DNA of 64,000 nt from Dehalococcoidia bacterium (GTDB lineage Bacteria > Chloroflexota > Dehalococcoidia > SM23-28-2 > RBG-16-64-32), in contig DAOUBD010000054.1 of assembly GCA_034432935.1 (NCBI GenBank), positions 52 through 64,051 of the forward strand. Reading direction: 5' to 3'. Positions within the stretch are counted from its first letter, which is position 1; each line of letters starts with the position of its first letter. A model generated the notes under the pieces. The model was not told where the DNA came from and ran no database searches. It saw only the letters and a program-made list of their open reading frames with translations. The position numbers and the translations under genes were made by a program. Below are positions 1 through 64,000 of the stretch, in pieces.

Positions 1-1193
1 ATGGACTGTTTGGGGTCGCCCACCACGAAGAAGCGGCCCTGCTCCAGGCGGCCTGTCGTTGGGTCGGTGGCGAAGGCCCGGGCGATCTCCATCTGGAGGG
101 GGTCGGTGTCCTGAAACTCATCGATGAGCATCACATCGTAGCGGTCCCTAAGGTAGTTGACGGCCGAGGGGCTAGCCGCCAGGATATCGCGCGCCATCAC
201 GATGAGGTCGTCGAAGGTCAGCAAGCCTTCACGGGCCCTGCTTTCGGCCTCTTGCTCCACAAACCTGATGATCAGACCGAGCACACCAGCCAGCGCCCGC
301 TGGCGGCACTGCGCCAACACCGAAGAGAGGGTTTCGGCGATGCTAGCAACGGTCTCGCGGGCAGCCTCCTTAGACTCTTGACCGCCCCAGTTTTCCTGGC
401 GGCCGGTGTTCTTCCCCACGCCAGTTAGTTTCCCGGCGGTGGCGAGCACGAACTCGCGCTCCCCTGCCGGTGTCCGCTCCAGGCGCTCGAGGAGAGACCG
501 CACCTCCTGGATGCGCTGTCGCAGCCTGTCGTCTTCAGGCACCCGGTCCAGGCCCAGGCGGTCGATCTCGGCGATAAACCCCGCCAGGTCCGGCCACTGC
601 GGTTCGGGCGGCAGAGCCACCTCGACCTTCAGCCGTGCGGCCGCATCGGGCGTTCCAGCCAGGGCCCAGGCCAGCCTCTCCAAGCCGTCCACCGTCAGGC
701 CAAGGCGAAGGGCTCTATCGATGATCTGCACGGCGTTCTGATCGGCTCCGAGGGAACCGAGAAAGGAGCGCCAGCGCTCCTCGAAGCGGCGCTCCGCAGC
801 GACCTCGTCCAGCACGGTGAAGGATGGGTCCAGCCCAGCCTCTGGAGCAAAGGTATAAAGAAGAGACTGGCAGAACGAGTGGATGGTCGAGATGGCGGCC
901 CTATCAAGCGAGTCCAAGGCCGTCTGGAAGCGGCCGGACTGCCCTGGGTGGTCCCTTAACGCCCTCTCCAGGCCGCTGCGCACCCGGTCGCGCAGCTCAG
1001 CCGCCGCCTTCTCGGTGAAGGTGATGGCGACGATCCGGTCGATGGGCGTACCGGCGCGGACGAGGGCCACGACGCGCTCGACGAGAGCCCTGGTCTTACC
1101 GGTGCCAGCGCCCGCCTCTACCACCATGTTGGCGTCCAGCATGGTCTGGATACGGGTCCAGGCTTCGGCGTCGGGAGAGCCGGCGGCGATCAT
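1..1193 (-). CDS. UvrD/AddA-type superfamily-1 DNA helicase, N-terminal ~397 codons (continues beyond window start)
   Basis: Own translation of the minus strand from ATG 1193..1191 gives MIAAGSPDAEAW..VVEAGAGTGKT (Walker A)..ISTIHSFC..DEFQDTDPLQ (motif II)..VVGDPKQSI (motif III). The start overlaps the stop of the upstream nuclease gene (ATGA at 1190-1193). Not in the ORF track because it runs off the window. Confidence 0.8.
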   Translation of the reverse strand, partial: MIAAGSPDAEAWTRIQTMLDANMVVEAGAGTGKTRALVERVVALVRAGTPIDRIVAITFTEKAAAELRDRVRSGLERALRDHPGQSGRFQTALDSLDRAAISTIHSFCQSLLYTFAPEAGLDPSFTVLDEVAAERRFEERWRSFLGSLGADQNAVQIIDRALRLGLTVDGLERLAWALAGTPDAAARLKVEVALPPEPQWPDLAGFIAEIDRLGLDRVPEDDRLRQRIQEVRSLLERLERTPAGEREFVLATAGKLTGVGKNTGRQENWGGQESKEAARETVASIAETLSSVLAQCRQRALAGVLGLIIRFVEQEAESRAREGLLTFDDLIVMARDILAASPSAVNYLRDRYDVMLIDEFQDTDPLQMEIARAFATDPTTGRLEQGRFFVVGDPKQS

Positions 1194-4147
1194 GAGCTCA
1201 CCTGACCTCGGGCCACCTCGCCCACATACAGCCACGGTTGAAGGCCAGGGTCGCCCCGCTTGGCGGCGAACTCATCCTTGCGCCGGCGCGAGCAGATGCG
1301 GTCGAACTCACAGTACTTGCAGTTGGCGGACTCCTCCGAACCGTTGCCGTTCCCCGGCACGGCCGGGAAGGCGCCAGCCCTGATGCCCCGCATGATAGCG
1401 GCGATGGTCTCTTCGAAGCGCCGATGGATCTCCGGCGTCCAGGCGAAGCCACGCGTCTCGTAGTTCCCCTTTCCAGTGACGAACCAGTAGAAGGCCTCAG
1501 CCTCCGCGCCGGCCGCCGCGGCTGCCAGGTACGCCGGCAGTTGGAGGCGCGTACCATCGGCCAAAGGGTTGGCAGCCCCTATCTTTTCGTACCGTTTCGG
1601 CGTGCCGGTCTTATAGTCGATGATCCATGCCCGCCTGCCGTCCGGCGTGCGGTCGATCCGGTCTACAACGCCGCGCAGGGTAACACCCGCCACCAGGATC
1701 GGGGGCATAGAGTATTCCAGCTCGGCGGGCACAGCGCCAGTCTCCTGGCGAAATCTGGTGTCCTCTTCCAATAATCGTTCAAGATCGGCCCTCAGGCTGC
1801 GCGCTTCGTGCTGGGCGAAGACTTCGAGGCCTGTTAGGCCGCTACTCTTAGCGCTCCGGAGTGCGTCATCGAGAATGTCCAGCAAGGCCATCCTGTCCCT
1901 GTCGGCCCACGCTTCCCCGGGCGCCGGGCGCCCCCGCGCCTTCTGGTCGCTAAAGAACCGGTACAGGACGCGATGGACGAGATGGCCCCGAGCCAGCGGA
2001 TCCATAACGTGCCGCTCTTCTGGCTCCTCAACTACGTTGAGGCGAAGGATCGCAGAGCAGAGGTACCGAAACCCGCACTCGGCATATTTTTCGAGGGATG
2101 TGGGGGACGCGACGGTCTGACCGGGCGACGGCGGCAAGGGGCCCACGTTGCCGTCCCACTCTGTGAAGCCAGCGCCCCGTCTGGCGCGCAGCATCGCGGC
2201 GACCCTTGCCAGGTGCTGGCTGGGAGGCGGCTGGCCAGTTTGGCGGCCCTCGACGGCGTAGCGGATGCCCAGCTCCCCTTGGTCCACGACTGGGCCTTGC
2301 AGCATCGCCGCAAGGGGCGAAGGCGGGCGGCGGAGCCAGGCAGCGCGCGGGTGCTCGCGGAGGTCTCTAGAAGTACGCACCGCTGGGTCCAGGGCGGAGG
2401 CGGCCTGCACCAGATGCGGAGATGGGTAGTACTCCCGGCCAGTGCGACCCTCATATAAGGGGGCAGACCAGACCAGGGTTCCACCGGAGGCCGAAGCTTG
2501 GGCCCGGGACACAGCGGCTCCAGCGCGCTCCATCCGCAACCGGGCGTCTTCTATGAAGGGGGCCCGCCGGCGCAGATCCTCCCACACGCGGTCTTCTACC
2601 AGACCGTCAACCCCGGGGCCTGGCGGAAGAACCCCCTCGTAGGCCCCGCAGAGAACGACGAAGGGGTAGCGCATGCCGGCGGCACGGCGGTAGTCAGCGA
2701 TGACGACGCCTTCCCCCATCTTTTCCGGCCGCTGCACCGCTACCTCGAGGTCCGCCCGTAGCGCCTCGGCGAAGGCGGAAAGGTCGAAGCTACCGCCGAC
2801 AGCGTCTATCGTGCCCAGTTGGTCTATTTCCCGCTGTATGCTTTGAAACGTTGCTTCATCGTAGGCGGGGTCGATGTAGTCCGCGACGACCGCCTTGAAG
2901 GACGCTACGAAGCCGCCCGCGGCCTGCGGCTGGCGGAGGGGCTCCAGCCTGGAGATGAGGGCTCGTACGACCTCGTGCAGTGCCGCTGCCTCGTGAGCCA
3001 GAAATTCGGCGCGAAGTGCTCTGCTCTCTTCTCCCTTTCGGTAGGACTCCTGCTTCTCTTCGCTCATGCCGGCCTGGAAGGCACGTAGAGCCGCCTCCCA
3101 GCGCTCAGCGCCCCCAGTGACGCCAGCGTCCCGTGACACCCGGTCCCACTCGGTGGCCATCACCCCCTGGAAACCGCCGGACGATGGGATGCTCTCGCGC
3201 AGAGCCGGCGAACGGAGAACCTCGATCATGGCGACGCGGGAGTAGTCAGTACCGGGGAGCCGGGCCAGCCCGAGTACCGCGCGTCCCACAGCGCTCTCGA
3301 TGAGGGGGGTACCCGGCAGCGGAACCGTGGGTACTCCCGCGGCATCGAAGGCATCCCGCAGAAGTCTCGGATAGGCCCGGTCCGCTCCGTGGAAGACAGC
3401 GATGTCGTCGATGGCGACGCCAGCCTCCATCGCCGCCAGGACCTCCCGCACCACCTCCCGCGCCTCGCTGGCGGGGTCCGGCGCAAGGACGACGCGACTC
3501 TCCCTCGGTGAAGGCGCCGGGTCATCCATCGTCTCGTATCGTCGTGCGGCCTTCTTCAGGGCGTCGAGGAAGGCCTGCGCGCCCGCCGAGAGGGCATCGG
3601 GCGGCGCCACGTAGACGTGTCCTAGGTCGGCCAAGACCGCTGGCCGGCCTGAGGCCACCTCCTGGGCCGCCGCCTCCAGCAGGTCTTCCTGGTCGTAGAA
3701 GCCCGCCATCGCTTCCCGGTAAAGGCCGTACAGACGTAGCACCTCGTCCATCTTCGCGCCGTACGAACGCGGCACATCGGAGGGGCCGCGAATGCCCCCG
3801 CGGCGGAGGCGCTGAAAGATGCGGCGGAGGGCACGGGCGTGGCCGGGCAGCTCTCTCACTCTGAGTAGCGGGCCTCGGGACTGGGCCGCGACCTGCCGGG
3901 CCAAGAAGTCGCCGATGGGCCTGGCCAAAGGGCGCAACCCCGCTGCGGTTAGGCGACCGCCGGCAACGAGCTCGGCTAGGCGCGGCAGCACCTCAAAGCG
4001 CACGCCCGCGTAGGGGCCAAGCCTGGCCAGCCGTCGCCGCATCTGGAGGGCCGCGTCGTGGGAGGGCGCGATGACGGTTACCGGCGCTAACGGGTCGCGC
4101 TTCCGGTCCAAAGCTATCTGGGCGAGGACGGAATCGACGTCAGGCAT
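1190..4147 (-). CDS. AddB/AdnA-like helicase-nuclease subunit; C-terminal RecB-family PD-(D/E)XK nuclease with Cys cluster; N-terminal ATPase motifs degenerate
   Basis: 985-aa ORF. The C-terminus has IIDYKTG and CKYCEF..C (AddB/Cas4-like nuclease with Fe-S cysteines). N-terminal segment PVTVIAPSHDAALQ resembles the AddB N-terminus but lacks GxGKT. Translationally coupled to the downstream SF1 helicase. Confidence 0.7.
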   Translation of the reverse strand: MPDVDSVLAQIALDRKRDPLAPVTVIAPSHDAALQMRRRLARLGPYAGVRFEVLPRLAELVAGGRLTAAGLRPLARPIGDFLARQVAAQSRGPLLRVRELPGHARALRRIFQRLRRGGIRGPSDVPRSYGAKMDEVLRLYGLYREAMAGFYDQEDLLEAAAQEVASGRPAVLADLGHVYVAPPDALSAGAQAFLDALKKAARRYETMDDPAPSPRESRVVLAPDPASEAREVVREVLAAMEAGVAIDDIAVFHGADRAYPRLLRDAFDAAGVPTVPLPGTPLIESAVGRAVLGLARLPGTDYSRVAMIEVLRSPALRESIPSSGGFQGVMATEWDRVSRDAGVTGGAERWEAALRAFQAGMSEEKQESYRKGEESRALRAEFLAHEAAALHEVVRALISRLEPLRQPQAAGGFVASFKAVVADYIDPAYDEATFQSIQREIDQLGTIDAVGGSFDLSAFAEALRADLEVAVQRPEKMGEGVVIADYRRAAGMRYPFVVLCGAYEGVLPPGPGVDGLVEDRVWEDLRRRAPFIEDARLRMERAGAAVSRAQASASGGTLVWSAPLYEGRTGREYYPSPHLVQAASALDPAVRTSRDLREHPRAAWLRRPPSPLAAMLQGPVVDQGELGIRYAVEGRQTGQPPPSQHLARVAAMLRARRGAGFTEWDGNVGPLPPSPGQTVASPTSLEKYAECGFRYLCSAILRLNVVEEPEERHVMDPLARGHLVHRVLYRFFSDQKARGRPAPGEAWADRDRMALLDILDDALRSAKSSGLTGLEVFAQHEARSLRADLERLLEEDTRFRQETGAVPAELEYSMPPILVAGVTLRGVVDRIDRTPDGRRAWIIDYKTGTPKRYEKIGAANPLADGTRLQLPAYLAAAAAGAEAEAFYWFVTGKGNYETRGFAWTPEIHRRFEETIAAIMRGIRAGAFPAVPGNGNGSEESANCKYCEFDRICSRRRKDEFAAKRGDPGLQPWLYVGEVARGQVSS

Positions 4148-4341
4148 TCCTCAATGGACCGCAGGAGGAAGTTACGGGATGGCCGCCCTTAACGTATGGG
4201 CACCCGCTACGCCTGTCAACGGGGCTATGTCACGACTGGCGTGCGGACATTATGGCAAGAACGTGGCGAGAGACGCATGAGACACTGGCCTCGGAAAACG
4301 CGCCAGCGGCAGGCTGCGCCTTACCGAGGAGGCGATACCGG

Positions 4342-4737
4342 ATGTCCGGCAAGGTCATAGTGTTGGTATCAGATCTTGACGACGCCAAGCACGGCGAGAT
4401 CAGCATAGTGGAGAACGCCCAGAAGGCGGCCCGGCTCGTGGAGACGCTTCTAGAAGCTGGCTTCGAGCAGGAGCGGATTCGCATCTTCGACGGCACTGAG
4501 ATGTCGATGCACGTCACCCACAGGCCGGTGGTTGCCCTCATGGAAGCAGGTCTGGATGAAGAGGACCGGCACAGCCGCGGGGCCGAGCGGGCCCAGACGG
4601 AGGAAGCACCCGCCGAGGCGGAAGGCGAGCCAGAGGAGGTAGCCCCGAAGGCTAAGGCAGAGCTGGTGGAAGAGGTGGCCGCGGTCCCATTCTTCAAGGA
4701 CGGCGTACGGTTCTCAACCCTCTTCCGGCCTGCCTAG
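4342..4737 (+). CDS. hypothetical acidic protein
   Basis: ATG at 4342 preceded by GAGGAGG; protein-like composition with an E/A-rich tail; followed by a stem-loop terminator. A competing antisense ORF (4230..4697) was judged artefactual. Confidence 0.4.
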   Translation: MSGKVIVLVSDLDDAKHGEISIVENAQKAARLVETLLEAGFEQERIRIFDGTEMSMHVTHRPVVALMEAGLDEEDRHSRGAERAQTEEAPAEAEGEPEEVAPKAKAELVEEVAAVPFFKDGVRFSTLFRPA

Positions 4738-4761
4738 AGGGCGAAATACATCGCGCCCGGC

Positions 4762-4795
4762 GCCCCTAGGAGCGAGGACATAATGTCCTCGCTTC
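4762..4795 (+). terminator. stem-loop (GCGAGGACA-TAA-TGTCCTCGC) followed by a T-rich run
   Basis: Perfect 9-bp inverted repeat at 4762-4782, then TTCCTCTTGTATT; a rare AT-rich run in this genome. Confidence 0.4.
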
Positions 4796-4934
4796 CTCTT
4801 GTATTGCAGCGGTTGGCCTAGAACACGGCATCTGGGCTCTAGGCGTCTGGCCCCGCTGCTGAATCTTGCGACTGAGGACAGCATCCCTTCCTGTATTGGC
4901 CCGCTGGTGCTATAGTTAACGGAAACTGGCGCTT

Positions 4935-6242
4935 ATGATGACCGAACGAGGAAAGAGCCCCGCAAACGCCCCTGCGCCAGCGGACCAGCCTCCAGCCGGC
5001 CCGCCCCCGGGCATGACCATCGAGCGGATGATCCGGGACCGCTACGACGGTAAGGGCGAGCGGGATATCTTCGCCAAGGCGGAGGAGTTCACACTGGTGG
5101 AGCAGGCCCGGCAGTTGGGCCTGTATCCGTTTTTCCAGGCCCTGGACAGCAACGACGGGCCGGAAGGCCAGATCTATGGCAAACGCGTCTTGATGTTCGG
5201 TTCCAACAACTACCTAGGGTTGACCCGCCACCCATACGTCATAGAGGCAGCCAAGAACGCCCTTCTCCAATACGGCACCTCCATGACGGGGTCCCGCTTG
5301 CTGAACGGCAGCACCCACCTGCACGAGGAGCTGGAGGCGCGCATCGCCCGGTTCGTGCGGAAAGAAGCCGCCATCGTCTTCACCACGGGTTATCTGGCCA
5401 ACCTGGGCACCATCTCGGCCTTGGTCAACAAGAGAGCGGTGGCCGTGGTGGACAAGGCGGACCATGCCAGCATTTACGACGGATGCCAGTTGGCCGACGG
5501 TGAAATGGTGCGCTTCAAGCACAACGATCCGGCGCATCTGGACGCGGTCTTGCGGCGCATCGGCCAGAAGGCCGCGCTGGTGGTGGTCGACGGGGTATAC
5601 AGCATGGGGGGCGACATCGCGCCGCTGCCCAAGATTGTGGAGACGGCCCGGCGGCACGGCGCCCGCGTAATGGTAGACGACGCTCACGCCATCGGGGTCA
5701 TAGGCGAGGGCGGCCGCGGGACGGCCTCCCACTTCGGCATAGAAGACCAGGTGGACCTGATAATGGGCACCTTCTCCAAGTCCCTCGCCTCCATAGGCGG
5801 CTTCGTCGCCGGGCCGAAGCGAGTCCTGGAGTGGGTCCGGCACTTCGGACGGGCCCTGATGTTCAGCGCTAGCCTGCCGCCAGCCTCCACCGCGGCGGCG
5901 CTCGCGGCGCTGGACGTCCTGGAGCGGGAGCCCGAGATCGTCGACCGGCTGCGGCGGCTTTCGGCCATGTGGCGGGACGGGCTCCGCAGTCTCGGTTTCG
6001 ACATAGGCCAGTCTCAGACGCCCATAGCTCCCGTGGTAGTGGGAGACGAATATACCACCGTGACGTTCTGGAAGATGCTGCTGGAAGAAGGCGTGTACGT
6101 GAACCCCGTCATCTATCCAGCAGTGCCGATGCGGGAGGCGATCCTCCGCACGAGCTGTATGGCCACCCACACGCCGGAGCAGATCGAGCAAGCGCTGGAG
6201 AAGTTCCGCACCGTTGGCCGGAAACAGGGTCTCATCCCCTAG
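4935..6242 (+). CDS. class II aminotransferase of the alpha-oxoamine synthase family, serine palmitoyltransferase-like (alternatively BioF/KBL)
   Basis: FGSNNYLGL..TGY.AN...VDDAHA..GTFSKSL PLP-lysine region; ~60-aa N-terminal extension as in SPT/KBL; 435 aa. Confidence 0.8.
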   Translation: MMTERGKSPANAPAPADQPPAGPPPGMTIERMIRDRYDGKGERDIFAKAEEFTLVEQARQLGLYPFFQALDSNDGPEGQIYGKRVLMFGSNNYLGLTRHPYVIEAAKNALLQYGTSMTGSRLLNGSTHLHEELEARIARFVRKEAAIVFTTGYLANLGTISALVNKRAVAVVDKADHASIYDGCQLADGEMVRFKHNDPAHLDAVLRRIGQKAALVVVDGVYSMGGDIAPLPKIVETARRHGARVMVDDAHAIGVIGEGGRGTASHFGIEDQVDLIMGTFSKSLASIGGFVAGPKRVLEWVRHFGRALMFSASLPPASTAAALAALDVLEREPEIVDRLRRLSAMWRDGLRSLGFDIGQSQTPIAPVVVGDEYTTVTFWKMLLEEGVYVNPVIYPAVPMREAILRTSCMATHTPEQIEQALEKFRTVGRKQGLIP

Positions 6243-6276
6243 CACTGCCGCAGAGAGCGTCATAGAGGTCGCGCCC

Positions 6277-7392
6277 GTGAGCACGAAGGCCGACCTGGAG
6301 GCCTTCATCCGTCTGCCCTGGCGGCTGTACCAGGGCAACCCCAACTGGTGCCCGCCCCTGCTTCTCCTCCAACGGCAGCTATTCTCGCCCAAGCACAACG
6401 CCTTCTACCAGCACGCCGATGTCCAGCTCTTCCTAGCCCGCAGGGGCGGGCAGCCCGCCGGGCGCATCTCGGCGCACATAGACCACGAGCACAACCGCTT
6501 CCACGGAGAGCGCACTGGCTTTTTCGGTTTCTTCGAATCGGAGGATGACCCCGAAGTGGCCGGCGCTCTCCTCTCGGCGGCAGAGGAGTGGCTACAGGCG
6601 AGGGGCATGGATCGGGTCCGGGGACCGATGAACTTCTCAACCAACGGCGAGGTCGGCTTCTTGCTAGAGGGGTTCGATTCACCCCCTGTCATCATGATGC
6701 CCTACACCCCGCCGTACTACCTGCGCCTGGTGGAGGGCTGCGGCTACCGCAAGGCCAAGGACCTCTACGCCTGGTACTGGCGCATGCAGCCGGTGCCGCC
6801 GGGGCCCCCCGCTCGCATGGTAGAAGAGCTGAAGGCCCGGCCCGAAGTGAAGGTGCGGTGGGCCCAGAAGAGCCGGTTCAAGGCTGAAGTGCGGACGATC
6901 CTCGACCTGTACAACGATGCCTGGAGCGAAAATTGGGGGTTCGTGCCGGCAACGGAGGCCGAGGCGGCGCAAATGGCCCGGGAGCTCAAGCTGATCGCCG
7001 ATCCGTACCTCGTGCCCTTCGTGGAGATCAACGGGGTGCCGGCTGGCGTGGCCCTGGCCGTGCCCAACCTCAATGAGGCCATCCACGACCTGGACGGCAA
7101 GCTGCTGCCCTTCGGCTGGCTGAGGCTCCTCTGGCGGCTCAAGGTGAAACGCCTCAGGAGCGGGCGGCTGCTCCTCCTGGGCATCCGCAAGGAGTTCCGC
7201 ACGCGTCGCTACGCCGGTCTCGCCTATCTGTTGTGCGACGCCGTCTACCGCGGCGCCATCGCTCACGGCTACCAGTGGGGCGAATTCTCCTGGACGCTGG
7301 AGGACAACGGGCTGATCAACGCCCTTATCACCAAGATCGGCGCCCACATGTACAAGAAGTACCGGATCTACGAAAAGGCTCTGGCGCCATGA
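6277..7392 (+). CDS. large GNAT-superfamily N-acyltransferase (candidate bacterial ceramide synthase-type enzyme)
   Basis: ~371-aa ORF in frame with TTG 6214; I prefer GTG 6277, just after the upstream stop. Sequence FFGFFESEDD..MNFSTNGEVGFL is GNAT-like; stop overlaps the next gene start (ATGA at 7389). Confidence 0.55.
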   Translation: MSTKADLEAFIRLPWRLYQGNPNWCPPLLLLQRQLFSPKHNAFYQHADVQLFLARRGGQPAGRISAHIDHEHNRFHGERTGFFGFFESEDDPEVAGALLSAAEEWLQARGMDRVRGPMNFSTNGEVGFLLEGFDSPPVIMMPYTPPYYLRLVEGCGYRKAKDLYAWYWRMQPVPPGPPARMVEELKARPEVKVRWAQKSRFKAEVRTILDLYNDAWSENWGFVPATEAEAAQMARELKLIADPYLVPFVEINGVPAGVALAVPNLNEAIHDLDGKLLPFGWLRLLWRLKVKRLRSGRLLLLGIRKEFRTRRYAGLAYLLCDAVYRGAIAHGYQWGEFSWTLEDNGLINALITKIGAHMYKKYRIYEKALAP

Positions 7393-8369
7393 AGGTCTTG
7401 GTCACCGGGGCATCGGGCTTTTTGGGGTCCCACGTCGCCGAAACCCTTGCCGGGTTGGGCCACGAGGTCAGGACCCTCGTGCGGAGCACCAGCAGCCGGG
7501 CGTTCCTCACCTTTCCCCGCGAAGAAGCCGTGGGTGACGTTACGCAGCCGGAGACGCTGGCGGCCGCTGTAGCTGGCGTCGACGTAGTGGTGCACGCGGC
7601 GGGATTGGTCAAGGCGCGTTCGGAAGCGGAATTCGCGTCGGTGAATGCGCGGGGCACAGCCAATCTTATCTCTGCCATCGAGGCTCACGCCCCCGGCCTG
7701 AAACGCTTCATCTACATTTCGAGCCTGGCGGCCCACGGCCCCAGCGAAGACGGCCAGCCGCGCCCGGCCGATGCCCCGCCGAGGCCGGTGACTGCCTACG
7801 GGCGCACCAAGCTGGCAGGCGAGGAGATCACCAGGGCTTCGTCCCTGGCCGCCCGCTCCGTAATCTTCCGCCCCCCGGTTATCTACGGACCGCGGGACCC
7901 CGCCCTTGTCCCCTTCTTCCGTCTGGCCCGCATGCGCCTAGCTCCGCTTCTCATGGGTGGTTCCAACCGCATCTCCATCGTCTACGTCGACGACATAGCC
8001 TCGGCCATCGCCCTGGCGGCTACCGCGGAGGCGCCGGTGGCGGGAAAGACCTACTGCCCCGAAGACGGTCAGCCCCATACGTGGCGAGAGCTGTTAGCAG
8101 CGGTCGAACGGGCCACCGGCCGGCGTACGCTGCGCCTCGGCGCGCCCCGCTGGGCGTTCTCCGCTGCTGCCGTTGCTAGTGAAGCCTTCGGCATGCTCCT
8201 GCGCCGGCCCGTTTCCCTCACCCGCGAGAAGGTGCAGGAGATGGCCGAGCCGCACTGGGTGTGCTCTGCCGAGTCGCTGCGCCGGGACCTGGGGTGGGCG
8301 CCCAAAGTGGACATATGGGAGGGTGCCCAGCGGACCTGCGACTGGTACCGGCAGCACGGTTGGGTCTGA
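7389..8369 (+). CDS. NAD(P)-dependent epimerase/dehydratase-family SDR (candidate ketosphinganine/oxidised-ceramide reductase)
   Basis: MKVLVTGASGFLGSHV Rossmann motif; 326 aa; ATGA coupling to the GNAT gene. Confidence 0.75.
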   Translation: MKVLVTGASGFLGSHVAETLAGLGHEVRTLVRSTSSRAFLTFPREEAVGDVTQPETLAAAVAGVDVVVHAAGLVKARSEAEFASVNARGTANLISAIEAHAPGLKRFIYISSLAAHGPSEDGQPRPADAPPRPVTAYGRTKLAGEEITRASSLAARSVIFRPPVIYGPRDPALVPFFRLARMRLAPLLMGGSNRISIVYVDDIASAIALAATAEAPVAGKTYCPEDGQPHTWRELLAAVERATGRRTLRLGAPRWAFSAAAVASEAFGMLLRRPVSLTREKVQEMAEPHWVCSAESLRRDLGWAPKVDIWEGAQRTCDWYRQHGWV

Positions 8370-8371
8370 GG

Positions 8372-9451
8372 TTACACCCGCCCGTCCTCAACCGCCTCGT
8401 CAGCTGGGATGCCGTTCGAGGGGCCTGGCCGGGGCCGGAGAAAGAGGAAGTCCGAGGGCGTCATGCGCAGGGCGACGGCCGCCAGCGGGCCGGAAGCGAA
8501 GTACGGGAGCGCCAGCATGACGTGGCTGAAGATCGAGAAGGCGGCGGCCTTGCTTTCATCGACCCCAAAAGCCACCAGAAGCCCCGCGATCGCCAGCTCG
8601 AAGACCCCCAGGCCGGCCTGGGTGAGGGGAACAGAAACAGCTATCGTGGCGGTTACCACTACCAGCAGGTAGACGGCGGGCGAAAGGTCAAGCCCCAGGG
8701 CGCGGCCGCAGGCGTAGTACATGAGGGCCTCGCATAGCCACGCTGCATGAGAAGTCCAGGCCACCGTGAACATCGCCCCCGGCCTGCGAAAGGCCTGGAG
8801 CCCTTGTCCAAAGGCACGGATTTCCACGGCTATGCGGGCCCGCCAGCGGCCTTCAGGCTGGCGCTGGGCAACTGCCGGGGCGGCAGCATGCCGCGCTAGC
8901 CAGCGCGCCGCCGCCAGGCCTACGGCCAACACGAGGCCATAAACGAGGGCCAAGGGCCACAGAAAGCGCGCCTCCTGGTGAAGCACCAGGCCCAGGATGA
9001 TGAAGGTGCAAAAGGCCACGATATCGGTAAGTTTTTCCGAGAGGAGCGTCGCGATAATGCTGGAGGCGCTGAGGCCCGTTCTGCGGCGTAGGAACTGCAC
9101 GCGCAAGAACTCCCCGGCCCTTAGGGGGAACGCTAGGTTGGTGGCCACCCCCACCACCGCGGTTAGGAACAGGAAGGTCAGGCTGAGGCGCCGCATAGGA
9201 GCGAAGAACTGCCGCCAGCGGATGGCCCGGAACCAATCTGACGCTAGGTTGGCGGCAAAGGCCAGCGGCAGCCACCACGGGTTGGCAGCCTCCAGCTCCT
9301 CCCTCACGGCCCCGATATCGACCCGCCACAAAAGCCCGCCCAGGAGGAGTGAGGCGAGGGCCAACTGGGCCAGGAAACGGGCGAAGGGGAAGCTCCGGCG
9401 GAGGAGGCCAGGTGCGGCTACCGCCGCGGCTTCGGTGGGATACTCCATCAC
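8372..9451 (-). CDS. integral membrane protein, lysylphosphatidylglycerol-synthase TM-region-like (flippase-like UPF0104)
   Basis: 359 aa, about 8 hydrophobic helices; convergent with the SDR gene (3-bp gap). Confidence 0.55.
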   Translation of the reverse strand: MMEYPTEAAAVAAPGLLRRSFPFARFLAQLALASLLLGGLLWRVDIGAVREELEAANPWWLPLAFAANLASDWFRAIRWRQFFAPMRRLSLTFLFLTAVVGVATNLAFPLRAGEFLRVQFLRRRTGLSASSIIATLLSEKLTDIVAFCTFIILGLVLHQEARFLWPLALVYGLVLAVGLAAARWLARHAAAPAVAQRQPEGRWRARIAVEIRAFGQGLQAFRRPGAMFTVAWTSHAAWLCEALMYYACGRALGLDLSPAVYLLVVVTATIAVSVPLTQAGLGVFELAIAGLLVAFGVDESKAAAFSIFSHVMLALPYFASGPLAAVALRMTPSDFLFLRPRPGPSNGIPADEAVEDGRV

Positions 9452-9655
9452 CAGCGCATTCTACTGCGCCTGGCGGGTGCCGGCACCCTCGTGCCGAAAA
9501 GGCTGCGGAGCAGGTACACCGGCTTCTCGCTCGCCACCCATTCGCCGCCGCCTCCGGTGTCCCGCTCCGCCCGCGCGAGGGGATCGCTGCCCCAACATAG
9601 TTAACACCTCGCCCCGGCACGCATTACATCAGAATCCGGAATTACAACTCACTAA

Positions 9656-10876
9656 TTATTTCAGCGCTGAGGGCATGTCGCCCTCCCCGGCATCGATGCG
9701 CTGTAAGAGCTCCCACACGAACTCCTCCGTATCAGCCAGCGTCTGGGGATCCAAGTTTTCTGCTCGGTCCGCAGGCTGGTGCCACAGGGGCAAGATGCCG
9801 TCCTGGCGACCCAGCCCGACGAAGGTTAGTGTCCGTAGCCCGTATTTGACGCCAATGGCGCCCTCGGTGTAGCCCAAGCGCATCGGCTTCTCGTAGGCTC
9901 GCAGATCGGCACGGGCGGAAGCCATGGAGCGCGCCAGGGAAAGCAGCCTTGCGTCCGGGTGATAACGCCTGGTCATGCCTTCCCAGGTAATGAAACAGGC
10001 GCCGGCCCCGGGGCCGCCGACGGAGTCGAAGACGATGAAAAAGGCGCCTTCCAGCTCGTCCCTGTGCTCCCGGACGAAGGCCTCGGCGCCGTAGCAGCCC
10101 ACCTCTTCGCAGCCGGTGTTGAGGGCCCAGACCTCCGTCTCCATCAGGGGCTCTCCAACAAGCCGCTCCGCTAGGGTCAGAACCATTGCGGCCCCCGAGG
10201 CGTTGTCATTGGCTCCCGGCGTGTAGGGCGTGAAATCGGCCTGTACCAGCACCATTAGGATCGCTGCAACACCGAGGCCCGCAACGGCGGCTGCCGGGTG
10301 GATCCATGAGGCGCCGGTTATGGCCCCGGCGATGAAAAGCCCCAGAAGGGCTCCCATGCTCCCAAAACCAAGCGGCACCAGGAGGGCAAAAAGGCGAAGG
10401 TGCCGGGCCGACTTGAAGACGAAGGGGGTCCTGTGGGTATCCAGGTGCCCCACCAATATAACCCTGCGCCGCACAGGCCCCCTCGGCGGCACCACAGCCC
10501 AGACGTTATGGCTATGGCCCTTCGGCAGGGCCCAGCGCAGCGGGTTGCTGACGAAGTTCAGCTCTAGGAGCGACGATACGATAGCGAAAGCCACGATGGC
10601 TGCCGCCACACCGGCGGTCCAACGGCCCCCCATGGGGTAGAGGGCGAGGGCCAAAAGGGCTAGGGCAAGGGCCAGGGCGTAGGGCCGCCAGGCAGAAATG
10701 GCGCTCCTGAACCGCTGGACGCGCGCCTCGAGGCCTAGACCCTCAAGGACGGCGCCAGCGTACTCCGCTGCCGCTGCTTCTTCCGCCGTTGTCGACCCCC
10801 GCGGGCCTATCGTCTCCGCCAGGTAGCGCACGTGCTCCAGGCAGCGGGCGGTGCTTGCGCGCGGGGTGCCGGTCAT
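9656..10876 (-). CDS. M28-family zinc peptidase with N-terminal membrane-spanning segment
   Basis: GANDNASGAAMVL zinc-ligand motif; hydrophobic stretch ALALALALLALALYP... Confidence 0.75.
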   Translation of the reverse strand: MTGTPRASTARCLEHVRYLAETIGPRGSTTAEEAAAAEYAGAVLEGLGLEARVQRFRSAISAWRPYALALALALLALALYPMGGRWTAGVAAAIVAFAIVSSLLELNFVSNPLRWALPKGHSHNVWAVVPPRGPVRRRVILVGHLDTHRTPFVFKSARHLRLFALLVPLGFGSMGALLGLFIAGAITGASWIHPAAAVAGLGVAAILMVLVQADFTPYTPGANDNASGAAMVLTLAERLVGEPLMETEVWALNTGCEEVGCYGAEAFVREHRDELEGAFFIVFDSVGGPGAGACFITWEGMTRRYHPDARLLSLARSMASARADLRAYEKPMRLGYTEGAIGVKYGLRTLTFVGLGRQDGILPLWHQPADRAENLDPQTLADTEEFVWELLQRIDAGEGDMPSALK

Positions 10877-11042
10877 CCCGTGGCGAATTATACGGTGGCC
10901 GTCGCTTTGCTGGCACCATCGAGGGCCCTGGGTTGTCTTACGGCTTAGGCGCTGGGCGTTAGCCTGCCGGCGCCGGGTCGCCCGCGCTCGCGCCCTGCTA
11001 TACTGGGGCGCAGCGCAGACCGCTTGGCCTAGGAGGAGGGAC

Positions 11043-12341
11043 GTGACGGACCAGGAAAGCAGGACATTGCCAACGGACTTCCTGACAGCATCTCGCCTTT
11101 CACCGCAAGAGGCAGCCTTCTACTACCGCGGCTCCCCACAGGTGGTTGCGGATGGCGTCGTCTTCACCCCCAGCACTGGCGGCGTCACGCACTTCATCTG
11201 CGGTGACCGCATGCTGGTAGTAGACACGTCCCTCTTTCTTTTCGCTCGCGGCATCCTGGACGAGGTGCGGCAACGCTTCAGCCAGTCGCCGGTAGAGGCC
11301 ATCGTCTACACTCACGGGCACATCGACCACGTTTCCGGAGCCCATATCTACATCCAGGAGGCAGAGCAGCGCGGGCATCCCAGGCCCCAGATTATCGGCC
11401 ACGCCGATGTAGCCCGGCGCTTCGACCGCTATAGGATGCTGGACCGGCAGAACAACTTCATCAATAACTTCCAGTTCAACATGAAGGGGCAGATGCGCGC
11501 CTTCTCGGTCACCCCGTGGGTCTATCCCGACATCACCTACTACGAGAGCATGGAACTAACGGTTGGAGGGGAACGGTTCGAGCTCTACCACTCTCGCGGG
11601 GAGACGGATGATCAGACGTGGGTCTGGTGCCCTGCCCGCCGGGTGGCCTGCGCCGGCGACATGTTCATTTGGGCTACCCCCAACGTCGGCAACCCGCTGA
11701 AGGTGCCGCGCTATTGCCTGGATCTAGCCATCAACCTGGAGCGCATGGCCGCCCTTAAGCCCCTCCACCTGCTGCCGGGCCACGGCCCCGCGATTTCGGG
11801 GGAGGAGCAGGTCCAGGACGCGCTCCTCTCCACCGCATCTTGGCTTCGTTCCATCCACGACCAGGTGGTGGAGGGCATGAACCAGGAGAAGTTCCTGGAG
11901 GACATCCTGCGCGATATCAAGTACCCGCCGAACGACCGCCCTTGGCTAAAGCCCATATACGATCACCCCGAGTTCGTGGCGCGAAACGTCTATCGTCTTT
12001 ATGGGGGATGGTATGACGGCAACCCTGCCCATATTCTTCCTGCTCACTCCCACGACGTGGCTCGGGAACTGATTAGCGTGACTGGTTCGGCTGGCCTGTT
12101 GGCGCGGGCCCGCGAGCTACGGGACAAGGGCGATCTTCAGATGGCCTGCCACATGGTGGATTTCGTCCGGCGCGGCGAGCCGGATAACAGGGAGGCCTGG
12201 GAGCTGTGGCGTGATCTGTTCAAGGCCCGGCTCCAGAACGAGCCGTCCTTGATGGCCCGTGGCGTGTTCCTTTCGGCTATCGACGAAGCGGAGCGGCGCC
12301 TGGCGGCGCTCTCCTCTGCGCGGCAGGAAGGCAGCCGGTAA
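11043..12341 (+). CDS. MBL-fold metallo-hydrolase, alkyl/aryl-sulfatase-like
   Basis: YTHGHIDH metal motif; start placed at GTG 11043, 6 nt after AGGAGGAGGG. The track ORF begins earlier at 10851, overlapping the peptidase gene. Confidence 0.6.
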   Translation: MTDQESRTLPTDFLTASRLSPQEAAFYYRGSPQVVADGVVFTPSTGGVTHFICGDRMLVVDTSLFLFARGILDEVRQRFSQSPVEAIVYTHGHIDHVSGAHIYIQEAEQRGHPRPQIIGHADVARRFDRYRMLDRQNNFINNFQFNMKGQMRAFSVTPWVYPDITYYESMELTVGGERFELYHSRGETDDQTWVWCPARRVACAGDMFIWATPNVGNPLKVPRYCLDLAINLERMAALKPLHLLPGHGPAISGEEQVQDALLSTASWLRSIHDQVVEGMNQEKFLEDILRDIKYPPNDRPWLKPIYDHPEFVARNVYRLYGGWYDGNPAHILPAHSHDVARELISVTGSAGLLARARELRDKGDLQMACHMVDFVRRGEPDNREAWELWRDLFKARLQNEPSLMARGVFLSAIDEAERRLAALSSARQEGSR

Positions 12342-12378
12342 CGGGGCTCCCAACACGCGTGGCCGACGCCCTCCCTCC

Positions 12379-13980
12379 CTAGGAACCGAAGGGCTGTCCG
12401 GGGCCGCTACAGCCTTGCGGCACCGTCACCGCTAAGCCGGCGACGTGACGCAGCAGGAGGAGGGCGTCCGCAACGTCGATCTGCGCCGAGCAGTCCACAT
12501 CGCCGGCCTTTGTGGCGCAAAGGCCCAGATTCGGCAGGCCAGCGGTCCGCCGCAGGATCTGCAACGCATCCGTGGCATCGATCCCCCCTTCGCAGGTGAC
12601 GTCACCCGAGAGCAACGGCCCGGCCAGCGGCACCTGGGCAAGCGCGCCGTCTGGCACGACGTAGAGGGTCTGTCCCCGGCCGGAGTCCAGCAGCACCTCG
12701 CGCATCCCGGCGTCAAGGAGCACCCGGTATCCGCCGACTATGACCCACTCCTCCGCCGCTGTTAGCTCGCGAAACCTTGTGTAGGCCTGGGGTATCAGGG
12801 GGACCTGCCCGAGCATGCCGGGCACGAGGACGTGCACGTCCTCCCAGCGGAAACCCATATCGGTAAAGGTGTCCGGGTCCGGGACCCAGAAACGCGCCCG
12901 TCCGTACACCACCCACACCCTTGCGTCTCCTGCCTCCTGGAGGAGGGTGCCATCGGGAGGGACAGCCGGCCGAAGGGCCAGGAACCCATCGGGGGCTACC
13001 TGGACAGAGGCCGGGTCCAGGCCCAAGCTGCGGACTGCCTCCAGGTCGGAAATGCCGAAGCGCCCGCCTCCCTCCAGAAGGTAAACGTCGCTAGAGGAGG
13101 ATTCGCGCACGAGGCAGCCGTCCTTCCAGGAGACCCAGCAGGGAGCCGGCACGGTGGGGTAGCTCCGCAGCCACTCCCAAACGTCCGCGGGCACGACGCC
13201 CCTGCGCCAGACGCTGACCCTGGCGGCGCCCATGGCGTTGGCTGCGTGTACGGCGGGCGCAAAACGCTCCGCAGTGCTGTCCCCCTGAAGCATGGGGACG
13301 TACTCCAGGGAGCGGTTGGGAGCAACCTGCGCCAGGTCTTCATGGGCCTGGAGCACACAGCGGCCTGGATCGTCCCACGGCTGCTGCCCGGAATAGGTCT
13401 CCCAGAAGCACATGGGGAGGGCCACGTCGGCCTGCGCCAGCCAGGCACGGACCGCGGCGGGCTCCCACCACTGAGGCCTGGGGTCATAGATCACGCCGAG
13501 CTGGGCCGAGGGCCGCTCGGACCTGAGGCGGCTCCAGAAGGCCTCCGCCAGATACCAGCAGTCCTCACCGCAGAAGCCGGAAAAGGCCTCCACGTCGGCG
13601 TAGAGGCCCTTCACGCCGCTGTCCAGCACCTCCTCCGCCATCCGCAGTTGGGCGTCGGCATCCCGGCCCTTGGGGACGAACCAAGCGTAGACGTCGATGC
13701 CCTGGGCCGCGTACACGCCGATGAGCTCCTTGATCCGGCCAGGGCCATCGATGGCCAGAGGGTGGTGGTCGTAGGCCGCCATCCAGTCTGTGCCATCGTG
13801 GGTCTTGAGATAGACGGCCCGGATCGGGAGGTCAGCATCGGAGGCGCTGCCTTCGGGATAATCACGGCTGAGCTGCCAGATAACCGCCTCCACGCGGACG
13901 GGATCCGGGGCCGCTGAAAAGCCCCGGCTTGGGGTTGACGCCAGCACTGCTAAGACCGCAGCGGCCAGAAGCCAGCGCAT
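12379..13980 (-). CDS. secreted protein: N-terminal signal peptide, putative glycoside-hydrolase-like TIM-barrel domain, C-terminal dockerin-like repeat pair
   Basis: Start ATG 13980 (MRWLLAAAVLAVLA signal). C-terminal DVTCEGGIDATDALQILRRTAGL and DVDCSAQIDVADALLLLRHVAGL resemble dockerin type I Ca-binding repeats. The longer track ORF from 14223 would overlap the next gene. Confidence 0.55.
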   Translation of the reverse strand: MRWLLAAAVLAVLASTPSRGFSAAPDPVRVEAVIWQLSRDYPEGSASDADLPIRAVYLKTHDGTDWMAAYDHHPLAIDGPGRIKELIGVYAAQGIDVYAWFVPKGRDADAQLRMAEEVLDSGVKGLYADVEAFSGFCGEDCWYLAEAFWSRLRSERPSAQLGVIYDPRPQWWEPAAVRAWLAQADVALPMCFWETYSGQQPWDDPGRCVLQAHEDLAQVAPNRSLEYVPMLQGDSTAERFAPAVHAANAMGAARVSVWRRGVVPADVWEWLRSYPTVPAPCWVSWKDGCLVRESSSSDVYLLEGGGRFGISDLEAVRSLGLDPASVQVAPDGFLALRPAVPPDGTLLQEAGDARVWVVYGRARFWVPDPDTFTDMGFRWEDVHVLVPGMLGQVPLIPQAYTRFRELTAAEEWVIVGGYRVLLDAGMREVLLDSGRGQTLYVVPDGALAQVPLAGPLLSGDVTCEGGIDATDALQILRRTAGLPNLGLCATKAGDVDCSAQIDVADALLLLRHVAGLAVTVPQGCSGPGQPFGS

Positions 13981-14000
13981 GGCACCTATCTTAGCACCGT

Positions 14001-15839
14001 CTACCAACTGCCGCCCCCTCCTCCGCCGCCGCCACCGCCCGAAGACCCGCCGCCGAAGCCGCTGCCGCCACTGCCGCCCGGAGTGGAGGCTATGGCTTGC
14101 GAAAGGCCTGACGCGAAGCTGGAGATGCTTTCGGCGAAGGCGACGGGCGCAAAGGCGTGCGTTCCGGAATACCACCCGGGTTGCTCCTCCCGCGCTGCCA
14201 GACCCTCGAAGGCCTTCGCCCACTTTTCTACGCAGCCGAAGACGATGGCATAGGGGAGGTATTCATGGAATATACCGGACCGCTCGGCAAACCGCTGCCG
14301 GTCGGTCTCAGCCGTGACCATATAGCGGCGAAAGCCCAAGCATCGGCGGTAAAGCAGGCGCCCGGAGGCGGTGCGCCTGGGCATGGCGGGAGCCAACAGG
14401 AAGAGGGCCCCTCCGGCAGCGGCGACGGGGAAACCGACCACCCCAGCTCCAGCGGCGGCGCCCAGAAGCCACACCGCTGTGGCGCCTACCGCGGCCACCA
14501 CTCCCCCACCGATGTGGTAGGCCAGGCGTACGGCCTCCGGGTTGTGTGGGAAAAGCCTTAGCCCGGCTACAGCCTCCTGGTAGAGGTCATCTTTCACCTC
14601 CGCCAGGTCCTTGTAGAACTTGTTCTTGAGATCATCCAGCTTCACTGTCTGGCCGGTCGCGAACAAGGCGTCAAGGAGGCGCCGCTCGTATGGCAAGAGA
14701 TGGCTGTCCTGCTTGTCCAAGCGTGTAAGTTGGTACGACCGTGACTTAAAGAAGCCGAGGACACCTCCCCCCTCCAGCTCATCGATCCGGAGATGGCCGC
14801 GTACCGCAAGGTCGATTATCGTCGCAGAGACGTCCAACGTATCAGCCCGCTCGTCCAACAGGACACCCATCTCCGCCGGCCGGAGCTTCCTCCCCGGGAC
14901 GGCTTCGGGCGGGCCGTACTCCACGACGATGGTCTCATGGGCGAAGAGCGGCCTGATGGTCTCAGCCGGCGTGTCCTTCGCATAGAACATGTCGCCGAAC
15001 CAACGATCCCGCCCGGCTAGCCACCACAGGCGCGCCAACAGAGCGACGGCAGCCAGGCCGGCCACCACCGCGATTGCCAGAGGCAAGGGCCGCAGACCCA
15101 AGAAGCCGGATATGTCATCCCACGGGTCAGTGCGGGCCGGCACCAGGACCAAGGGCGGTACCTGCACCGCCCCTTTCCGCAACCCGACAACGATGGTGAG
15201 GCCAGCGCCTGGCGGAAGCGGCATGGTGGCAACGAAGGAGGCAGAGCTCTCCCCCTCTGCGGACTGGCATGGGAGCGTCGAGCCTATGGCGCCTTGATAA
15301 CAGGCGACCCGCTCCAGGGCGCCGCCTGGCAGGCGGACCTCAGCGCTGGCCTCCTCGATGCCGACAGGCCAGGCGTTGCCGGTGACGTTCCAATAGAACT
15401 CGTCGTGGTCCGGGAAGGGGTTGAGCCCGCCCGCAACCCTGTAGGAGATGCGGTATCGCTGCTGGCCGGTTATCAGCCGGTCAGGGTCACCGATCTTGAT
15501 GCGCAGGTTCGGCCCGCCGCTGATGAGCTCATAGGGCCACGGGTTGACCCCATCGTCGACCGCGACGTCTTTGATAGTGATCGCCCTGTGGTACCGGGAA
15601 TCGTACTGGTACTCCACCGGAATGTCGCGGAAGATGCCGTGACGCTGGAGGGCGCCGAAGTCCACCAAGATGTCTTCTGTAACCTTGACGGCGCTGCTCT
15701 CGTCGATCTCATAGGTGACGTGGAACGACCGGATGGTCCAGCCCTCGGCGGCGCCGGCGGGCGGCGGGACAGGAGCCGACCAGAGCAGCAGGCTCCCTAA
15801 GAGCCCGGCCAGGGCAAGGGCGAGCTTCGCGCGCCTCAC
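14001..15839 (-). CDS. DUF2207-type membrane protein with C-terminal Gly-rich tail
   Basis: Signal peptide, central TM helices, ends ...GGSGGSGFGGGSSGGGGGGGGGGSW; 612 aa. Confidence 0.6.
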   Translation of the reverse strand: MRRAKLALALAGLLGSLLLWSAPVPPPAGAAEGWTIRSFHVTYEIDESSAVKVTEDILVDFGALQRHGIFRDIPVEYQYDSRYHRAITIKDVAVDDGVNPWPYELISGGPNLRIKIGDPDRLITGQQRYRISYRVAGGLNPFPDHDEFYWNVTGNAWPVGIEEASAEVRLPGGALERVACYQGAIGSTLPCQSAEGESSASFVATMPLPPGAGLTIVVGLRKGAVQVPPLVLVPARTDPWDDISGFLGLRPLPLAIAVVAGLAAVALLARLWWLAGRDRWFGDMFYAKDTPAETIRPLFAHETIVVEYGPPEAVPGRKLRPAEMGVLLDERADTLDVSATIIDLAVRGHLRIDELEGGGVLGFFKSRSYQLTRLDKQDSHLLPYERRLLDALFATGQTVKLDDLKNKFYKDLAEVKDDLYQEAVAGLRLFPHNPEAVRLAYHIGGGVVAAVGATAVWLLGAAAGAGVVGFPVAAAGGALFLLAPAMPRRTASGRLLYRRCLGFRRYMVTAETDRQRFAERSGIFHEYLPYAIVFGCVEKWAKAFEGLAAREEQPGWYSGTHAFAPVAFAESISSFASGLSQAIASTPGGSGGSGFGGGSSGGGGGGGGGGSW

Positions 15840-16181
15840 GACGGTTGGTATTCTACGACACCTGCCTCCCCCGTGGCGGCCGGGGCGATTGTGATATATG
15901 TCACAGACGGCGCCGGCAGCGGGGAGTTATGTTGGCCTCGAGGATGAGAGGAGGAAACGCATGACGAGCGCTCCCAGAGCGGCGCCAGGCCGGGCGCGGC
16001 ACATCGCCCGCATCCCCCGGCGTCCCGCTCCCGCCAACGGCCGGACGCACCGGTGCCGGGCCGAGCGGGTGCTGGCCAGCCAGCGCCGGGAGGCGCGGGC
16101 CGATGCCGCGAAGACGGCGGCGTTCACCGCCTATTTCCTCGGCGGCGGCCGCTACCTCTAGCCCTCAGCCTCGGGGCGGGC

Positions 16182-17492
16182 CTAGGGCCGTTGCTCCAGG
16201 GGCACGTAGGGACGGCGGCTAGGGCCGATGAAGATCTGCCGCGGCCTGGCGATCTTCTGCTCCGGGTCCTCGATCATCTCCCGCCACTGGGCCAGCCAAC
16301 CGGCCGTGCGGGGGATGGCGAAGAGGACCGGGAACATATCCACTGGGAAGCCCAAAGCTTGGTAGATGATCCCGGAGTAGAAGTCCACGTTGGGGTATAG
16401 CTTTCGCTCTATGAAGTATTCGTCCTCGAGGGCGATGCGCTCTAGCTCCAGCGCGATCTCCAAGAGGGGATTGGGGCCCGTGACCTCGAAGACCTGGTCC
16501 GCCGTTTGCTTGATGATCTTCGCCCGAGGGTCGTAGCTCTTGTAGATCCGGTGGCCGAAGCCCATCAGGCGTCCCTCGCCAGCCTTGACCCGCTTGACGA
16601 ACTCCGGCACGCGGCTCTTGTCGCCGATCTCCATCAGCATGCGGATGACGGCCTCGTTGGCGCCTCCGTGCAGGGGCCCATAGAGGGCGGCAGCGGCAGC
16701 AGCCGTGGCCGAGAAGGGGTCGGTGCGGGAGCTCCCGACGGAGCGCATAGCGTTAGTGCTACAGTTCTGCTCATGGTCTGCGTGCAGGATAAAGAGGACC
16801 TCGATGGCTCGCTCCAGCACGGGACTGGGCTTGTACTGGGGTTCGGACATCTTCCACAGCATCGAGAGGAAGTTGCCGGTATAGCTGAGGTCGTTGTCCG
16901 GATAAACGTAGGGGAGGCCCCGGTTATGCCGGTAGGTAAAGGCCGCTATAGTGGGCATCTTGGCGATGAGGCGATGGGTCTGGATCTCCCTCGAATGGGG
17001 GTCATCGACGTTCTTGGCATCGGGATAGAAGGTGGAGAGAGCGGCCACCGTGCCGACCAGCATGCCCATGGGGTGAGCGTCGTACTGGAAGCCCTCCATA
17101 AACTTCTTGATGTTCTCATGCACGTAGGTGTGCATGCGGATGTCGTGAGTCCACCTGGCCAGTTGGGCGGCGTTCGGGAGTTCGCCGTATAGCAGAAGGT
17201 AGGCCGTTTCGAGGAAGGTGCTCTTCTCGGCCAGCTCCTCGATGGGGTAGCCCCTGTACTCCAGGATGCCCTTGTCGCCGTCGATCTTGGTGATGGCGCT
17301 GCGGCAGGAGGCCGTGTTGACGAAAGCCGGATCGTAGACCATCAGGCCGAAATCGCCTTCGTGGGCGCGGATCTGGCGGAAGTCAGTAGCCCGCACGGTA
17401 CCCTCGGTGATGGGGATCTCGTAGCTCTGTCCCGTGCGGTTGTCGATGATAGTCAGGGTCTCACGGCCACCGTCTTTGTCCATAGGGCGCAT
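16182..17492 (-). CDS. gltA: citrate synthase (type II)
   Basis: Unmistakable citrate synthase motifs (LHADHEQNCST, GFGHRIYK..DPR, NVDFYSG); start at ATG 17492 (MRPMDKDGG). The track ORF extends to 17657. Confidence 0.9.
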   Translation of the reverse strand: MRPMDKDGGRETLTIIDNRTGQSYEIPITEGTVRATDFRQIRAHEGDFGLMVYDPAFVNTASCRSAITKIDGDKGILEYRGYPIEELAEKSTFLETAYLLLYGELPNAAQLARWTHDIRMHTYVHENIKKFMEGFQYDAHPMGMLVGTVAALSTFYPDAKNVDDPHSREIQTHRLIAKMPTIAAFTYRHNRGLPYVYPDNDLSYTGNFLSMLWKMSEPQYKPSPVLERAIEVLFILHADHEQNCSTNAMRSVGSSRTDPFSATAAAAAALYGPLHGGANEAVIRMLMEIGDKSRVPEFVKRVKAGEGRLMGFGHRIYKSYDPRAKIIKQTADQVFEVTGPNPLLEIALELERIALEDEYFIERKLYPNVDFYSGIIYQALGFPVDMFPVLFAIPRTAGWLAQWREMIEDPEQKIARPRQIFIGPSRRPYVPLEQRP

Positions 17493-17615
17493 CTCCTCGC
17501 ATGCTGCGGCAACTGACGATGTCTCATCCGGTATCGTACGCCTGCTGAGGCGTGCCGCCCGCCCATCGACCAGTCTCATTTTAACCTGTCGGATGGTCTT
17601 CGCGCCAAGGGTTGG

Positions 17616-17763
17616 CCAGCACCACTCCCGCCTGAAGGCGGGGGCATCAGGCCTCAACTACACTGCGGCGCCCATTGCCCGATGGCCGAGATCCAGCACC
17701 ACCCCCGCCTGAAGGCGGGGGCATCAGGCCTCAACCACACTGCGGCTCCCATTGCCCGATGCC
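17616..17763. repeat. two tandem copies (period 77 bp, 71-bp units, 67/71 identical) of a GC-rich element with internal hairpins
   Basis: Unit 1 at 17616-17686, unit 2 at 17693-17763. Each contains CCCGCC-TGAA-GGCGGG and the longer pairing GGGCATC...GATGCCC. Confidence 0.75.
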
Positions 17764-17796
17764 CCAACCTTTAGGTTGGGGTGGCCAGAATCTGGC
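17762..17796. promoter_or_regulatory. perfect 8-bp-stem hairpin (CCCCAACC-TTTA-GGTTGGGG) followed by a 13-bp palindrome GCCAGA-A-TCTGGC
   Basis: Read directly from the sequence. Lies between the HTH regulator gene's 3' end and the gltA upstream region. Confidence 0.3.
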
Positions 17797-17813
17797 ACGA
17801 CCGGACGGCGGAG

Positions 17814-18227
17814 TCAACGTAGAGGCGCGGAGAGGGTTTGGGCCTCTTCAGCCAAGCGGCCTAGGACGACACCCAGCTTGACCCCTGTGATGGTTCGGTG
17901 AAGAAAGGGGCCATCGGGGTCGATGAAGTAATGATGTAGTTTGCCCTCGCGCTCGACTCTCAGCATGCCAGCACGGCGCAGGTCGCCGATGATCCCCCAG
18001 ACCGTGCGCTGGGTCAGGTGGAGCCTATCGGCGATCTCTTCCACCGTGCAGCCGGGGTAGGCAGCGATGAAGAATAGGACGGAGCCGTGGCTGGAGACCA
18101 GATACCACTCGTTGCGTTGGTTGACACGACCCATTGGCGGCAAAAGGGCGCGCCCTGGTCTGTGGCGCTCGCGGGGGTGCGGCGATGAAGACGCAGGAGC
18201 GCGCGGAGACATAGTATTGCCGGCCAC
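17814..18227 (-). CDS. winged helix-turn-helix transcriptional regulator (MarR/ArsR-like)
   Basis: CTVEEIADRLHLTQRTVWGIIGDLRRAGML is an HTH; the true start may be the internal MGRVNQ (18134). Confidence 0.5.
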   Translation of the reverse strand: MAGNTMSPRAPASSSPHPRERHRPGRALLPPMGRVNQRNEWYLVSSHGSVLFFIAAYPGCTVEEIADRLHLTQRTVWGIIGDLRRAGMLRVEREGKLHHYFIDPDGPFLHRTITGVKLGVVLGRLAEEAQTLSAPLR

Positions 18228-18457
18228 CCCAAACTTGGGTTAGGGGCAGGTTAGGGCCCCATTAGATTTCGGTAAGGAAAGCTTCTGGGGCCGCCGAAAG
18301 GCTGGCCCCTCTGGACTCGAGTCCCCTGGGGCGCTATCTTCCCAGTATGTTGGAGGGAGGACGGACGCCGTTGCAAAGGCCGGATATCTGTCCCGGGGAA
18401 GAGCTGCGAAAGGTGGAAGGTACATCACAAGGCGGCCAGGCGGAGCCGGGGGGATTC

Positions 18458-19408
18458 ATGTTGGGTCACCACGCGGATCAGCCCTTCGACTCGCCCCACC
18501 ACATCTTCGAGGTGCTGTGGGATGGACTTCGGGCCCTCGCCTCCCTTCAGGGGGGAACCATCCGGTTGCGGGGCCGTTACGGGCGTGACTTGACGCCCCT
18601 GTTCCCGGAGATCGTCCGTGCCGCAGCGGGGTTGACGGTGGACGCCGTCGTGGACGGGGCCATCGTAGCCCTCGACGGCGATGGCCGCCCTGCCTTCGGC
18701 CCTCTGGCGGCAAGGCTGATGGCTGGGGAGCCGGACGGGCCGCCGGCGGGGTTCCGCGTGGCCTTCCATGCCTTCGATATCCTGAGCTTTCAAGGGAGGC
18801 CGGTGGTGGACCTGGCCCTAGTCCGCAGGAAAGAGATCTTGCGCCGGGCCGTCAGGGGAGGCGGGATCATCTACGCTCCCGATTTCGTGACGGGGGAAGG
18901 GCTCCTGCTCTTCGAGGCGGCCCGGGCCTTCGGGGTCGATGGCATAGTGGCAAAGGACCTGCGGAGCCCTTACCTGCCAGGCGTTCGGAGCAGCCGATGG
19001 CTGGTGATCAGCCCCGTGCGGCGCAGCCGATTCGTTATCGCAGGCTACACCTACGGCGGCCGCTGGACGGGGCGCCACACCTCACGGGCGGAGGGCCCTT
19101 TCTCCTCCCTTCTCCTGGGCGCGTGGGACGGTCCCGGCCAGTTGCGATACGTGGGGGAGGTCACTGGGGCCTTTGCCGATGCGGCGCCCGCCATCGCCCG
19201 GCAGTTGGAGCCCCTGACAACGCGCCAGTGTCCCTTCCCTCAGGAGCCGGACGTCCGTCGCCTGGTCTTCTGGTGCCAGCCGTCCCTGTGCGCCCGCGTA
19301 CGCTTCGCCGGATGGAACCCAGACCGCACGCTTCGCTTCCCGATCTTCGAAGCTTTGCGCCCGGACGTGCCGGTCTCGGCCTGCCGATTGGAAGACGCCG
19401 GCGGATAA
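18458..19408 (+). CDS. ATP-dependent DNA ligase-domain paralog with substituted catalytic motifs (probably ligase-dead)
   Basis: Aligns along its whole length with the LigD ligase domain in this window, but motif I KxDG is LWDG, motif III DGEIV is DGAIV, and motif V WLKVKK is WLVISP. Motif IV (DGIVAK) and the OB-fold CPFxxEP are retained. ATG 18458 has an SD; an alternative ATG lies at 18347. Confidence 0.65.
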   Translation: MLGHHADQPFDSPHHIFEVLWDGLRALASLQGGTIRLRGRYGRDLTPLFPEIVRAAAGLTVDAVVDGAIVALDGDGRPAFGPLAARLMAGEPDGPPAGFRVAFHAFDILSFQGRPVVDLALVRRKEILRRAVRGGGIIYAPDFVTGEGLLLFEAARAFGVDGIVAKDLRSPYLPGVRSSRWLVISPVRRSRFVIAGYTYGGRWTGRHTSRAEGPFSSLLLGAWDGPGQLRYVGEVTGAFADAAPAIARQLEPLTTRQCPFPQEPDVRRLVFWCQPSLCARVRFAGWNPDRTLRFPIFEALRPDVPVSACRLEDAGG

Positions 19409-19422
19409 GCCCAGCACAAGCC

Positions 19423-22158
19423 TCAGCCAAGAGCCCCCTGGTCCGCGGCCTCCAGACTCGGGGATGCCGGCTCGGCCAGGAGCCCGGCTAGGTCGTGCTT
19501 CTCCTCCAGAATGCGGGCCCACAGGTCGCCTGCGTCCTCCAGGCGCGCTGGCGCCGTAACGATGGTGAAGTCCGCTGGGTGTGCGTTCGCCAACTCGTCC
19601 CACCGTAGGGGCATGGAGACGGAGGCCTCAGGCGTAGCCCGAGGCGAGTAGACCGATGCCAGGGTCTTGCCGCGGGCGTTCTGGTTATGGTCGTAGAACA
19701 CCTTGCCCCGCCGCTTCGCCACGGTCCATTCCATGGTCACATCCCGGGGATGCGCCCGCACCAGGAACCTCCCCAGGGTCTCGGCCACCGCTCTAGCGGC
19801 ATCGTAGTCGAGCCGCCGCTGGATGGGCACATAGACGTGGAGACCTGCGCGGCCCGAGGTCTTGAGGAAGGAAGACAGGGAGAGGGAGTCGAGGAGCTCC
19901 TTCAGGTAGAGGGCCACCTCGCAGGTTTTGGCGAAGGCCTTCCGGCTCGCCCCCGGCTCACCCGGTTGGGCAACGTACGGATCGAGGTCGAAGACGATGA
20001 AATCGGGGTAGTTCAGGAGGGAACCTCGGATCTTCTCCTCGGAACCAGCGAACTCCAGAGAGAGGTGATAGCCGTCTGGTTCCGGGTCGATCCGGGAGTA
20101 CCAGGTATGCAGCTCCAGCGTTCCCATTTGCCCTAACCAGAGGAGAGTAGGGAGGTTGTTGCACATCAGGTAATCGCCGTCGCCAGCGTTGGAGTCCGAC
20201 CAGAGACGGACGGTGGCCACAAATTCCGGCAGAGGCGCATCCCAGTGCTTCTGGTAGAAGCCCTCGCCGCGGATCCCATCGGGGTAGCGAGCCAGGGTGA
20301 GGGGCCTGTTCCGCAGGTGAGACAAGATGTAGGGGGAGACGCGGGCCAGGTAGGCGAGGAGGTCCCGCTTGGTCAAGGCGGGCCGGCCGTCCAGAGCTGG
20401 CCACATCTCCTTGTCCAGGTTGGTGAGGCTGATCTCGTAGCCTTCGACCCGCAGCGCCAGCTCGCCGGCGGGACGTGCGAGTTGCTCTAGCACGCCATGC
20501 ACCGTCTGGGCAGGAAGGCTATGTACGGCTCCAGGAGGCGGCGGTACCGGGGCCTCCCTGCGGACCTCCGCCGGCGCCTTATCCTCCCGCAAGCCAACGA
20601 AGACGGGTGAGCGCAGGCGGCCATCCGGCGTCCACTGGGCGAAGCGCACGCGGGCCACCAGTTTCGGCCTGACCCAGGTCGTAGGGGCGTTCAGCGGCGG
20701 CTCCTCAGCGAAGGGGCACTCCTCGGCCCGGAGGCGATCGAGGCGCTGACGTAGCGACGCCAGCGCTGAGTCATCGAAGCCGGCGCCCACGTGTCCGGCG
20801 TAGGTCAGGCGGCCATCCTCGTAGTAACCTAGCAGAAGGGCGCCGAAGGAGCCTGCCCGGCTACCTGCGCCAGCGCTGTAGCCTCCGATGACGAACTCGT
20901 CCTCCAGCGTCTTCTTGACCTTGAGCCAGGCGCGGGAGCGACGGCCCGCCTCGTAAAGGCTGTCCTTGCGCTTGGCGACGACACCCTCGAAACCGAGGGC
21001 GACTGCGGCCTCGTAGGCCTCTTCCCCATCCTCCTCGAAGTGCTCGAGAAGGCGCACCCCGTTCCGCGGGGCAAGTAGGGCAGACAAGAGCGCCTTGCGC
21101 TGCCAGAGGGGCGCGGCGCATAGATCCCAGCCCTCGGCGTAGAGAAGATCGAAGACGTAATAGACGACCGGTATTGCGGATTCGGCGCGCTGGATGTCGG
21201 CCGGGCGGGTGAGGCCCAAGCGCTGCTGGAGAAGATGGAAGGAAGGTACGCCGCGCTCATCCAAGGCGACGATCTCGCCGTCCAACACCAGGCTGCCCGC
21301 GGGTTGCTGGGCCAGCTCCCCCGCCAGAGACGGGTACTGAGCTGCCATGTCCAGGCCGCGACGGGAGAGGAGCCGCACCCGGCCATCGGCGACAATCGCT
21401 ATGGCCCTCACACCATCCAGCTTCGGCTCGAAGAACCAGCCCGGGGCCGAGAAGGGCCCCTCGGCCAGGGTGGCGAGCATCGGCTTCACGGCCAGGCGCA
21501 AGGGAGCCTGCCGGGCACCAGCCGCGTCCTGGGGGCGCACGATGAGCCGCTGGCCCCTGGGCGGCATGTGGCCCGCCTTCAGGTCCTCGATGGTGAGCCC
21601 GGACAGCACCGAGCGTTCCCGCGTCAGGACATCCTCGTCGCTAGTGGCGAAGGCATCGCGGTGCTTAATGAGCAGCCACTGGTTCTCGCCACGCCGCGTG
21701 CGCACCAGCGCCCAAGAGCCCTTCAACTTCTGGCCGCGGAGGAACAAGGAGAGCTTGCCCGCCTCCAGCCCTTCTCTGACTCGTCGCTCGGCCTCCCCGC
21801 GGTCATGGAACCAGAGCTGGCCGTCCTCTTCCGGGGAGTAGGTTCCGGCGTCCCAGACGATGACCTCGCCCGCGCCGTACTCGCCTCTGGGTATAACGCC
21901 CTCGAAGGAGGCATACTCCAGCGGGTGGTCCTCCACCATCATCGCCAAGCGCCGGCCCTTGGGGTCAAGGGAAGGGCCTTTCGGGATCGGCCACGATTTC
22001 AGGACGCCATCAACCTCCAGCCGGAAGTCGTAGTGCAGGCGCCTGGCGTTGTGCTTCTGGATAACGAAGATGAGGGGCCCCTCGGACGGCGCGCGCCCTT
22101 TGGGAGGCGGCTCCGGGGTGCGTTCGAAGTCCCTCTTCTGCTGGTACTCGTACAGCAT
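19423..22158 (-). CDS. ligD: multifunctional NHEJ DNA ligase LigD (phosphoesterase - ligase - polymerase order)
   Basis: N-terminal PE domain (KRDFERTPEP..FVIQKHNARRLHYDFRLE), ligase motifs (EPKLDGVR, EGVVAK, WLKVKK), C-terminal LigD polymerase/primase domain; start at ATG 22158 (MLYEYQQ). Confidence 0.9.
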   Translation of the reverse strand: MLYEYQQKRDFERTPEPPPKGRAPSEGPLIFVIQKHNARRLHYDFRLEVDGVLKSWPIPKGPSLDPKGRRLAMMVEDHPLEYASFEGVIPRGEYGAGEVIVWDAGTYSPEEDGQLWFHDRGEAERRVREGLEAGKLSLFLRGQKLKGSWALVRTRRGENQWLLIKHRDAFATSDEDVLTRERSVLSGLTIEDLKAGHMPPRGQRLIVRPQDAAGARQAPLRLAVKPMLATLAEGPFSAPGWFFEPKLDGVRAIAIVADGRVRLLSRRGLDMAAQYPSLAGELAQQPAGSLVLDGEIVALDERGVPSFHLLQQRLGLTRPADIQRAESAIPVVYYVFDLLYAEGWDLCAAPLWQRKALLSALLAPRNGVRLLEHFEEDGEEAYEAAVALGFEGVVAKRKDSLYEAGRRSRAWLKVKKTLEDEFVIGGYSAGAGSRAGSFGALLLGYYEDGRLTYAGHVGAGFDDSALASLRQRLDRLRAEECPFAEEPPLNAPTTWVRPKLVARVRFAQWTPDGRLRSPVFVGLREDKAPAEVRREAPVPPPPGAVHSLPAQTVHGVLEQLARPAGELALRVEGYEISLTNLDKEMWPALDGRPALTKRDLLAYLARVSPYILSHLRNRPLTLARYPDGIRGEGFYQKHWDAPLPEFVATVRLWSDSNAGDGDYLMCNNLPTLLWLGQMGTLELHTWYSRIDPEPDGYHLSLEFAGSEEKIRGSLLNYPDFIVFDLDPYVAQPGEPGASRKAFAKTCEVALYLKELLDSLSLSSFLKTSGRAGLHVYVPIQRRLDYDAARAVAETLGRFLVRAHPRDVTMEWTVAKRRGKVFYDHNQNARGKTLASVYSPRATPEASVSMPLRWDELANAHPADFTIVTAPARLEDAGDLWARILEEKHDLAGLLAEPASPSLEAADQGALG

Positions 22159-22192
22159 CCACCCCCAATTATGGCACCCCGGGGCCGGTTTA

Positions 22193-22215
22193 TGTGGATT
22201 TGTGGACGCTGTGGA
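22193..22215. promoter_or_regulatory. three direct TGTGGA repeats (spacing 8-9 bp) 35-57 nt upstream of the ligD start
   Basis: aTGTGGAtt TGTGGAcgc TGTGGAtaa read directly; candidate regulator-binding array or promoter element. Confidence 0.3.
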
Positions 22216-22515
22216 TAAATGGGTTGCCGGGCTGGGCAGCCGCAAGAGACAATGCAGGCGCTTCCCGACCCGATCCGCAGCGGTCCAGGAAGAAGGGACT
22301 CGCCGGGAGCCACGGGCGACCGAAAGCCCCGGCCGAGACCTGGAACCCAGAAGCCGCCGCGGTTCAAAGCGGGAAGCTTTTCTTTTGGAGCGCCGGGTTG
22401 AAGGGGCTCACGCTGGCATAAGGCTCCCGTCCCCTAGCCGAGAGGGTCCTCCTTTGCTATTGTGAATGTGTCCCGAAAGTTAGTCCCAAACCTATCGCGA
22501 AGGGGGCGAAACAGA

Positions 22516-23010
22516 ATGGGCACGCTCCTGCGAACGCTTCTGGCACTCGGTGCGTCTCTGGCCCTCATATCGGCGGTGGCGTGCGGCGGCGGCGAAGAGG
22601 CCACCCCTACGCCAACGAGGGCCGCGACTACAGCGCCTGCGGCCACGGCGACGGCCACCAAAGCCGCCACGCCAGTTGCGGGCACAAGTAGCCCCGCGGC
22701 CGTCACCCTGAAGATAGCCTCTGTGGCGCCCAACCCGGCGAAGGTCGGCGATAAGGTGACCATCACCTTTAATACCCAGCCCGGGAACGTCATCGGCCTC
22801 CAGGTAACGGCGCCCAACGGGCAGATCGCTATTCAAACGCAGCTCACGGCCGGCGGGGACGGCACCGCCACCCTCGATCAGGTGGTGAACACGCCAGGGA
22901 CCTGGAAGGTCGAGGCGGCGGCCGGACGGACGGTTGCCGACCTGTTGGCGCTGCAACTGAACCCGGTGCCCGGCCCGCATTCGGACGACGCCACCTTCGA
23001 GGTGCAGTAG
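22516..23010 (+). CDS. lipoprotein (signal peptide with lipobox VACGG), T/A-rich linker, beta-rich domain
   Basis: MGTLLRTLLALGASLALISAVAC lipobox; 164 aa from ATG 22516. Confidence 0.5.
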   Translation: MGTLLRTLLALGASLALISAVACGGGEEATPTPTRAATTAPAATATATKAATPVAGTSSPAAVTLKIASVAPNPAKVGDKVTITFNTQPGNVIGLQVTAPNGQIAIQTQLTAGGDGTATLDQVVNTPGTWKVEAAAGRTVADLLALQLNPVPGPHSDDATFEVQ

Positions 23011-23019
23011 CAGAGGGGC

Positions 23020-23721
23020 TCAGCGGGGCGGCTGCGCAGCCGGCGCAGTACCCTCGACGATACGTCCATCCTTCATCCAGACGATGCGGTCCGCCGTGGC
23101 CGCCACGTTCATATCGTGCGTCACCAAGAGAATGGTGACGTGGCGGCTCTCGCGTATGCTGCGGAAGAGGGCCAAGACCTTCTCCGCCGCCGCCGAGTCC
23201 AGGTTGCCCGTAGGCTCGTCGGCCAAGAGGATGGAGGGGTCGTTGGCCAGGGCCCTGGCGATGGCCAGCCTTTGCCGCTCGCCGCCCGAGAGGCGGGGGG
23301 GCTGGAACTTCTCCTTGGCCGACAGCCCCACCGCAGCCAGGAGCTCCCGCGCCTTCTCCCTCTGTTCCCGGTGGCTCATGCCGTTGCTGAACATGGCGAT
23401 GGCCACGTTCTCCAAGGCGTTCAGGTGGGGCAGGAGGTTATGTAGCTGGAAGACGAGGCCCACCTCCGTGCGCCGGAAGCGGTCGTCCCCGGCCTCCCGC
23501 AGGTCCTTGCCGTTGACCAAGATGGTGCCAGCGGTCGGCACATCCAGCGCCGCAACGAGGTGCAGCAGGGTGGACTTGCCGCAGCCCGATGGCCCGGTGA
23601 TGGCCACGAACTCTCCCCGCTTTACCGTGAGATTGACCCCATCTAGGGCCCTGACGATGCCGCCATCGAACAGCTTGACCACGTTCCTCAGCTCGATGGC
23701 AGGCGGGGCACTATCACTCAT
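23020..23721 (-). CDS. ABC transporter ATP-binding protein (MacB/LolD family)
   Basis: GPSGCGKST Walker A, LSGGERQRLAIARAL signature, LLADEPTGNLD Walker B. Confidence 0.85.
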   Translation of the reverse strand: MSDSAPPAIELRNVVKLFDGGIVRALDGVNLTVKRGEFVAITGPSGCGKSTLLHLVAALDVPTAGTILVNGKDLREAGDDRFRRTEVGLVFQLHNLLPHLNALENVAIAMFSNGMSHREQREKARELLAAVGLSAKEKFQPPRLSGGERQRLAIARALANDPSILLADEPTGNLDSAAAEKVLALFRSIRESRHVTILLVTHDMNVAATADRIVWMKDGRIVEGTAPAAQPPR

Positions 23722-24832
23722 GCCGTAGCGCCTCGAGGGGCTTCAGCAAGGCGGCCCTGAGGGCCGGGTAAAGGGCCCCGATGAAGGCCATGCCGATGGC
23801 GATGCCCAGAGCGCGCCCGAAGACATCCCCGGGGTAGTCAGGTTGAAAGACGCCGACCAGGTCAGGGACCTCCCGGATCAGTTGGATGGCGACGAGACCG
23901 GCGAGAAGCCCGACGCCAGCGCCGGCCAAGGCGATGAGCACGGCCTCGCCCATGACCAGGGCCAGGACCCGGAAGCGGCTCCACCCAACTGCCCGCATGA
24001 CGCCAAACTCGCGGGTGCGTTCGAAGACGGACATGACGGTGGTGTTCATTACGCCGATAGCGCCGATGACCAAGGCCAGGATGGAGGCCCCCACGTTGGC
24101 TGCGCTGATGAGCTTCAGGTTGCGGTCTATGCGGCCGAACTCGGACTCCGTCCGCACCGTGGCCATCTCCGGATTGTCCTTGTCGATCTTGCTACGCAAA
24201 GCGTCGACATCGACGCCAGGCTTGACCCGAACGAAGATCAGGGTTACGTTCCCCGGCTTCCGCTCCATAGCCTGGAGCGTAACCAGAGGGAGCATAGAGG
24301 CGGAGTCCCCGAAGACCTGGCCGGTCTGGAAGATCCCAACTACCTTGAACTCCTGGTCTTCGATCTTCAGCGTGTCGCCCACCGATTTCCCGAGATCCCT
24401 CGCCGCCCGGTAGCCCAGCATGATCTCGTCTTGCGCTGTCGCGCCGTAGGCCCGGCCGTCCACCACCTGGACGCCGAAGGGCTCTAGGTGCTCCGGCGGC
24501 ATGCCTAGCTCCAGGAAAAAGGGGTGCTCCTTGTCCAACTCCACGACGGCGATAAGCACCCCGACGGCGCTCTCCACCTCCGGGTAGGAGGCGATGCGTC
24601 TCAACTGCTCCTCGTCAAGCGAGCTGTAGAGCACATCGGAGACGCCCTTCTGGCCGATGGTGAAGTCGGCGGAGCCGGTGCGCAAGATGGAGATGGCGGT
24701 CTGGCGCAGGCTGAAGGTAAGGACCCCCAGGGCGAAGACCGTCATGATGGCGATGGCGACCCCTCCGCCGGTGAGGGCTGACCGGACCTTGCGGGTGAAG
24801 ACGTTCCGGACTATCAGCCAGAGAAAGGACAT
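23714..24832 (-). CDS. ABC transporter permease, FtsX/MacB-like with periplasmic domain
   Basis: 372 aa; N-terminal TM, large extracytoplasmic domain, C-terminal 3 TM; overlaps the ATPase gene by 8 nt. Confidence 0.75.
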   Translation of the reverse strand: MSFLWLIVRNVFTRKVRSALTGGGVAIAIMTVFALGVLTFSLRQTAISILRTGSADFTIGQKGVSDVLYSSLDEEQLRRIASYPEVESAVGVLIAVVELDKEHPFFLELGMPPEHLEPFGVQVVDGRAYGATAQDEIMLGYRAARDLGKSVGDTLKIEDQEFKVVGIFQTGQVFGDSASMLPLVTLQAMERKPGNVTLIFVRVKPGVDVDALRSKIDKDNPEMATVRTESEFGRIDRNLKLISAANVGASILALVIGAIGVMNTTVMSVFERTREFGVMRAVGWSRFRVLALVMGEAVLIALAGAGVGLLAGLVAIQLIREVPDLVGVFQPDYPGDVFGRALGIAIGMAFIGALYPALRAALLKPLEALRHE

Positions 24833-24930
24833 CTGCCGGTCCTGTTGTCAAAGTCTGTCTGGGCGGCGATATGCACTCTGGAGTGTCTAAACGCTGGCCG
24901 CGGGCTTGGGTTAACCGTGGGCGCCAGCAG

Positions 24931-25758
24931 CTAGCCGGCGGCCGCCCTGGTCCGCCTCTCCGGCCGCGCCGTCCGGGGCTTCCTCTCCTCCTGGCGTTTC
25001 TTCTTGGCGGCCTCCACACTGGCCCTGAGGGCCGTCATGATGTCAGTGACCTTGGCGGCCTGGGGCACGGCGGCCTCACGCACCTCTTGCCCTTCGAGCT
25101 TGGCTTGGATCACCTCCATCAGGGCCTCCCGGTACTCATCCCGGTACTTGGAGGGGTCGAACTCTTCGGACAAGAGGTCGATGAGGGTGAAGGCCATGGC
25201 CAGTTCCTTTTCGGAGACCTCTACCTCCGGCAGCGCTGGCGCCTCCCGGATCTCGTCAGGATAGTACAGGGTTTCCAGCACCAGCGCGCCGTCCACGGGC
25301 CGAAGGGCGCATAGCTGCTCCTTGTTGCGAATGGCGATCTTGGCCAGCCCCGTTAGGCCCTTCTCCCGCAACGCTCGCAGCAGCAGGGCGAAGGGCTTGG
25401 CGCCCTTGGCCTCGGGTTCCAGGTAGTACGTCCGTTCATAGAAGATGGGATCGATCTCCTGCGAGCGGACGAAGGCGGTCAACTCCACGGTCTGCTTGCT
25501 GGGCAGGGGCAGCTTGGCGAAGTCCTCTTCGGTTACCACGATGTATTCGCCCTTGGCATACTCGTACCCCCGGACGACCTCGTCCCACTCCACCGCCCGC
25601 TCATGGGTGGGGCACCATCGCAGCTGCTTGAGGCGCGCGCCGCAATCCTTGTGTAGTTGGTTGAAAGATATGTCCTTGCTCTCCGTAGCTGCATAAAGCT
25701 TTACCGGGATGCTCACCATCCCAAAGCTGATCACGCCGTTCCAGATCGATCGCGGCAT
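24931..25758 (-). CDS. ku: NHEJ DNA end-binding protein Ku
   Basis: MPRSIWNGVISFGMVSIPVKLYAA.. matches the bacterial Ku core; basic C-terminal tail; start at ATG 25758. Confidence 0.9.
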   Translation of the reverse strand: MPRSIWNGVISFGMVSIPVKLYAATESKDISFNQLHKDCGARLKQLRWCPTHERAVEWDEVVRGYEYAKGEYIVVTEEDFAKLPLPSKQTVELTAFVRSQEIDPIFYERTYYLEPEAKGAKPFALLLRALREKGLTGLAKIAIRNKEQLCALRPVDGALVLETLYYPDEIREAPALPEVEVSEKELAMAFTLIDLLSEEFDPSKYRDEYREALMEVIQAKLEGQEVREAAVPQAAKVTDIMTALRASVEAAKKKRQEERKPRTARPERRTRAAAG

Positions 25759-25890
25759 CGCCGTTTTCCTTTCGAGGGCGCGCCTTCCGGGCCACCTGCG
25801 CCACCGATCTATCTTACCGCAACGTCGCACGCCGGCATACGGGCGCCCCATGGCCGCCCCGCTGCCTCGATTCCGGTTAGCGGCTATCAT

Positions 25891-25906
25891 GTAAACCGAA
25901 GTTTAC
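25891..25906. promoter_or_regulatory. perfect inverted repeat GTAAAC-CGAA-GTTTAC immediately upstream of the HD-gene SD, in the Ku/HD divergent region
   Basis: Read directly; preceded by TATCAT (-10-like); AAGGAG SD at 25911; ATG at 25923. Confidence 0.35.
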
Positions 25907-25922
25907 GCTGAAGGAGCCGAGC

Positions 25923-26489
25923 ATGAAGCGAGAAGAGGCCTGGCAGATCCTCTGCGAGTACACGAAGACGGAACCGCTGCGCAAACACGCCTTGGCCGTA
26001 GAGGCTGCCATGCGCGCCTACGCCCGCAAGTTCGGGGAGGACGAGGAGACATGGGCGGCCACGGGCCTATTGCACGACTTCGATTTCGAGATTCACCCCA
26101 ACCCTGAGGAGCACCCGGCCAAGGGCGCCGAGATCCTGCGGGCCCGGGGCGTCCCCGAGGATATCGTTCACGCCGTTCTCTGCCATGCAGACTACATGGA
26201 TGTGGAGCGCAGGACCCCCATGGACCGCGCCATTTACGCCGTCGACGAACTGGCCAGCTTCATCGTTGCCGTAGCCCTAGTGCGCCCCAACAAGAGCATC
26301 CACGAAGTGGACGTCGCGGCGGTGCGCAAGAAGATGAAGGACAAGGGGTTCGCGCGAGCGGTCAACCGGGAGGACATCGTCAAGGGCGCCGAGCAGTTGG
26401 GCGTGGACCTCGATGAGCACATCGCCTTCGTCATCGAGGCCCTGAAGCCGGCGGCTAGGGAGCTGGGGATCGCCGGCGATGCCGCCTGA
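25923..26489 (+). CDS. HD-domain phosphohydrolase
   Basis: LLHDFD and HADY motifs; 188 aa. Confidence 0.7.
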   Translation: MKREEAWQILCEYTKTEPLRKHALAVEAAMRAYARKFGEDEETWAATGLLHDFDFEIHPNPEEHPAKGAEILRARGVPEDIVHAVLCHADYMDVERRTPMDRAIYAVDELASFIVAVALVRPNKSIHEVDVAAVRKKMKDKGFARAVNREDIVKGAEQLGVDLDEHIAFVIEALKPAARELGIAGDAA

Positions 26490-26495
26490 GGCGCC

Positions 26496-27962
26496 TCAGG
26501 CGGCGGCCACCTTCCCGGGCGCCGGCCTCACCTCCGAGGGCTTCTCCTCGCAGGCAATGGCGCCGCCGATAGTTGCAGCCCGCAGCTCCAGGTAGGACTC
26601 GCGGAGCAGCTCGTTCACGCGGCCGACGTCGTCGCCGTTGGGGCCGTCGCCCTGGATGGTGAAGTAAAGCCGCTGGTTGTAGCTGGTGGCGGCGCAGCCA
26701 AGGCCCATCTCCCAGGGCAAGGGAGCGATGGCGTAGTGATCCAAGAGGCGATGGCCCACGGTGTAGAGGGGGATCATCGGCCCCGGCACGTTGGTGCAGA
26801 CCATGTTAGCAACCCAGTTGGGCAGCGGGCCCAGACTGGCGAAACCCGTCAGTAAGGGCATGGGCGCGCCCAGCAGCAGGTCGGCGATGGTCTCGACGCC
26901 GTCGGCGATGTTGTCCCTCTTCAGCCTCTCCATCCGCTCCTTTATCAGCTTCAGCCGCCCCACGGGGTCCACGCCGCTCATGGGCACTTCGACGAGGAGC
27001 ATGGAGATGCGGTTGCCCAGGGTGCCGCGCTCGTCGGCCCGCCGCACGTTGACGGGCACAACCACCCGCAGTTCACGGCCTTCGGTGGGCTCTCCCTTCT
27101 CCCTGAGGTAACGGGCCATGGCGCCGCCCAAGACGGCCAGGACGACGTCGTTCACCGTGGCGCCGGTGCCGCCGCGCATGGCCCGCACCTCTTCGAACGG
27201 GTACGAGCTGAAGGCAAGCCGCCGGTCACCGCGCATGGGACCGTTGAAAGGGGCCTTGAGGACCGGCCGCGTGAAGTAAGGGAAGGCCGCCTCGACGGCA
27301 CGGGTCACCGCATGTAGCCAGCCGTCGTCGTGGTCGGAGTCGAGGTCGACGAGACGGCGCTGCCACAGGCTCAGGCGATTCACGCTCTCCGATAGGCAAT
27401 CGAACAGGGCCTCGGCGAAGAGCTCCCCCGCGCTGGGCATGGGGGGAGGGTCGAAGGGCGGGGGCGGTGAGATCGCCGGCGGTTCGGGCGAGACGTCGAG
27501 GATCGCGACCAGTAGCTCGACGCCTCCTACACCATCGACCAAACAGTGGTGGACCTTGGAGATAACGGCCGTGCGCCCTTCCATGCCTTCCACAAAATGC
27601 ATCTCCCACAGCGGCTTGCTCCTGTCCAGCATCCCGCTGTAGATGCGACCCGCCAGCTCCGCCAGTTGCTGCTCAGTGCCTGGCGGATCGATGCGCACCC
27701 GCAACACGTGACGGCGGATGTCGAAGTCGGGATCGAACTCCCACGTCGGGCGCCCTATGTTGTACGGCGCCGGGACGACCACCTGGCGGCAGCGGGGCAC
27801 CAGATGGATCCTGGCAGCGATGTTCTCCAAGAACCGCTCGAAGGGGATCTCACCCTCGAAGACGGCCACGGAGCCGATGTTCATGGGGGACTCGGGGGTC
27901 TCTAAGGTCAGGAACGCGCTGTCTTCAGGGCTCAGCCGGCGGTTCAGTTTGGGGGTGAACAT
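26496..27962 (-). CDS. wax ester synthase/diacylglycerol acyltransferase (WS/DGAT)
   Basis: HHCLVDGVGG (HHxxxDG active-site motif); 488 aa. Confidence 0.8.
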   Translation of the reverse strand: MFTPKLNRRLSPEDSAFLTLETPESPMNIGSVAVFEGEIPFERFLENIAARIHLVPRCRQVVVPAPYNIGRPTWEFDPDFDIRRHVLRVRIDPPGTEQQLAELAGRIYSGMLDRSKPLWEMHFVEGMEGRTAVISKVHHCLVDGVGGVELLVAILDVSPEPPAISPPPPFDPPPMPSAGELFAEALFDCLSESVNRLSLWQRRLVDLDSDHDDGWLHAVTRAVEAAFPYFTRPVLKAPFNGPMRGDRRLAFSSYPFEEVRAMRGGTGATVNDVVLAVLGGAMARYLREKGEPTEGRELRVVVPVNVRRADERGTLGNRISMLLVEVPMSGVDPVGRLKLIKERMERLKRDNIADGVETIADLLLGAPMPLLTGFASLGPLPNWVANMVCTNVPGPMIPLYTVGHRLLDHYAIAPLPWEMGLGCAATSYNQRLYFTIQGDGPNGDDVGRVNELLRESYLELRAATIGGAIACEEKPSEVRPAPGKVAAA

Positions 27963-28082
27963 CCTGACCCTCCCGAGCTAGACTACGTCTTAGCCTAGCG
28001 CACGCAGCGTAGCTTGTGAAGGGCCAACCAGACATAAATGTGGAAAACCTGGGGTATCGGAGCCCTAATGCTGTCCCGGTGA

Positions 28083-28916
28083 CTACGGCCAGTAGGCATC
28101 CTTGACGCGCAACACGCTCTTCACATAGGCCCGGGTGTCATCGTACATGACGCCGCTGGCTGTGGCTCCCTGGCCCTGGTAGTAGGCGGCGATGGCCAGC
28201 TCTGGGCTGCCCGTGGCGTCCAACAAGATGCGCAGCAGCTTTACGCCGGCCTTGACGTTGTCGTAGACGCTTACGTCTTCGTTGAGCGGATAGCCAAAGA
28301 CCTCGGACTCGAGCCAAGCGGCGGTCCCGGGCATGATCTGCATGACGCCAACGGCGCCCACCGGGCTGACAGCGCCTTGGCTCCATTCGCTCTCCACCCA
28401 GGCCAAGGCGCGCACGAGGCCCGGATCGACGCCTTCCGAGGACGCCATCTCGTCGATAATCGCTTCCAGCTCCGGATCGGAAGGCGCTGTGGCGGGAAGG
28501 AAGCCTACGAAATCTGAGACTTCGGGGGACGGGATGACCAGCGTCTGTCCAGCCACGATGAGGTCAGGATCGGCCAACCCGTTGGCTTCCATTAGGGCGG
28601 CCAGGGAGACGCCGAATCGCTGGCTGATGGCCGTGAGGGTGTCGCCGGGCCGCACCTCGTAATGCCCGGGCCCGTCATCACCCTGCCGGCCACCGCCGAT
28701 ATCCAGCACCTGGCCCGGGAAGATGAGGTCGGGATTTGCGATGTGGTTGATCTCGGCGAGCACATCGACGGCGACGCCGTAGAGGCCCGAAATGTAGGAC
28801 AGGGTCTCGCCGGGCGCCACGGTGTGGCGGACATCGGCGCCCGCGCGGCCCACCGCGGCCAGGGCAAAGAGGGCGGCGAGGGCGGCCGTGGAGGCCCAGC
28901 GGAACGATTGGCGCAT
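28083..28916 (-). CDS. secreted LysM(x2)-lytic transglycosylase (SLT domain)
   Basis: Signal peptide from ATG 28916; two LysM repeats (TVAPGETLSYIS.., EVRPGDTLTAIS..); SLT motif AWVESEWSQGAVSPVGAVGVMQIMP. Confidence 0.75.
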   Translation of the reverse strand: MRQSFRWASTAALAALFALAAVGRAGADVRHTVAPGETLSYISGLYGVAVDVLAEINHIANPDLIFPGQVLDIGGGRQGDDGPGHYEVRPGDTLTAISQRFGVSLAALMEANGLADPDLIVAGQTLVIPSPEVSDFVGFLPATAPSDPELEAIIDEMASSEGVDPGLVRALAWVESEWSQGAVSPVGAVGVMQIMPGTAAWLESEVFGYPLNEDVSVYDNVKAGVKLLRILLDATGSPELAIAAYYQGQGATASGVMYDDTRAYVKSVLRVKDAYWP

Positions 28917-28993
28917 CGAAGCTCCTCCTCTGACGCCCCTATAGACGCAGGCGGCGGGGATCTTGTTACCAGGCCCCGCCAGCAACGACGCGG

Positions 28994-29281
28994 CTAGTAC
29001 GTTATGTCGAAATCCTGGTAGGCGCCCGTAGCCTCCCTCCAGGTGGCATCCACAGCGTCGACGCGGGCCATGCGCGGCCCCTCGCGCAGATGCTCCAGTA
29101 GCTGCTCCAAAGCTTCCCGAGGCCCTTCCGCCAGCACCTCCACGGAACGGCCGTCGCTGAGGTTGCGGACGTAGCCCCGGACTCCCAGGAAGCGGGCCCG
29201 GGTGTAAACGAACTGGCGAAAGTTGACGCCTTGCACACGCCCCCGCACTATGGCGTGCAGAGCGGCTTCGGTATTTTCCAT
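28994..29281 (-). CDS. acyP: acylphosphatase
   Basis: VRGRVQGVNFR signature; 95 aa. Confidence 0.8.
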   Translation of the reverse strand: MENTEAALHAIVRGRVQGVNFRQFVYTRARFLGVRGYVRNLSDGRSVEVLAEGPREALEQLLEHLREGPRMARVDAVDATWREATGAYQDFDITY

Positions 29282-29305
29282 ACTCCCGTCGCGCTGAGGC
29301 AGGCG

Positions 29306-31045
29306 CTAAGCCAACACCTTTTCCATCGCCGCATCCACGGCATCCGGCGGCACGTCATCCCGGACGACCGGCCAGCCGATGCCCTCCAGCAAGACCCAGC
29401 GCACGGCCCGCTCCCGGACCTTCTTGTCGAGCGCCATGGCCTCCCTTATAGCCCGGCCATCTACCCCTTCGGCACGCTGCGGCAGACCGAAGGAGGCCAG
29501 CGCCTGGCCCAGCCGGTCAGCCACTTGGGGGCCTAGGATGCCCATGCGCACGCTGATCTCCGTCGCGGCCACCATGCCGATGGCCACCGCCTCGCCGTGG
29601 AGATAGCGTCCGTACCCCGTCGCGGCCTCGATAGCGTGCCCCATGGTGTGGCCGAAGTTCAGAACGGTGCGCAGGCCCGTCTCCTCCCGCTCGTCCAGAT
29701 TGACCACGTGCGCCTTGATACGGACGCTGCGCTGGATGGCCTCCGTGGCGGTTTCTGGGTCGAGGCTCTGGATCCGCCCCGAATTCGCCTCCAGGAAGCA
29801 AAGGTACCCCTCATCGGCGATGAAGGCGTGCTTGATGACTTCCGCCCAGCCAGATCGCAGCTCCCGCGGCGGTAGCGAGCGCAGGGCTGCGACATCCGCC
29901 AGCACGAGGCGCGGTTGGTAGAAAGCCCCGATCATGTTCTTGGCACGAGGATGGTTGACGGCCACCTTGCCCCCGATGGCCGCATCGACCATGGCCAAGA
30001 GACTGGTGGGGGCATGCACCAGTGGCAGGCCACGGGCGAAGGTGGCTGCCACAAAGCCGGCAAGGTCGGTGACAACGCCGCCGCCGAGGGCGAGGACGGT
30101 GTGCCCACGCTCGGCCCGGCGCTCCACCAGCCAATCGTAGATCCGGGATGCTACGTCCAGCGATTTGCTGGCTTCCCCCGGCGGAACGGTGAGCGAGCCG
30201 AAAGGGATTTCTGCACGGGCTAGCGATTCCTCCACCTCCGCCCCGAGATGCCGGTAGACGTGGTCATCGCTGATGACGTGCACCGTCGCGCCCAGGCCGA
30301 TCTCCTTCAGCCTTTCGCCGATTTCTTGTAGCGCCCCCCACTGGACGACCACGGGATAACTCCCGCTAGCAGCGCGCACGAGGCAGGCTGCCCCCTCCGG
30401 CATGGCGCCCACGCCGTCCATGGCAGGCGAGGCGATGGCCTCCACCCGCCCAGGCCGGGCGAGGACAGCGGCCGCGAAAAGTTCATAGCCGCGGACGACC
30501 TCCGCCGCCACGTCGTCAGGTGTTAGCCCGTCAGTCTGCACCGTCCAATCGCAGAGGGCGTAGAAGGGCTGGCGCGAGGCCTTGAGGGAGCGGATACGAG
30601 ATAGGGGGTCTGGCCCCGCCAAGAGCGGGCGGCCCCCGGCCCCGCCATCGCCGCCCTTGCGCAACCTCTCCAGGCAGGTCTCTGGCCGCGCATCCAGACA
30701 GACGATGAAGCCGCCATCGGCCATGAGGCGCCTGTTCTCCGGAGAGAGCACTGCGCCGCCGCCGACAGAGACCACGGCGGGCGCCCGGGAGCATGCCTGG
30801 CGCAGCGCTTGCGACTCCATGGCCCGGAAGCGCAGCTCTCCCTCCTCGCGAAAGATGTCAGGGATGCTCCGCCCCGTCATCCCCTCCACGAGACAATCGG
30901 TATCCACCAAGTCCCAGCCGAGGCGGCGAGCGACCAGGGGCCCGACGGCGCTCTTGCCGGTGCCGGAGAAGCCCGTGAGGATGATGCGTAGGGGGCGCCT
31001 TTCGCCGCCCTGGGGCGAACTTGCATCCGCCGGCTCAGAGGTCAC
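29306..31045 (-). CDS. bifunctional shikimate kinase / 3-dehydroquinate synthase (AroK-AroB fusion)
   Basis: N-terminal GFSGTGKS P-loop with the shikimate kinase fold; C-terminal DHQ synthase motifs (GGGVVTD, NFGHT.GHAIE). Confidence 0.85.
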   Translation of the reverse strand: MTSEPADASSPQGGERRPLRIILTGFSGTGKSAVGPLVARRLGWDLVDTDCLVEGMTGRSIPDIFREEGELRFRAMESQALRQACSRAPAVVSVGGGAVLSPENRRLMADGGFIVCLDARPETCLERLRKGGDGGAGGRPLLAGPDPLSRIRSLKASRQPFYALCDWTVQTDGLTPDDVAAEVVRGYELFAAAVLARPGRVEAIASPAMDGVGAMPEGAACLVRAASGSYPVVVQWGALQEIGERLKEIGLGATVHVISDDHVYRHLGAEVEESLARAEIPFGSLTVPPGEASKSLDVASRIYDWLVERRAERGHTVLALGGGVVTDLAGFVAATFARGLPLVHAPTSLLAMVDAAIGGKVAVNHPRAKNMIGAFYQPRLVLADVAALRSLPPRELRSGWAEVIKHAFIADEGYLCFLEANSGRIQSLDPETATEAIQRSVRIKAHVVNLDEREETGLRTVLNFGHTMGHAIEAATGYGRYLHGEAVAIGMVAATEISVRMGILGPQVADRLGQALASFGLPQRAEGVDGRAIREAMALDKKVRERAVRWVLLEGIGWPVVRDDVPPDAVDAAMEKVLA

Positions 31046-31048
31046 GGC

Positions 31049-32257
31049 TCAACTCTCCGGCCCCCCGGCCCGGCCCGGCGAAGGCCCTGGCGCTCCCCGC
31101 GGCCCCACCGTGGCCTGATAGGCCTCGAAGTTGCGGCGGGTCTCAGCCAGGGAGTCGCCACCGAACTTCTCCAATAGGGCCCGGGCTAGAACGATGGCGA
31201 CCATGGACTCAGCGATGACCCCAGCGGCCGGCACGGTACAGACGTCGGACCTCTCGTAATGGGCCTGTATCTCCTCCGCCGTGTGCAGATCAGCCGAGGG
31301 CAGAGGCTTGGAAAGGGTCGAGATGGGCTTCAAGGCGCCCCGCACTATCACCGGTTCGCCGTTGGTCATGCCTCCCTCCAGGCCGCCGGCGCGGTTGGTG
31401 GCGCGCCGCCAGGGGCGCCCGCCCCACTGGGACGAAGGCAGGATGACGTCGTGGGCCGAGGAGCCTGGCCCTGCGGCCACCTCGAACCCTGGGCCTATCT
31501 CCACCCCCTTGACCGCATGGATGCTCATGATCGCCTGAGCCAGCAGGCCGTCCAGCTTCCGGTCCCACTGGACATGGGAGCCGAGCCCGATGGGGACGCC
31601 CGTGGCCCACACCTCGAAAACGCCGCCCAGAGTGTCGCCGGCTTCCTGGGCCGCGTCTATGGCCCGCATCATCCTCTCCGCTGCCTGGGGATCTTCGCAG
31701 CGCACTGGGGATGCTTCCACGGCCTGCCAGTCCGGCTCCCCATCCGGCCGTGCGCAGACGTCTCCTATGGACAGCGTGTGGGAGTGGATGGCGATGCCGA
31801 ACTCTTCCAGCAAGCGGCGGCAGACGGCGCCCACGGCCACACGGGCCGCCGTCTCTCGGGCAGAGGCCCGCTCCAGAACGTTGCGCACATCGTCAAAGCC
31901 GTACTTCATGGCGCCGGGGAGATCGGCGTGTCCGGGCCGCAAGCGGGTAACCTTCTTCACCTCACCGGCGAAGGGCTCCACCCGCATGATGTCCTGCCAG
32001 TCTTCCCAAACCTTGTTCTGGATGAGGAGGGCGATGGGGCTACCCAAGGTGAGGCCGTGGCGCACGCCCCCTAAGATCTCCGCCCTATCCTCCTCTAACT
32101 GCTGGCGGCGCGACCGCCCGTAGCCGGCCTGGCGCCGCCGCAAGTCGCTGGCGATGTAGTCCGCCGTGAGATTCAGGCCCGCTGGAATGCCCTCCAGGAC
32201 CGCCACCAGGGCCCGGCCGTGGGACTCGCCGGCCGTTAGGAAGCGCAGCTCCGTCAT
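31049..32257 (-). CDS. aroC: chorismate synthase
   Basis: [17 protein letters not shown]..; start at ATG 32257. The track ORF extends 64 codons further upstream. Confidence 0.9.
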
Positions 32258-32898
32258 GGACGGGCCTCGGCCTTCGCGCCATTGTCCGGGGGCGCCTGAG
32301 GCGGCGGCGAGGGCTCGACGGGCAGGGGCAGGCCGGTCTCGCTTAGCCTGTAGTGGCCGCCCAGCGCCTCCACGATCTGCTCTGGCGTCCATTCCTCCCA
32401 GTCCACGCTGCGGGCTGCCTCCCTTTCTGCGGTGGTGGTGAGGATGCACTGGCGCCGCGCCACACCCTGGGCATCGCGGAAGGATGTGTAGATGTCGATC
32501 TGCACACGGGCGGGCCGAAAATGAGGCAGCTCATAGAGGAGCATATCGGCCGCCTTCGCGGTGATGGCCATGCCGTCCTGCAGAGCGTCCCTGACCTCGA
32601 CCCATCTCCCTTCGATGAGCTGGTACTCGCCCTCGGCTTCGCAGGCCACGCGCACGAAGTCCGGGCCTACGGCCACGGGCTGCATGCTCTGCACCCCGCG
32701 CCAGACCTCGGGCGGGGTGTCCTTCGGCCGCTTGGATGACCGCCACACACTGATGGCGTCTCCCAGGATGTCCGAGATGACCTTCACATCCCCCGCGGCG
32801 GCGGCCTTGCGCCAAGCCGTGGCCGCACGGGTGCCCTGGATGACGATGTACGCCACCAGAAGGAAGAGGATCGATAGGGCGAGAAGCCCCCACTGCAT
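32254..32898 (-). CDS. hypothetical membrane-anchored protein within the aro operon
   Basis: N-terminal TM ([15 protein letters not shown]); stop overlaps the aroC start; start overlaps the aroE stop. Confidence 0.45.
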
Positions 32899-33761
32899 TA
32901 CTGCCTTCCCTCCTCCGCCAGCACCCGCCGCGCCGCCTGAAACATTATGTCTATGGGCGCCTCTAACCCCGTCCAGATCTTGAAGGAAGCAGCCCCTTGG
33001 TAGATGAGCATGGGTAGCCCGCCGATGACCTGAGCCCCGCGCTTCCGCGCCCTCTGCATTAGCACAGTCTCCTCAGGGCGATAGATGAGATCATAGACAA
33101 GGACACCGGGATGGATCACGTCTTCAGGCACCGGCGATTCTTTCTCCTCGGCCGTGCCAGCGGCGCCAACCGACGTACAGTTTACCAGAAGGGAGCAGCC
33201 GACAGCGGCTGAGGCCCAGGAGGCATGCATGTCGGGCAGGGCGTTCAGGCCGGTCTCGCCGGCCACGGGGCGAAGGTCCTCCACAAGCTTGGCGGCCCTG
33301 TGAAAGGTGCGGTTGATGACTATAACGGAGGCCGCGCCGGCCCTGGCCAGGGCGACGACGACGGCCCGCGCCGCGCCGCCAGCGCCCGCCACCAGGGCGC
33401 GCTTTCCCTTGGGATCGAAGCCGGCGTCCTCCCGGAGGGCCCGCAGGAAGCCCGCGACGTCTGTGTTGTAACCGTGGAGCTGGCCCCCGCGGTTCACGAT
33501 GGTGTTCAGAGCGCCGACGCGCTGCACCAGGTCATCCAGCTCGTCCATGAGGGGCAGGCAAGCCTCCTTATGGGGTATCGTAACGTTGGCCCCAACCACG
33601 GTGGGAGCCCGCAGGCCCGTGATCCGCATGTGCAGGCCATCCTCCGGTGTGGGCCAGGCCTGATACACCATGTCCAGCCCCAGGTAGTCCAAGGCCGCCT
33701 GCTGGAAGATGGGCGATAGGGAATGCTTTAGGGGGTAGCCTATGATCCCCAGGTATCTCAT
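32898..33761 (-). CDS. aroE: shikimate dehydrogenase
   Basis: GIIGYPLKHSLSP..NVTIPHK motifs. Confidence 0.85.
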   Translation of the reverse strand: MRYLGIIGYPLKHSLSPIFQQAALDYLGLDMVYQAWPTPEDGLHMRITGLRAPTVVGANVTIPHKEACLPLMDELDDLVQRVGALNTIVNRGGQLHGYNTDVAGFLRALREDAGFDPKGKRALVAGAGGAARAVVVALARAGAASVIVINRTFHRAAKLVEDLRPVAGETGLNALPDMHASWASAAVGCSLLVNCTSVGAAGTAEEKESPVPEDVIHPGVLVYDLIYRPEETVLMQRARKRGAQVIGGLPMLIYQGAASFKIWTGLEAPIDIMFQAARRVLAEEGRQ

Positions 33762-34810
33762 TGGCTTGCGTACTTCCTCACGTTCTCCAGGTGCTCGTCC
33801 AAAGTCTCCGCGAAGGCGTGGGAACCGTCGGGCTTGGCCACGAAGTAGAGGTAATTGGTATCCGCAGGATTGACAACCGCCAGGATAGAGTCCAGACCGG
33901 GGCTACAGATGGGCCCCGGCGGCAGGCCCCTAAAACGGTACGTGTTGTAGGGCGAGGCGGACTCAAGATCGGACCGGGTGAGCCCCTGCTTCCAGTAGCC
34001 GTAGAGGCGGACGCTCTCCGGACCAGCGATAGCGTATTGGACCGTCGGGTCGGCTTCCAGAGGCATGCCCAGCCTTAGCCGCGAGAGGAACACCTGGGCC
34101 ATGACCGGCCTCTCCTCCGGTACGCGGGCCTCCCGTTCGATGATGGAGGCCAAGGTTACGGCCTCGTGCAGCGTAAGCCCCAGGTCAGCAGCCTTCTCCT
34201 CCACCTCGGCCGGCACGTTCTGTTGGAAAGCGTCAAGCATCCTGCGGACGATATCTTCAGGCTTGTCCAGGCTGCCCACCGGGTAGGTGGCGGGGAAAAG
34301 GTAGCCCTCCAAACTGTCGCCTTCGGTAAGCCCGGCCAGAAACGGGTAGTCGTAGGGCCCGGCCTTCGCCGCCTCCAGGAACTCATCGCGGGAAACACCT
34401 TGGGCAGCGACGGCATCCGCAGTCTCCTCGAGACGCCAGCCTTCGACGACGGTTACGAGCCGGGGGGAAGTTTGACCATGACGGATGCGGTACACCACCT
34501 CCAAAGCCGGGGTGTGCTGGTCGAACTCGTACTCCCCGGCCTGAAGCATGCGGTCGTAGCCCATCAGGGCGACCAGGACCTCGAACTGGGACGCTGAATC
34601 GATGACGGCCATGCCCTCCAGCCTTCTACCGATCTCCTCGGGGCTCTCGCCGGGCTCTATGCGGACCCGGACGGCTGGCCCCGGGGTGCTGGCCCGGGGA
34701 CGGTAGGACCCCACGTCGTGTATGGCGCCAGGGCTTTGCCAGACGAGCCAGGCGGCGGCGCCCGTGCAAAGCACTGCGGCGAGACTGGCTGCTACGGGCA
34801 GGAACCTCAT
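33758..34810 (-). CDS. mltG: endolytic murein transglycosylase MltG (YceG-like)
   Basis: YceG family pattern with N-terminal TM; conserved position after ruvX/alaS. Confidence 0.75.
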   Translation of the reverse strand: MRFLPVAASLAAVLCTGAAAWLVWQSPGAIHDVGSYRPRASTPGPAVRVRIEPGESPEEIGRRLEGMAVIDSASQFEVLVALMGYDRMLQAGEYEFDQHTPALEVVYRIRHGQTSPRLVTVVEGWRLEETADAVAAQGVSRDEFLEAAKAGPYDYPFLAGLTEGDSLEGYLFPATYPVGSLDKPEDIVRRMLDAFQQNVPAEVEEKAADLGLTLHEAVTLASIIEREARVPEERPVMAQVFLSRLRLGMPLEADPTVQYAIAGPESVRLYGYWKQGLTRSDLESASPYNTYRFRGLPPGPICSPGLDSILAVVNPADTNYLYFVAKPDGSHAFAETLDEHLENVRKYASQ

Positions 34811-34811
34811 G

Positions 34812-35222
34812 CTAACGGCGTTGGCTGTCCAGGTAGGCCTGGAGGATTATGGCCGCGGCGGCAGCATCGTTGGGGGGCGCTGGGCGTCTCGCCCGGCGGT
34901 GCCGCTCCGCATGGGAGCGGCGGCCGGCTTGGGCCGTGCTGAACCGCTCGTCCCAGACCTGCACAGGGATGCCCAGCCGCTCCCGCATGGCGTCAACGAT
35001 CTTCATGACCCGCTGCGCCTGGGGCCCCAGGGCCCCGGTGAGGGACAAGGGCAGGCCGACGACCACCTCGCCCGCTCTCTGTTCCTCTACTATACGAAGG
35101 GCCGTCTCCAGGAGCCCTCCTTCCACTGGCACCGTGGCGACGGGGACCGCCACTCTCAGGGCGTCATCGGCAGCGGCCACGCCTATGCGCCGCTCGCCCA
35201 GGTCTAGAGCGAGGATGCGCAT
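34812..35222 (-). CDS. ruvX: Holliday-junction resolvase-like RuvX/YqgF
   Basis: MRILALDLGERRIGVA..; 136 aa. Confidence 0.8.
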   Translation of the reverse strand: MRILALDLGERRIGVAAADDALRVAVPVATVPVEGGLLETALRIVEEQRAGEVVVGLPLSLTGALGPQAQRVMKIVDAMRERLGIPVQVWDERFSTAQAGRRSHAERHRRARRPAPPNDAAAAAIILQAYLDSQRR

Positions 35223-37958
35223 CTAAGGCCCGCCCGATAGCATGCGCCGCACCGTCTCTTCCACCGTGGCCAGGGCTTGCTCTACCTTCGAAGCGTCCTT
35301 GCCTCCCCCTTGGGCCATATCGGGCCGCCCGCCGCCGCCGCCGCCGGTCACCGCTGCCACAGCACGGAGGATATCCCCGGCCTTCGGCCCGCGCTTGACG
35401 ATATCGGGCGTGACAATGGCCACGAACTGGGGGCGGCCGTCGATGACGCTGGCCAGCACGGCAACGCCGGAGCTCAAGGCCTTGCGGACGGCATCCCCGT
35501 AGTAGCGGAGGGCTTCGGTGCTCGGCGCCTCGACGCGGGCAGCCAGAACGCGCACCGGCTCCCCGCCAGGACCGTCCACCGTCACCGCCTGGCGCACCAG
35601 ATCGGCCGCTGTGGGGGCCGAAGCCAATGTGCGCTCCATCCTCTCGAGGCGTTTGCGCATCGCCTCCAACTCCGCGACGAGGGCTTGCACACGGCCCGTG
35701 ACGCTCTCCCGGGGCGCACCGAGGACCCGGGCGATCTCCTCCAGCGCCCGGGACTGGGACCGCATGTATTCCTCCGCGGCGCGGCCCGTCAGGGCCTCCA
35801 CACGCCGCATACCGGCGCCGATGGACGACTCGCCGGTGATGACCATCACACCGATGTCGCCGGTGCGCCGGCAGTGGGTGCCCCCGCAGAGCTCAGCGCT
35901 GAAACGCGGGACCACCGTGTTCACCTCGACGACGCGCACGCGCTCCCCGTACTTCTCGCCGAAGAAGGCCAACACGCCTTCGGACATCGCCTCGCTGAAG
36001 CTGGTCTCGCGGGTGTGCACCGCCACGTTCTCGCGTATCTTTTCGTTTACCAGGCGTTGCACCTCGGCGAGCTGTGCGGGGCTCACAGCCTCAGTGTGGG
36101 TAAAGTCGAAGCGCAGGCGATCGGGCGCGACCAGAGAGCCGGCCTGCCGGACGTGGCTGCCCAACACCCTGCGCAGGGCGGCGTGCAGGAGGTGCGTCGC
36201 CGTATGGTTACGCATCGTATCTGCCCGGCGCTGGGCGTCGACCCGCGCCGTCACGGTCTCGCCCACGGCCAGCCGTCCTTCCACGAGGCGCCCCCTGTGA
36301 ACGATGAGGCGTTCCGCCACCCGCTGGGTGTCCTCCACGACTATGCGTCCCCCGGGCGCCAAGATCTCGCCCTGGTCTCCGACCTGGCCGCCCCCCTCTG
36401 GGTAGAAGGGCGTCGAGGTGAGGATCACTTCCACCTCGGCGGGCGCGACAACCGAGGCAACCGCCTCCAAGCCCCCGGCCGCGCCGCTCGATGAGGGCCG
36501 TAGCAACGCCAGGACCTCTGCCGCCGTCTCCAGCTCTTCGTAGCCGGTGAAGACCGTGGGGCCCTCCGCCAGCGAGGCGTAGAGGGCCTCCGCGGCCACA
36601 GCCGCGGCTCCCGTGGCAGCGGCGCGGGCCCGTTCCCGCTGCCTCCCCATCTCCGCCTCAAAGCCCGCCTCGTCCACAGCCAAGCCCTTCTCCGCCGCGA
36701 TCTCCCGCGTGAGCTCCACGGGAAAACCGTACGTGTCGTGCAGGAGGAAAGCATCTGCCCCTGGGATCATGCCCTGACGCTGGTGTTTTTGGATCACCTG
36801 GTCCAGCATCTCCAGACCCCGCGCCAGTGTCTCGTCGAAGCGCCGCTCTTCGGGGGAAAGGATCTCGGCTATGAAGCGGCGCTGTCGCTCCAGCTCCGGA
36901 TAGGACGGCGCCATCGTTTCGATGACGGCCTCCGCAAGGGGCGCCATTATCGGCCCCTCGATCTCCAGGGCCCGGCGGCCGAAGTACACCGCCCGCCGCA
37001 GCAGCCGCCGCACTACGTACCCCCGCTCCTCGTTGGAGGGCACGACAGGCGTGCGTTCGTCGCCGACGAGGAAGGTGACGGCGCGAGAATGCTCGGCCAC
37101 GATGCGCATGGCCCGGTCAGCCGCCTCATCCTGCCCATAGCGGCGCCCCGACAGGGCTTCGACCCGCTGGACGATGGGGCGGAAGATATCCGTCTCGTAC
37201 ACCGACGGGCGGCGATCCTTGGGCCAGCCGGGGTCCTGATAGAGGAGCACGGAGGCGATGCGCTCCAGGCCGGCGCCGGTGTCGATGTTCCTAGAGGGCA
37301 GAGGCGTGCGCTTCTCACCGTCGCAGTAGAAGGACATGAAGACCAGGTTCCAGATCTCCAGAAAGCGCCCGCAGTCGTGGGACGGCTCGCACTTTGGCCC
37401 GCAGCCGAAACCCTCGCCGAAATCGTAGTGGATCTCCGAGCACGGGCCGCAGGGGCCGACGTCGCCAGAGAACCAGTAGTTGTGCTCCTCCGCGTAACGC
37501 CGGATGCGTTCGTCTGGGACCCCCACCTGGCGCCAGAGGCTGTACGCCTCATCGTCGTCCAGGTAGACGGCCGTCCAGAGGCGCTCTGGCTCAAGCTTGA
37601 GGACGCCGGTTACGAACTCCCAGGCCCAGGGGATGGCCTCGGCCTTGAAGTAGTCGCCGATGGAGAAGTTGCCCAGCATCTCAAAGAAGGTCAGGTGCGA
37701 AACGTCGCCCACTGAGTCGATGTCGCTGGTGCGGAAGCACTTCTGAACGGTGGTCAGACGGGTATGGGGGGGCAGGGCCTGGCCCATGAAGTAGGGCTTG
37801 AACTGTACCATGCCGGCGCTAGTGAACAGCAGGGTTGGGTCTCCGGCGGGCACGAGGGGAGCGCTGGGCATGCGCCGGTGGCCCCGCTCTTCGAAGAAGC
37901 GCAGGAACGATTCGCGAAGCTCGTGTGCGTTCAATCCGGTTGGATTATATCGTGCCAT
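35223..37958 (-). CDS. alaS: alanine--tRNA ligase
   Basis: Class II AlaRS motifs throughout; start at ATG 37958 (MARYNPTGLNAHELR). The track ORF extends to 38117. Confidence 0.95.
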   Translation of the reverse strand: MARYNPTGLNAHELRESFLRFFEERGHRRMPSAPLVPAGDPTLLFTSAGMVQFKPYFMGQALPPHTRLTTVQKCFRTSDIDSVGDVSHLTFFEMLGNFSIGDYFKAEAIPWAWEFVTGVLKLEPERLWTAVYLDDDEAYSLWRQVGVPDERIRRYAEEHNYWFSGDVGPCGPCSEIHYDFGEGFGCGPKCEPSHDCGRFLEIWNLVFMSFYCDGEKRTPLPSRNIDTGAGLERIASVLLYQDPGWPKDRRPSVYETDIFRPIVQRVEALSGRRYGQDEAADRAMRIVAEHSRAVTFLVGDERTPVVPSNEERGYVVRRLLRRAVYFGRRALEIEGPIMAPLAEAVIETMAPSYPELERQRRFIAEILSPEERRFDETLARGLEMLDQVIQKHQRQGMIPGADAFLLHDTYGFPVELTREIAAEKGLAVDEAGFEAEMGRQRERARAAATGAAAVAAEALYASLAEGPTVFTGYEELETAAEVLALLRPSSSGAAGGLEAVASVVAPAEVEVILTSTPFYPEGGGQVGDQGEILAPGGRIVVEDTQRVAERLIVHRGRLVEGRLAVGETVTARVDAQRRADTMRNHTATHLLHAALRRVLGSHVRQAGSLVAPDRLRFDFTHTEAVSPAQLAEVQRLVNEKIRENVAVHTRETSFSEAMSEGVLAFFGEKYGERVRVVEVNTVVPRFSAELCGGTHCRRTGDIGVMVITGESSIGAGMRRVEALTGRAAEEYMRSQSRALEEIARVLGAPRESVTGRVQALVAELEAMRKRLERMERTLASAPTAADLVRQAVTVDGPGGEPVRVLAARVEAPSTEALRYYGDAVRKALSSGVAVLASVIDGRPQFVAIVTPDIVKRGPKAGDILRAVAAVTGGGGGGRPDMAQGGGKDASKVEQALATVEETVRRMLSGGP

Positions 37959-38020
37959 GGTTCTTGAGGGCTGCCCGACAGGCCCTGGTGCCGGCCGCCG
38001 CTGGGCGCAAGCAGGCCTTG

Positions 38021-38050
38021 ACAGCCTGCTGGGGGCACACCTAACATGAT
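38021..38050 (+). promoter_or_regulatory. candidate sigma70-type promoter TTGACA-N18-TAACAT for the downstream plus-strand operon
   Basis: Read directly in the alaS/glmU-like divergent region. Confidence 0.3.
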
Positions 38051-38277
38051 CGTGTAAGGCCACCCGAAATGAGCTGAGGCTCTTTGAACGCCGACGAACC
38101 TCCCGATACGTACGCACCTTCTATTCCGCCTGCTATTCCCCAACGCCACAGCCCTGACCGGCGTCTAAACGTCAGGGTGCAAGCGCTCTTGGTCTCACGC
38201 TTCTCTGCGGAAGATTAGACCGCATGCTTCGGAGCATTTCTGCCCGGTCGGGCCGGGCGAGGGACGGACGTTAGTTG

Positions 38278-39018
38278 ATGGCCGCAAGGAAACCCAGGGG
38301 CGGCCCGAAGCAGGCGACCAGCGACCCTCTCGCGACCCTCAGGGCGCAGATCGAGGGCCGGCTGGACGAGTGCGCGCGGCTCATGGCCAAGGGCGTGGAG
38401 ATCGTCGACCCCATGACCACCTACATCGGCCCAGAAGTCACGATCGGCACGGGGACGGTCATCTTTCCAAACACCACCATCTCCGGCTCTTCCCGCATCG
38501 GCCGCCGCTGCAGGATCGGCCCAAACTCCGTGATAGCAGACTCGCGGCTCGGCGACGACGTGACGGTGCTGGCTTCGGTGCTGGAAGGGGCAACCGTTAG
38601 GCCCGGAGCCGACATCGGCCCCTTCAGCCACCTGCGGCCCGGAAGCAGGTTGGAGGCCGACGTCCACATCGGCAACTTCGTAGAGGTGAAGGCGTCACGC
38701 CTGGGGCGCGGGACGAAAGTCGGGCACTTCAGCTACATCGGGGACGCCAGGGTGGGCGCCGGCGTCAACATAGGGGCCGGAACCATCACCTGCAATTATG
38801 ACGGGGCCAAGAAGCACACCACGGTGATCGAAGACGGGGCCTTCATCGGCAGCGACACCCTGCTGGTGGCGCCGGTTCGGGTGGGGAAAGGCGCCACCAC
38901 CGCCGCCGGGGCCGTGGTTACCAGCAACGTGCCGGAGGGACAGCGCGTGGCTGGGGTTCCAGCACGCCCGTTGGACGCCCCGGGCCCTCGGAAGCAGGCG
39001 CGCAGGCGGCATGGATAG
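38278..39018 (+). CDS. left-handed beta-helix acetyltransferase equivalent to the C-terminal (GlcN-1-P acetyltransferase) half of GlmU only
   Basis: Aligns with the GlmU region from about residue 230 to the end (hexapeptide repeats; [20 protein letters not shown]). An in-frame stop (TAG 38272) directly upstream excludes an N-terminal uridyltransferase domain. Confidence 0.8.
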
Positions 39019-40291
39019 CCACGTGGTTACGGCGGCAGTCCTCCTCTTCCTGGGGGCCCTAGCCTACGTCGCCCTGACGGGGGCAGAGGCCGGCATCATC
39101 GCCGGTGTCCGGGAGCGGGCCCTTAGGGAGCAGGCGGAGTCCAGAGTAGACGCCTTGCGCCGGTTCTACCAAGAGCGGCAGTTGACCCTTTCCTCGTTGG
39201 CGTTCGCCCGGAACCTCGCCCTCGTGGGCATGACCGCCGTTGTGGTCTTTGTCATCGTGCGGGAATGGGACGACTCTTGGCCCGTCCTCTTGGCCGCCGC
39301 GCTGCTCACCGCCAGCGGCACGATGCTCCTCCAGGCGTTGCCCCGCGCCATCGTCGCCCGCGACCCAGAGCGATGGCAGGCTACCATGCGCCCGCTGGTG
39401 GGGTTCATCCGCAGCCTATTCCGCTGGCCGGTGATGCTCTTGGACGCGCCAATGGGGGCCGTGGTCCGGACGTGGCAACGCCGGCAGCCCGCCGCCGGCA
39501 TTGGCGCCGAGGAGCTGATCCTGATCACAGAGATGGAGCAGACTGGCTCCGCCCTTCAGGAGGAGGAGCGGCAGATGATCCGGGGCGTGATGGAGATGGA
39601 GTTCACCACTGTGCGGGAGGTAATGGTGCCCCGCACCGACATCATCGCCCTGGACATCAGCGAGGGGTTCGACCGGCTGGCGCAGGTGATGGTGGACAGC
39701 GGCTACAGCCGCATCCCGCTGTACGAGGGCAACATCGACAACATCGCGGGCATCGCCTACGGCAAGCAGGTACTGAAACACCTGGCCAAGGGCACCCGCC
39801 CTTCCTCGCTCCGAGAGATCATCCGGCCTGCGCACTTCGTTCCCGAGAGCAAGAAGGTGCACGAGATGCTGGCCGAAATGCGGGAAAAACAGCTCTCCAT
39901 CGCCATCGTCGTGGACGAGTATGGCGGCACAGCAGGATTGGTGACCATCGAGGACCTCCTGGAGGAGATCGTCGGTGAGATCCGCGACGAGTTCGACATT
40001 CAGGAGCAAGAGGTCCAGCTACTGACCGCCAACGATGCCATCGTAGACGGCCGTGTCAGCATCGATGACCTGGCCGAAATGTTTGACGTGGAGATCCCCA
40101 AGAACGATTTCGATAGCATCGGCGGACTGATAGTCAACGAGCTTGGGCGCATGCCCAGCGTGGGCGACCATGTGCGGGTGAACGGCATAAGCTTGCGGGT
40201 GCTGAGCGTGGCTGGACGGCGCATCAAGAAGGTGCGGGTCACCAGGGTCGTTGGCGACGAAGCCAGCGGGGAGGCGCCGGCTCCCGAGTGA
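39011..40291 (+). CDS. CNNM/CorC/TlyC-family protein (DUF21 TM domain - CBS pair - CorC_HlyC)
   Basis: Four N-terminal TM helices, a CBS pair and a C-terminal transporter-associated domain. Confidence 0.8.
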
Positions 40292-40342
40292 GGGAGGCGA
40301 CCCTGGCGGTGACGGCGCCCCTTTGGTGGGCGGCGCCGCCGT

Positions 40343-41473
40343 GTGCTAGAATGGCCGCCTGAGATGACGGCTGCCCAAGGGTTGGACCCAGAGGAGATCA
40401 AGTACTGGGTCGCCTTCCATCGCATCCCCGGCCTGGGCCGGGTCCGCTACTCCGCCCTCCTCAGCAGGTTTGGCCGACTGGCTGACGCCTGGAAGGCAGG
40501 CCCTGCTGACCTGCGGGCCGCGGGGCTCGAGGACCGGGTTGTTCGAGCCATAGCCGACGCCCGGCCCAGCATCGAGCCCGATGAGGAGATGGAGCGCCTG
40601 CATCGCGCCGGCGTGCGGGCCCTCTGCTGGAACGACCCCGCATACCCGCCCCGCCTGCGGGAGACGGAAGACCCGCCGCCGGTCCTTTACGTCCGCGGCG
40701 AGCTGCGGGAGAGCGACGAGTGGGCCGTTTCGGTGGTGGGCACCCGGCGGCCGACGCCATACGGGCGCCAGGTGGCGGAGGAGATCTCCTGCCAACTGGC
40801 CCACAACCGCATCTGCGTCATCAGCGGCCTGGCGCGGGGCGTCGACGCCATCGCCCACCGGGCCGCTCTCCAGGCCGGCGGCCGCACCATCGCCGTCCTG
40901 GCCTGCGGCCTGGACATCGTCTATCCGCCGGAGCACCTGCGGCTGGCCCGCGAGATAGTCGAGAACGGCGCGTTGGTGAGCGACTATCCCCTCGGGACCC
41001 AGCCCAGGGGCGACTACTTCCCCAGGCGCAACCGTATCCTCTCTGGAATGAGCCTCGGTGTCTTGGTGGTGGAAGGCGATCTGAAGAGCGGGGCGCTCAT
41101 CACCGCCCGGTTCGCCGTCGAGCAGAACCGGGAGGTCTTCGCCATCCCCGGCAGCATCTTCTCACCGCAAAGCCGGGGCACCAACGCGATAATACAGCGT
41201 GGCGAAGCCAAGCTCGTCCAAAAAGTGGAAGATATCTTGGTGGAGCTGAACCTGACGATGGTGCCGCAACAGCTTGAAATGACACAGCTCGTGCCCACAA
41301 CTGATACGGAGGCCGACATTCTGCGTCACATCACAAAGGAGCCTGTACATATAGACGAGGTCTGCCGCCAGAGCGGGTTGCCAGTGGCCACGGTAAGCAG
41401 TTTGCTTGCTATGCTGGAGCTAAAGGGCTTGATACGCCAGATGGGGCCGATGGCCTATGTCCGGGCGCGCTAG
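40343..41473 (+). CDS. dprA: DNA-processing protein DprA (Smf)
   Basis: Rossmann-like core GLARGVDAIAHRAAL..TIAVLACGLD..; the functional start may be ATG 40364. Confidence 0.85.
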   Translation: MLEWPPEMTAAQGLDPEEIKYWVAFHRIPGLGRVRYSALLSRFGRLADAWKAGPADLRAAGLEDRVVRAIADARPSIEPDEEMERLHRAGVRALCWNDPAYPPRLRETEDPPPVLYVRGELRESDEWAVSVVGTRRPTPYGRQVAEEISCQLAHNRICVISGLARGVDAIAHRAALQAGGRTIAVLACGLDIVYPPEHLRLAREIVENGALVSDYPLGTQPRGDYFPRRNRILSGMSLGVLVVEGDLKSGALITARFAVEQNREVFAIPGSIFSPQSRGTNAIIQRGEAKLVQKVEDILVELNLTMVPQQLEMTQLVPTTDTEADILRHITKEPVHIDEVCRQSGLPVATVSSLLAMLELKGLIRQMGPMAYVRAR

Positions 41474-41498
41474 CAGAGAAGGCGGATGAAGGTGGTGC

Positions 41499-43814
41499 TT
41501 GTTGCCTAGGAAAGCGACGAGAGACAAGAAGGGAGAGGACGGCAAGACGGGCGGCTTCGGCCGCAGCCTCGTCGTCGTGGAGTCGCCGGCCAAGGCGCGT
41601 ACCATCTCCCGGATCCTGGGCTCCGGGTATGAGGTGCGGGCTTCCGTGGGACACGTGCGGGACCTGCCCAAACGGGACCTCGGCGTGGACATCGAAGACG
41701 GCTTCCGGCCCAAGTACGTCGTGCCAAAGGAAAAGGCCCGCACCGTCCAGGAGATCCGCGAAGCAGCCCAGCGGGCCCGGACCTTGTATCTGGCCACAGA
41801 CCCCGACCGGGAGGGGGAGGCGATCGCCTGGCATATCCTGGAGGCTGCCAGGTTGAAGGACGTGCCGCACCGCCGGGTGGTATTCCACGAGATCACCCCC
41901 GAGGCCGTGCAGGAGGCGTTCCGGCACCCTCGCGACATCGACATGCATCTGGTGGATGCGCAACAAGCCCGGCGGGTCGTAGACCGCCTCGTGGGCTACC
42001 GGCTGAGCCCCTTCCTGTGGCGGAAGGTGCACCGGGGGCTCTCGGCTGGCCGCGTCCAGTCCGTGGCCCTGAGGCTGGTAGTGGAGCGCGAGCGGGAGAT
42101 CCAGGCTTTCCAACCGCAGGAATACTGGGTTATCGAAGCCCAGTTGGAGAAGGAGGGAGCCCCGCCTGCCTTCCGCGCCAAGCTCATCGGCTACGCCGGT
42201 CAGCGGCGAAAGCTAGAGGTCCCCAGCGCCGGGGAGGCCCAGCGCATCGGCTCCGACCTCCGTTCGTCCACCTACGGGGTCCTAAGTACCGATAGAAGGC
42301 AGCAGCCGCGCAAACCGCCGCCGCCCTTCATAACGAGTACCCTGCAACAGGAGGCCTCCCGCCGCCTCGGCTTCGCCACAAAGCGCACCATGGCTCTGGC
42401 ACAACAACTGTACGAGGGGGTGCCCCTGCCCGAGGGCGAGGTCGGTCTCATCACCTACATGCGCACCGACTCCACCCACGTCGCCCCGTCTGCCCTCGAC
42501 GAAACCCGGCGCTTCATCGCCGAGCGGTACGGGCAGGACTTCCTGCCGCCTTCGCCGCGGCGACACCGTCAGAAGGTCAAAGGCGCCCAGGAGGCCCACG
42601 AGGCGATCCGGCCCACCAGCATCTTCCGCGAGCCTGAGTCGGTGCGCAAGTACCTCAAGCCCGAGCAGTACCGCCTCTACAAGCTCATCTGGCAGCGGAT
42701 GGTGGCCAGCCAGATGGCTGACGCCATCATCGACGTCACGACTGTAGATATAGAGGGGGCGCCGCCAAACAGGAGGCCGTCATACCTCCTGCGGGCGGCC
42801 AACATGCAGATGCGCTTTCCGGGGTTCCGCCAGGTGTACGAGGAGGGCCGGGACGACGGAGAGGAGGAGGACCTGGGTAAGAACCCGCTGCCCGAGCTCG
42901 CTTCTGGCGACCCCCTGCGTCTGCTGGACATCGACCTCCAGCAGCGCTTCACGGAGCCGCCGCCACGGTATACGGAGGCCACGTTGGTGAAGGCGCTGGA
43001 AGAAAAAGGCATCGGCCGCCCCAGCACCTACGCGCCCACCATGTCCACCATCCAGGAGAGGAACTACGTGGCCAAGGAGGGACGCTACCTCAAGCCGACA
43101 GAGCTGGGTTTCGTAGTCAACGATATCCTAGTGAGCAGCTTCCCCGATTTCGTGGACGTGGGGTTCACGGCAGAGATGGAAGATGAGCTCGATCAGGTGG
43201 CTGGCGGGGAACGCCCATGGCAAGAGGTGGTGGAGAGCGTCTACCTCCCCTTGGAAGATGCCCTGGCAAAGGCGAAGGCCGAGGTCCCGAAACAGGTGGA
43301 GGAGACGGGCGAGGCCTGCCCAGAGTGCGGCAGGCCCCTTGTGATCCGCTGGGGCCGTCGCGGCCGCTTCCTGGCTTGCTCCGGGTACCCCGAATGCCGG
43401 TTCACTAGGCCCCTGGATGGCACAGAGGAGTCAGGGCCGGAGATCACCGAGGAGAGCTGCCCCCAGTGCTCATCCCCCATGGTGATCAGGAGCGGCCGCT
43501 TCGGCAAGTTCCTGGCCTGCTCCAACTACCCCCGCTGCAAGGGAACCAAACCCATGGGTACCGGCGTGCGCTGCCCCCAGGACGGCGGGCAGATGGTGGA
43601 ACGCCGGTCCAAGCGAGGCAAACTCTTCTTCGGATGTGAGAACTACCCCAAGTGCGATTTCGTCCTCTGGAACCGGCCGCTGCCACAGCCCTGCCCCAAC
43701 TGCGGCGGAATCATCACGGCGGCCCGGGAAGGCAAGGCACGGTGCACTAGGTGCGAATGGCAGGGGGAAGCGCCGCAGACCGCTCCCACCCCTGAGGCCG
43801 CCCCGGTGCCCTGA
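41499..43814 (+). CDS. topA: DNA topoisomerase I with C-terminal zinc-ribbon repeats
   Basis: TOPRIM VVVESPAKA.TI, active-site region, three CxxC..CxxC ribbons; TTG start. Confidence 0.9.
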   Translation: MLPRKATRDKKGEDGKTGGFGRSLVVVESPAKARTISRILGSGYEVRASVGHVRDLPKRDLGVDIEDGFRPKYVVPKEKARTVQEIREAAQRARTLYLATDPDREGEAIAWHILEAARLKDVPHRRVVFHEITPEAVQEAFRHPRDIDMHLVDAQQARRVVDRLVGYRLSPFLWRKVHRGLSAGRVQSVALRLVVEREREIQAFQPQEYWVIEAQLEKEGAPPAFRAKLIGYAGQRRKLEVPSAGEAQRIGSDLRSSTYGVLSTDRRQQPRKPPPPFITSTLQQEASRRLGFATKRTMALAQQLYEGVPLPEGEVGLITYMRTDSTHVAPSALDETRRFIAERYGQDFLPPSPRRHRQKVKGAQEAHEAIRPTSIFREPESVRKYLKPEQYRLYKLIWQRMVASQMADAIIDVTTVDIEGAPPNRRPSYLLRAANMQMRFPGFRQVYEEGRDDGEEEDLGKNPLPELASGDPLRLLDIDLQQRFTEPPPRYTEATLVKALEEKGIGRPSTYAPTMSTIQERNYVAKEGRYLKPTELGFVVNDILVSSFPDFVDVGFTAEMEDELDQVAGGERPWQEVVESVYLPLEDALAKAKAEVPKQVEETGEACPECGRPLVIRWGRRGRFLACSGYPECRFTRPLDGTEESGPEITEESCPQCSSPMVIRSGRFGKFLACSNYPRCKGTKPMGTGVRCPQDGGQMVERRSKRGKLFFGCENYPKCDFVLWNRPLPQPCPNCGGIITAAREGKARCTRCEWQGEAPQTAPTPEAAPVP

Positions 43815-43860
43815 TGCAGCCTGAGTTAATCCGCCGCTACGGCGCCGCGTTCTACCTAGC

Positions 43861-44823
43861 GTGAGGGAGAGCCAGCACAGCCAAGTGGAACCGCCGGGCG
43901 CCAGCCTGATCGAGGCGTATATCCGCTACCTTACGGCCGAGAAGAACCTCTCCCCCTTCACCCTGCGCAACTACCGGAGCGACCTAATGGACCTGGCGCG
44001 CTACCTGCACGAGGTGGAGGCGCTGGACCTGCTGCATCTCGACCGCCAGACCTTCCGCCGCTATCTGGCGAGCCGCAGGGAGGGCGGCTCCGCCACGGCC
44101 AGCCTTACGCGCAAGGCCAGCACCGCCAGGGGCTTCTACCGCTTTCTGGTGCAGGACGGCAAGCTGGACGCTAACCCGTTGGCCGCCGTCTCTGGGCCCA
44201 AGCGGGAGCGCCGCCTGCCTACGATCCTGGACAAAAAGGATTTGGTAGCCCTCATCGAATCGGCGTGCGAAGAGACGCCCCAGGGGCTGCGCAACCGCGC
44301 GCTGCTGGAGCTGATGTATGCCGCAGGCGTGCGCCTGAGCGAGGTGGTGGGCCTGGACGTGCGCCACCTGGACCTGGACGAAAGGCGTCTGTTGGTACGG
44401 GGGAAGGGCAACAAAGAGCGCATAGTCCTCTTCGGCGAGCCGGCGTCCAAAGCCCTCACCCGGTATCTGATCGAGGGGCGGCCGAAGCTAGCTTCCGGCG
44501 CGGAGCCGGCCCTTTTCGTGAACCGGGACGGCAAGCGGCTCTCAGGCCGCTCCATCCAGCAGATCGTGCGGCGTCATGCCCTCAAGGCTGGGCTGGACAA
44601 GAGGGTGTTCCCTCACCTTCTGCGGCACTCTTTCGCCACCCATCTCCTCGACGGCGGCGCCGAGCTCCGCGTCGTGCAAGAGCTCCTGGGCCATGCTAGC
44701 GCCTCTACCACTCAGATCTACACCCACGTGACGGAGGAACGTCAAAGGGAGACCATGGAGGCGGCCAGGCGGCGCTTGACGGAGATCATCCTGAAGGGGC
44801 GCAGAGGCAAGGGCAGCGCCTGA
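43861..44823 (+). CDS. tyrosine site-specific recombinase of the XerC/XerD family
   Basis: [23 protein letters not shown] catalytic box; conserved position after dprA-topA. Confidence 0.85.
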
Positions 44824-44858
44824 GGCGGCAATTGCGTCCCGCAGGCTATACTCTGGGC

Positions 44859-45305
44859 ATGGGCATGCGCATACTCCTGATCAACGGGCCAAACCTTAAC
44901 ACCCTGGGCGCCCGCGAGCCGGAACACTACGGCCGTGTCACCCTGGCCGAGGTGGAGGAACGGGTCCGCAAGCGGGGAACGCAACTGGGGGCAGAGGTCG
45001 TCTGCTTTCAGTCCAATAGCGAGGGGGAGATCATCGACTTCCTGCAAGAGCAGGCGCCCTCGGCCGCTGGCGTCATCATCAACCCAGGAGCTTTCACCCA
45101 CTACAGCATCGCTATCCGCGATGCTCTGGTGGCTAGTAAGCTGCCCGCCGTGGAGGTGCACATATCGAACATCTACGCCCGCGAGCAGTTCCGCCACCAT
45201 TCCGTCATCGCCGATGTCGCCCTGGGCCAGATCAGCGGGCTTGGCTGGCGGGGCTACTTGGCGGCCCTTGATGCCTTGGTCGGCATCCTAGAAGAGAAGG
45301 CCTGA
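44859..45305 (+). CDS. aroQ: type II 3-dehydroquinate dehydratase
   Basis: [23 protein letters not shown]..; start ATG 44859 or 44865. Confidence 0.85.
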
Positions 45306-46417
45306 TGGCAGACCGGCTGGCCCGTCTGCGGGCCCGAATGGCAGAAGAGAACCTGGACGGGTTCCTAGTGGGCGCTCCCGTGGAGGACATCTTCCACACC
45401 CACGGGGCCAACCGCCGCTACCTCTCGGGCTTCACCGGCTCCACGGGATGGCTTTTGGTGACGTTGGACGCGGCCTTCATCGCCGTGGACTTCCGCTATT
45501 TCGAGCAGGCCCAGCGGGAGGCTCCCGCCTTCAGGCTGTTCCAGGCCAACGGGGGCATCGAGAAGTGGTTTGCGCAACTGGTGGGAGAGGCAGGCCTGGC
45601 CGGGAAGCGCATCGGCTTCGAGCCCGGTGACGTTTCCGTAGCCGCCCTTCAGTCCATGCGCAAGGCTTTGGCCGCGCTGCCCGCGGCGGAGCGGCCGAAG
45701 CTGTCGCCGGCGCCGCCTCTCGTCTCGCAGCTTCGCGCGGCCAAGGATCCGGAGGAGGTGGCCGCCCTCCAACGGGCGGTCGACCTGGGGGACGAGGCCT
45801 TCTCGGCCGTCGCCGGCAGGATCGAACCCGGGTGGACGGAGAAGCGGGTGGCCTGGGAGATCGAGAAGTACGCCCGGGAGCACGGCGCCGAGGGGATGTC
45901 CTTCCCCACCATAGTTGCCGCCGGGCCTTGGGGAGCCATGCCCCACGCCCAGCCGCGCGATTACCCCATCCGGGAGGGTGAGCCCATCGTCATCGACATG
46001 GGCGTCGTCGTGGACGGCTACTGCTCGGACCTGACGCGCACCATCGTGCTAGGAAGACCCGACCCGCAGTTCTACAGGATCTACGACATCGTCCTGACCG
46101 CCCAGAGGACGGCGGAGGAGCTGATCCGCTCAGGCATGACAGGGGAAGAGGCCCACATGCTGGCCCACAGCGTTATCGCCGAGGCTGGCTACGGAGAGAA
46201 CTTCGGCCACGGCCTGGGCCACGGCGTCGGCCTCCTGATCCACGAAGCGCCCCGGCTGGCCAAGGCATCCAAGGACGAACTGGTGGACGGGATGGTGATA
46301 ACGGTGGAGCCGGGGATATATATCACCGGCTGGGGCGGAGTGCGCATCGAGGACCAGACGGTGCTGGAGGGCGGCAAGGTGCGCGTGATGAGCCGGGCGC
46401 CGAAGCTGGTTCTCTAG
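45305..46417 (+). CDS. M24-family Xaa-Pro aminopeptidase
   Basis: HGLGHGVGL..HE pita-bread metal ligands. Confidence 0.8.
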   Translation: MADRLARLRARMAEENLDGFLVGAPVEDIFHTHGANRRYLSGFTGSTGWLLVTLDAAFIAVDFRYFEQAQREAPAFRLFQANGGIEKWFAQLVGEAGLAGKRIGFEPGDVSVAALQSMRKALAALPAAERPKLSPAPPLVSQLRAAKDPEEVAALQRAVDLGDEAFSAVAGRIEPGWTEKRVAWEIEKYAREHGAEGMSFPTIVAAGPWGAMPHAQPRDYPIREGEPIVIDMGVVVDGYCSDLTRTIVLGRPDPQFYRIYDIVLTAQRTAEELIRSGMTGEEAHMLAHSVIAEAGYGENFGHGLGHGVGLLIHEAPRLAKASKDELVDGMVITVEPGIYITGWGGVRIEDQTVLEGGKVRVMSRAPKLVL

Positions 46418-46548
46418 GGCTCCCTATGGCTCTTGCCCGCTGTCTTGCCGGCCCAGCCCGGCAGGCCCTAAATTGATAGGAGCGGCCCTTGGCCATCTCT
46501 TAGGCACAGGGGCCTGGCTGTGATCCCTCAGAAAGGAAAGAGGACTGC

Positions 46549-47112
46549 ATGATCGAGACCGGAGACCTGCGCAAAGGGTCGACCATCGAGATAGACGGCA
46601 CGCTGTACCAGGTGATTGAGGTCGAGCACCTCAAACTGGGCCGCGGCAGCGCCCAGGTCCGCATGAAGCTGCGGGACCTGCGGGCCGGCCACATCGTCGA
46701 TAAGTCCGTCCAGGCCGGGTCCCGCTTCACCCGGGCCAGGGTGGAGCGCCAGCCTGCCCAATACCTGTACAGCGAGGGCGACCTGTACTACTTCATGAAC
46801 ACAGAGACGTACGATCAGTTCCCCCTGGACAAGAACCACCTGGGGGACGCCCTCAACTACCTCAAAGAGAACTCCACCTGCAATCTGTTGATGTATGGCA
46901 ACGAGCCAGTGGGCATCGAACTGCCGGCGGCAGTCGAGCTGGCGGTGGTGGAAACCGAACCGTGGGTGCGGGGCGACACCGCCCAGGGAGGCACCAAGCC
47001 GGCCAAGCTCGAGACCGGCATAACGGTCCAGGTGCCTCTCTTCATAAACGTGGGGGACGTACTTAAGATCGATACGCGCACCGGGGAGTACCTGGAGCGC
47101 GCCAACAAGTAG
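46549..47112 (+). CDS. efp: elongation factor P
   Basis: Full-length EF-P; the aroQ-pepP-efp arrangement is conserved; GGAAAGAGG SD. Confidence 0.95.
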   Translation: MIETGDLRKGSTIEIDGTLYQVIEVEHLKLGRGSAQVRMKLRDLRAGHIVDKSVQAGSRFTRARVERQPAQYLYSEGDLYYFMNTETYDQFPLDKNHLGDALNYLKENSTCNLLMYGNEPVGIELPAAVELAVVETEPWVRGDTAQGGTKPAKLETGITVQVPLFINVGDVLKIDTRTGEYLERANK

Positions 47113-47179
47113 GCCCGTCCCGGCGCCAGGCGGCCACCAGGCTCTCGAACATCGCCGCCATCCGTGCCACAATAGCGGC

Positions 47180-48373
47180 GTGATCGAAGCCGTCCGCGTC
47201 TCATGGCTCACAGCCTACATCCGCGCGTTAGTGCAGGGCGACCTGCGCCTCTCCGACATATGGGTCGAGGGAGAGGTCTCCAGCCTGAGCCGCTCGCAGC
47301 GGGGCCACACCTACTTCACCCTCAAGGAGGGTGATTGCCAGATCCGCTGCGTAATGTTCCAGCGATCGGGCCGGGGGGCAGCCATCGAGAACGGCGCCCA
47401 GGTGTTAGCTCACGGCAGTGTGGACTTCTGGGAGGGCCGCGGTGAGATCCAGTTCGTCGTGGATTTCGTGCAGCCGGCGGGCGTCGGCCCCCGCCAGGCC
47501 GAGTTCGAACGCCTGAAGGAGAAGCTGGGGGCTGAAGGTCTTTTCGACGAGACGCGGAAGCGAAAACTGCCGGCCTTCCCCATGCGCATCGGAGTCGTCA
47601 CCTCACCCACTGGCGCTGTCCTGCATGACATCTGCCACGTCCTGGAACGCCGCTGGCCGCTGGCGGAGGTGGTTCTGGCCCCGACACCTGTCCAGGGGGC
47701 CGAGGCGCCGGCGGGCGTCGCCGCGGCCATCGGCCAGATCAACCGCGAGCCGGGGATCGACGTCATCATCGTGGCCCGAGGCGGCGGCTCGATGGAAGAG
47801 CTGTGGACATTCAACGAGGAGACCGTGGCCCGCGCCATCTTCGCCAGCGCCGTGCCGGTGGTCTCCGCCATCGGCCACGAGACCGACTTCACCATCGCTG
47901 ATTTCGTCGCCGATCTGCGGGCGCCTACGCCTTCTGCCGCCGCCGAGACCGTGGCGCCCGACTGGCAGGAGGTCGCCCGGCGTGTGCAAAACCTCGCCGC
48001 GACGGCCGTGCGGACTTTGAGCGGCAGGGTAAGCCAGCGGCAGCACGAAGTCGACCGCTCTCTGCACCGCCTGCGCCTCTCGCTGCCGGACATTGGCCGG
48101 CATAAGGAAAGGATCTGCAACCAGGTGCGGCACGCCCGCAACGCCCTGGAGCGCGGCATAGAGCAGCGGCGGGACCGGGCCGGCGCCCTGGCCTCCTGGC
48201 TGCGCTCGCTGGACCCGAGGGCCACTTTGGCCCGGGGCTACGCCGTGGTTCAGCTTCGGGAGGGCAAGATGGCCATCACCAGCGTGCGCCAAGTGAAGGG
48301 GAAGGACCGCCTGGACATCCACGTCCGGGACGGGCGGTTCCCAGCGGAGGTATCCCGCCAGTATGGCTTCTAG
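47180..48373 (+). CDS. xseA: exodeoxyribonuclease VII large subunit
   Basis: OB-fold N-terminus and ExoVII_L core. Confidence 0.85.
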   Translation: MIEAVRVSWLTAYIRALVQGDLRLSDIWVEGEVSSLSRSQRGHTYFTLKEGDCQIRCVMFQRSGRGAAIENGAQVLAHGSVDFWEGRGEIQFVVDFVQPAGVGPRQAEFERLKEKLGAEGLFDETRKRKLPAFPMRIGVVTSPTGAVLHDICHVLERRWPLAEVVLAPTPVQGAEAPAGVAAAIGQINREPGIDVIIVARGGGSMEELWTFNEETVARAIFASAVPVVSAIGHETDFTIADFVADLRAPTPSAAAETVAPDWQEVARRVQNLAATAVRTLSGRVSQRQHEVDRSLHRLRLSLPDIGRHKERICNQVRHARNALERGIEQRRDRAGALASWLRSLDPRATLARGYAVVQLREGKMAITSVRQVKGKDRLDIHVRDGRFPAEVSRQYGF

Positions 48374-48668
48374 AGACCGCCCGGCGCAGGAGAGGGAAAC
48401 CTTCGAGGCGCTGTACAGCCGCCTCGAGCAGACGGTGCAGCGCCTCGAGAACGGGGGCCTGACGCTGGAGGAATCCCTGGCCCTGTTCGAGGAGGGGATG
48501 GAGTTAGCGCGCCGCTGCCAGGAGATGCTGGACCGGGCCGAGCAACGCGTCATCCGGCTTCAGCAGGCCCTTAGCGACCAGTTGGGGGGCCCCCCTCCTG
48601 CGCAGGAAGCCGGCTACTTCGAGCCTGGGGAGCCGGAGGGCCTCCTCGACGAGGCGGAAGAGCAATGA
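48363..48668 (+). CDS. xseB: exodeoxyribonuclease VII small subunit
   Basis: FEEALKRLEEIV-type helical protein; overlaps xseA by 11 nt. Confidence 0.8.
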   Translation: MASRDRPAQERETFEALYSRLEQTVQRLENGGLTLEESLALFEEGMELARRCQEMLDRAEQRVIRLQQALSDQLGGPPPAQEAGYFEPGEPEGLLDEAEEQ

Positions 48669-49336
48669 CCGGCGACATCACCGTTCGGGCAGATCTTCAC
48701 ACCCACACGTACTACTCGCCTGATAGCATCCTCTCCCCGCGCGATCTGGTGGTCCGCTGCCAGCAAGTGGGCATAGGATGCGTTGCCGTGACGGACCACA
48801 ACACCATCCGCGGCGGCCTGGCCGTACGGGAGATGGCCGGCTTCCGCGTCATCGTTGGGGAGGAGGTGCGCTCCGCCGACGGTGAGATCATCGGCCTCTT
48901 CCTCTCGCAAGAGGTACCGCCGGGGCTGAGCGCCGGGGAGACCATACGGCGGATACGCGACCAGGGGGGCCTGGTTGGCCTGCCGCACCCCTTCGACAGC
49001 CTGCGATCTGCCCTGCGCCCGGAGCTAGCCGAATCGATGGCCGGCGAAGTCGACTTCGTGGAGGTGGTGAACGCGCGGATCGTAGTCGCAGTGCACAACA
49101 AGAGGGCCGCAGAGTTCGCCCGCAAGCACGGCCTGGCGGCCTCCGCGGGCAGCGATGCGCATTCTGCCCGTGAGGTCGGCCGCGCCTACGTGGAGATGCG
49201 GCCTTTCAGCGGGCCCGCTGACTTCCTGCCAGCCCTTAGGGACGGCCGCCCGATGGGACGGCTCTCCAGCCCTCTGATCCACCTGGTGAGCCGCTACGCC
49301 ACACTGCGGCACAAGCTGGGATGGAACCCGCCGTGA
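48665..49336 (+). CDS. PHP-domain metal-dependent phosphoesterase
   Basis: DLHTHTYYSPDS..VAVTDHN PHP motifs. Confidence 0.7.
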   Translation: MTGDITVRADLHTHTYYSPDSILSPRDLVVRCQQVGIGCVAVTDHNTIRGGLAVREMAGFRVIVGEEVRSADGEIIGLFLSQEVPPGLSAGETIRRIRDQGGLVGLPHPFDSLRSALRPELAESMAGEVDFVEVVNARIVVAVHNKRAAEFARKHGLAASAGSDAHSAREVGRAYVEMRPFSGPADFLPALRDGRPMGRLSSPLIHLVSRYATLRHKLGWNPP

Positions 49337-50157
49337 CCCTTACGCTCGGTTGGTTCTCCACCGGCCGCGGCCCCACCTCGCGCAAGCTATTGGCCGCCGC
49401 CCACGACGAGATCGCCTCGGGACGCCTGGACGCCCGCATCGTGGTGGTGTTCTGCAACCGGGAGCAGGGTGAGGACCCCAACACCGATATCTTCCTCGAC
49501 CAGGTGCGGGGATACGGCCTCCCTCTGGTCTGCTTCTCATCGAGGGCCTTCCGGCGAGCCCGCGGCGAGAAGCCGGCGCGCAAAGGCGAGCCGCTGCCCC
49601 AGTGGCGGCGGGAATATGACCGGGAGGTTATGCGCCTTCTGGAGCCATATCCTTTCCAACTGGGGGTGCTCGCCGGGTACATGCTCATCTTCACGGAGGA
49701 GGCGGCCGCCCGCTACGACCTTCTGAACTTGCACCCGGCGGCCCCGGGGGGACCCAAGGGAGTGTGGCAAGATGTCATCTGGCAGCTCATCGAGGCGAGG
49801 GCCGAGACGGCTGGCGTGATGCTTCACCTGGCGACAGCCCAACTGGATGAAGGCCCCCCCGTCACGTACTGCACCTACCCCATACGCGGCCCCGCCTTCG
49901 ACCACTTGTGGCAACTCGTAGAAGGCCGCTCCGTCGATGAGATCAAGGCCACAGACGGAGAGTCGCATCCTTTGTTCGTCGAGATCAGGCGCCACGGCGT
50001 CGCCAGGGAGGTCCCCTTGGTCATAGAGACGCTGCGGGCCTTCGCAGACGGACGCGTGCGCATAGTGAACAAGCGGGTTGTGGACGCCAGCGGCCAGCCC
50101 ATAGGGGGCTACGACCTCAGCCCGGAGATCGAGCGTCTCGTTGCTGGGGCGCTGTGA
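49321..50157 (+). CDS. formyltransferase-family protein, divergent PurN-like with insertions
   Basis: NLHPAAPGG (PurN NxHPSLLP), LDEGPPV (catalytic Asp region) and RIVVVFCN; at 278 aa it is longer than PurN. Confidence 0.5.
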   Translation: MEPAVTLTLGWFSTGRGPTSRKLLAAAHDEIASGRLDARIVVVFCNREQGEDPNTDIFLDQVRGYGLPLVCFSSRAFRRARGEKPARKGEPLPQWRREYDREVMRLLEPYPFQLGVLAGYMLIFTEEAAARYDLLNLHPAAPGGPKGVWQDVIWQLIEARAETAGVMLHLATAQLDEGPPVTYCTYPIRGPAFDHLWQLVEGRSVDEIKATDGESHPLFVEIRRHGVAREVPLVIETLRAFADGRVRIVNKRVVDASGQPIGGYDLSPEIERLVAGAL

Positions 50158-50228
50158 GCCATCGCCAACGTTCAAATGTGAGGTGGGTTATAATACGGCC
50201 GAGCCGCATCACCGGGTAAGGGGGACGA

Positions 50229-50567
50229 ATGAACTGCACCGTCTGCGGAGCCCACGTACCAGCAGGCGCGGCGGCTTGCCTCGCCTGCGGGGCCAGCGTA
50301 CGCCTGCCTGTACCGCGCAGGCGCGCTTCCGCGCCAGCCGTCTGGCGACAGGCGGCCCCCATCGTTGCGCGGGGTGCTGCGCTGGTGGCCCTGGGGGTCC
50401 TAAGCGAATGGCTCCTCCGTTCGGCGGCCAAGAGGGCTCTATCGCTGCCTTTCGGCGGAAGACGGCGCAAGCGCACGGCCTTGGCGCGGCGCCAGCGCCA
50501 GCCGGCCAGCGGTGTTGTCGCCGTCAGCGAGACGATCATCGCCCGGCGCGTGGTCTACCGGAGCTAG
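50229..50567 (+). CDS. small zinc-ribbon membrane protein
   Basis: CTVCG..x11..CLACG ribbon, one TM, basic tail. Confidence 0.35.
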   Translation: MNCTVCGAHVPAGAAACLACGASVRLPVPRRRASAPAVWRQAAPIVARGAALVALGVLSEWLLRSAAKRALSLPFGGRRRKRTALARRQRQPASGVVAVSETIIARRVVYRS

Positions 50568-50618
50568 CCGGAAGCCCGGATGCTGTAACGCCGGCGGGTC
50601 TCTCGCGTCCCTTTTTTG

Positions 50619-51020
50619 ATGCATGAGTTCGACACTGCGACCCGTGTCGCTAACGCTTGCCCCATCTGCCAATCGCCCATCGACAATGGCGATCTCTTCT
50701 GTCCCCGCTGTGGCAATTTCCTCCACGGCGATAACTCCAGCCCGGATGCCCTGAACCTGCCCGTCGTGCACCTCTTGACCCAGGTGTGCACTCTCCAGAA
50801 AGACCTGCTGCACCAGTTTCGGACGGGCCAGGCCCTCCAGGCGCGGCAGTTCCAGCAGGCGCTGAGGCTCCAGGCTGAGCAGTTGAACCAGACCCTGGCC
50901 CACGCCGCCCGGCAGATGGAGTCGCAGGAGCGCAAGCTGCGCCTCCTGGTGACCTGGGCCACGGGCATCGCTGCCGCAGCCATCGGGCTCGTCCTCATCG
51001 TCACCCAGATCACCAACTGA
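50619..51020 (+). CDS. small zinc-ribbon / coiled-coil protein with C-terminal TM anchor
   Basis: CPICQ..x10..CPRCG ribbon, Q/L-rich coiled coil, C-terminal TM; ATG 50619. Confidence 0.4.
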   Translation: MHEFDTATRVANACPICQSPIDNGDLFCPRCGNFLHGDNSSPDALNLPVVHLLTQVCTLQKDLLHQFRTGQALQARQFQQALRLQAEQLNQTLAHAARQMESQERKLRLLVTWATGIAAAAIGLVLIVTQITN

Positions 51021-51129
51021 GTCCGCCGCCCAGCGGGGGCGCATGCCGCCTCAACGGCGATGCCGTAAAATACCGTCTGGTGGCCACGTCAGCTCTCTCG
51101 ACCATCGCGACACCCGGCGCCCTCAACGC

Positions 51130-52410
51130 ATGAACGTCCTAGTTGTCGGCGGCGGCGCCCGCGAGCACGCCATAGCCTGGAAGCTCCGCCAATCGCCCAG
51201 GCTCGGGGACCTCTTCGTAGCCCCTGGCAACGCCGGGACAGCGGCCATAGCCCAAAACCTGCCCGTGAAGGCGCTGGACGCAGAGGGCATTCTGGCTGCC
51301 GTCAGAGAGCACCACATCGATCTGGTGATCGTCGGCCCGGAGGCCCCGCTATCTGCCGGGCTGGTGGACCGTCTGGCTGCGGAGGGCGTAGCCGCCTTCG
51401 GGCCGAGCCAGGAGGCCGCCCGCATCGAGTCCTCGAAGGCTTTCTCCAAGCGGCTGATGATGGAGCACGGCATACCGACAGCCCAGGCCGCCACCTTCAG
51501 CAGCCGGACGGAAGCCCGCGACTACGTTCTTCGCCAGGATGGGGCCCTGGTAGTGAAGGCCGACGGCCTGGCGGCGGGCAAGGGCGTATTTGTCTGTGAG
51601 GACCCAGATGAGGCCCTGCGGGCCATCGATCTGATGATGGGCGAAGACGCGGTGTTCGGCGAGGCAGGCCGCACCGTTGTCATCGAGGAACGGCTATCGG
51701 GGCGGGAGGTCTCCGCCCACGCCTTCACCGACGGCATGTCAGTAAGACCGATGCCCTTCTCCTGCGATTACAAGCGGGCCCTGGACGGAGACCGGGGACC
51801 CAACACCGGAGGCATGGGAGCCTACAGTCCCCCCATGTGGCTGGACGAGGGCCTGGAACGGGTCATCCATGAGCGAATCACCGAGGCGGCAGTGCGGGCG
51901 ATGGCCCAGGAGGGCCGGCCTTACCGGGGCGTCCTCTACCCGGGGCTGATGGTCACAGCCGACGGGCCGAAGGTGCTGGAGTTCAACTGCCGTTTTGGTG
52001 ACCCGGAGACCCAGGTGCTCCTGCCGCGGCTCAAAGGAGACCTCCTGGAGATCTGCTGGCACGTCGTCAACGGGACGTTGGCGGACGCCTCGGTCGATTG
52101 GTCGACGGACGCTTGTGTGGGGGTGGTGATGGCTTCGGGCGGCTATCCAGACGACTATCAGACGGGCTACGAGATCGCAGGGCTGGGGAGCGTGGAGCCC
52201 GGCGTGCTGGTGTTCCATGCCGGCACAGCCATCGCCGAGGACGGCTCTGTGGTGACGGCCGGCGGGCGTGTCCTCACGGTGGTGGCCACCGGCCGCACCC
52301 TGGCAGAGGCCCGGGGAAAGGCCTATCGCAACGTCCAACGCATCCATTTCTCGCGCTGCCACTACCGCAAGGATATCGCCGCACCGGCGGCAGACGCCCG
52401 CGCCGAGTAG
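51130..52410 (+). CDS. purD: phosphoribosylamine--glycine ligase
   Basis: MNVLVVGGGAREHAIAWKL and the ATP-grasp core. Confidence 0.9.
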   Translation: MNVLVVGGGAREHAIAWKLRQSPRLGDLFVAPGNAGTAAIAQNLPVKALDAEGILAAVREHHIDLVIVGPEAPLSAGLVDRLAAEGVAAFGPSQEAARIESSKAFSKRLMMEHGIPTAQAATFSSRTEARDYVLRQDGALVVKADGLAAGKGVFVCEDPDEALRAIDLMMGEDAVFGEAGRTVVIEERLSGREVSAHAFTDGMSVRPMPFSCDYKRALDGDRGPNTGGMGAYSPPMWLDEGLERVIHERITEAAVRAMAQEGRPYRGVLYPGLMVTADGPKVLEFNCRFGDPETQVLLPRLKGDLLEICWHVVNGTLADASVDWSTDACVGVVMASGGYPDDYQTGYEIAGLGSVEPGVLVFHAGTAIAEDGSVVTAGGRVLTVVATGRTLAEARGKAYRNVQRIHFSRCHYRKDIAAPAADARAE

Positions 52411-52427
52411 GGAGCCGCGGTGCTAGA

Positions 52428-52904
52428 ATGAACGCCGGTATGCCTGGCCGCGTTGCCGTAGTCACCGGATCGAAATCAGACCTCCCGCTCCTCCGGCCGT
52501 GTCTTGACACCCTCACGGAACTGGGGATCGCGCACGAGGTGATGGTGATGTCGGCTCACCGCACGCCATCGAAGGTCCAGCAGTTCGCTACCACAGCAGC
52601 GGAGAGGGGGTTCGAGGTGATCATCGCCGCCGCCGGCATGGCTGCGCACCTCCCCGGGGTCATAGCCGCCTGGACGCCCCTGCCCGTAATCGGGGTGCCT
52701 CTGGCCCCAGCCGGAGGGCAGGGGCTCACGGGGCTGGACTCCCTGCTCTCCATCGTCCAAATGCCACCCGGGGTGCCCGTGGCCTGCATGGCCATCAATG
52801 GCGCCAAGAACGCAGCCCTCTTTGCCGCCGCCGTCCTAGCCCTCAGGCACGAGGACATCCGCCAGGCCCTGGGCCGCTTTCGGGCCACGCAGTCTTCATC
52901 CTGA
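52428..52904 (+). CDS. purE: N5-carboxyaminoimidazole ribonucleotide mutase
   Basis: VAVVTGSKSDL..AGMAAHLPGV signature; ATG 52428. Confidence 0.85.
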   Translation: MNAGMPGRVAVVTGSKSDLPLLRPCLDTLTELGIAHEVMVMSAHRTPSKVQQFATTAAERGFEVIIAAAGMAAHLPGVIAAWTPLPVIGVPLAPAGGQGLTGLDSLLSIVQMPPGVPVACMAINGAKNAALFAAAVLALRHEDIRQALGRFRATQSSS

Positions 52905-52936
52905 GCCCCGTCGACCAAAAGAAAGGAGGACGCCCC

Positions 52937-53260
52937 ATGCCCATCGTTCACCACGGATCGGCAACCCCTGTCGAAATGCTGCCGGGGGTCGTGCGCCGCA
53001 CAATGACAGACGGCGAACGCATGATGTTGTGCGAGGTGCGCATGGAGAAGGGGGCCGTGGTGCCTCAGCACACCCACCCGCACGAACAGACGGGGTGGCT
53101 GGCCTCCGGCAAGCTCCGGCTGATGGTGGCTGGCGAGAGCCGCGATCTGGCCCCCGGCGACGCTTGGATGATCCCCGGTGGCGTGCCTCATGAGGCCATA
53201 GCGCTGGAGGCATGCGTGTTCGTTGACATCTTCTCGCCGCCCCGGGACGAATACCGGTAG
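52937..53260 (+). CDS. cupin-domain protein
   Basis: HTHPHEQ..G..H..P...PH cupin metal motif. Confidence 0.6.
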   Translation: MPIVHHGSATPVEMLPGVVRRTMTDGERMMLCEVRMEKGAVVPQHTHPHEQTGWLASGKLRLMVAGESRDLAPGDAWMIPGGVPHEAIALEACVFVDIFSPPRDEYR

Positions 53261-53387
53261 TGGCTCGTCATCTCGTTGCCCTTTCCCGTCCCCCCGGCAT
53301 GCACTACACTAACGGCGTGGCACCCTACCGCAACCGAGCGCCATGCGCTAGCCCCCGAGAGCCCAGCCCGCTACTGGCCCCCCAGCG

Positions 53388-54677
53388 ATGATCGAACGCT
53401 ACAGCCGGCCCCAGATGGCCGCTATCTGGTCCGAGGAGCGCAAGCTAGACACCTGGCTGAGGGTGGAGATCGCCGTCTGCGAGGCGTGGGCCGAGCGCGG
53501 GGTGATCCCTCCGGAGGCGATGGCCAGGATCCGCGGCGCCCGCTACGACATCGAGCGCTGGCGGCAGTACGAGAAGGAGATGCACCACGATTTCAACGCC
53601 TTCTTGCGCTCCGTGGCGGACAGCCTGGGCGAGGAGTCGCGCTTCGTGCATCTGGGACTGACCTCGTACGATGTGGAGGACACGGCGCTGGCCCTGCGGC
53701 TCGTGGAGGCCACGGACCTCCTGGAGCAAGATGTCCACACCCTGATGGAGGCCATCGCTGCGCGGGCCCGGGAGCACAAGGACACCATCATCATGGGCCG
53801 CAGCCACGGTGTGCATGCCGAGCCCACCTCCTTCGGCCTCAAGCTGGCCGGCTGGTGGGACGAGATGCGCCGCCACTCCCACCGGCTCACCCATGCCAAA
53901 GAGCAGGTGGCCGTGGGCAAGATATCGGGCCCTGTAGGCTCCCACGCCAGCGTCCCGCCGGACCTGGAGGAGGACGTCTGCGGGAGTCTGGGCCTCCTCG
54001 CGGAGCCGGTGTCCACGCAGGTGGTCCACCGCGACCGGCACGCCCTTTTCGTTTCGACCCTGGCGCTTGTGGCAGCGAGCCTCGAGAAGTTCGCCACTGA
54101 GATACGCCACCTCCAGCGCACCGAGGTGCTGGAGGTCGAGGAGCCGTTCCTCGCGGGGCAGACGGGCTCATCGGCCATGCCCCACAAGCGCAACCCCGAG
54201 AAGTGTGAGCGCATCACCGGGCTGGCCAGGCTCTTCCGGGGCTACGCCCTCGCTGCCCTGGAAGACGTCGCCCTATGGCACGAACGGGACATCTCCCACT
54301 CGTCGGTGGAGCGCGTGATACTTCCTGACGCCTGCATCCTCCTGGACTACATGCTGGACCTGATGACGTTCATTGTCCGGGGAATGCGGGTCTACCCCGA
54401 GCGGATGAAAGAGAATATGGAGGCCAGCTACGGCCTGCCATTCTCGCAGCGGGTGCTCCTGGCTCTTATCGATAAGGGTATGGGCCGGCAGGAAGCGTAC
54501 AAGGTTGTACAGCGATGCGCCATGCGATCATGGGAAACGCGGACGCCCTTCTTGGAGCTCTTGCGTCAAGACCCCGATATCACCTCCCGCCTTGAGCCCT
54601 CTGAACTTTCATCCCTGTTCGACTACGGATACTACCTCCGGCACGTCGATGACAGTTTCCGCAGGTTGGGCCTATGA
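53388..54677 (+). CDS. purB: adenylosuccinate lyase
   Basis: Fumarase/ASL family with the SSxMPxKxN loop ([11 protein letters not shown]). Confidence 0.9.
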
Positions 54678-55570
54678 GCACGGTGCTCAACGAATCGGCC
54701 CTCGACCTGCCCCTGCTCACCCGAGGCAAGGTGCGCGACGTCTATGACCTGGGGGACAAGCTCCTCATAGTGGCCACGGACCGCATCTCCGCCTTCGATG
54801 TGGTCCTCCCCACCGGCATCCCGGACAAGGGGCTGGTCCTCACCCAGATGTCGGCCTTCTGGTTCGAGATGACGGGCGATATCGTGCCCAACCACTTCCT
54901 GGGGCTGGTGGACGCGACTCGTGTCGAAGGCATGCCTGTGGAGCTGCCCCGCGAGATCATCGGCCGCGCCATGTTGGTGCGAAAGGCGGAGCGGATCGAT
55001 ATCGAGTGCGTCGTCCGCGGCTATCTCTCTGGCTCCGGTTGGAAGGACTACCAGGCCTCCGGCTCCATCAGCGGCGTGAAGCTGCCGCCTGGCCTCCAGG
55101 AGAGCGACGAGCTGCCGGAACCCATCTTTACGCCCACCACGAAGGCGGCGGAAGGCCACGACCAGCCCATATCCTACCGCCAGGTGGTGCAGCGGGCGGG
55201 CCAGCGCGCCGCCAACGCCATGAAGCTCCGCAGCCTGGCCCTGTATCGGTATGGCCGTGACTACGCCCGGGACCGTGGCATCATCATCGCTGACACCAAG
55301 TTCGAGTTCGGCTGGCTCGACGATGAGATCATCCTCATCGATGAATGCCTGACGCCGGACTCCAGCCGCTTCTGGCCCGCGGACGCCTACCGGCCCGGGG
55401 GGCCCCAGCCGAGCTTCGACAAACAGTACGTAAGGGACTACCTGACAGAGATTGGCTGGAACCGGGAGCCGCCGGCGCCCGAGTTGCCGGCCGACGTGGT
55501 GGCCAGGACGGCGGAGAAGTACCGGGAGGCGTTTCGCCGCCTCACCGGCCGGGAGCTGGTGCGGCCGTGA
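54674..55570 (+). CDS. purC: phosphoribosylaminoimidazole-succinocarboxamide synthase
   Basis: SAICAR synthetase motifs; ATGA overlap with purB. Confidence 0.9.
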
Positions 55571-55986
55571 GCAGCCCTCCGCCGGCCATCGCAGAATTCC
55601 TGCGTGGGCCGCGCGTCGCGGCCCTGGCCACGGTCAGGCCGGACGGCCGGCCCCACGTCACGCCGGTGTGGTACGAGTATGACGGCACCGAGTTCATCGT
55701 CAGCACATTCCGGGCCTCCCAGAAGCTGCGGAACGTTCGCCACAAGGGATTCGCCTGCCTCTGCATCTACTCCCAAGAGATCCCTTACCGGCAGGTCATC
55801 GTCGAAGGCACTGCCCGGGCAGGAGGGCCCCTGGATAACGTCTGCCGGCTGCGCGTAGCCACCCGCTACCTGGGCGAGGCGGCCGCCAAGGCCTACGTCC
55901 GGGACACGGCGGATTGGGACGTGGCATCCATCTGGATCCGGCCCGTCCGATGGATTACAGAGGGCTTCCAGGAGGAGGAAGAATGA
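55567..55986 (+). CDS. pyridoxamine 5'-phosphate oxidase-family (split-barrel) protein
   Basis: GTG 55567 overlaps the purC stop; [18 protein letters not shown] pattern. Confidence 0.6.
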
Positions 55987-56522
55987 CGCAACAGTCCAGC
56001 CCTTTCGATGAGATCGTGTCCTACGTCCGCCACCAGGCGGCCAAAGGGCCAGAACACTTGGACTCCCTGATGGAGCGCACGCAGGCCGACTGGGCCCGCT
56101 GCCTGGAGGGTATGTCAGAAGCACAGGCCACCTTTCGCGCCGGGAAGGAATGGACTGTGAAAGAGATCTTGGGCCACGCCATCGGCTCCACCCGGCTCGT
56201 CAACCGGCAGGTGGCGGAGGCCGCGCAGGGCGTCGTAACGGATTCACCCTTCGGCGAGGCCGAGGAGCTGCGGAACCAGGCGCCGAGAGAGGAGCGGCGG
56301 CCGGTGGAAGAGCTGCGGAGAGAGATGACGGCGGCGCTGGAGGAGACACGGGCGCTGGTCCGGCGGTTGGCCCAGGACAATCCCCCGGACGTGACTTTCA
56401 AGCACCCCTTCTTCGGCTCCCTGCGGCTCATGGAATGGATCGCTTTCCAGCGGGTACATAGCCTGGACCACATCCAACAGATCGAGAAGGTCAAGGCGGA
56501 CCCAGCGTATCCGAGGGGTTGA
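55983..56522 (+). CDS. DinB/YfiT-like four-helix-bundle protein
   Basis: ATG 55983 overlaps the previous stop; DinB_2-like His triad context. Confidence 0.55.
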   Translation: MTQQSSPFDEIVSYVRHQAAKGPEHLDSLMERTQADWARCLEGMSEAQATFRAGKEWTVKEILGHAIGSTRLVNRQVAEAAQGVVTDSPFGEAEELRNQAPREERRPVEELRREMTAALEETRALVRRLAQDNPPDVTFKHPFFGSLRLMEWIAFQRVHSLDHIQQIEKVKADPAYPRG

Positions 56523-56526
56523 GCCG

Positions 56527-56808
56527 ATGTTCCTGGCCCGCGTTTACGTCACGCTCAAGCCGACGGTGAACGACCCCCAGGGGCTGACCATCAAGGGGGC
56601 GTTGCACTCGCTGGGGTTCGCGGACGTCGAGTCCGTCCGCGCCGGGAAATACATGGAGATACGGCTGAAGGCGAAGGACAGCAAGGCGGCGGAGGAGCAG
56701 GTGCGGGATATGTGCCGTAGGCTTCTGGCGAACCCGGTGATCGAGGACTTCCGGTACGAGATAGAGGAGGGGAAGGCGGCGCGCTCCCGCGCCGGCCGCC
56801 GCCCCTGA
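56527..56808 (+). CDS. purS: phosphoribosylformylglycinamidine synthase subunit PurS
   Basis: VYVTLKP.VNDPQG..LANPVIEDFRYEIEE matches PurS. The last 10 codons and the stop lie inside the left 54-bp repeat copy. Confidence 0.85.
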   Translation: MFLARVYVTLKPTVNDPQGLTIKGALHSLGFADVESVRAGKYMEIRLKAKDSKAAEEQVRDMCRRLLANPVIEDFRYEIEEGKAARSRAGRRP

Positions 56809-56829
56809 CGCCGGCTCCGGGCGCCGGCG
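56776..56829. repeat. left copy of a 54-bp direct repeat (53/54 identical to 57625..57678)
   Basis: GCGGCGCGCTCCCGCGCCGGCCGCCGC(C/T)CCTGACGCCGGCTCCGGGCGCCGGCG read directly in both places; the copies lie 849 bp apart. Confidence 0.85.
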
Positions 56830-56927
56830 ATCGCCGTATAGCCGGAACGGCCCGATTCCGCTCTCGGTTGGAGCTTCGCGGGTGCCACGGCCGGCGTACC
56901 GGCACGAACCGAGCCCCCAGCGGCCGT

Positions 56928-57413
56928 CTACGATTGACCGCCAGCCCGTTCGACCGCCCTCAGACCGGCATTTGTTAGCTCCCAGACGCCTCGCTGCGAG
57001 TCCTTCCGCAAGAGGCCCTGGTTGACGAGGTCGTAGCGCGCCCACTGGGCGGTGTTGCGCCACCGAATGCCGCCGGTACTCAAGGGCTGTTTGTCGACCT
57101 CGCCAAGAATGGCGTCGACCTTCTGTCCCACCAGGGTGAGGACGTCGTCGACGCGACCCTTTCCGCCCAACTCGTAGAGCGACTCCAGGATGGGCCGATA
57201 GTAGGCGCTCTGGGGAAGCTTTTGCCCTCTGGGGAGCTTCGGCGCACCGAGGCGCCGGCCACCCACACTTCCACGTGTGGTGGGCCGCAACCCTCGGCGC
57301 CTCTCTGCGTAGTCGAGGAGCCTTCGGAGAGCATCCGCCGGAGTGTCTTCCAGCGGCTCGGCCCACCGCTTCAGGCGCTCCCACGTGGCGTCGTCAATCC
57401 TAATAACCGGCAC
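56928..57413 (-). CDS. small DNA-binding protein: N-terminal SeqA-N/RHH-like domain - R/G/P-rich linker - C-terminal Mrr-N-like winged helix
   Basis: GTG 57413, 6 nt after AAAGGAGGG. N-terminus MPVIRIDDATWERLKRW..PADALRRLLDY resembles SeqA N-terminal MKTIEVDDELYSYI..SASDILRRMLK. C-terminus YYRPILESLYELGG..IRWRNTAQWARYDLVNQGLLRKDSQRGVWELTNAG matches the Mrr N-terminal wH pattern. 161 aa. Confidence 0.55.
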   Translation of the reverse strand: MPVIRIDDATWERLKRWAEPLEDTPADALRRLLDYAERRRGLRPTTRGSVGGRRLGAPKLPRGQKLPQSAYYRPILESLYELGGKGRVDDVLTLVGQKVDAILGEVDKQPLSTGGIRWRNTAQWARYDLVNQGLLRKDSQRGVWELTNAGLRAVERAGGQS

Positions 57414-57444
57414 CGTTCCCTCCTTTCATTTGTTACCTTGTTAC

Positions 57445-57464
57445 ATTGTAGCACACGCTGTCAA
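57445..57464 (-). promoter_or_regulatory. extended -10 promoter (TGcTACAAT) with upstream TTGACA, in an AT-rich leader
   Basis: Minus-strand read: GGGGACTTGACAGCGTGTGCTACAATGTAACAAGGTAACAAATGAAAGGAGGGAACG-GTG. Confidence 0.45.
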
Positions 57465-57624
57465 GTCCCCGGATGAGACTGTCCGCCGGCCTCAGGACCG
57501 GTCGGCCGGCCCCGCGTTCGACACGCCAATAGGGGGACTCCTGAGATCGTATCGAGAGCGCAGCGGCGCCCTCAGGACACCGGTCGAAGACCTGGGCCGG
57601 AAAGCGTGGGCGGGAGGCCCACGC

Positions 57625-57678
57625 GCGGCGCGCTCCCGCGCCGGCCGCCGCTCCTGACGCCGGCTCCGGGCGCCGGCG
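57625..57678. repeat. right copy of the 54-bp direct repeat
   Basis: See the left copy; single C/T mismatch. Confidence 0.85.
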
Positions 57679-57779
57679 CGCACCGAGCCGGCGCGCACTG
57701 AGGCGGCGGCGCTATGACGGGAAGCCTCCTCGAGCGAGCAGCGCTGGCGGGTGCAGGCTCCGGCTTCTAGGCCGTCGCC

Positions 57780-58376
57780 CTAGAGAACGTCTTTGGTGCT
57801 CGGTATCTCGCCCCCCATGCGGGGGTCGATGGCGACGGCTGCGGCGAGGGCGCGGGCCAGGGCCTTGAAGACAGCCTCGGCGCGGTGGTGGTCGTTGGCG
57901 CCGGAGAGAAGGCGGGCGTGCAGGTTCAGGCGGCCCTCCTGGGCGAAGGCAGCCAGGAAGTGCTGGATGTTCTCGGTCGGAAGCTGTCCGATGTCGTCGC
58001 GGCCGAAGGCGAGGTCGAGAGCGGCGTACGGCCGGCCGCCGAGGTCCACGGCCACGAGGGCTAGCGCCTCGTCCATGGGCACAACGGCGTGGCCGAAGCG
58101 GGCGATGCCACGGCGCTCCCCCAGCGCCTGGTCCAGAGCCTTGCCCAAGACCAAACCCACATCCTCCACCAAGTGATGCGGGTCACGCTCGATGTCCCCC
58201 TGGGCCTTGATGGTTATGTCCAACAGGCTATGGCGGGCCAACGACTCCAACAAGTGGTCCAGCATCCCGATGCCGGTGGCCACATCGTAGTGGCCTCTTC
58301 CGTCCAGCACCAGGCCCACGGTCACTTCCGTCTCCCGGGTCTTGCGCGAGACCTGGGCGCTACGCTTACTTGCCAA
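57780..58376 (-). CDS. hisB: imidazoleglycerol-phosphate dehydratase
   Basis: RETEVTV..DGRG..HHLVEDVG.. IGPD motifs. Confidence 0.9.
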   Translation of the reverse strand: MASKRSAQVSRKTRETEVTVGLVLDGRGHYDVATGIGMLDHLLESLARHSLLDITIKAQGDIERDPHHLVEDVGLVLGKALDQALGERRGIARFGHAVVPMDEALALVAVDLGGRPYAALDLAFGRDDIGQLPTENIQHFLAAFAQEGRLNLHARLLSGANDHHRAEAVFKALARALAAAVAIDPRMGGEIPSTKDVL

Positions 58377-59472
58377 CGCTCTCTCCTATCTCCAACAACG
58401 CGTCAACCAGGCGATCAGTCTGCTCGGGCTTGCCGACGCTGATCCGCAGGCAGTTCCGCAGTGCCGGGACATCGAAGTAGCGCACGAATATGCCCTTACG
58501 GCGCAGTTCGTCCCGCACCCTTCGGGCCTCCAGCCCCCTAATCTCGCAGAGGATGAAGTTCGCCTCCGAGGGATAGGGACGCAGCCAGGGGACCTGCGCC
58601 AAGAGTTCCCGCATCCGCTCTCTCTCTGCCACGATGAGGCCAACGTGGCGCTTCAGGAGGTCCGAGTCCTCCAAAGAGGCCAGGATCGCCCGCTCGGCGG
58701 CGGCGCTGAGGCTGTACGGCACCTTGACCTTCCATGCGATGTCCACCAGGGACGGCGGGAACACCGCGTAGCCTGCCCGGAGACCAGCTAGCCCCGCCCA
58801 CTTACTGAACGTCCGTACGACGATTAGGTTATCCCGGGAGTGCACCAGGTCCACCGCGCTCTCGCCCGAGAACTCGGCATAGGCTTCGTCCAGGACTACG
58901 ATGCTCCCATGCCGGAGGAGCCTCTCCAGGTGCTCCCGCGGCAGGGAGTCCCCGGTCGGATTGTTGGGAGAGGCCAGGAAGATGAGCTTGGCGCCCTGGT
59001 CCAGGGCCGCCTCGACCGCTGCTACGTCCAGGCTGAAGTCCTCCCTGCGGGGCGTCTCCACCAGCCGCGCCTCTGAGACCCGGGCCAAGAACTCGTACAT
59101 GCCAAAGGTGGGGGGCACATTCACCACGATGTCCCCCGGTGAGACGAACATGGTGCAGACCAGGGCCAACAGCTCATCGGAGCCGTTGCCCAAGACCACC
59201 TGCTCTGGCGAAACACCGGCGTACCTGGCGACGGCGTCACGCACCCGGCGCTGGGCAGGGTCCGGATAGATGTGATAGTAGGTGTAGCTGGCCAATGCCG
59301 CCACGACCTTGGGTGATGGGCCGTAGGGATTCTCGTTGCCGTCCAACTTCGCGATTTGGTCTTCAGGTATCCCCAGGCGTCGCGCCAGGACGTCGACGGG
59401 CTCAACGGGCTCGTAGCCCGGCATGTCAGCCAGGTGAGGGCGCACCAGGCGGCGGGCGTCACCGCGGCTCAT
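58366..59472 (-). CDS. hisC: histidinol-phosphate aminotransferase
   Basis: Class II aminotransferase; start at ATG 59472 (MSRGDARRLVRPHL). The track ORF is longer. Confidence 0.85.
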   Translation of the reverse strand: MSRGDARRLVRPHLADMPGYEPVEPVDVLARRLGIPEDQIAKLDGNENPYGPSPKVVAALASYTYYHIYPDPAQRRVRDAVARYAGVSPEQVVLGNGSDELLALVCTMFVSPGDIVVNVPPTFGMYEFLARVSEARLVETPRREDFSLDVAAVEAALDQGAKLIFLASPNNPTGDSLPREHLERLLRHGSIVVLDEAYAEFSGESAVDLVHSRDNLIVVRTFSKWAGLAGLRAGYAVFPPSLVDIAWKVKVPYSLSAAAERAILASLEDSDLLKRHVGLIVAERERMRELLAQVPWLRPYPSEANFILCEIRGLEARRVRDELRRKGIFVRYFDVPALRNCLRISVGKPEQTDRLVDALLEIGESVGK

Positions 59473-60806
59473 GGCTGGCCTCCCTTCAGCCGGCTCTCGA
59501 TGGCCTGGGCGTGGCCGGTGAGCCCCTCGGCCCGGGCGATGGCGGCAGAAGCCGGACCGATGGCGTCCACTGACGCCCGGTCCAGATGCACCAGGGTCGT
59601 CACCTTCAGAAAGTCGTGCACGCCCAGGGGCGAGGCGAAGACCGCGCTGCCGCCCGTCGGCATGACGTGGCTCGGCCCCGCCGTGTAGTCGCCCACCGAC
59701 TCCACGGAGTACTCCCCGATGAATATGCAGCCGGCGTTGCGCACCTTCTGCGCCCATGATGCCGCGTCCGCCAGGTGCAGGCAGAGGTGCTCCGGCGCGA
59801 ATTCGCTGGCCAGTTCTATGGCTTCAGCCACGGAGCCAACTATAACGGCGCCGCCGCGCGCTTCGAGGCTCGCCCGGGCCACATCACGGCGCGCCATGTT
59901 CGGCAGGCTCTCCTCGACGGCCCGGGACACCGCCGCCGCCAGGCCATCCGAATCGGTCAGCAGCACGGCCGTCGCCAGCTCGTCGTGTTCGGCTCCTGCC
60001 AGGAGATCGGCAGCCACCAGGCGAGGGTCTGCGCTGCTATCGGCCACCACGAGGGTCTCGGAGGGGCCAAAGATGCCATCGATGCCCGTCTGGCCATACA
60101 GCAGCTTCTTGGCCACGGTAACGAAGATGTTGCCGGGGCCGCAGATCTTGTCGACGCGGGGCACGCTCTCAGTGCCGTAGGCAAGGGCAGCGATGCCCTG
60201 GACGCCGCCGGCACGGAAGACCCGGTCCACTCCCGCGATCTTGGCGGCAGCGAGCTTAAGGGGCGATACGGAGCCATCCTTGCGCGCCGGGGTGGCCATC
60301 ACCACCTCGGCAACGCCAGCCACGCGGGCCGGCACGGCCATCATGAGCACGGTGGAGGGATAGACGACCTCTGTGCCCGGTATGTAGAGGCCAACCCGCC
60401 GCAGGGGACGCGCCACCTGGCCCAGACCCTCGCGCTCAAAGCTGCGGATGGAGTGCTCCAGTTGCCACTCGTGAAAGCGCCGAATCCGTTCTCCCGCCAG
60501 GCGGAGCGCCGTTATCAGGCCTGGCTCTACCTCCTGGTAGGCAGCCTCTATCTCGTTCCGCGTCACCTCCAGGGGGAGGCCGGGCGCGCTGACACCGTCG
60601 ATGGCCTCGTTATAGCGGCGCACGGCGGCGTCGCCCTCTCTTCGTACGTCGCCGAAGATGCGCTCAGCGACGCCGGCCACGCTCAAGTCTTCGCCGAAGA
60701 CGCGCCGGATGACGGCACGGACGGCCGGGGGCAGCGTGGGCTCCTCGTCAAACGCGCGGCAAAGCAGGGTCTTGGCGGCCTCCTGAGCGCCGCGGACTAT
60801 GCGCAT
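59469..60806 (-). CDS. hisD: histidinol dehydrogenase
   Basis: HisD signature throughout; ATGA overlap with hisC. Confidence 0.9.
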   Translation of the reverse strand: MRIVRGAQEAAKTLLCRAFDEEPTLPPAVRAVIRRVFGEDLSVAGVAERIFGDVRREGDAAVRRYNEAIDGVSAPGLPLEVTRNEIEAAYQEVEPGLITALRLAGERIRRFHEWQLEHSIRSFEREGLGQVARPLRRVGLYIPGTEVVYPSTVLMMAVPARVAGVAEVVMATPARKDGSVSPLKLAAAKIAGVDRVFRAGGVQGIAALAYGTESVPRVDKICGPGNIFVTVAKKLLYGQTGIDGIFGPSETLVVADSSADPRLVAADLLAGAEHDELATAVLLTDSDGLAAAVSRAVEESLPNMARRDVARASLEARGGAVIVGSVAEAIELASEFAPEHLCLHLADAASWAQKVRNAGCIFIGEYSVESVGDYTAGPSHVMPTGGSAVFASPLGVHDFLKVTTLVHLDRASVDAIGPASAAIARAEGLTGHAQAIESRLKGGQP

Positions 60807-61555
60807 TCCAGGTATTCCTTCGCGGCTTCCAGGCAGGCCCTTTCGGACGCCTCCAGGAAGGCCTGCACCCGCTGGCGGGAGAGGTAGCGCAGGGTCTCCT
60901 CCACCAGGTCGGGCAGGGAGCGAGTCAGCTCCTCCAGTTCGTCCCCAACGTCCAGGCCGAACTCCTGGAGGTGACGGCGAGCGCCCCTCCGGAACCGGTC
61001 CCAGTCCGGCTCTGAGCTCACCAGCCCGACGATGATCTCGTGCCAGCGCCGTAGCGTCTCGCCATCGATGAACCCGATGCCCGGTTCAGCGCCACTGCGC
61101 ATCACGGCCTCAAGGACGTGGCGCATCAGCGCCTTATCGCTGCGGCGCTCGGAATCCATGGAGAACTGAAGGGCACGGTCCATGATGTTGGCCCGCAAGG
61201 TGCCCCCGAGGGGAGACCTTTCGCCGAAAAACGGCCGGTACACGGTGTTTATCCAGGTCTCGTCCATCACCAAATGAGTGATGTAACCCGCTACGAAAGC
61301 CACCGTGGCGGGGTCCAGCGAGGCTGGCTTGGCCAAGGCCGGGTTGGCCTCCAAGAAGGCCGAAACGCTGCTCTGTTCCTCGAAGCAGTGAATGTCGAAG
61401 AAATGCGTGCGTTCGCGCTCCCACCGGGTGAGGATGCGGATGTCTGGGGCCGTGGAGCCTAGATAGAGGCTCCCGCGTTCATCGTCGAGCACAGGCAGGC
61501 GCAGGCGGTCGGCTACGTCCTTGGCGATGGCGGTATGCAGGCAGACGGGAGGCAT
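60797..61555 (-). CDS. hypothetical metal-dependent hydrolase, zinc-dependent phospholipase C-like fold
   Basis: HTAIAKDVA .. GSTAPDI .. HFFDIH .. GYITHLVMDETW spacing of His/Asp ligands; embedded between hisG and hisD. Confidence 0.4.
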   Translation of the reverse strand: MPPVCLHTAIAKDVADRLRLPVLDDERGSLYLGSTAPDIRILTRWERERTHFFDIHCFEEQSSVSAFLEANPALAKPASLDPATVAFVAGYITHLVMDETWINTVYRPFFGERSPLGGTLRANIMDRALQFSMDSERRSDKALMRHVLEAVMRSGAEPGIGFIDGETLRRWHEIIVGLVSSEPDWDRFRRGARRHLQEFGLDVGDELEELTRSLPDLVEETLRYLSRQRVQAFLEASERACLEAAKEYLECA

Positions 61556-61579
61556 GGCTGGGATCCCGGCTCAATTGTA

Positions 61580-62998
61580 TCAGACCTCTTCTGCCACCCT
61601 GGCGGCCTTGGCCAGGGCCGAGATGACTTCCTGGAACACGTGCCGCCGGGGCCCCTCGAGCTGGGCATCCTTGCGGGCGATGACGCACGTGGTGGAGCGG
61701 AATATAAGGTCGATGGCCTTGAGGTTGTTCTCCGCCAGGGTACGTCCCGTCTCGGTCCCTTCGATGAGGATATCGGCGTCTTCGGGCACGAACCCCTCGG
61801 AGGCGCCGGCGATGGGTATGATCTGGTAACGCCAGAAGTGCCGGCTGCGAGCGTAGTGATCGGCTGTCGCAGGAAACTCCGACGCCAGACGTATGACGCT
61901 CTTCCCACTCTCACGCCACGAAGCCATAACGTCGAGGATGCTGTCGGCCTGTACGCCCTGGCTGACGACAGCGCAAAGGCTGTACTGGCCCCGCTGGAGG
62001 TCCAGCACTTCCTCGACCGGGCTCGATGGAAAGGAGTAGCGGTGTTCCCAGAGGCAGTCGCGCCCGGTGATGGCCAGATCGATCTCTCCGAACGCCAGGA
62101 GCTGAGGCATATCGTGGGGGCGGAGCACCTTCACCTCGAGTCCCTCGATGCCGCTCGCCGGCCGGCGCTCGCAGCGGGACTCGTCGTAGCCGGCGAAGGA
62201 GAGCCCTGCCGCCCGCAGGGCCGCCACCGCGTGGCGCTGCTGGTGCCCGTCGGGCACCGCCATACGCACCGTCCGGCGGGCGGGAGGCTGCACAGCTTTC
62301 GTCCCGGCGGGAGGCAACGGTGGCGGTAAGGCGACGCCATCGGACCGGCCGCGGCCGGCAGCCTGGGCCACAAGGGGGGCGACCACGGCCGCGAGATCCT
62401 TGCTGGCCAGGGCTGCGGCGTTGGCCAGCAGCCAGGCAGAGTTACGGAGCATCACGAACAAGGGATCGAGACCGAAGGTCGAGAGAGCCCTCTCGTCAGG
62501 CGCAACCGTCAGGGCCAGGTCGGCGTCCTCCGGCGGATAAGCGTCGGCGCCCCCCCACACAGCCTGTATCCGGTACCTGGGCAACCGGGCAGCCCTGGCG
62601 AAAACATCCGCCAGGTTCGGGTACTCGGTAGCTATGCGCACCAAGGGCAGGCGGGCTAAACCGGGCAAGCCGCCCAGGCCCGGGGGGCCGGCCGCGCACA
62701 GGAGGGAAGGCCCCACGCCTAGGTCGCACACGGGCAGGACCGGCTGATTGGGAAAGCGCGCCTGTATCTCTTTTACCCAGGCCAGGCTGCAGATTCCCAG
62801 GTCGTAGTTGCCCAGAGCGACCTGGATGGGGATATCCTTCTCCCGAAACACCCGCACGGCCACGTCCTGACGGCCGCTCACGGCCAGGCGATACGCGCGG
62901 GAGCCCTCGCCGTAGCCCTCCACACGGAGGCCAGCAGCGGAAAGGAGGTTGGCCAGAGGGGCCCGGAGGTCGCCCGCCGGCAGGGCTAGCTTGATCAC
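61580..62998 (-). CDS. hisG: tandem-duplicated short-form ATP phosphoribosyltransferase (HisG-HisG fusion; N-terminal copy degenerate)
   Basis: The second half carries the canonical motifs (EIDLAITGRDCLWE; EGFVPEDADILIEGTETGRTLAENNL). The first half aligns to the same domain but has substitutions (AGDL for KGRL; GNYDLGICSLAWV). Confidence 0.75.
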   Translation of the reverse strand: MIKLALPAGDLRAPLANLLSAAGLRVEGYGEGSRAYRLAVSGRQDVAVRVFREKDIPIQVALGNYDLGICSLAWVKEIQARFPNQPVLPVCDLGVGPSLLCAAGPPGLGGLPGLARLPLVRIATEYPNLADVFARAARLPRYRIQAVWGGADAYPPEDADLALTVAPDERALSTFGLDPLFVMLRNSAWLLANAAALASKDLAAVVAPLVAQAAGRGRSDGVALPPPLPPAGTKAVQPPARRTVRMAVPDGHQQRHAVAALRAAGLSFAGYDESRCERRPASGIEGLEVKVLRPHDMPQLLAFGEIDLAITGRDCLWEHRYSFPSSPVEEVLDLQRGQYSLCAVVSQGVQADSILDVMASWRESGKSVIRLASEFPATADHYARSRHFWRYQIIPIAGASEGFVPEDADILIEGTETGRTLAENNLKAIDLIFRSTTCVIARKDAQLEGPRRHVFQEVISALAKAARVAEEV

Positions 62999-64000
62999 GA
63001 GGGCGTTCCGGCCAGGGCCCGGACTACGGCTTCGACGGTGTCCCAGCGCCGTTCCCCCAGCGCGTACCCTTCCGCTGAGGCCGTCACGGCCCCCGCCGGC
63101 GCCGCCTCCTGCGCGGGTACGACCTCCACTCTACAGCCGGCGCGGCGCAGCGCCTGGGCGAGAGTGAAAGCGGCGGCCAGACCCGCCGCATTCTGGGTCA
63201 CGGAGCGGATGGCGATAGCGCCTCCTCCCTGGGCCGCTGCTCCAGGCAGCAACCGGGAAAGGGCATCGACCTCCAAGGCAAACCCGGAGGCCGGGGTAGC
63301 AGGTCCTCCAGCCAGCGGCACCAAGTTGTCGTACCGGCCGCCACCACCCACCTTCACCCCGCCAGAGCGGATGTGGAAAACCGTGCCCGTATAGTATTCG
63401 AAGTGCCGCACCAGGATGGGACAGACGCTATGGGGGATCCCCAGCGCACTCAGGGTATCACTCACGGCAGCCAGCTCCCCTAGAGGGCCGCCGGCCTCGG
63501 GCACCGCCGGCGCTAGGGCTGACCGGAGGTTGGCGATGTACGGGCTGCCTTGGCCCTCGACGCCCAGCAGGCTCACCAGCGATAGGCTGGACCCAGGGAG
63601 CCCGGCCTCGACCTCCAGAAGGGCGGTCTCATCACCTTCGAGCACCCTATCGTAAAGTTCCAGTTGGCGGGCGATGTCCAGACCGGCCGCGGAGAAGACG
63701 GCGCGCACGATGCCGGGGTGCGAAAGGGCGAGATCGTACGGGAGGCCCAAGCGTTGCAGGACCTCGATGGCCATCAGGATCAGCTCCACGTCGCCTTGAG
63801 GGAAGGTGTCGCCGATGAGCTCGACGCCGCACTGCCAATCTTCCCGGGACTCATCGCCTTGGGCAAAGCGCAGAACGTTCTGGACGTAGAAGAGGCGGGC
63901 CGGGCCGCCGGCCATCTGTTCGGCATAGAGCCGGACCGCCGGGATTGTGGAATCGGGCCGGAGGACGACCCTTTCGCCGCTCCAGCCGTCCCAATCCAGA
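62995..64000 (-). CDS. hisZ: ATP phosphoribosyltransferase regulatory subunit HisZ (HisRS-like), 5' end beyond the window
   Basis: Class II aaRS-like motifs RLFYVQNVLRF and GGGRYDNL, no anticodon-binding domain. Own translation shows the frame stays open to the window edge (..LRPDSTIPAVRLYAEQ..). Confidence 0.7.
   Translation of the reverse strand, partial: LDWDGWSGERVVLRPDSTIPAVRLYAEQMAGGPARLFYVQNVLRFAQGDESREDWQCGVELIGDTFPQGDVELILMAIEVLQRLGLPYDLALSHPGIVRAVFSAAGLDIARQLELYDRVLEGDETALLEVEAGLPGSSLSLVSLLGVEGQGSPYIANLRSALAPAVPEAGGPLGELAAVSDTLSALGIPHSVCPILVRHFEYYTGTVFHIRSGGVKVGGGGRYDNLVPLAGGPATPASGFALEVDALSRLLPGAAAQGGGAIAIRSVTQNAAGLAAAFTLAQALRRAGCRVEVVPAQEAAPAGAVTASAEGYALGERRWDTVEAVVRALAGTPS

Follow-up and report, generated by a model that had tools for sequence, protein, structure and literature searches.

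The analysed stretch of DNA (64 kb of a Dehalococcoidia contig, hereafter the window) carries on its forward strand three overlapping, translationally coupled genes (4935–8369) for an α-oxoamine synthase (AOS) resembling serine palmitoyltransferase (Spt or SPT), a GNAT-type N-acyltransferase and an extended SDR, followed by a convergent gene for a membrane protein (Table 1). All the open reading frames that an earlier note on this DNA had described for the trio were found, including the ATGA overlap at the GNAT/SDR junction (7389–7392), in which the SDR start codon ATG occupies 7389–7391 and the GNAT stop codon TGA 7390–7392. The flippase-like membrane protein that the note had placed convergently beside the trio is likewise present, and the stop codons of its gene and the SDR gene are 2 nt apart.

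Table 1. Coordinates of the putative ceramide genes and adjoining features in the window
Feature	Coordinates	Strand	Length	Domain matches and remarks
Terminator-like hairpin	4769..4795	+		12-bp stem followed by a T-rich tail; separates a small upstream ORF from the AOS gene
Spt-like α-oxoamine synthase (AOS), Spt candidate	4935..6242	+	435 aa	Pfam Aminotran_1_2, E 9e-64
bCerS-type (YghO / CC_1154 family) tandem-GNAT N-acyltransferase	6214 (TTG)..7392	+	392 aa; 371 aa from GTG 6277	
CerR-like extended SDR, NAD(P)-dependent 3-keto reductase candidate	7389..8369	+	326 aa	Pfam Epimerase, E 2e-37
Stand-alone MprF-type TM / LPG_synthase_TM 'flippase-like' protein	8372..9451	-	359 aa	PF03706, E 9.5e-41; TIGR00374

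For the AOS, an alternative ATG start at 5013 agrees with the 409-aa gene calls of its closest relatives. The GNAT frame offers only two in-frame starts, TTG 6214 and GTG 6277, and the former is favoured because the conserved N-terminal GNAT strand 'VIEVAPV', which aligns with 'MIKIEKV' of E. coli YghO, lies upstream of GTG 6277; from TTG 6214 the gene overlaps the AOS gene by 29 nt. The hairpin upstream of the AOS gene is a probable 5' boundary of the operon; it is a consensus match only, of a kind no more numerous in the region than shuffled sequence would lead one to expect. With an even GC content and housekeeping genes around it, the trio locus is not a recent island. The closest homologues are named as Dehalococcoidia MAG proteins, and synteny in the flanks is shared, which together place the window taxonomically; tRNA and Rfam searches added nothing on this point.

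When the AOS was scored against NCBIfam models, SerpalmtaseCFB (489.7 bits) and Spt-BetaP (428.7 bits) came ahead of bioF (394), Kbl (381), ALAS (266) and CqsA (218). Its score stays short of the curated cutoff in all NCBIfam Spt equivalogs (489.7 against 640 for CFB, 428.7 against 500 for BetaP, 337 against 670 for AlphaP), which are clade-specific models. The AOS of a similar trio in Rubrobacter is likewise under the Spt cutoffs, with SerpalmtaseCFB as its best model, and E. coli Spt passes BetaP (599.9). Among PDB entries the SPTs rank on top (388 and 300 bits), against 287 bits for the bifunctional BioF/KBL enzyme of Thermus and 271 bits for KBL, and the best match is the SPT of Sphingobacterium multivorum (PDB 3a2b, 8guh; 388 bits, 47% identity). 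As a summary figure, SPT models and structures outscore those of BioF and KBL by about 90–100 bits. The AOS is also 43% identical to the E. coli B-type Spt, which has been assayed biochemically (PMC9386255).

In a neighbour-joining tree with two outgroups, the AOS grouped with the validated Sphingobacterium SPT, leaving Kbl and BioF of E. coli outside, with moderate support (60–80%; only 60–64% bootstrap for the split between the Spt-like group and Kbl). Its branch is of the Sphingobacterium type, not that of Rhodobacteria. The catalytic set is conserved with respect to the SPTs of S. paucimobilis and S. multivorum: the stacking histidine of DHASI, the Asp/His pair of the DDAHA motif, the PLP lysine (TFSKS) and the carboxylate-binding, Arg390-equivalent arginine of LR(T/C)S. 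A loop variant, NPV(V/I)xPAVP, is common to the AOS and S. multivorum SPT. No homologues of BioA/B/C/D or Tdh were found within the 64 kb window. The phylogeny and the NCBIfam and PDB scores thus side with the earlier assignment of the AOS as Spt-like; neither a firm grouping with BioF or KBL nor a biotin or threonine context in the window was seen. The protein is a candidate serine palmitoyltransferase, with serine as the most likely amino acid substrate.

Along 371/371 aa the GNAT shares 49% identity (E 3e-89) with the gene at the bCerS (CC_1154) position of the Caulobacter endophyticus sphingolipid cluster; this orthologue, identified from its synteny, serves together with the published YghO relationship in place of the C. 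crescentus protein itself. Identity is 40% (E 5e-101) to E. coli YghO, which has been given as a CC_1154 homologue (PMC9386255), 43% to the Roseomonas homologue and 42% to that of Rubrobacter; for scale, CC_1154 is only 41–45% identical to its own orthologues in other alphaproteobacteria. The AF2 model has a tandem-GNAT fold (pLDDT 85.8), which is compatible with acyl-CoA-dependent N-acylation. The family is large (8392 clusters at 50% identity, E ≤ 1e-3). A PDB sequence search with the GNAT gave no match, and NCBIfam has no model for the family: YghO and the GNATs of the window and of Caulobacter gave 0 matches each. The similarity to bCerS-type enzymes that the earlier note had expected is therefore borne out by the C. 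endophyticus and YghO alignments, from which the window GNAT is an unambiguous member of the bCerS family.

The SDR aligns over its full length with CerR of Caulobacter and E. coli at 29–32% identity (31% and E 4e-36 for E. coli) and with CerR of Caulobacter and Phenylobacterium at 30–34%, and is 48% identical to a bCerS-adjacent SDR of Sorangium. Its translation retains the extended-SDR motifs TGxxGxxG and S...YxxxK, as VTGASGFLG, ISSLAA and AYGRTK, and nothing precedes the Rossmann motif at its N-terminus; the same is true of E. coli CerR. The two top NCBIfam neighbours, HpnA and OleD, are the same for both proteins, and the window SDR scores comparably with each (136 bits). OleD is itself a 3-oxo-lipid reductase. 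In a tree with HldD as single outgroup, the SDR and the proteobacterial CerR clade were joined at a node with 100% bootstrap. Full-length homology, motifs and conserved position make this SDR a CerR candidate, at weaker identity (29–32%) than for the GNAT and AOS; we regard it as CerR-like.

The gene order AOS-GNAT-SDR is kept in 8/8 Dehalococcoidia-type contexts and recurs on a Rubrobacter plasmid. Among 56 genome loci in which a homologue of the GNAT is flanked by 3 kb or more on either side, an Spt-like AOS lies within 10 kb in 33, and both AOS and SDR in 25. With this recurrence in Dehalococcoidia-type contexts, on the plasmid and at GNAT-homologue loci, the arrangement is not due to chance; conservation of the trio extends to Chloroflexota, Actinomycetota, Myxococcota and Pseudomonadota. 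The closest parallel in layout is plasmid 1 of Rubrobacter radiotolerans (WP_143533761, WP_051589994, WP_084264127), which has the same order on one strand, no ACP or synthetase gene, and identities of 45%, 42% and 36–37% to the window AOS, GNAT and SDR. This plasmid-borne trio is uncharacterised, and the gene that follows it belongs to the LTA-synthase family, not to LPG_synthase_TM.

All three families are homologous to those of Caulobacter crescentus, namely Spt (CC_1162), bCerS/CerS (CC_1154) and CerR (CC_1164). The C. endophyticus cluster (GNAT 49%, AOS 43% and SDR 31% identical to the window) runs cerR, spt, acylglycerol-kinase-like, CDP-alcohol phosphatidyltransferase, lptF-like, GNAT and nucleotidyltransferase, a layout matching CC_1164 to CC_1153 (PMC11324152). 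In Caulobacter cerS lies ~8 kb from spt, whereas the window trio is contiguous and overlapping. A periplasmic location has been reported for CerR in Caulobacter (PMC11087976); the host of the window is probably a monoderm-type Chloroflexota, to which the periplasmic model would therefore not apply unchanged. The E. coli B / BL21(DE3) cluster ECD_02850-02854 (yghO, aasR, epi, acpR, spt) matches the window in YghO (40%), Spt (43%) and the epimerase-type reductase (31%). Unlike the window trio, which lies on one strand, it has yghO divergent from the other four genes (spt-acpR-epimerase-acyl-AMP ligase), and it requires a specialised ACP together with an acyl-ACP synthetase. In Bacteroidota the ceramide genes are unclustered (PMC11334938), and the KDS reductase of Bacteroides is a classical Tsc10-like SDR, BT_0972, not an extended CerR-type enzyme (PMC9278070).

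The Rhodobacteria-type five-gene system (Spt, AcpR, AasR, CerR and CerS) likewise encodes a specialised ACP and synthetase with spt, and the window differs in having neither: tblastn with the E. coli AcpR and AasR as queries gave no match in its 64 kb (E < 1e-3). LptF2/G2, ceramide kinase and CDP-alcohol transferase were also not found in the window. With no ACP or acyl-ACP synthetase in the window, the trio is therefore best described as a minimal module, as in Rubrobacter.

In the convergent membrane protein, PF03706 covers residues 27–321 of 359 and TIGR00374 scores 81 bits (cutoff 43). It resembles the TM/flippase region of MprF and differs in having no C-terminal aminoacyl-PG synthase domain (the MprF model NF033480, with a cutoff of 600, gives 22 bits). 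The gene follows the SDR convergently in 5/8 related contexts, with varying outer flanks, and is absent from 3/8; by tblastn, no LPG_synthase_TM gene was found near bCerS in any of 80 scanned genome loci, three Dehalococcoidia and two Anaerolineae MAGs among them. The flippase-like neighbour itself is confirmed, and its association with the trio holds only in the closest relatives. Equivalence with the Caulobacter 'flippase' CC_1166 was considered and rejected, because CC_1166 is Wzx-type (IPR002797) and no LPG_synthase_TM lies near bCerS in the 80 loci. Speculatively, the protein may take part in transport or modification of the product.

We propose that the three genes probably form one operon for a minimal Caulobacter-type bacterial ceramide (dihydroceramide) pathway. 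This interpretation draws on protein-by-protein homology to experimentally studied clusters, catalytic motifs, translational coupling and cross-phylum gene order; the earlier suggestion of a bacterial ceramide module gains support from the homology of all three proteins and their conserved order. The Spt-like PLP enzyme would make 3-ketodihydrosphingosine by condensing a long-chain acyl thioester with an amino acid, L-serine being the likeliest, the tandem GNAT would N-acylate this long-chain base, and the CerR-like SDR would use NAD(P)H to reduce the 3-keto group. The substrates are inferred; amino-acid specificity is not readable from sequence. The acyl donor would probably be acyl-CoA or housekeeping acyl-ACP, because the window holds no dedicated AcpR/AasR and the synthase is nearest to the Sphingobacterium-type SPT. 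All three steps would be cytoplasmic, the SDR starting directly at its Rossmann motif. Acylation is placed before reduction by analogy with the Caulobacter model.

The eukaryote-like order, in which the SDR reduces 3-ketodihydrosphingosine to sphinganine before N-acylation by the GNAT, would yield the same end product and is a possible, less likely, alternative. It was proposed for Caulobacter by Olea-Ozuna and co-workers (PMC11324152), and CC_1154 reportedly accepts 3-oxo-sphinganine as well as sphinganine for acylation. Moreover, the trio proteins all have no N-terminal extension and are presumably cytoplasmic, so the compartment argument that favours acylation first in Caulobacter (PMC11087976) is inapplicable here. 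However, the gene order AOS-GNAT-SDR fits acylation first, as does the accumulation of oxidised ceramide in a Caulobacter cerR mutant; the sequence itself discriminates neither order.

The identity of the lipid could also differ. That the AOS falls under every Spt equivalog cutoff would fit a non-canonical amino lipid, made with alanine (giving a 1-deoxyceramide), glycine or cysteate (giving a capnine-like sulfonolipid); 1-deoxyceramides from the same enzyme set appear in the supplement of PMC11334938, and cysteate acyltransferases are detectable AOS homologues in the PDB (7u7h, 242 bits; 28eh, 238 bits). We consider this unlikely, given that SPTs score ~150 bits above the cysteate acyltransferases and the AOS groups with the validated S. 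multivorum SPT. Far less probable still is an ordinary BioF or KBL beside an unrelated GNAT and SDR. The bioF and Kbl models and the bifunctional Thermus enzyme do score high with the AOS, but SPTs score higher, the window has no BioA/B/C/D or Tdh, the trio genes overlap, their association extends over four phyla, and the GNAT clearly belongs with bCerS. This explanation is close to refuted, and the ceramide operon remains the preferred one.

Sphingolipids are now regarded as widespread among bacteria. The earlier note had called sphingolipid synthesis unexpected in a high-GC lineage, a view overtaken by two papers that predict it (PMC11087976, PMC11334938). The capacity has been mentioned for Gram-positive groups (PMC11087976), Spt-like genes have been reported in 218 Chloroflexota MAGs (PMC11334938), and a major, though unproven, role as producers of sedimentary ceramides has been suggested for Chloroflexota (PMC11334938, PMC12619533). 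As this capacity was already predicted, the window trio adds to a known pathway and is no new kind of system. A bolder possibility, which we hold to be improbable, is that the minimal ACP-independent ceramide operon works together with the MprF-type TM protein as a dedicated ceramide flippase or exporter in a cell with no outer membrane. If true, such a flippase would offer a candidate for lipid translocation, a step said to be still unidentified in Caulobacter (PMC11087976). The trio itself is a clean, complete three-gene operon with intact catalytic motifs, from a phylum proposed to produce ceramide, and is suited to testing both that proposal for Chloroflexota and a pathway that would operate independently of the specialised proteobacterial ACP system.

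The window carries the four open reading frames described in the earlier note: an alpha-oxoamine synthase (AOS), a GNAT acyltransferase and an epimerase/dehydratase-family reductase (SDR), followed by a convergent LPG_synthase_TM gene whose stop lies 2 nt from that of the SDR. The ATGA start/stop overlap of GNAT and SDR noted at the same time was read directly in the sequence at 7389-7392. For the GNAT, the TTG start, which creates a 29-nt overlap with the AOS, is the likelier one, since the N-terminal strand conserved in its homologues falls upstream of the GTG. The GC content of the region (0.645-0.665) is like that of the remainder of the window, and the remaining genes are housekeeping (shikimate, purine and histidine biosynthesis, AlaRS, TopA).

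Features of the trio, its surroundings and related loci (window coordinates unless a related context is named)
Feature	Coordinates	Strand	Basis or remark
AOS, class I/II aminotransferase-fold protein, 435 aa	4935..6242	+	ORF + Pfam
GNAT, 392 aa (TTG start) or 371 aa (GTG 6277)	6214..7392	+	weak Acetyltransf_1, sole Pfam match
SDR, NAD-dependent epimerase/dehydratase family, 326 aa	7389..8369	+	ORF + Pfam
LPG_synthase_TM protein, 359 aa	8372..9451	-	ORF + Pfam
Terminator-like hairpin, between upstream small ORF and trio	4769-4795		sequence
Small acidic protein	4252-4737	+	~130 aa from 'MSGKVIVLV' (161 aa as listed)
614-aa ORF	12379-14223	-	no Pfam match at E<=1e-3
Non-homologous end-joining set	18347-25890		ATP-dependent ligase 18347-19408; Ku 24931-25890
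Wax ester synthase/diacylglycerol acyltransferase	26496-27962	-	WS_DGAT_cat (E 6e-62) + WS_DGAT_C
Upstream ordinary GNAT of relatives	L090 4893-5681; L091 4858-5646; L092 4888-5679; L093 859-1665		Acetyltransf_1, 262-268 aa
PAP2 phosphatase of a relative	L085 13409-14041		accompanies LPG_synthase_TM gene
bCerS-family gene, Roseomonas gilardii plasmid pRo-1	L003 10001-11158		RefSeq 'dATP pyrophosphohydrolase'

The proposal that the AOS is Spt-like (Spt, serine palmitoyltransferase), as opposed to a BioF/KBL-type enzyme with unrelated neighbours, is supported by database scores, phylogeny and gene content. Its top two NCBIfam matches were serine palmitoyltransferase equivalogs (489.7 and 428.7 bits), followed by BioF/Kbl-family models (402, 394 and 381), with the AOS under the curated cutoff of all of them. 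These Spt models are clade-specific: the synthase of the Rubrobacter trio behaves in the same way, whereas E. coli Spt clears the BetaP cutoff. Among PDB sequences, S. multivorum SPT scored 388 bits and the Sphingomonas SPTs ~300, compared to 287 for Thermus BioF/KBL, <=271 for KBLs and ~240 for cysteate acyltransferases. In alignments with SPTs, the PLP lysine, stacking histidine, Asp/His pair and Arg390-equivalent are conserved, and the loop variant is that of the Sphingobacterium enzyme. A neighbour-joining (NJ) tree (200 bootstraps, few outgroups) placed the AOS with other Dehalococcoidia proteins (97-98%), nested in a group (80%) that also holds S. multivorum SPT and is sister to the Rhodobacteria SPT clade (100%); Kbl and BioF of E. 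coli lay outside, with support of only 60-64%. No biotin or threonine genes (BioA/B/C/D or Tdh homologues) were found in the 64 kb window.

The GNAT (ACYLTRANSFERASE) is the decisive component of the trio. It returned nothing from the PDB sequence search or NCBIfam, and its family is very large (>7900 matches in 90% clusters; 8392 50%-identity clusters at E<=1e-3, 1655 of these at E<=1e-30). Full-length homologues with 39-44% identity were detected by tblastn in plasmid records of Roseomonas, Rubrobacter, Streptomyces, Sphingomonas and E. coli, the last being yghO, whose product is 40% identical to the window GNAT (376 aligned residues, E 5e-101). Beside yghO in that E. coli record are genes for a fatty acyl-AMP ligase, an NAD-dependent epimerase, an acyl carrier protein and a class I/II aminotransferase, with lptF/lptG paralogs adjacent. 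The same block of E. coli BL21(DE3) has been described as aasR, epi, acpR and spt by Padilla-Gomez et al., who assayed the Spt and listed yghO (ECD_02850) as a homologue of Caulobacter CC_1154, the N-acyltransferase called bacterial ceramide synthase (bCerS) by others (PMC9386255). A genome scan with one genome per species gave 80 loci, among them a Caulobacter endophyticus homologue with 49% identity over 371/371 residues (E 3e-89). Its cluster, in the order cerR-like SDR, spt-like AOS, acylglycerol-kinase-like, CDP-alcohol phosphatidyltransferase, lptF-like, GNAT and nucleotidyltransferase, has the layout reported for CC_1164 to CC_1153 (PMC11324152). By comparison, C. crescentus CC_1154 shares no more than 41-45% identity with its Hyphomonas and Sphingomonas orthologues. 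The AlphaFold2 model of the GNAT is a tandem GNAT (pLDDT 85.8, pTM 0.84), best matched in the PDB by tandem-GNAT acyltransferases (2wpw, 5kf1, MshD), then by aminoacyl-PG synthase and FemX folds.

The bCerS family also includes much longer representatives, P0230 (780 aa), P0167 (648 aa), P0243 (630 aa) and P0121 (784 aa). In three of the four, the GNAT region is C-terminal in a 630-780 aa chain, and these may be fusions, for example with an N-terminal portion the size of an AOS; one contains the region twice in tandem. The RefSeq name of the Roseomonas gene, which lies in a sphingolipid-type cluster, looks like a propagated misannotation, and the E. coli and Rubrobacter homologues carry no more informative name than 'protein YghO' or 'hypothetical protein'.

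The SDR carries extended-SDR motifs and aligns end-to-end with the ceramide reductase CerR of E. coli (31%, E 4e-36). Further end-to-end alignments give identities of 30-34% to Caulobacter and Phenylobacterium CerR, 37% to the Rubrobacter trio SDR and 48% to the bCerS-adjacent SDR of Sorangium. In NCBIfam it is nearest to HpnA and to OleD, a reductase of 3-oxo lipids, the pair that also ranks first for E. coli CerR, and one 100% node of an NJ tree with a single outgroup unites it with the proteobacterial CerR clade. CerR membership therefore leans on conserved position more than on sequence alone. The SDR does not belong to the classical Tsc10/BT_0972 type found in Bacteroides.

The AOS-GNAT-SDR order is invariant in 8/8 Dehalococcoidia-type contigs (GNAT identity 63-95%) and identical on the Rubrobacter plasmid. 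Among 56 genome loci with >=3 kb either side of the GNAT homologue, an Spt-like AOS lies <=10 kb away in 33, a CerR-like SDR is present at 29, both at 25, and the dedicated acyl carrier protein AcpR or acyl-ACP synthetase AasR at 11. AcpR, AasR, an LptF/G paralog, a ceramide kinase and a CDP-alcohol transferase are all absent from the 64 kb window; the trio is a minimal version of the ceramide pathway.

The LPG_synthase_TM protein corresponds to an MprF-type transmembrane region without the synthase domain, and shows no relationship to Caulobacter CC_1166, which is Wzx-type. Its gene follows the SDR convergently in 5/8 related contexts, with varying outer flanks, and is missing from the three more distant ones and from 80/80 genome-scan loci; a functional link to the trio is possible, with clade-level synteny as its only support. 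A PAP2 phosphatase gene accompanies it in one relative, and a Cytidylate_kin2 gene separates it from the SDR in related JGI contigs, which could hint at head-group chemistry or be coincidence.

Elsewhere, the small acidic protein encoded between an AddB-like nuclease gene and the trio, with the hairpin 3' of its gene, had no match in Pfam or NCBIfam; homologues (47-88% identity) occupy the equivalent place in five related contigs. A second, ordinary GNAT lies directly 5' of the AOS in 4/8 related Dehalococcoidia contexts and has no counterpart in the window, where only ~200 nt separate 4737 from 4935. At the approximate position of the 614-aa ORF, related contigs encode a DUF2207 protein (614-618 aa) or one of 537 aa that faintly matches Dockerin_1. 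The end-joining set comprises a 940-aa LigD (phosphoesterase, ligase and primase-polymerase), a stand-alone ligase and Ku; Ku and LigD are also near the trio in related JGI contigs. With the wax ester synthase/diacylglycerol acyltransferase, the window has a second neutral-lipid acyltransferase, encoded ~17 kb away from the trio.

The closest named homologues and best genome loci are Dehalococcoidia MAGs that share flanking synteny with the window, so that the DNA probably comes from an uncultured, Dehalococcoidia-like member of the Chloroflexota. Sphingolipid genes have been mentioned in Gram-positive groups (PMC11087976), and Ding et al. reported 218 Chloroflexota MAGs with Spt-like genes and ceramides correlated with Anaerolineae (PMC11334938); a later paper restates the Chloroflexota proposal and asks for culture studies (PMC12619533). 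In the literature searched, ceramide is not shown for any cultured Chloroflexota strain or for an enzyme of the phylum. The analysis supports the earlier interpretation, and the trio is likely a ceramide-type module; the order of its steps, the amino acid used, the acyl donor and what the membrane protein does are inferred. The locus thus adds one more well-formed member to a known pathway and is no new kind of system.

Follow-up and report, generated by a model that had tools for sequence, protein, structure and literature searches.

Nonhomologous end joining (NHEJ) in bacteria is commonly portrayed as the work of two proteins, Ku and LigD. In the 64,000-nucleotide stretch of Dehalococcoidia DNA analysed here, which will be referred to as the window, the genes for both proteins share their locus with a third gene, encoding a stand-alone paralog of the LigD ligase domain (designated pLig) in which residues required for ligation appear to have been replaced. 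The question raised by this locus is whether such a protein is a relic or an artefact, whether it still acts as a ligase, or whether it has been retained next to an intact LigD for a purpose other than sealing DNA.

The pLig gene and its neighbourhood

The open reading frame of pLig ends at position 19408 of the forward strand and offers two candidate ATG start codons, at 18347 (353 amino acids) and at 18458 (316 amino acids). An earlier note on this DNA had placed the start at 18458. A DNA alignment of five orthologous regions demonstrated that ATG 18347 and the surrounding DNA (GGCGCTATCTTCCCAGTATGTTGGAGGGAGGA) hardly vary among four orthologs, unlike the pLig coding sequence, for which protein identities in the same four orthologs are just 73–94%. 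In addition, an LPxxIEP peptide is kept N-terminal of the “M1” of the 18458 start in more distant pLig orthologs. For these two reasons the start at 18347 is preferred over the one at 18458, and pLig likely extends from 18347 to 19408 (forward strand; 353 amino acids). Residue numbering nevertheless follows the 316-amino-acid form (start at 18458) throughout.

BLASTP comparison of pLig with the adjacent LigD, for which the longest open reading frame (940 amino acids) was used, produced a single alignment that runs collinearly along the entire ligase domain with 37% identity (118/320, E 2e-47), confirming the collinearity that had been noticed before. Pfam analysis of pLig identified DNA_ligase_A_M (PF01068, 67 bits) and DNA_ligase_A_C (PF04679, 64 bits), both above the cut-off; these ligase-domain families were the only ones found over the 316–353 amino acids, and Pol (PrimPol) and PE domains are absent. 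The best NCBIfam model was TIGR02779 (NHEJ ligase domain, equivalog) with 189.1 bits, which is below the cut-off of 227.75, and the stand-alone ligase model NF006078, which we take to represent the LigC type, matched weakly (93 bits, cut-off 296). An AlphaFold2 model of pLig calculated with 32 orthologs as input reached a pLDDT of 90.4 and a pTM of 0.87, and the top PDB matches of this model in Foldseek were 6NHX (E 2.6e-25), 1VS0 and 6NHZ, all representing the ligase (LIG) domain of Mtb LigD with E values of about 1e-25. As modelled, pLig is a two-domain protein with an NTase and an OB domain, and its fold is homologous to LigD LIG. No further ligase paralog was found in the 64,000-nucleotide window.

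The gene for LigD (PE-Lig-Pol, 911 amino acids) is located at 19423–22158 on the reverse strand and is convergent with pLig, leaving a gap of 14 bp. Pfam and NCBIfam support its assignment as LigD, and its ligase motifs are all intact (motif I lysine codon at 21421–21423). Ku (275 amino acids; PF02735; TIGR02772, 307 bits) is encoded at 24931–25758, likewise on the reverse strand. On the other side, a small winged helix-turn-helix (wHTH) regulator of the MarR/ArsR-like type (17814–18212, reverse strand; Pfam MarR_2 and HTH_24) is divergent from pLig. Its longest open reading frame begins at 18227, and conservation supports M6 at 18212 as the start. The regulator evolves with a dN/dS of 0.11 and was found beside pLig in 14 related loci. 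Coordinates, Pfam and NCBIfam assignments thus bear out the divergent regulator and the locus shared with LigD and Ku that had been described for this gene.

The intergenic region between the wHTH and pLig genes (18213–18346) is probably a promoter or regulatory region, as judged from the DNA alignment of the five orthologous regions. It contains the invariant blocks GATTTCGGTAAGGAA, CTGGAC and GGCGCTATCTT, which run into the conserved ATGTTGGAGGGAGGA. A strict scan did not detect a sigma-70 promoter upstream of pLig. Read by hand, TGGACT-17-TATCTT, located 6 nucleotides before ATG 18347, agrees with 8 of 12 consensus positions and has to be regarded as a guess. The conserved upstream block gave no Rfam match to a structured RNA at E ≤ 1. 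The palindrome GGACTCGAGTCC (18313–18324) was considered as an operator and rejected, as it is perfect in the window and its 94% relative only and is conserved no further.

Catalytic motifs and selection

Residues of pLig were mapped onto Mtb LigD by phmmer alignment to 6NHZ, 1VS0 and 6NHX in combination with the BLASTP alignment to the LigD of the window, and the coordinates of every motif (all on the forward strand) were verified by translation. The roles of the Mtb active-site residues were taken from a review (PMC8656161). In the motif I remnant EVLWDGLR (18509–18532), L20 (18515–18517) is present where the AMP-accepting lysine is expected and sits opposite the Mtb nucleophile K481 in the phmmer alignment to the Mtb LigD ligase domain, with E18 and R25 being kept. 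In the motif III remnant DGAIV (18653–18667), A68 replaces the ribose-contacting glutamate (Mtb E530), and in the motif V remnant WLVISP (18998–19015), V183 and S185 are found in place of the phosphate-contacting lysines (Mtb K635 and K637). The BLASTP alignment presents the same picture, EPKLDG, DGEIV and WLKVKK of the LigD in the window corresponding to EVLWDG, DGAIV and WLVISP of pLig, so that the replacement of all three determinants proposed in the earlier note was confirmed by both methods. No alternative frame or alignment restoring the motif I lysine was found by BLASTP, phmmer against PDB sequences, MAFFT or hmmalign.

The proposed conservation of motif IV and of the OB-fold holds in part. 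In motif IV (DGIVAK, 18938–18955) the lysine is kept (K166; Mtb K618), as are the OB-fold columns. The glutamate that binds the catalytic Mg (Mtb E613) is replaced by D161, and this position is variable across the pLig clade (E/D/P/G/L/A). A further substitution, additional to those listed before, concerns the motif VI remnant RPDV (19358–19369), in which V304 occupies the last position of the R-E/D-D-K found in active relatives; the motif VI lysine is gone in all decayed lineages. Retained in pLig are E18 (Mtb E479, adenine), R25 (R486, ribose), R40 (R501, motif Ia), F106 (motif IIIa), K166 (adenine contact) and R177 (R629).

Overall, pLig resembles the Mtb LIG domain (residues ~450–759) in fold (Foldseek E 1e-25), in collinear sequence with 29–30% identity (phmmer E 4e-34), in its NHEJ gene neighbourhood and in the motif Ia arginine, motif IIIa phenylalanine, motif IV lysine and OB-fold core. 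It differs in being a stand-alone protein and in lacking the motif I lysine, the glutamates of motifs III and IV, both motif V lysines and the motif VI lysine. The crystal construct 6NHZ carries an engineered K481M exchange, and since this methionine aligns with L20, pLig can be regarded as the natural counterpart of an established dead mutant, in effect a more extreme version of it. From these residue losses it is predicted that pLig cannot form the lysyl-AMP intermediate and consequently would not be able to seal DNA.

To see where conservation has been lost, 73 ligase domains from 53 genome loci were aligned, 36 of them catalytically intact, and the 52 columns conserved to at least 90% in the intact domains served as reference set. 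The pLig of the window departs at eight of the 52 columns, and five of these eight are the five columns that hold the nucleophile and the metal and phosphate ligands, a pattern beyond chance (Fisher p = 2e-5, with residue classes assigned post hoc). The dead clades mainly lose the motif I lysine (in one lineage also the aspartate), the motif III glutamate, the motif IV glutamate and the two motif V lysines. Few other columns are lost (G418, F467, V530 and T539 in the numbering of the 940-amino-acid LigD frame), and the remaining ones, including the motif Ia arginine and the OB-fold core, stay conserved. In two sister lineages the second motif V position is still basic (arginine), which places the pLig of the window among the most decayed members.

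Comparison of the window gene with four orthologs yielded dN/dS values of 0.14–0.20 for pLig. Against the single locus L055 the value was 0.152, compared to 0.105, 0.120 and 0.118 for the Lig, PE and Pol domains of LigD, respectively, and 41 positions are invariant across 32 pLig orthologs. pLig evolves under purifying selection. A pseudoenzyme is recognized by clear homology to an enzyme whose essential catalytic residues it lacks and by purifying selection that maintains it across species; judged by its sequence, pLig shows all of these features.

Orthologs, phylogeny and linkage to ku and ligD

When 5.8 billion proteins were searched, 83 relatives of pLig were found. At the position of the lysine, L, I, M, C, A, E or R is present in over 50 orthologs, the majority of them from Dehalococcoidia MAGs, and among matches with at least 44% identity in which motif I is covered, the lysine is missing in 54 out of 56 (EV[LI]W[DE]G and variants). 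The identical EVLWDG was found in orthologs at 94%, 82%, 74% and 73% identity, those at 94, 82 and 73% originating from independent assemblies. The same substitutions thus occur in related strains and species, and the sequencing error that had been named as an alternative was not borne out. Among the best 150 representatives of 50%-identity clusters, 23 are devoid of the motif I lysine, and here R, D, W, G and N also occur. The residue replacing the nucleophile is unconstrained (L, I, M, C, A and E in the aligned loci). Many lysine-less proteins carry the public names “non-homologous end-joining DNA ligase”, “ATP-dependent DNA ligase” or “bifunctional NHEJ protein LigD”, and counts of LIG domains consequently overestimate ligase complements.

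In a neighbour-joining tree of ligase domains (200 bootstraps), a single clade (100%) comprises all stand-alone ligases linked to Ku in these Chloroflexota and is separate from the domains embedded in LigD. Its basal members (ELKWDG...WLKVKR...REDK; e.g., L024 and L036) are fully intact, keeping every catalytic motif and passing the TIGR02779 cut-off of 227.75 with 247–292 bits, compared to 214–237 bits for decayed relatives and 189 bits for pLig itself. pLig falls into the same family as these intact enzymes and the LigC-type ligases (100% bootstrap) and has the family-specific residues W21, D11, S12, H15, E51, C273 and C309 in common with the intact stand-alone ligases, which like pLig often adjoin ku. 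The decayed clade (99%) is characterized by two common losses, those of the first lysine in motif V and of the lysine in motif VI. Within it, the lysine-less ELMWGG/ELLWGG group nests with a lysine-retaining EVKWGG group (97.5%), and the clade of the window pLig pairs with the lysine-retaining L014 (97.5%), whereas a clade joining the two lysine-less groups received 0% support. As each lysine-less lineage groups with a lysine-retaining sister, the nucleophile appears to have been lost at least twice independently, following the common loss of the first motif V and the motif VI lysines.

Loci were compared by tblastn of the window proteins, including flanks of 10 kb. In nearly all of 47 Chloroflexota loci, pLig adjoins Ku and/or an intact LigD, and every co-resident LigD ligase domain has kept all motifs. 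About 35 loci contain both pLig and Ku. A decayed copy is also present on the chromosome OY762959.1, and the contigs of the CAWJLO01 assembly represent a genome of the ELMWGG type. The arrangement of the window, with the wHTH gene divergent from pLig and with LigD (PE-Lig-Pol) and Ku following on the opposite strand, was found whole or, some contigs being short, in part in L001–L006, L008, L010, L013, L017 and L018. L009, L012 and L015 show the same layout without the wHTH gene, and in three loci a citrate synthase gene is located upstream. In a second arrangement, represented by the ELMWGG group, L014 and L020, pLig follows ku on one strand, and no LigD was found within 10 kb of pLig. The third arrangement, that of the EVKWGG group, consists of pLig-Ku-LigD or LigD-Ku-pLig clusters.

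In 10 out of 17 loci with ku upstream, an in-frame ATG of pLig overlaps the ku stop codon (ATGA), suggesting that in other lineages pLig is often translationally coupled to ku. A separate lineage, in which the lysine is exchanged for arginine and whose nearest named relatives are proteins of Dormibacteria MAGs, carries a ku-pLig-(PE-Lig) operon on two contigs (L057 and L058), in which the pLig stop codon overlaps the beginning of the gene for the intact ligase. A component of bacterial NHEJ is expected to be encoded with ku and ligD across genomes; pLig shows this conserved linkage, which suggests that it is such a component.

A possible structural role in end joining

Taking these findings together, we propose, with a probability of roughly 0.6, that pLig is a pseudo-ligase kept by selection as a noncatalytic component of the Ku/LigD end-joining system. 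Purifying selection, the selective loss of catalytic residues and the linkage to Ku and LigD all fit the cautious suggestion made earlier of an adenylylation-incompetent NHEJ accessory, competitor or scaffold. The clade of pLig descends from Ku-linked stand-alone ligases and has lost its catalytic residues stepwise and convergently. Mtb Ku binds the LIG domain of LigD directly via its core and C-terminus (PMC9638933; bioRxiv 10.64898/2025.12.12.693941), and by analogy pLig may bind Ku as well. The retained motif Ia arginine, the equivalent of R629 and the OB-fold surfaces might allow binding to DNA nicks or ends, and pLig would then act structurally, by end holding, synapsis, hand-off or by modulating the access of LigD, with sealing performed by LigD.

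The working model for such a function is the catalytically dead Lig4/Dnl4 of eukaryotes, which is reported to support end joining still (PMC9638927, PMC3694833, PMC10858965, PMC11754673). In both cases a nonadenylylating ligase body would aid synapsis or repair, and another ligase would seal. The dead Lig4/Dnl4 proteins are laboratory point mutants of the sole NHEJ ligase and act together with XRCC4/XLF, whereas pLig is a natural, separately encoded paralog alongside an active LigD. Trypanosomes offer another case in which a dead paralog has been kept along with its active enzyme, the AdoMetDC prozyme (PMC5201418). Fold and pathway are unrelated in that case, and heterodimer activation, which was shown there, would be one possibility for pLig.

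Several observations argue against an accessory role. In the window, pLig and ku are not cotranscribed; pLig converges with ligD and is accompanied by a divergent regulator of its own. Moreover, the ku-pLig lineage with the ELMWGG motif has no LigD within 10 kb that could perform the sealing. The mean net charge of the decayed groups (−5 to −8) compares with −3 for LigD and about 0 for the intact stand-alone ligases, and enhanced DNA binding is consequently not supported by these slightly more acidic proteins. D522, K579 and L580, through which Mtb LIG is reported to touch Ku, are, in the phmmer-based mapping, not conserved even in the LigD of the window, so that sequence cannot be used to check the Ku interface of pLig. 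With regard to an anti-phage defence role, PADLOC gave no match for pLig.

The genetic arrangement in the window would also be compatible with a negative regulator or competitor. A dead ligase might occupy nicks, ends or the LIG site of Ku and thereby restrain mutagenic joining by LigD until it is removed or repressed, for example via the wHTH protein. Fold and genomic neighbourhood shared with LigD LIG, the divergently transcribed regulator in the 14 related loci and the direct binding of Mtb Ku to LIG, for which a look-alike could compete, are in favour of this explanation. Nevertheless, we consider it unlikely, as the translational coupling to ku in 10 of the 17 ku-upstream loci and the position of pLig between ku and PE-Lig in one operon of the arginine lineage point to stoichiometric coproduction with the NHEJ machinery, which fits a subunit better than an antagonist.

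Distinctly less probable is that pLig binds ATP, AMP, NAD or 5′-adenylylated DNA noncovalently, in which case it would sense these ligands or, being restricted to step 3, seal or process abortive ligation intermediates. E18, R25, K166 and F106, the stacking phenylalanine of motif IIIa, are ~80–100% kept in all decayed groups, and these adenosine contacts stay while phosphate, metal and nucleophile residues decay; the retained residues may, however, simply serve the fold. Motif I lysine mutants of classic ligases (Chlorella virus ligase and Rnl2) are still able to seal preadenylylated nicks. Step 3 in the ligases studied nevertheless requires the motif III glutamate, the motif IV glutamate and the motif V lysines, all of which are also gone in the pLig of the window. 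In Mtb LigD, E613A alone or K637A alone abolishes nick sealing (PMC8656161), again arguing against step-3 activity.

That pLig is still a ligase using an alternative nucleophile or an unconventional mechanism appears very improbable. Candidates are the near-invariant K166 of motif IV and arginines newly fixed in the clade (R123, R133 and R156). No new invariant lysine or histidine specific to the decayed clades was found, however, H15 being present in catalytically intact stand-alone relatives as well; the lysine position is occupied by unrelated residues (L, I, M, C, A, E, R, D, W, G and N), and five other catalytic positions are lost too. Finally, a decaying pseudogene or an assembly or sequencing artefact, which the loss of several catalytic residues and the TIGR02779 score below the cut-off might suggest, can be dismissed in view of the reading frame, which is intact in the window and in over 50 species-level relatives that were assembled independently, the dN/dS values, the confident AlphaFold2 model and the 41 invariant positions.

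Returning to the proposed noncatalytic NHEJ component, a more far-reaching version can be put forward tentatively, although we regard it as doubtful. pLig might represent a natural and widely conserved “structural ligase”, an obligate Ku partner which has kept the adenosine-binding half-site and the ligase clamp for recognizing nicks, ends or 5′-adenylylated ends and which would organize or gate NHEJ without performing chemistry. It would then be a prokaryotic counterpart of noncatalytic Lig4 that originated on two or more occasions as the nucleophile was lost convergently, and in the ku-pLig lineages lacking a LigD within 10 kb the protein might bring in an unrelated ligase.

No description of lysine-less LigD/LigC paralogs was found in the full-text literature, including reviews, a comparative-genomics survey of bacterial NHEJ and papers on the multiple ligases of Streptomyces and Agrobacterium; an earlier mention in subscription-only papers, which were beyond this search, is possible. 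Among LigD paralogs, the closest precedent is Agrobacterium LigD1, whose POL domain is inactive. pLig is a pseudoenzyme branch of the NHEJ ligase family rather than a new kind of system. If the proposed role is true, a conserved third, ligase-derived component would alter the two-protein picture of NHEJ for a large group of environmental bacteria, and pLig would provide a natural system for analysing what the body of a ligase contributes beyond sealing, a question which is now studied with engineered Lig4 mutants.

Gene order and ku-pLig junctions

Among the 17 loci of relatives in which ku lies upstream of pLig, the stand-alone LigD-type ligase-domain paralog that has lost the motif I lysine, the ku stop codon and the pLig ATG overlap by 4 nt (ATGA) in 10 (L014, L016, L022, L025, L027-L031 and L044; at about locus position 9905-9926). 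This ATG-stop overlap indicates that Ku and the decayed ligase paralog are translationally coupled.

A separate lineage carries a lysine-to-arginine exchange in motif I (EVRWDG), with motifs III, IV, V and VI degenerate as well, and has Dormibacteria MAG proteins as its closest named relatives. Here, ku, the dead ligase and a PE-Lig gene form an operon (L057, 7046-10771; L058, 392-3112), in which the PE-Lig downstream of the dead ligase has an intact KLDG motif and a GTGA overlap is present. In several relatives ku immediately follows ligD, whereas in the window the two are separated by three genes (22462-24832): a small ORF with a secreted or lipoprotein-like product (22462-23010, + strand), and genes for an ABC transporter ATPase (23020-23721, − strand) and a permease (23714-24832, − strand).

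Conserved DNA upstream of pLig

The intergenic region between the wHTH regulator gene and pLig contains the invariant non-coding blocks GATTTCGGTAAGGAA, CTGGAC and GGCGCTATCTT, and the invariant DNA runs on past the ATG at 18347 into the first codons (ATGTTGGAGGGAGGA); the whole stretch spans 18230-18365. Across orthologs whose proteins are 73-94% identical, this DNA varies less than the coding sequence does. It may contain a binding site for a regulator or serve as a promoter from which a leaderless transcript starts; neither a strict sigma-70 scan nor Rfam yielded a match there. The perfect 12-bp palindrome GGACTCGAGTCC at 18313-18324 was rejected as a conserved operator, since only the window and L054, the 94%-identical relative, have it in perfect form; in L055 and L001 it is degenerate.

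Cysteine pair and apparently disrupted ligase genes

Two cysteines of pLig, C273 (window about 19274-19276) and C309 (about 19382-19384), are kept in most stand-alone Ku-linked family members, both intact and decayed, whereas LigD ligase domains have Val at both positions. The ELMWGG group, a lysine-less lineage named after its motif I, has Thr in place of C273. The pair could constitute a candidate disulfide or metal site.

Some relatives carry genes that look disrupted. In L047 the gene for a stand-alone ligase from the group with intact motifs is apparently split into pieces at 8573-8785 and 10001-10744 (residues 1-70 and 68-316), and their location on the same strand about 1.2 kb apart suggests an insertion, for example of a mobile element. 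Two overlapping pieces in L017 (10992-11973) match the LigD Pol domain, which may be frameshifted, and in L032 (about 7512-8447) an in-frame stop lies in the LigD ligase domain immediately 5′ of the CPF motif. Both LigD anomalies could be assembly errors or reflect decaying LigD copies.

Public annotation of lysine-less members

Naming of lysine-less members is inconsistent across public sources. Among these members, which include the homologous proteins P0052 and P0068 and many JGI entries, the labels 'non-homologous end-joining DNA ligase', 'ATP-dependent DNA ligase' and 'bifunctional NHEJ protein LigD' occur, while others are called 'hypothetical protein'. The activity implied by the public names is probably wrong.

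Follow-up and report, generated by a model that had tools for sequence, protein, structure and literature searches.

A 795-bp single-gene cassette between 54-bp direct repeats at the 3' end of purS in a Dehalococcoidia bacterium: a possible CIME-like insertion

The arrival of single accessory genes between conserved neighbours without a mobility gene is poorly understood, be it for phage 'morons', for minimal mobile elements or for the origin of integron cassettes. The 'minimal mobile elements' of Neisseria are exchanged only through homologous flanks, and to our knowledge neither they nor the morons are bracketed by long target duplications. Cas1-Cas2, acting on the CRISPR repeat, and the casposons duplicate a few tens of bp of a partly palindromic target upon insertion, and the largest target duplications that we know of for bacterial insertion sequences measure about 20-30 bp. 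The CIMEs of Streptococcus thermophilus sit at the 3' end of fda. By definition a CIME is an element that has lost its genes for integration and transfer and has retained attL and attR (PMC6323972). Islands of the tycheposon type measure 10-20 kb and bring their own genes for tyrosine or large serine recombinases (bioRxiv 10.1101/2020.12.28.424599).

The cassette described here lies between purS and hisB in the window, the whole 64-kb stretch of Dehalococcoidia DNA that was analysed, and comprises the following features.

56527 to 56808, plus strand: purS, 93 aa (Pfam PF02700, E 8e-33; PurS domain at aa 4-79)
56776 to 56829, plus strand: left repeat copy (attL-like), made up of purS codons 84-93, the TGA and 21 nt of the left arm and loop of the hairpin
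56830 to 57624, minus strand: inserted cassette of 795 bp, absent from the sister species in alignments with contigs L086 and L087
56928 to 57413, minus strand: cassette gene, 161 aa, GTG start, the sole ORF between the repeats and convergent with purS
57625 to 57678, plus strand: right repeat copy (attR-like), a purS 3' fragment detached from its gene, in which position 28 is T
57658 to 57693, no strand assigned: native purS/hisB intergenic hairpin with 16-nt arms and a 4-nt loop (inverted repeat and fold)
57780 to 58376, minus strand: hisB, last gene of the his operon, convergent with purS (Pfam IGPD, E 1e-60)

The initial annotation had reported two directly oriented 54-bp copies that enclose a single ORF, the left one carrying the last ten codons and the TGA of purS, and all of this was confirmed. 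Repeat finding and a DNA search agree on 56776-56829 and 57625-57678 with 53/54 identical positions. The sole mismatch falls on position 28 of the repeat, where 56803 is C and 57652 is T. The copies are spaced 849 bp from start to start with 795 bp between them, and the enclosed ORF is on the minus strand. PurS has a C-terminal tail of 14 aa, of which the last ten codons together with the stop lie inside the left copy; this copy begins exactly at codon 84 and encodes AARSRAGRRP plus TGA in frame from 56527. The right copy ends at 57678, the first base of the 3' arm of the hairpin just past its loop, and the whole hairpin is kept only at this copy. The hairpin at 57658-57693 is presumably the shared terminator of purS and hisB; no known RNA families were detected in 56300-58000.

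If the 54-mer were a dispersed REP-like intergenic element, two copies of which flank the gene by chance, its GC-rich sequence with small palindromes would be in keeping, but the copy number and the content of the repeat argue strongly otherwise. No third copy was found in the 64-kb window at up to three mismatches, whether the whole 54-mer or either half was searched (shuffled controls gave a match in 0/100 cases), and none beyond the expected ones in 23 kb of conspecific contigs. Moreover, 33 of the 54 nt are purS codons and stop codon, and each of the two sister species carries a single orthologous copy. Dispersed copies had been named at the outset as the observation that would count against an integrated element; with two in the window and one in each sister species, a REP-like origin is given next to no credence.

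L086 (GCA_034433815.1) and L087 (Logan SRR24079482) are contigs from sister species that provide the unoccupied sites which the initial annotation had suggested looking for. Both share the gene order of the window, PNPOx-DinB-purS followed by the convergent hisB-hisC-hisD-...-hisG, and in the alignment each has one homologue of the 54-mer, then sequence homologous to the flank downstream of the right copy, and no cassette between purS and hisB. The purS-hisB spacer measures 971 nt in the window versus 89 nt in L086 and 110 nt in L087; subtraction of the repeat spacing from the former (971 - 849) leaves 122 nt. The cassette is therefore a derived insertion, and since the sister species possess only a single homologue, both repeat copies consist of native purS 3' and terminator sequence. 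The long tail of PurS is likewise native, as the PurS homologues of the sister species (P0121 and P0122, ~90% identity) have the same kind of tail. Because the gene order is the same in both species the adjacency of purS and hisB is ancestral; the remark that purS is followed by the his operon in place of purQ and purL was thus correct, but this arrangement is unrelated to the cassette. Judged from these alignments, the cassette is an insertion that was accompanied by duplication of 54 bp of native host sequence.

Contigs of the same species, 99.8-99.99% identical to the window, break inside the repeat. L001, from the MAG GCA_964428025.1, ends at the last repeat base plus one C, which is the base of the right flank where the cassette would give A. 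The hisB contig of this MAG, L008, takes up the repeat from position 29 and shares 27 nt with L001; joined, the pair yields an empty site. Among the Logan contigs L003 ends at repeat position 30 and L090 begins at position 44. L091 begins at position 25, has the C of the left copy and continues into the right flank. L002 runs from purS through the repeat into 116 nt of cassette and thereby confirms the left junction independently. Owing to the C/T difference the longest exact repeat is only 27 nt, so assemblers with k of at least 29 (k = 31 is presumably that of Logan) should not break on a genome that has the occupied site only. That they do break points to additional variation, either an empty allele or a variant in which the two copies match at 54/54 positions. 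The 90% cluster of the cassette protein consists of a single member, on the source contig, and hence the MAG GCA_964428025.1 is without a called cassette gene, although a dropped 0.85-kb contig would look alike. The contig ends are suggestive of occupied and empty alleles coexisting within the species, and would equally be produced by a perfect 54/54 repeat variant or by a dropped 0.85-kb contig.

The same breaks bear on the question of whether the cassette is an assembly artefact caused by a k-mer-sized overlap that misjoined contigs, as 54-55 nt is close to the common k of 55 and several assemblies are interrupted here. A misjoin is scarcely credible, given that the copies differ at one base, that the left junction is reproduced in the independent Logan assembly L002 and that diverged analogues with repeats of 87-92% identity occur in unrelated contigs.

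The reading preferred here is that the purS cassette is an integrase-less, att-flanked micro-cassette resembling a CIME, to which we assign a tentative probability of roughly 0.45. As in a CIME, the direct repeats derive from the integration site (53/54 identity, with a single native homologue in L086 and L087), genes for integration or transfer are absent (one ORF, with Mrr_N as its only domain) and sites are unoccupied in the sister species, the conspecific contigs being suggestive only. Pfam annotation of the cassette and of ~10 kb to each side of it detected no recombinase or transposase. A large serine recombinase is encoded ~12 kb beyond hisB on L008, outside the window; as far as we know, enzymes of this class do not generate long identities.

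It is proposed that a circular cassette carrying one 54-mer would recombine conservatively with the chromosomal copy, by means of either a recombinase supplied in trans or RecA in a Campbell-type event. The product would have attL/attR-like repeats on both sides and an intact purS. Recombination between the repeats would remove the cassette precisely and so give rise to occupied and empty alleles, with an expected circular junction of …GGGAGGCCCACGC + 54-mer + ATCGCCGTATAGCC…. In this scheme the cassette protein would serve as cargo or regulator and not as recombinase. We infer the circular form and the enzyme that acts on it, as well as excision and a regulatory function of the protein. The C/T difference between the copies fits two parental att copies. 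The initial annotation had likewise seen a CIME-like remnant or an element mobilised in trans; its case holds as regards the derived insertion, the empty sites and the lack of a recombinase within ~10 kb, whereas neither a cognate integrase nor att-site activity nor a circular junction came to light. The 54-mer is also no more structured than shuffled sequence (z -0.4 to -1.5), which speaks against the att reading.

The cassette gene encodes a protein with a match to Pfam Mrr_N (PF14338) at aa 70-155 (E 3.6e-12; 46.7 bits against a cut-off of 29.5), and neither the Mrr nuclease domain nor any other catalytic domain was recognised in it by Pfam, AlphaFold2 or Foldseek. The AlphaFold2 model, built with 29 homologues and having a pLDDT of 83, shows a disordered linker followed by a confident winged helix. 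Residues 2-39 are modelled as a short strand and two helices, which can be read as a ribbon-helix-helix-like (RHH-like) module. Foldseek searches of the PDB returned generic winged-helix DNA binders only, the first 45 residues have a weak match to the NCBIfam family T4SS_SepA_fam (E 4e-9, far below the cut-off), and PADLOC and PHROGs gave nothing meaningful. The signals around the gene were read from the sequence as follows.

57414 to 57464, minus strand: expression signals of the cassette gene, consisting of the next four entries
57418 to 57426, minus strand: Shine-Dalgarno sequence (SD) AAAGGAGGG
57432 to 57444, minus strand: operator-like motif GTAAC-AAG-GTAAC
57445 to 57453, minus strand: extended -10 element TGcTACAAT
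57459 to 57464, minus strand: mis-spaced TTGACA, 8 nt from the -10 element and not 16-18
57604 to 57624, minus strand: hairpin GCGTGGGC-CTCCC-GCCCACGC followed by TTTCC, at the cassette edge toward the his operon

The gene had initially been credited with a near-consensus promoter and an AT-rich leader foreign to the genome. The SD, TGcTACAAT and TTGACA are indeed present, but the spacing of 8 nt is aberrant and a promoter scan called no canonical sigma-70 site upstream of the gene; the homologues have TTGACA and the -10 element at normal spacing. The foreign leader has to be given up: the GC content of the cassette (0.660) equals the window mean (0.665), so that the cassette is not compositionally foreign, and its AT-rich part is confined to the promoter of ~50 nt. 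GC3 of the cassette gene is 0.77 versus 0.82-0.92 in the neighbouring genes. The motif GT(T/A)AC-N3-GTAAC is kept together with TTGACA and the -10 element upstream of the homologues at loci L004, L009, L013, L017 and L093, and the protein probably represses its own promoter through this operator. It may be inferred from these sequence features that the cassette encodes an autoregulated DNA-binding protein. The hairpin at 57604-57624, which may insulate the cassette, has a weak T-tract and did not appear among the calls of the terminator scan.

Homologues of the cassette protein number 256 in the search, are mostly 150-190 aa in length and come mostly from Chloroflexota/Dehalococcoidia metagenomes; the loci examined comprise 13 from GTDB genomes and 64 from JGI metagenomes. 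When the ORFs within 3 kb of the gene were clustered for 38 loci, no neighbour family, integrases included, extended beyond close relatives, and in view of this lack of a conserved neighbour the family gene moves as a singleton. Conserved cassette termini were not found, the nucleotide homology between cassettes being limited to the coding sequence and at most 40 nt upstream. A search for the empty site of the L004 lineage yielded as nearest relative one of only 71% identity, on a contig that stops 152 nt upstream of the gene next door. The contig of L093, the second-closest homologue, ends 302 nt past the gene and is uninformative.

Several of these loci also have long repeats, which enclose the family gene itself in at least three lineages besides that of the window. 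On a sediment contig (L004/L022) a gene for a protein 70% identical to that of the purS cassette is flanked by a 63-nt repeat of 87% identity, one copy of which is the intrinsic terminator immediately next to the stop codon of a convergently oriented gene, a geometry as at purS. The Dehalococcoidia locus L013 has three copies of a 111-nt repeat (86-92% identity), which set the family gene apart from a HigB/HigA cassette; the last of them again adjoins the stop codon of a convergent gene. In the Kiloniellaceae (Alphaproteobacteria), L017 has an ~80-nt hairpin element on both sides of the family gene, which lies directly upstream of terminase genes. In further cases it is an adjoining gene that is bracketed, namely an NYN nuclease gene by a 186-nt repeat in L009, a PD-(D/E)XK nuclease gene by a 56-nt repeat in L028 and an aldo/keto reductase gene by a 44-nt repeat in L011, and L041 and L046 likewise have repeat-delimited neighbour cassettes next to the family gene. 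The flanking repeats are locus-specific across the family. Homologous single-gene cassettes with different locus-specific repeats are not easily explained by a model in which each is the remnant of a larger element.

These loci give some weight to a true long target-site duplication, in which a hypothetical integration machinery would make staggered cuts tens of bases apart, preferentially around 3'-end terminator hairpins, and gap repair would follow. Both copies at purS are native target sequence, and family members in four lineages are bracketed by different local sequences at unrelated sites. The repeat boundary at purS adjoins the hairpin loop, and the repeats of L004, L013 and L017 are hairpin- or terminator-like. 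In L013 the pair around the family gene is the most alike of the three copies (92% versus 86%), as would be expected of the latest duplication. Since the repeats are locus-specific, the CIME-like reading needs the cassette of each lineage to have first acquired its own target copy, and target duplication accounts more simply than an att model for the differing local repeats. Nevertheless, no candidate enzyme was found, the only protein of the cassette being without a catalytic domain, and the cassettes share no conserved termini that an enzyme might recognise. The repeat length varies two-fold (54, 63, ~80 and 111 nt), unlike that produced by a ruler-type integrase, and the copies in L004 are only 87% identical. 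Such a duplication is accordingly regarded as unlikely at purS. Conventional insertion sequences, transposons and MITEs were considered separately and rejected, as there is no transposase, the cassette ends have no inverted repeats and the duplication is 54 bp versus 2-14 bp; the initial annotation had judged 54 bp too long for a transposase, and it is indeed far outside known target duplications.

Another history would be a single illegitimate event, such as break repair, in which DNA gained by horizontal transfer entered the purS/hisB hairpin and 54 bp were duplicated by chance; the gene would since have been static, in the manner of a phage moron or a minimal mobile element of Neisseria. 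No mobility gene is nearby, the composition of the cassette is ameliorated, and the cassette is an autonomous promoter-gene unit between two conserved genes that are otherwise adjacent. Most family members lack flanking repeats as well, these being absent at 36 of the 39 testable loci. However, long flanking repeats recur in independent lineages, and family genes take part in repeat-delimited cassette arrays in L009, L013, L028, L041 and L046. In one uniform test, direct repeats of at least 35 nt flanked 3/39 family genes compared with only 3/137 size-matched control ORFs, and all three of these controls proved to be cassettes adjacent to a family gene. The breaks of assemblies at the repeat would also suggest ongoing polymorphism in place of a static gene. 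A single accidental event is possible, yet we consider it an improbable source of the locus.

One ORF between two similar sites of ~55-110 nt, and the arrays of L013 and L009 in which small cassettes (toxin-antitoxin, NYN) are split by hairpin-rich repeats, could also bring to mind an integron gene cassette (CALIN) with the 54-mers as attC sites and the integron integrase elsewhere. Integrons do occur in Chloroflexi (PMC4889954). The 54-mer and its immediate flanks are devoid of GTT and AAC triplets, and the 54-mer consequently has neither an R'' (RYYYAAC) nor an R' (GTTRRRY) box. An attC site forms a conserved imperfect hairpin as a single strand; the minimum free energy of the 54-mer is no better than that of shuffled sequence (z -0.41 and -1.26). 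The sister species have the 54-mer once, as native sequence that is partly purS coding and partly intergenic, and a 54-bp duplication would not result from IntI acting on a secondary site. In addition, the cassette has its own extended -10 element and a family-conserved operator, whereas integron cassettes are usually promoterless, and the repeats of L013 and L009 end in AAATCC...GGATTT and not in RYYYAAC...GTTRRRY. L017, finally, is alphaproteobacterial, and no integron or CALIN was recorded among 243 genomes of Alphaproteobacteria (PMC4889954). An integron cassette is therefore a very improbable explanation.

Phage, satellite and plasmid origins were also rejected, as no true homologues were found on phage, viral or plasmid records. 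There were 0 matches to the family among 50,697 phage records, IMG/VR gave one weak partial match, and plasmids gave only distant matches restricted to Mrr_N, on four plasmids.

Taken alone, the purS locus is a find of modest weight: a tiny insertion of CIME-like type whose empty site is defined. Its added interest derives from the recurrence of repeat bracketing and array membership across Chloroflexota and in one alphaproteobacterium, which hints that the RHH + Mrr_N family may constitute a very small mobile element without a recombinase of its own. The locus provides a clean and recent example for the problem of how accessory genes arrive, with a known empty site, two defined junctions and a gene family that repeats bracket elsewhere as well. 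If the long repeats reflect a dedicated mechanism, they would represent a new route of gene mobilisation in uncultivated Chloroflexota; should they be att sites on which a recombinase acts in trans, the cassette would be about the smallest CIME-like element described. A bolder proposal, which we hold to be quite unlikely, is that the RHH + Mrr_N genes form a new class of minimal, recombinase-less 'nomadic' cassettes, each consisting of a single autoregulated gene. These would insert at 3'-end terminator hairpins, either by duplicating a 50-110 bp target or via host recombination on hairpin DNA, and, in Chloroflexota as well as in other groups, would join toxin-antitoxin and nuclease cassettes in small integron-like arrays. 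Literature searches returned no description of recurrent repeat bracketing or arrays of a recombinase-less autoregulated single-gene unit.

Among known systems, integron cassettes and CALINs resemble the purS cassette in being single-ORF units between similar sites of 55-110 nt, and some relatives are arrayed with toxin-antitoxin cassettes. They differ in that the purS cassette has no R'/R'' boxes and no significant hairpin, is flanked by a native purS repeat, carries its own promoter and has no intI nearby. Phage morons and the minimal mobile elements of Neisseria are likewise autonomous promoter-gene(-terminator) units without a mobility gene, placed between genes that are adjacent in relatives, and the position of the family gene directly upstream of terminase genes in L017 is moron-like. 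Cas1-Cas2 and casposons share with the purS locus the duplication of a few tens of bp of a partly palindromic target, but the insert is 0.8 kb as opposed to ~30 bp, cas1 is lacking and the length of the duplication is variable. In tycheposons at tRNAs partial target copies separate successive insertions, which is comparable to the three copies in L013, whereas the purS cassette is without a recombinase (bioRxiv 10.1101/2020.12.28.424599).

The CIMEs remain the closest counterpart. With 795 bp and one gene the purS cassette is ~10-50 times smaller, and no related integrase-bearing element or cognate integrase was seen for it; the same cargo gene is, moreover, bracketed by different repeats at different sites, which deletion remnants would not predict. 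Like a CIME, on the other hand, it lies between att-like direct repeats into which the 3' end of a housekeeping gene extends, it carries no integrase or transfer genes, and relatives have empty sites. The tandem arrangement with another cassette is also CIME-like: in L013 the three-copy repeat, with the family gene next to the HigBA cassette, resembles by analogy accretion at an att site.

The cassette gene (window 56928-57413, minus strand), carried by the insert between purS and hisB, encodes a protein whose residues 1-45 match the N-terminus of the NCBIfam family T4SS_SepA_fam, the family of the Brucella effector SepA, at an E-value of 4e-9, a match too weak to reach the family cut-off. The module common to both looks ribbon-helix-helix-like. 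The non-coding DNA upstream of the gene harbours a repeated element:

Window 57484-57498 and 57564-57578: two 15-nt direct repeats, 80 nt apart, each containing CCTCAGGAC

A related sequence, CTCCTGAG, is located between the two copies. The repeats could serve as further protein-binding sites.

Homologues of the cassette gene (family genes) occur in other settings. At two Dehalococcoidia loci, L009 and L013, the family gene is accompanied by a small ORF:

L009:3056-3247 and L013:6547-6735: conserved ORF of ~62 aa with a CxxC...CxxC pattern, just downstream of the family gene

The cysteine pattern is zinc-ribbon-like. This ORF is absent from the window cassette and has no match in NCBIfam or PADLOC; in PHROGs it matches only functionally uncharacterised families, and weakly, with a best E-value of 3e-4.

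Another setting is seen in a Kiloniellaceae MAG:

L017:5341-8737: family gene followed by genes for the small and large terminase subunits

Here the family gene is immediately upstream of the terminase genes and is flanked by a ~80-nt hairpin element, an arrangement that resembles a moron-like position inside a prophage or GTA cluster.

Further features were observed in the window and its surroundings:

Window 17616-17764: tandem direct repeat of 72 nt (17616-17687 and 17693-17764), copies 94% identical
L008:1-1187: large serine recombinase (Recombinase + Zn_ribbon_recom) and RNase_H/RVT_3 gene

A citrate-synthase-like ORF (16182-17657, minus strand) has the tandem repeat at its 5' end or upstream of it. 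The L008 genes, on the hisB contig of the conspecific MAG GCA_964428025.1, are ~12 kb beyond hisB and outside the window, whose source contig (64,184 bp) stops short of them. The independent Logan contigs L002 and L003 share a start point at window about 51555-51558, suggestive of a further polymorphic or repeated position that precedes the pur genes.

At L013 the family gene belongs to a repeat-delimited arrangement:

L013:5002-6895: hairpin-rich repeat in three copies, each 111-125 nt

The three copies, with the termini AAATCCTTCT...AAGGAGGATTT and a ssDNA fold z of -3 to -4, mark off a HigB/HigA cassette as well as the family gene. Related motifs (TCTCCCTT..AAGGGAGA, CCCCCTT..AAGGGGG and ..GGGATTT) are found in the repeats of L009, L011 and L046. 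What is seen here may represent a cassette-array system of Dehalococcoidia that has gone unrecognised; canonical attC boxes are absent.

Follow-up and report, generated by a model that had tools for sequence, protein, structure and literature searches.

We analysed a 64-kb window of contig DAOUBD010000054.1 (all window positions are numbered from its first letter) and found in it a gene for a small protein that joins an RHH domain of the SeqA_N kind to an Mrr_N winged helix. Comparison of sequences indicates that this RHH+Mrr_N family is widespread, conserved, and uncharacterised. In the window, the gene belongs to a promoter-operator-gene unit of about 0.8 kb that was recently inserted into the purS/hisB terminator region, where two housekeeping operons adjoin. 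We propose that the family member encoded there is a dimeric, self-regulating RHH protein which tethers two Mrr_N readers, and that it travels as a self-contained inserted unit. We give this proposal an even chance of being correct.

The first-pass annotation had described a two-domain protein of 161 amino acids, and both the list of open reading frames and the sequence contain the gene as it was described:

56928..57413, minus strand: coding sequence with a GTG start, for the 161-aa RHH(SeqA_N-like)-linker-Mrr_N protein.
57419..57423, minus strand: ribosome-binding site GGAGG, 5 nt ahead of the GTG and conserved in relatives.
57294..57413, minus strand: RHH domain of the SeqA_N kind, residues 1–40 (strand 2–7, helices 8–17 and 25–39).
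57216..57293, minus strand: linker, residues 41–66, Arg/Gly/Pro-rich and predicted to be disordered (pLDDT under 50 for residues 44–56).
56949..57206, minus strand: Mrr_N winged helix, residues 70–155 (Pfam PF14338; model pLDDT 95–98).

An AlphaFold2 model of the single chain has the same order of parts: an extended N-terminal segment (the strand), helices at 8–17 and 25–39/40, a disordered stretch at 44–56, and then the winged helix. Its pLDDT is 84.5 for the whole protein, and 82.4 for the N-terminal domain modelled alone. Judging from the alignments, members throughout the family keep the two domains and join them by a variable linker rich in Arg, Gly, and Pro. The linker differs in length among members, with a conserved G63 (alignment A1), and it finishes with a conserved basic arm, (K/R)LP(R/K)GxKxPQ. 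Only 6 residues remain after Mrr_N before the protein ends. Searches of the 161-aa protein with Pfam, NCBIfam, and PADLOC found no nuclease or other effector domain, as had been supposed from the DNA alone.

The C-terminal domain matches Pfam's Mrr_N (PF14338) with 46.7 bits (E = 3.6e-12, gathering cut-off 29.5), with residues 70–155 aligning to positions 3–86 of the 87-position model. AlphaFold2 predicts a winged-helix fold for this region (helix 68–81, strand 85–87, helix 88–102, helix 117–131, strand 143–146; pLDDT 95–98), so the original assignment to Mrr_N was correct. Within the predicted recognition helix (117–131), R117, W118, and R126 are invariant in the family alignment, and N120 and W124 are nearly invariant. 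A Foldseek search of the PDB with the whole model gave generic winged helices (MarR, PadR, IclR), none at E ≤ 0.001, and we found no solved structure in the PDB with sequence similarity to the window's Mrr_N. The sole match from PADLOC was a weak one to mREase_IV (E = 0.006), on the winged helix.

Mrr-type modification-dependent nucleases bind DNA through their Mrr_N domain. The window protein shares with the Mrr Type IV enzymes both Mrr_N and the conserved recognition helix (R-W-x-N...W-x-R), but in those enzymes Mrr_N is followed by the PD-(D/E)XK nuclease Mrr_cat, which is absent here. Without Mrr_cat or another effector, the window protein cannot restrict DNA. To our knowledge, wherever winged helices like those of Mrr and DpnI have been recognised as modification sensors, they are fused to nucleases. 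Among winged helices, binding to unmodified DNA is common (PMC11037411). The speculative part of our proposal concerns the target of the Mrr_N half and the consequences of its binding; this half might read modified or foreign DNA.

The relationship of the N-terminal domain to SeqA is more distant. With Pfam's SeqA_N (PF17206, cut-off 23 bits), the window protein has no match listed even at E ≤ 10, and those relatives that carry Mrr_N score 15–19 bits, which is under the cut-off. One relative, P0221, does exceed it, with 27.8 bits; its SeqA C-terminal domain reaches 25.1 bits against a cut-off of 25.5, and P0221 is the only protein in which we saw SeqA_C. For a profile of the family's N-terminal domain, the best natural match in the PDB is SeqA-N (1xrx), with positions 1–38 aligned to 1–38, at a non-significant E = 0.19, and hhalign gives 78% probability for the family against E. 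coli SeqA. The domain has the strand-helix-helix topology, within about 40 residues, of the RHH (MetJ/Arc/CopG) superfamily. These comparisons support homology to SeqA_N at the level of the superfamily rather than membership for the window protein. So, of the two Pfam assignments in the first-pass annotation, Mrr_N is above its cut-off in the window protein itself, while the RHH/SeqA-N-like assignment holds through the relatives and the family profile and not through the protein's own score. The N-terminus MPVIRI is common to the whole family, and its strand residue Arg5 is nearly invariant (SeqA has a Glu at that place). The protein probably dimerises through this domain.

Residues 1–45 also match the NCBIfam model for SepA of Brucella (NF047386, E = 4e-9), at 36.5 bits against a cut-off of 110 for a model of 182 positions. 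Only the N-terminal domain is common to the two, and the remainder of SepA is unrelated to the window protein. In Brucella, the gene for SepA lies within a horizontally acquired region (PMC4602199).

Upstream of the gene, we identified these elements:

57459..57464, minus strand: TTGACA, the family's -35 hexamer, 8 nt from the -10.
57445..57453, minus strand: -10 hexamer TACAAT (57450–57445) preceded by TGC (57453–57451), giving an extended -10, TGnTACAAT, which overlaps the first pentamer.
57432..57452, minus strand: candidate operator of three pentamers with an 8-bp period (GCTAC at 57452–57448, GTAAC at 57444–57440, and GTAAC at 57436–57432).

In the relatives, a -10 element TGT-TA(C/T)AAT, overlapped by the first pentamer, lies 17 nt after TTGACA. 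The spacing between the hexamers is 17 nt in most relatives and 8 nt in the window, which leaves TTGACA misplaced for a sigma-70-type promoter, and a promoter scan found no canonical promoter at the window gene. The promoter had been called strong and constitutive-looking; given its 8-nt spacing, the scan, and the overlapping candidate operator, that description does not stand, and the spacing suggests that expression of the window copy may be weak. Relatives commonly have a hairpin upstream of their promoter.

The candidate operator is conserved and is linked to the RHH domain. Of 50 family genes, 41 have an exact GTWAC-N3-GTWAC in the 140 nt ahead of them (median position -38 relative to the start codon), and it occurs nowhere else in the same loci (0 in 364,926 nt). 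Most of the nine loci without the exact motif have near-matches. Similarly, the 64-kb window has pentamer sites of this kind only at 57432–57452. GTAAC pentamers are retained at two independent promoters of stand-alone RHH proteins, which have 64–70 aa and no Mrr_N. Conversely, the motif is found at 0 of 58 loci of another family, in which a coiled coil is joined to Mrr_N, although the comparison is an imperfect way of tracking the domains, as Mrr_N in the coiled-coil family is only about 50% identical to that of the RHH family. We read the pentamer as a 5-bp pseudo-palindrome that would suit a two-fold symmetric RHH dimer. It is the RHH domain, and not Mrr_N, that the GTWAC operator of the gene's promoter accompanies, and Arg5 is conserved; together these suggest a DNA-binding autorepressor. 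Most likely, then, the RHH domain binds the operator and represses its own gene. The N-terminal segment had been interpreted as an oligomerisation module. It is of the RHH kind, but a role in oligomerisation alone is not what the operator and Arg5 suggest.

The first-pass annotation considered the protein an orphan of no described family. It is not an orphan: there are at least 256 clusters of full-length relatives, mainly from Chloroflexota metagenomes, and the N-terminal motif and the Mrr_N helix residues are invariant across these 256. (The N-terminal domain by itself accounts for about 2,000 clusters.) Family loci come from Chloroflexota, Acidobacteria, Planctomycetota, Spirochaetota, and Alphaproteobacteria. 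As to description, a literature search for the RHH+Mrr_N architecture found no paper, and databases name the relatives only "winged helix-turn-helix domain-containing protein" or "Mrr-like N-terminal domain". We found no relatives in IMG/VR (by a pattern-based scan), among GenBank phages, or on plasmids (partial Mrr_N matches only), and the window protein has no significant match in PHROGs. One family copy adjoins prophage terminase genes.

That the gene is part of an inserted unit, as was first supposed from the window alone, is confirmed by two sister genomes (L169 and L170, the closest to the window), whose junction alignments show an empty purS|hisB site. The 54-nt repeat sequence is single-copy at these empty sites. 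The window therefore holds a 795-nt insert and a 54-nt target duplication:

56527..56808, plus strand: purS, the flanking host gene on the target side.
56776..56829, plus strand: left 54-nt direct repeat, comprising the last 10 purS codons, the stop codon, and 21 nt.
56830..57624, no strand: inserted DNA of 795 nt, with promoter, operator, gene, and a 98-nt tail; absent from the two closest genomes.
57604..57624, no strand: perfect 8-bp hairpin GCGTGGGC-GGGAG-GCCCACGC at the upstream edge of the insert, abutting the right repeat.
57625..57678, plus strand: right 54-nt direct repeat, identical to the left copy at 53 of 54 positions.
57780..58376, minus strand: hisB (IGPD), the other flanking host gene; transcription of the his operon runs towards the insert.

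The 21 nt of the left repeat beyond the purS stop codon are the left arm of the old terminator hairpin, and the right repeat together with 57678–57693 completes a hairpin (57658–57673 with 57678–57693). GC3 is 0.77 for the window gene versus 0.92 for purS and 0.86 for hisB. The 795-nt insert contains no recombinase. Two other loci, L166 and L167, have the same gene in different slots of one common backbone; their junctions align too poorly to define the ends of the insert.

We considered other origins for the repeats. An assembly artefact is rejected, as the two copies differ at one base; furthermore, loci L003, L004, and L085 have an analogous structure and were assembled independently three times. 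Nor is the C-terminal extension of PurS part of a repeat element, as it is present in relatives without the insert. In L009, three hairpin repeats of about 115 nt bound a HigBA cassette and the RHH-Mrr_N gene, which prompted us to consider integron cassettes. These are marked by an attC site (R''/L''...L'/R', RYYYAAC...GTTRRRY) at the cassette end and by IntI nearby. For the window we reject this explanation, since the repeat is single at the empty sites and is thus a target duplication. An integron or CALIN is also opposed by the lack of sequence relationship between the repeats of different loci, by the absence of AAC/GTT cores, and by the absence of a recombinase from the insert. Flanking repeats are not a general trait of the family: just 4–5 of about 41 testable loci have them. 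No Rfam RNA families were found in the window.

The first-pass annotation had suggested a link to restriction or defence; the neighbours of the gene make this link a weak one. In our survey of 50 family loci, no neighbour is conserved and methylases are not enriched beside the gene; a PLD-SNF2 helicase adjoins the gene in 4 of the 50. In about 90% of loci the gene is alone, and the genes around it are unrelated and often convergent. A candidate operator is present, as for an R-M controller, and a same-strand defence-like gene follows only in two loci and not in the window. In one of these (L014), the RHH+Mrr_N gene is directly 5' of genes for a PLD-SNF2 helicase and a Type ISP-like N6 methylase; in the other (L177), a stand-alone RHH gene is directly 5' of defence-like genes. 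We also considered a type II toxin-antitoxin system with an RHH antitoxin, and rejected it: the insert holds one gene, and with no conserved neighbour at the 50 loci there is no adjacent co-transcribed toxin.

The coiled-coil+Mrr_N proteins (about 190 aa), which we found in this analysis, behave differently. They too lack a nuclease and have an N-terminal domain of an oligomerisation type, and their Mrr_N, about 50% identical, comes with a similar basic arm, (K/R)LP(R/K)GxKT. But a helical N-terminus replaces the RHH domain, and their genes are not alone: they lie within R-M/defence operons, beside a type IIG-like methylase/nuclease, DUF262, HsdS, and SNF2.

We propose that the N-terminal RHH domain holds the dimer together, and that the same domain would bind the tandem GTWAC pentamers, with their 8-bp period, which overlap its own -10, and so repress its own synthesis. 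This would resemble the binding of MetJ, omega, and ParG to arrays of short repeats (8-bp metboxes, 7-bp heptads, and 8-bp spaced boxes, respectively). All share the RHH fold, and the family's candidate operator likewise consists of 2–3 short symmetric units, with an 8-bp period, in its own promoter. Unlike these repressors, the window protein adds a tethered winged helix, and it has neither a co-repressor site nor a ParA partner. The flexible basic linker would tether two Mrr_N winged helices and leave them free for DNA elsewhere. Modified or foreign DNA would be their likeliest target, because Mrr_N serves the Mrr nucleases and also the sister family of small Mrr_N proteins in R-M operons. 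Without a nuclease, the outcome would be occupancy or sequestration of that DNA, not cleavage. If such DNA titrated the protein, the gene would be de-repressed.

In overall plan, the protein resembles SeqA, the negative regulator of replication initiation in E. coli, in which an N-terminal domain of the SeqA_N/RHH kind (about 40 residues) is likewise joined by a flexible linker to a DNA-binding domain at the C-terminus. The C-terminus of SeqA (SeqA_C) binds hemimethylated GATC; the window protein has Mrr_N there instead, so hemimethylated GATC is not the expected target. We know of no DNA binding by SeqA-N. In contrast to the Glu on the N-terminal strand of SeqA, the RHH+Mrr_N family has its conserved Arg as well as a conserved operator, so its N-terminal domain, unlike SeqA-N, probably does bind DNA. 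Also in contrast to SeqA, the family occurs mostly in Chloroflexota, and its gene is a mobile accessory gene rather than a core one.

Alternatively, an RHH domain and a winged helix could just be the DNA- or cofactor-binding parts of an ordinary local transcription factor, unrelated to DNA modification, which controls itself and, where present, the adjacent gene or genes. The conserved operator in the gene's own promoter would be expected, as would the controller-like position of the L014 gene and of the stand-alone RHH gene of L177, and Foldseek found only generic winged-helix regulators. However, a local factor fits less well with a gene that is so often alone or convergent with its neighbours, and with a motif that is present only at its own promoter, in the 64-kb window and in 365 kb of loci. 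Residues typical of the Mrr_N recognition helix are also strictly retained. We consider a local factor to be fairly unlikely. It is improbable that the gene was the controller of a defence or toxin-antitoxin operon which then lost its effector, and that it has been kept since then because, being autorepressed, it does no harm. Intact stand-alone copies number in the hundreds, each with its own promoter and with both domains conserved, and the window insert holds this gene only, which implies that it arrived alone.

Another idea is that a nuclease-free Mrr_N dimer occupies the modified sites which are targeted by host Type IV (Mrr-like) enzymes. Acting as a decoy or anti-restriction factor, it would protect modified mobile DNA, and the module would spread as a selfish accessory gene. 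This would explain an Mrr_N without a nuclease in a unit that is mobile, self-contained, and polymorphic for presence or absence, and it would fit the copy beside prophage terminase genes. But no relative was found in IMG/VR, GenBank phages, or plasmids, and the gene lies on chromosomes, with no tie to larger mobile elements, so we doubt this explanation strongly. We see only a slim chance that a deletion in the spacer disabled the promoter and that the window copy is silent or decaying, which would be compatible with any functional reading of the family. Its spacer is 8 nt instead of the family's 17 nt, and the scan found no canonical promoter, but the open reading frame is intact, and the extended -10 (TGnTACAAT), the ribosome-binding site, and the operator are all retained. 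Also, transcripts could reach the gene from the his operon, which is oriented towards it.

A bolder form of our proposal, which we think unlikely, is that the family is a nuclease-free counterpart of Type IV systems, built on the logic of SeqA and combining tethered pairs of Mrr_N, a titration loop, and a mobile module. Dimers or arrays formed by the RHH domain would tether pairs of Mrr_N that cover modified or foreign DNA and sequester it, or else protect that DNA from Type IV nucleases, while titration through the operator would determine how much protein is made. The minimal mobile module would insert at terminator hairpins along a route that is recombinase-independent or trans-acting, leaving target duplications of 54–125 nt, and other cargo, such as HigBA, would enter in the same way.

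Two known systems have features in common with the self-regulating unit that we propose. Phage morons are autonomous promoter-gene-hairpin units between unrelated genes, like the window insert; unlike morons, the RHH+Mrr_N gene has no phage or plasmid copy that we could find. The C proteins of R-M systems are small autoregulators with an operator in their own promoter, and RHH+Mrr_N proteins would be similar, with genes that are sometimes upstream of defence genes. C proteins are of the Xre-type HTH and, as far as we know, always accompany a nuclease gene.

If the protein only regulates itself, the finding is ordinary. Because the GTWAC operator is conserved, an initial experiment would be easy and inexpensive. 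The filled site, which has a 54-nt duplication but no recombinase, can be compared with clean empty ones, and offers a tractable example of the way in which single-gene accessory modules enter bacterial chromosomes. And across hundreds of clusters in several phyla, a winged helix of a modification-sensor type is joined to a repressor or oligomeriser; the family would reveal a role for such sensors without a nuclease, as an epigenetic reader, a silencer, or an anti-restriction factor.

The open reading frame at 56928–57413 (minus strand) is as the first-pass annotation described it, with a GTG start and a product of 161 amino acids. Residues 70–155 match the Mrr_N winged helix (PF14338; 46.7 bits, versus the curated cut-off of 29.5 in Pfam), as had been proposed for the C-terminus, and profile searches with Pfam, NCBIfam, and PADLOC found no nuclease or other effector, also as proposed. 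In an AlphaFold2 model (32 relatives as input; pLDDT 84.5), an extended N-terminal stretch is followed by helices at residues 8–17 and 25–39, a disordered linker (44–56), and a very confident winged helix at the C-terminus.

The protein had been considered an orphan, but it has at least 256 matches among 5.8 billion proteins. Nearly all of the best 120 cover 93–100% of the query, with 38–70% identity and lengths of about 150–260 amino acids. The databases name these relatives only as "hypothetical", "winged helix-turn-helix domain-containing protein", or "Mrr-like N-terminal domain". The genome matches are chiefly from Dehalococcoidia and other Chloroflexota, with some from Acidobacteria, Gemmataceae, Spirochaetales, and Kiloniellaceae MAGs. 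Across the family, the N-terminus is nearly invariant (MPVIR(I/V)...W.RLK.WA.PLED.P.D) and the linker varies greatly in length. In the predicted recognition helix of Mrr_N, R117, W118, and R126 are invariant, and N120 and W124 are nearly so.

The first-pass annotation likened the N-terminal ribbon-helix-helix (RHH) head to that of SeqA. No match of the window protein to Pfam's SeqA_N is listed, but its relatives show that the superfamily relationship is real. When the family's N-terminal profile was compared to PDB, SeqA-N (1xrx) was the best natural match (1–38 to 1–38), with a non-significant E value of 0.19. Aligning the family's head to E. coli SeqA with hhalign gave a probability of 78% (the SeqA sequence used is consistent with the 1xrx alignment). 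A profile search of 1.84 billion representatives detected 1,985 clusters; of 96 longer matches to the head, 54 contain Mrr_N and two reach the SeqA_N model. One of these two, P0221, scores 27.8 bits against SeqA_N (cut-off 23) and then 25.1 bits against the SeqA C-terminal domain (cut-off 25.5), while members with Mrr_N score 15–19 bits against SeqA_N, under the cut-off.

The matches to the head profile also include several other C-terminal domains, so the head acts as a portable module. P0221 joins it to the SeqA C-terminal domain, and at least two recurrent, nameless C-terminal domains are unrecognised by Pfam (examples of proteins with such other C-termini are P0172, P0199, P0202, P0245, P0252, and P0269; and P0219, P0230, P0238, and P0249). 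In direct comparisons, the head scores best against the start of NCBIfam's T4SS effector SepA family (E = 4e-9, positions 1–45 only, encoded by 57279–57413), though far under the family cut-off. Brucella SepA is described as lacking any known domain, and its gene lies in a horizontally acquired region (PMC4602199). The match suggests that Brucella SepA starts with an RHH/SeqA_N-like DNA-binding domain.

Aligning the 130 nt before the start codon from the window and 15 genome loci revealed a common TTGACA and a palindrome-like motif, GTTAC-N3-GTAAC. With up to one mismatch, the motif is present in 13 of the 15 loci (versus one background match in 194 kb) and in 28 of 32 additional metagenomic loci. 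Exact GTWAC-N3-GTWAC lies within 140 nt upstream of the gene in 41 of 50 loci (median position −38; 18 of the 50 have a third pentamer in phase) and does not occur outside the upstream regions in the 364,926 nt of those loci. The family's layout is TTGACA, 17 nt, and TGT-TA(C/T)AAT; the first pentamer overlaps the −10, and further pentamers follow every 8 bp. Since GTWAC is its own reverse complement except for the central base, units appear in either orientation; this symmetry would suit a two-fold symmetric binder. Within the 64-kb window, the motif occurs only at 57432–57452, before the RHH+Mrr_N gene.

The motif follows the RHH head and not Mrr_N, as judged from two imperfect natural controls. 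A genome scan also surfaced coiled-coil+Mrr_N proteins (about 190 amino acids, with a helical N-terminus, …NEVNxAFEILLEEIE…), and the motif is absent from all 58 usable loci of this sister family, whose Mrr_N has diverged (about 50% identity to that of RHH+Mrr_N proteins, including the preceding basic arm). Stand-alone RHH genes do keep GTAAC pentamers upstream (GTAAC-N3-GTCAC plus another GTAAC), as seen in two distinct contexts that provide only two independent promoters. Arg5, on the head's strand, is nearly invariant across the family (it is Glu in SeqA), and RHH proteins such as Arc, MetJ, and CopG read bases with strand residues. These observations lead us to infer that, besides dimerising, the head binds the operator and represses its own gene.

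The window copy departs from the family's layout. The promoter features are:

57464–57459, minus strand, TTGACA of the window promoter
57450–57445, minus strand, TACAAT of the window promoter
5 nt before the GTG start, ribosome-binding site GGAGG, as read in the window sequence

The two hexamers are 8 nt apart, instead of 15–17 nt as in the relatives, and a consensus scan of this promoter found no sigma-70-type site, which contradicts the description of the promoter as strong and constitutive-looking. The window copy could thus be a silent gene. However, its TGn extended −10, ribosome-binding site, and candidate operator are all intact, and transcription of the his operon runs towards it, so expression is possible but uncertain.

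The gene does sit on an insert, as the first-pass annotation proposed, and the insertion event is well documented. A 54-nt direct repeat brackets the gene (56776–56829 and 57625–57678; 53/54 identical, and unique in the window). The contigs of the closest available PurS relatives (89–90% identical) keep the order DinB_2-purS and then convergent hisB-hisC-hisD, but the purS–hisB gap is only about 90–110 nt. Aligning the junctions shows 795 nt of extra DNA in the window (56830–57624). Also duplicated in the window are the final 10 codons of purS, its stop codon, and the former terminator hairpin's left arm; on the hisB side, the hairpin is still intact. Unlike most PurS proteins (82–86 amino acids), those of this lineage end in a basic extension of about 10 residues (…GKAARSRAGRRP, 56779–56808; also in the relatives P0273 and P0274). 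We considered that the repeat might be the element's end, but since PurS relatives have the extension too, the repeat is target sequence. The insert's G+C content (0.66) matches the genome, its gene has a lower GC3 (0.77, versus 0.92 for purS and 0.86 for hisB), and it contains no recombinase.

More broadly, the RHH+Mrr_N unit is clearly mobile. DNA similarity between the window and the closest relative is limited to the promoter and the gene, and in the related loci L166 and L167, the gene is in different slots of a common backbone. Most loci lack a flanking repeat, but repeats flank the gene in L003, L004, and L085 (63 nt), in L009 (three copies of about 115 nt, also bounding a HigBA-like pair), and in L015 (a hairpin repeat of about 75 nt, with prophage terminase genes adjacent); their sequences are unrelated from locus to locus.

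Several of these loci have further structure. L167 has a 2.5-kb island (4208–6730) between carboxylesterase and BNR-repeat genes, with three unknown small ORFs besides the RHH+Mrr_N gene; L166 has about 60 nt there (2419–2480), and the junctions are too diverged to define ends. In L009, from a Dehalococcoidia MAG, the repeats (5002–6891) bound two cassettes, one with the HigB/HigA-like pair (5195–5768) and the other with the RHH+Mrr_N gene plus a zinc-ribbon-like small ORF (6547–6735). Within each repeat are two hairpins, and its ends are inverted (AAATCCTTCTC...GAGGAGGATTT). Canonical attC cores are absent from the array, although it resembles an integron or CALIN. In eight other Dehalococcoidia loci (L087, L096, L098, L102, L104, L107, L005, and L006), the same two G+C-rich hairpins bracket the module, about 100 nt upstream and 150–250 nt downstream of the gene. 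The upstream order is CCCCCTTCCCTT...AAGGGAAGGGGG and then GAGGGGC...GCCCCTC; the downstream order is reversed, resembling inverted ends. Some of these copies have a second small ORF (zinc-ribbon-like, or encoding a basic peptide about 40 amino acids long). In L015 (6895–8737, from a Kiloniellaceae MAG), the gene is directly upstream of the genes for the phage terminase small and large subunits, a moron-like position at a prophage end.

The suggested link to defence or restriction-modification (R-M) is weak for RHH+Mrr_N and strong for its coiled-coil sister, as judged by gene neighbourhoods. Near-identical genomes aside, no neighbour of RHH+Mrr_N is conserved across 50 loci; the gene usually sits near metabolic genes or transporters, and occasionally near transposases. 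A PLD-SNF2 helicase is adjacent in four loci (three independent); in one of them, L014, the gene has a Fic gene upstream and is directly followed by this helicase and a Type ISP-like N6 methylase. Searches of IMG/VR, GenBank phages, and plasmids yielded no relative. As less likely alternatives to the mechanism proposed below, the protein might be a simple regulator acting locally, a decoy against restriction, or a controller left behind when a defence or toxin operon was lost. The coiled-coil+Mrr_N genes (L016–L084 and many of L121–L164) are beside type IIG-like methylase/nucleases (10 loci), DUF262, SNF2, or HsdS (examples are the upstream gene at L046 1155–5258 and the downstream gene at L026 6455–8227). 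This nuclease-free family, which is spread across many phyla, appears to be a so far undescribed R-M accessory or regulator. Stand-alone RHH proteins (64–70 amino acids, the head plus an acidic tail) occur with a Fic gene in a multi-copy unit flanked by transposases (L171–L176, gene at 3001–3213), which is present twice on one 1.5-Mb contig, and, in L177 (gene at 2376–2570), with a resolvase gene on one side and an SNF2/NOV_C helicase downstream.

We propose that the pentamers over the −10, spaced at 8 bp, are bound by RHH dimers, which would repress their own gene. MetJ, omega, and ParG similarly repress via arrays of short repeats; here, RHH binding to such an array is predicted from sequence. 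More speculatively, the two tethered Mrr_N winged helices would bind modified or foreign DNA elsewhere, which, with no nuclease, would be occupied or sequestered, and titration of the protein by this DNA might de-repress the gene. Among prokaryotic winged helices, sensing of methyl-adenine is proven only in DpnI-type proteins (PMC11037411). The first-pass annotation's observation is thus confirmed, and its interpretation is supported in part and sharpened. A literature search found no published description of the RHH+Mrr_N architecture. This is a widespread, uncharacterised family with a previously undescribed combination of known domains, and its conserved candidate operator is newly recognised.
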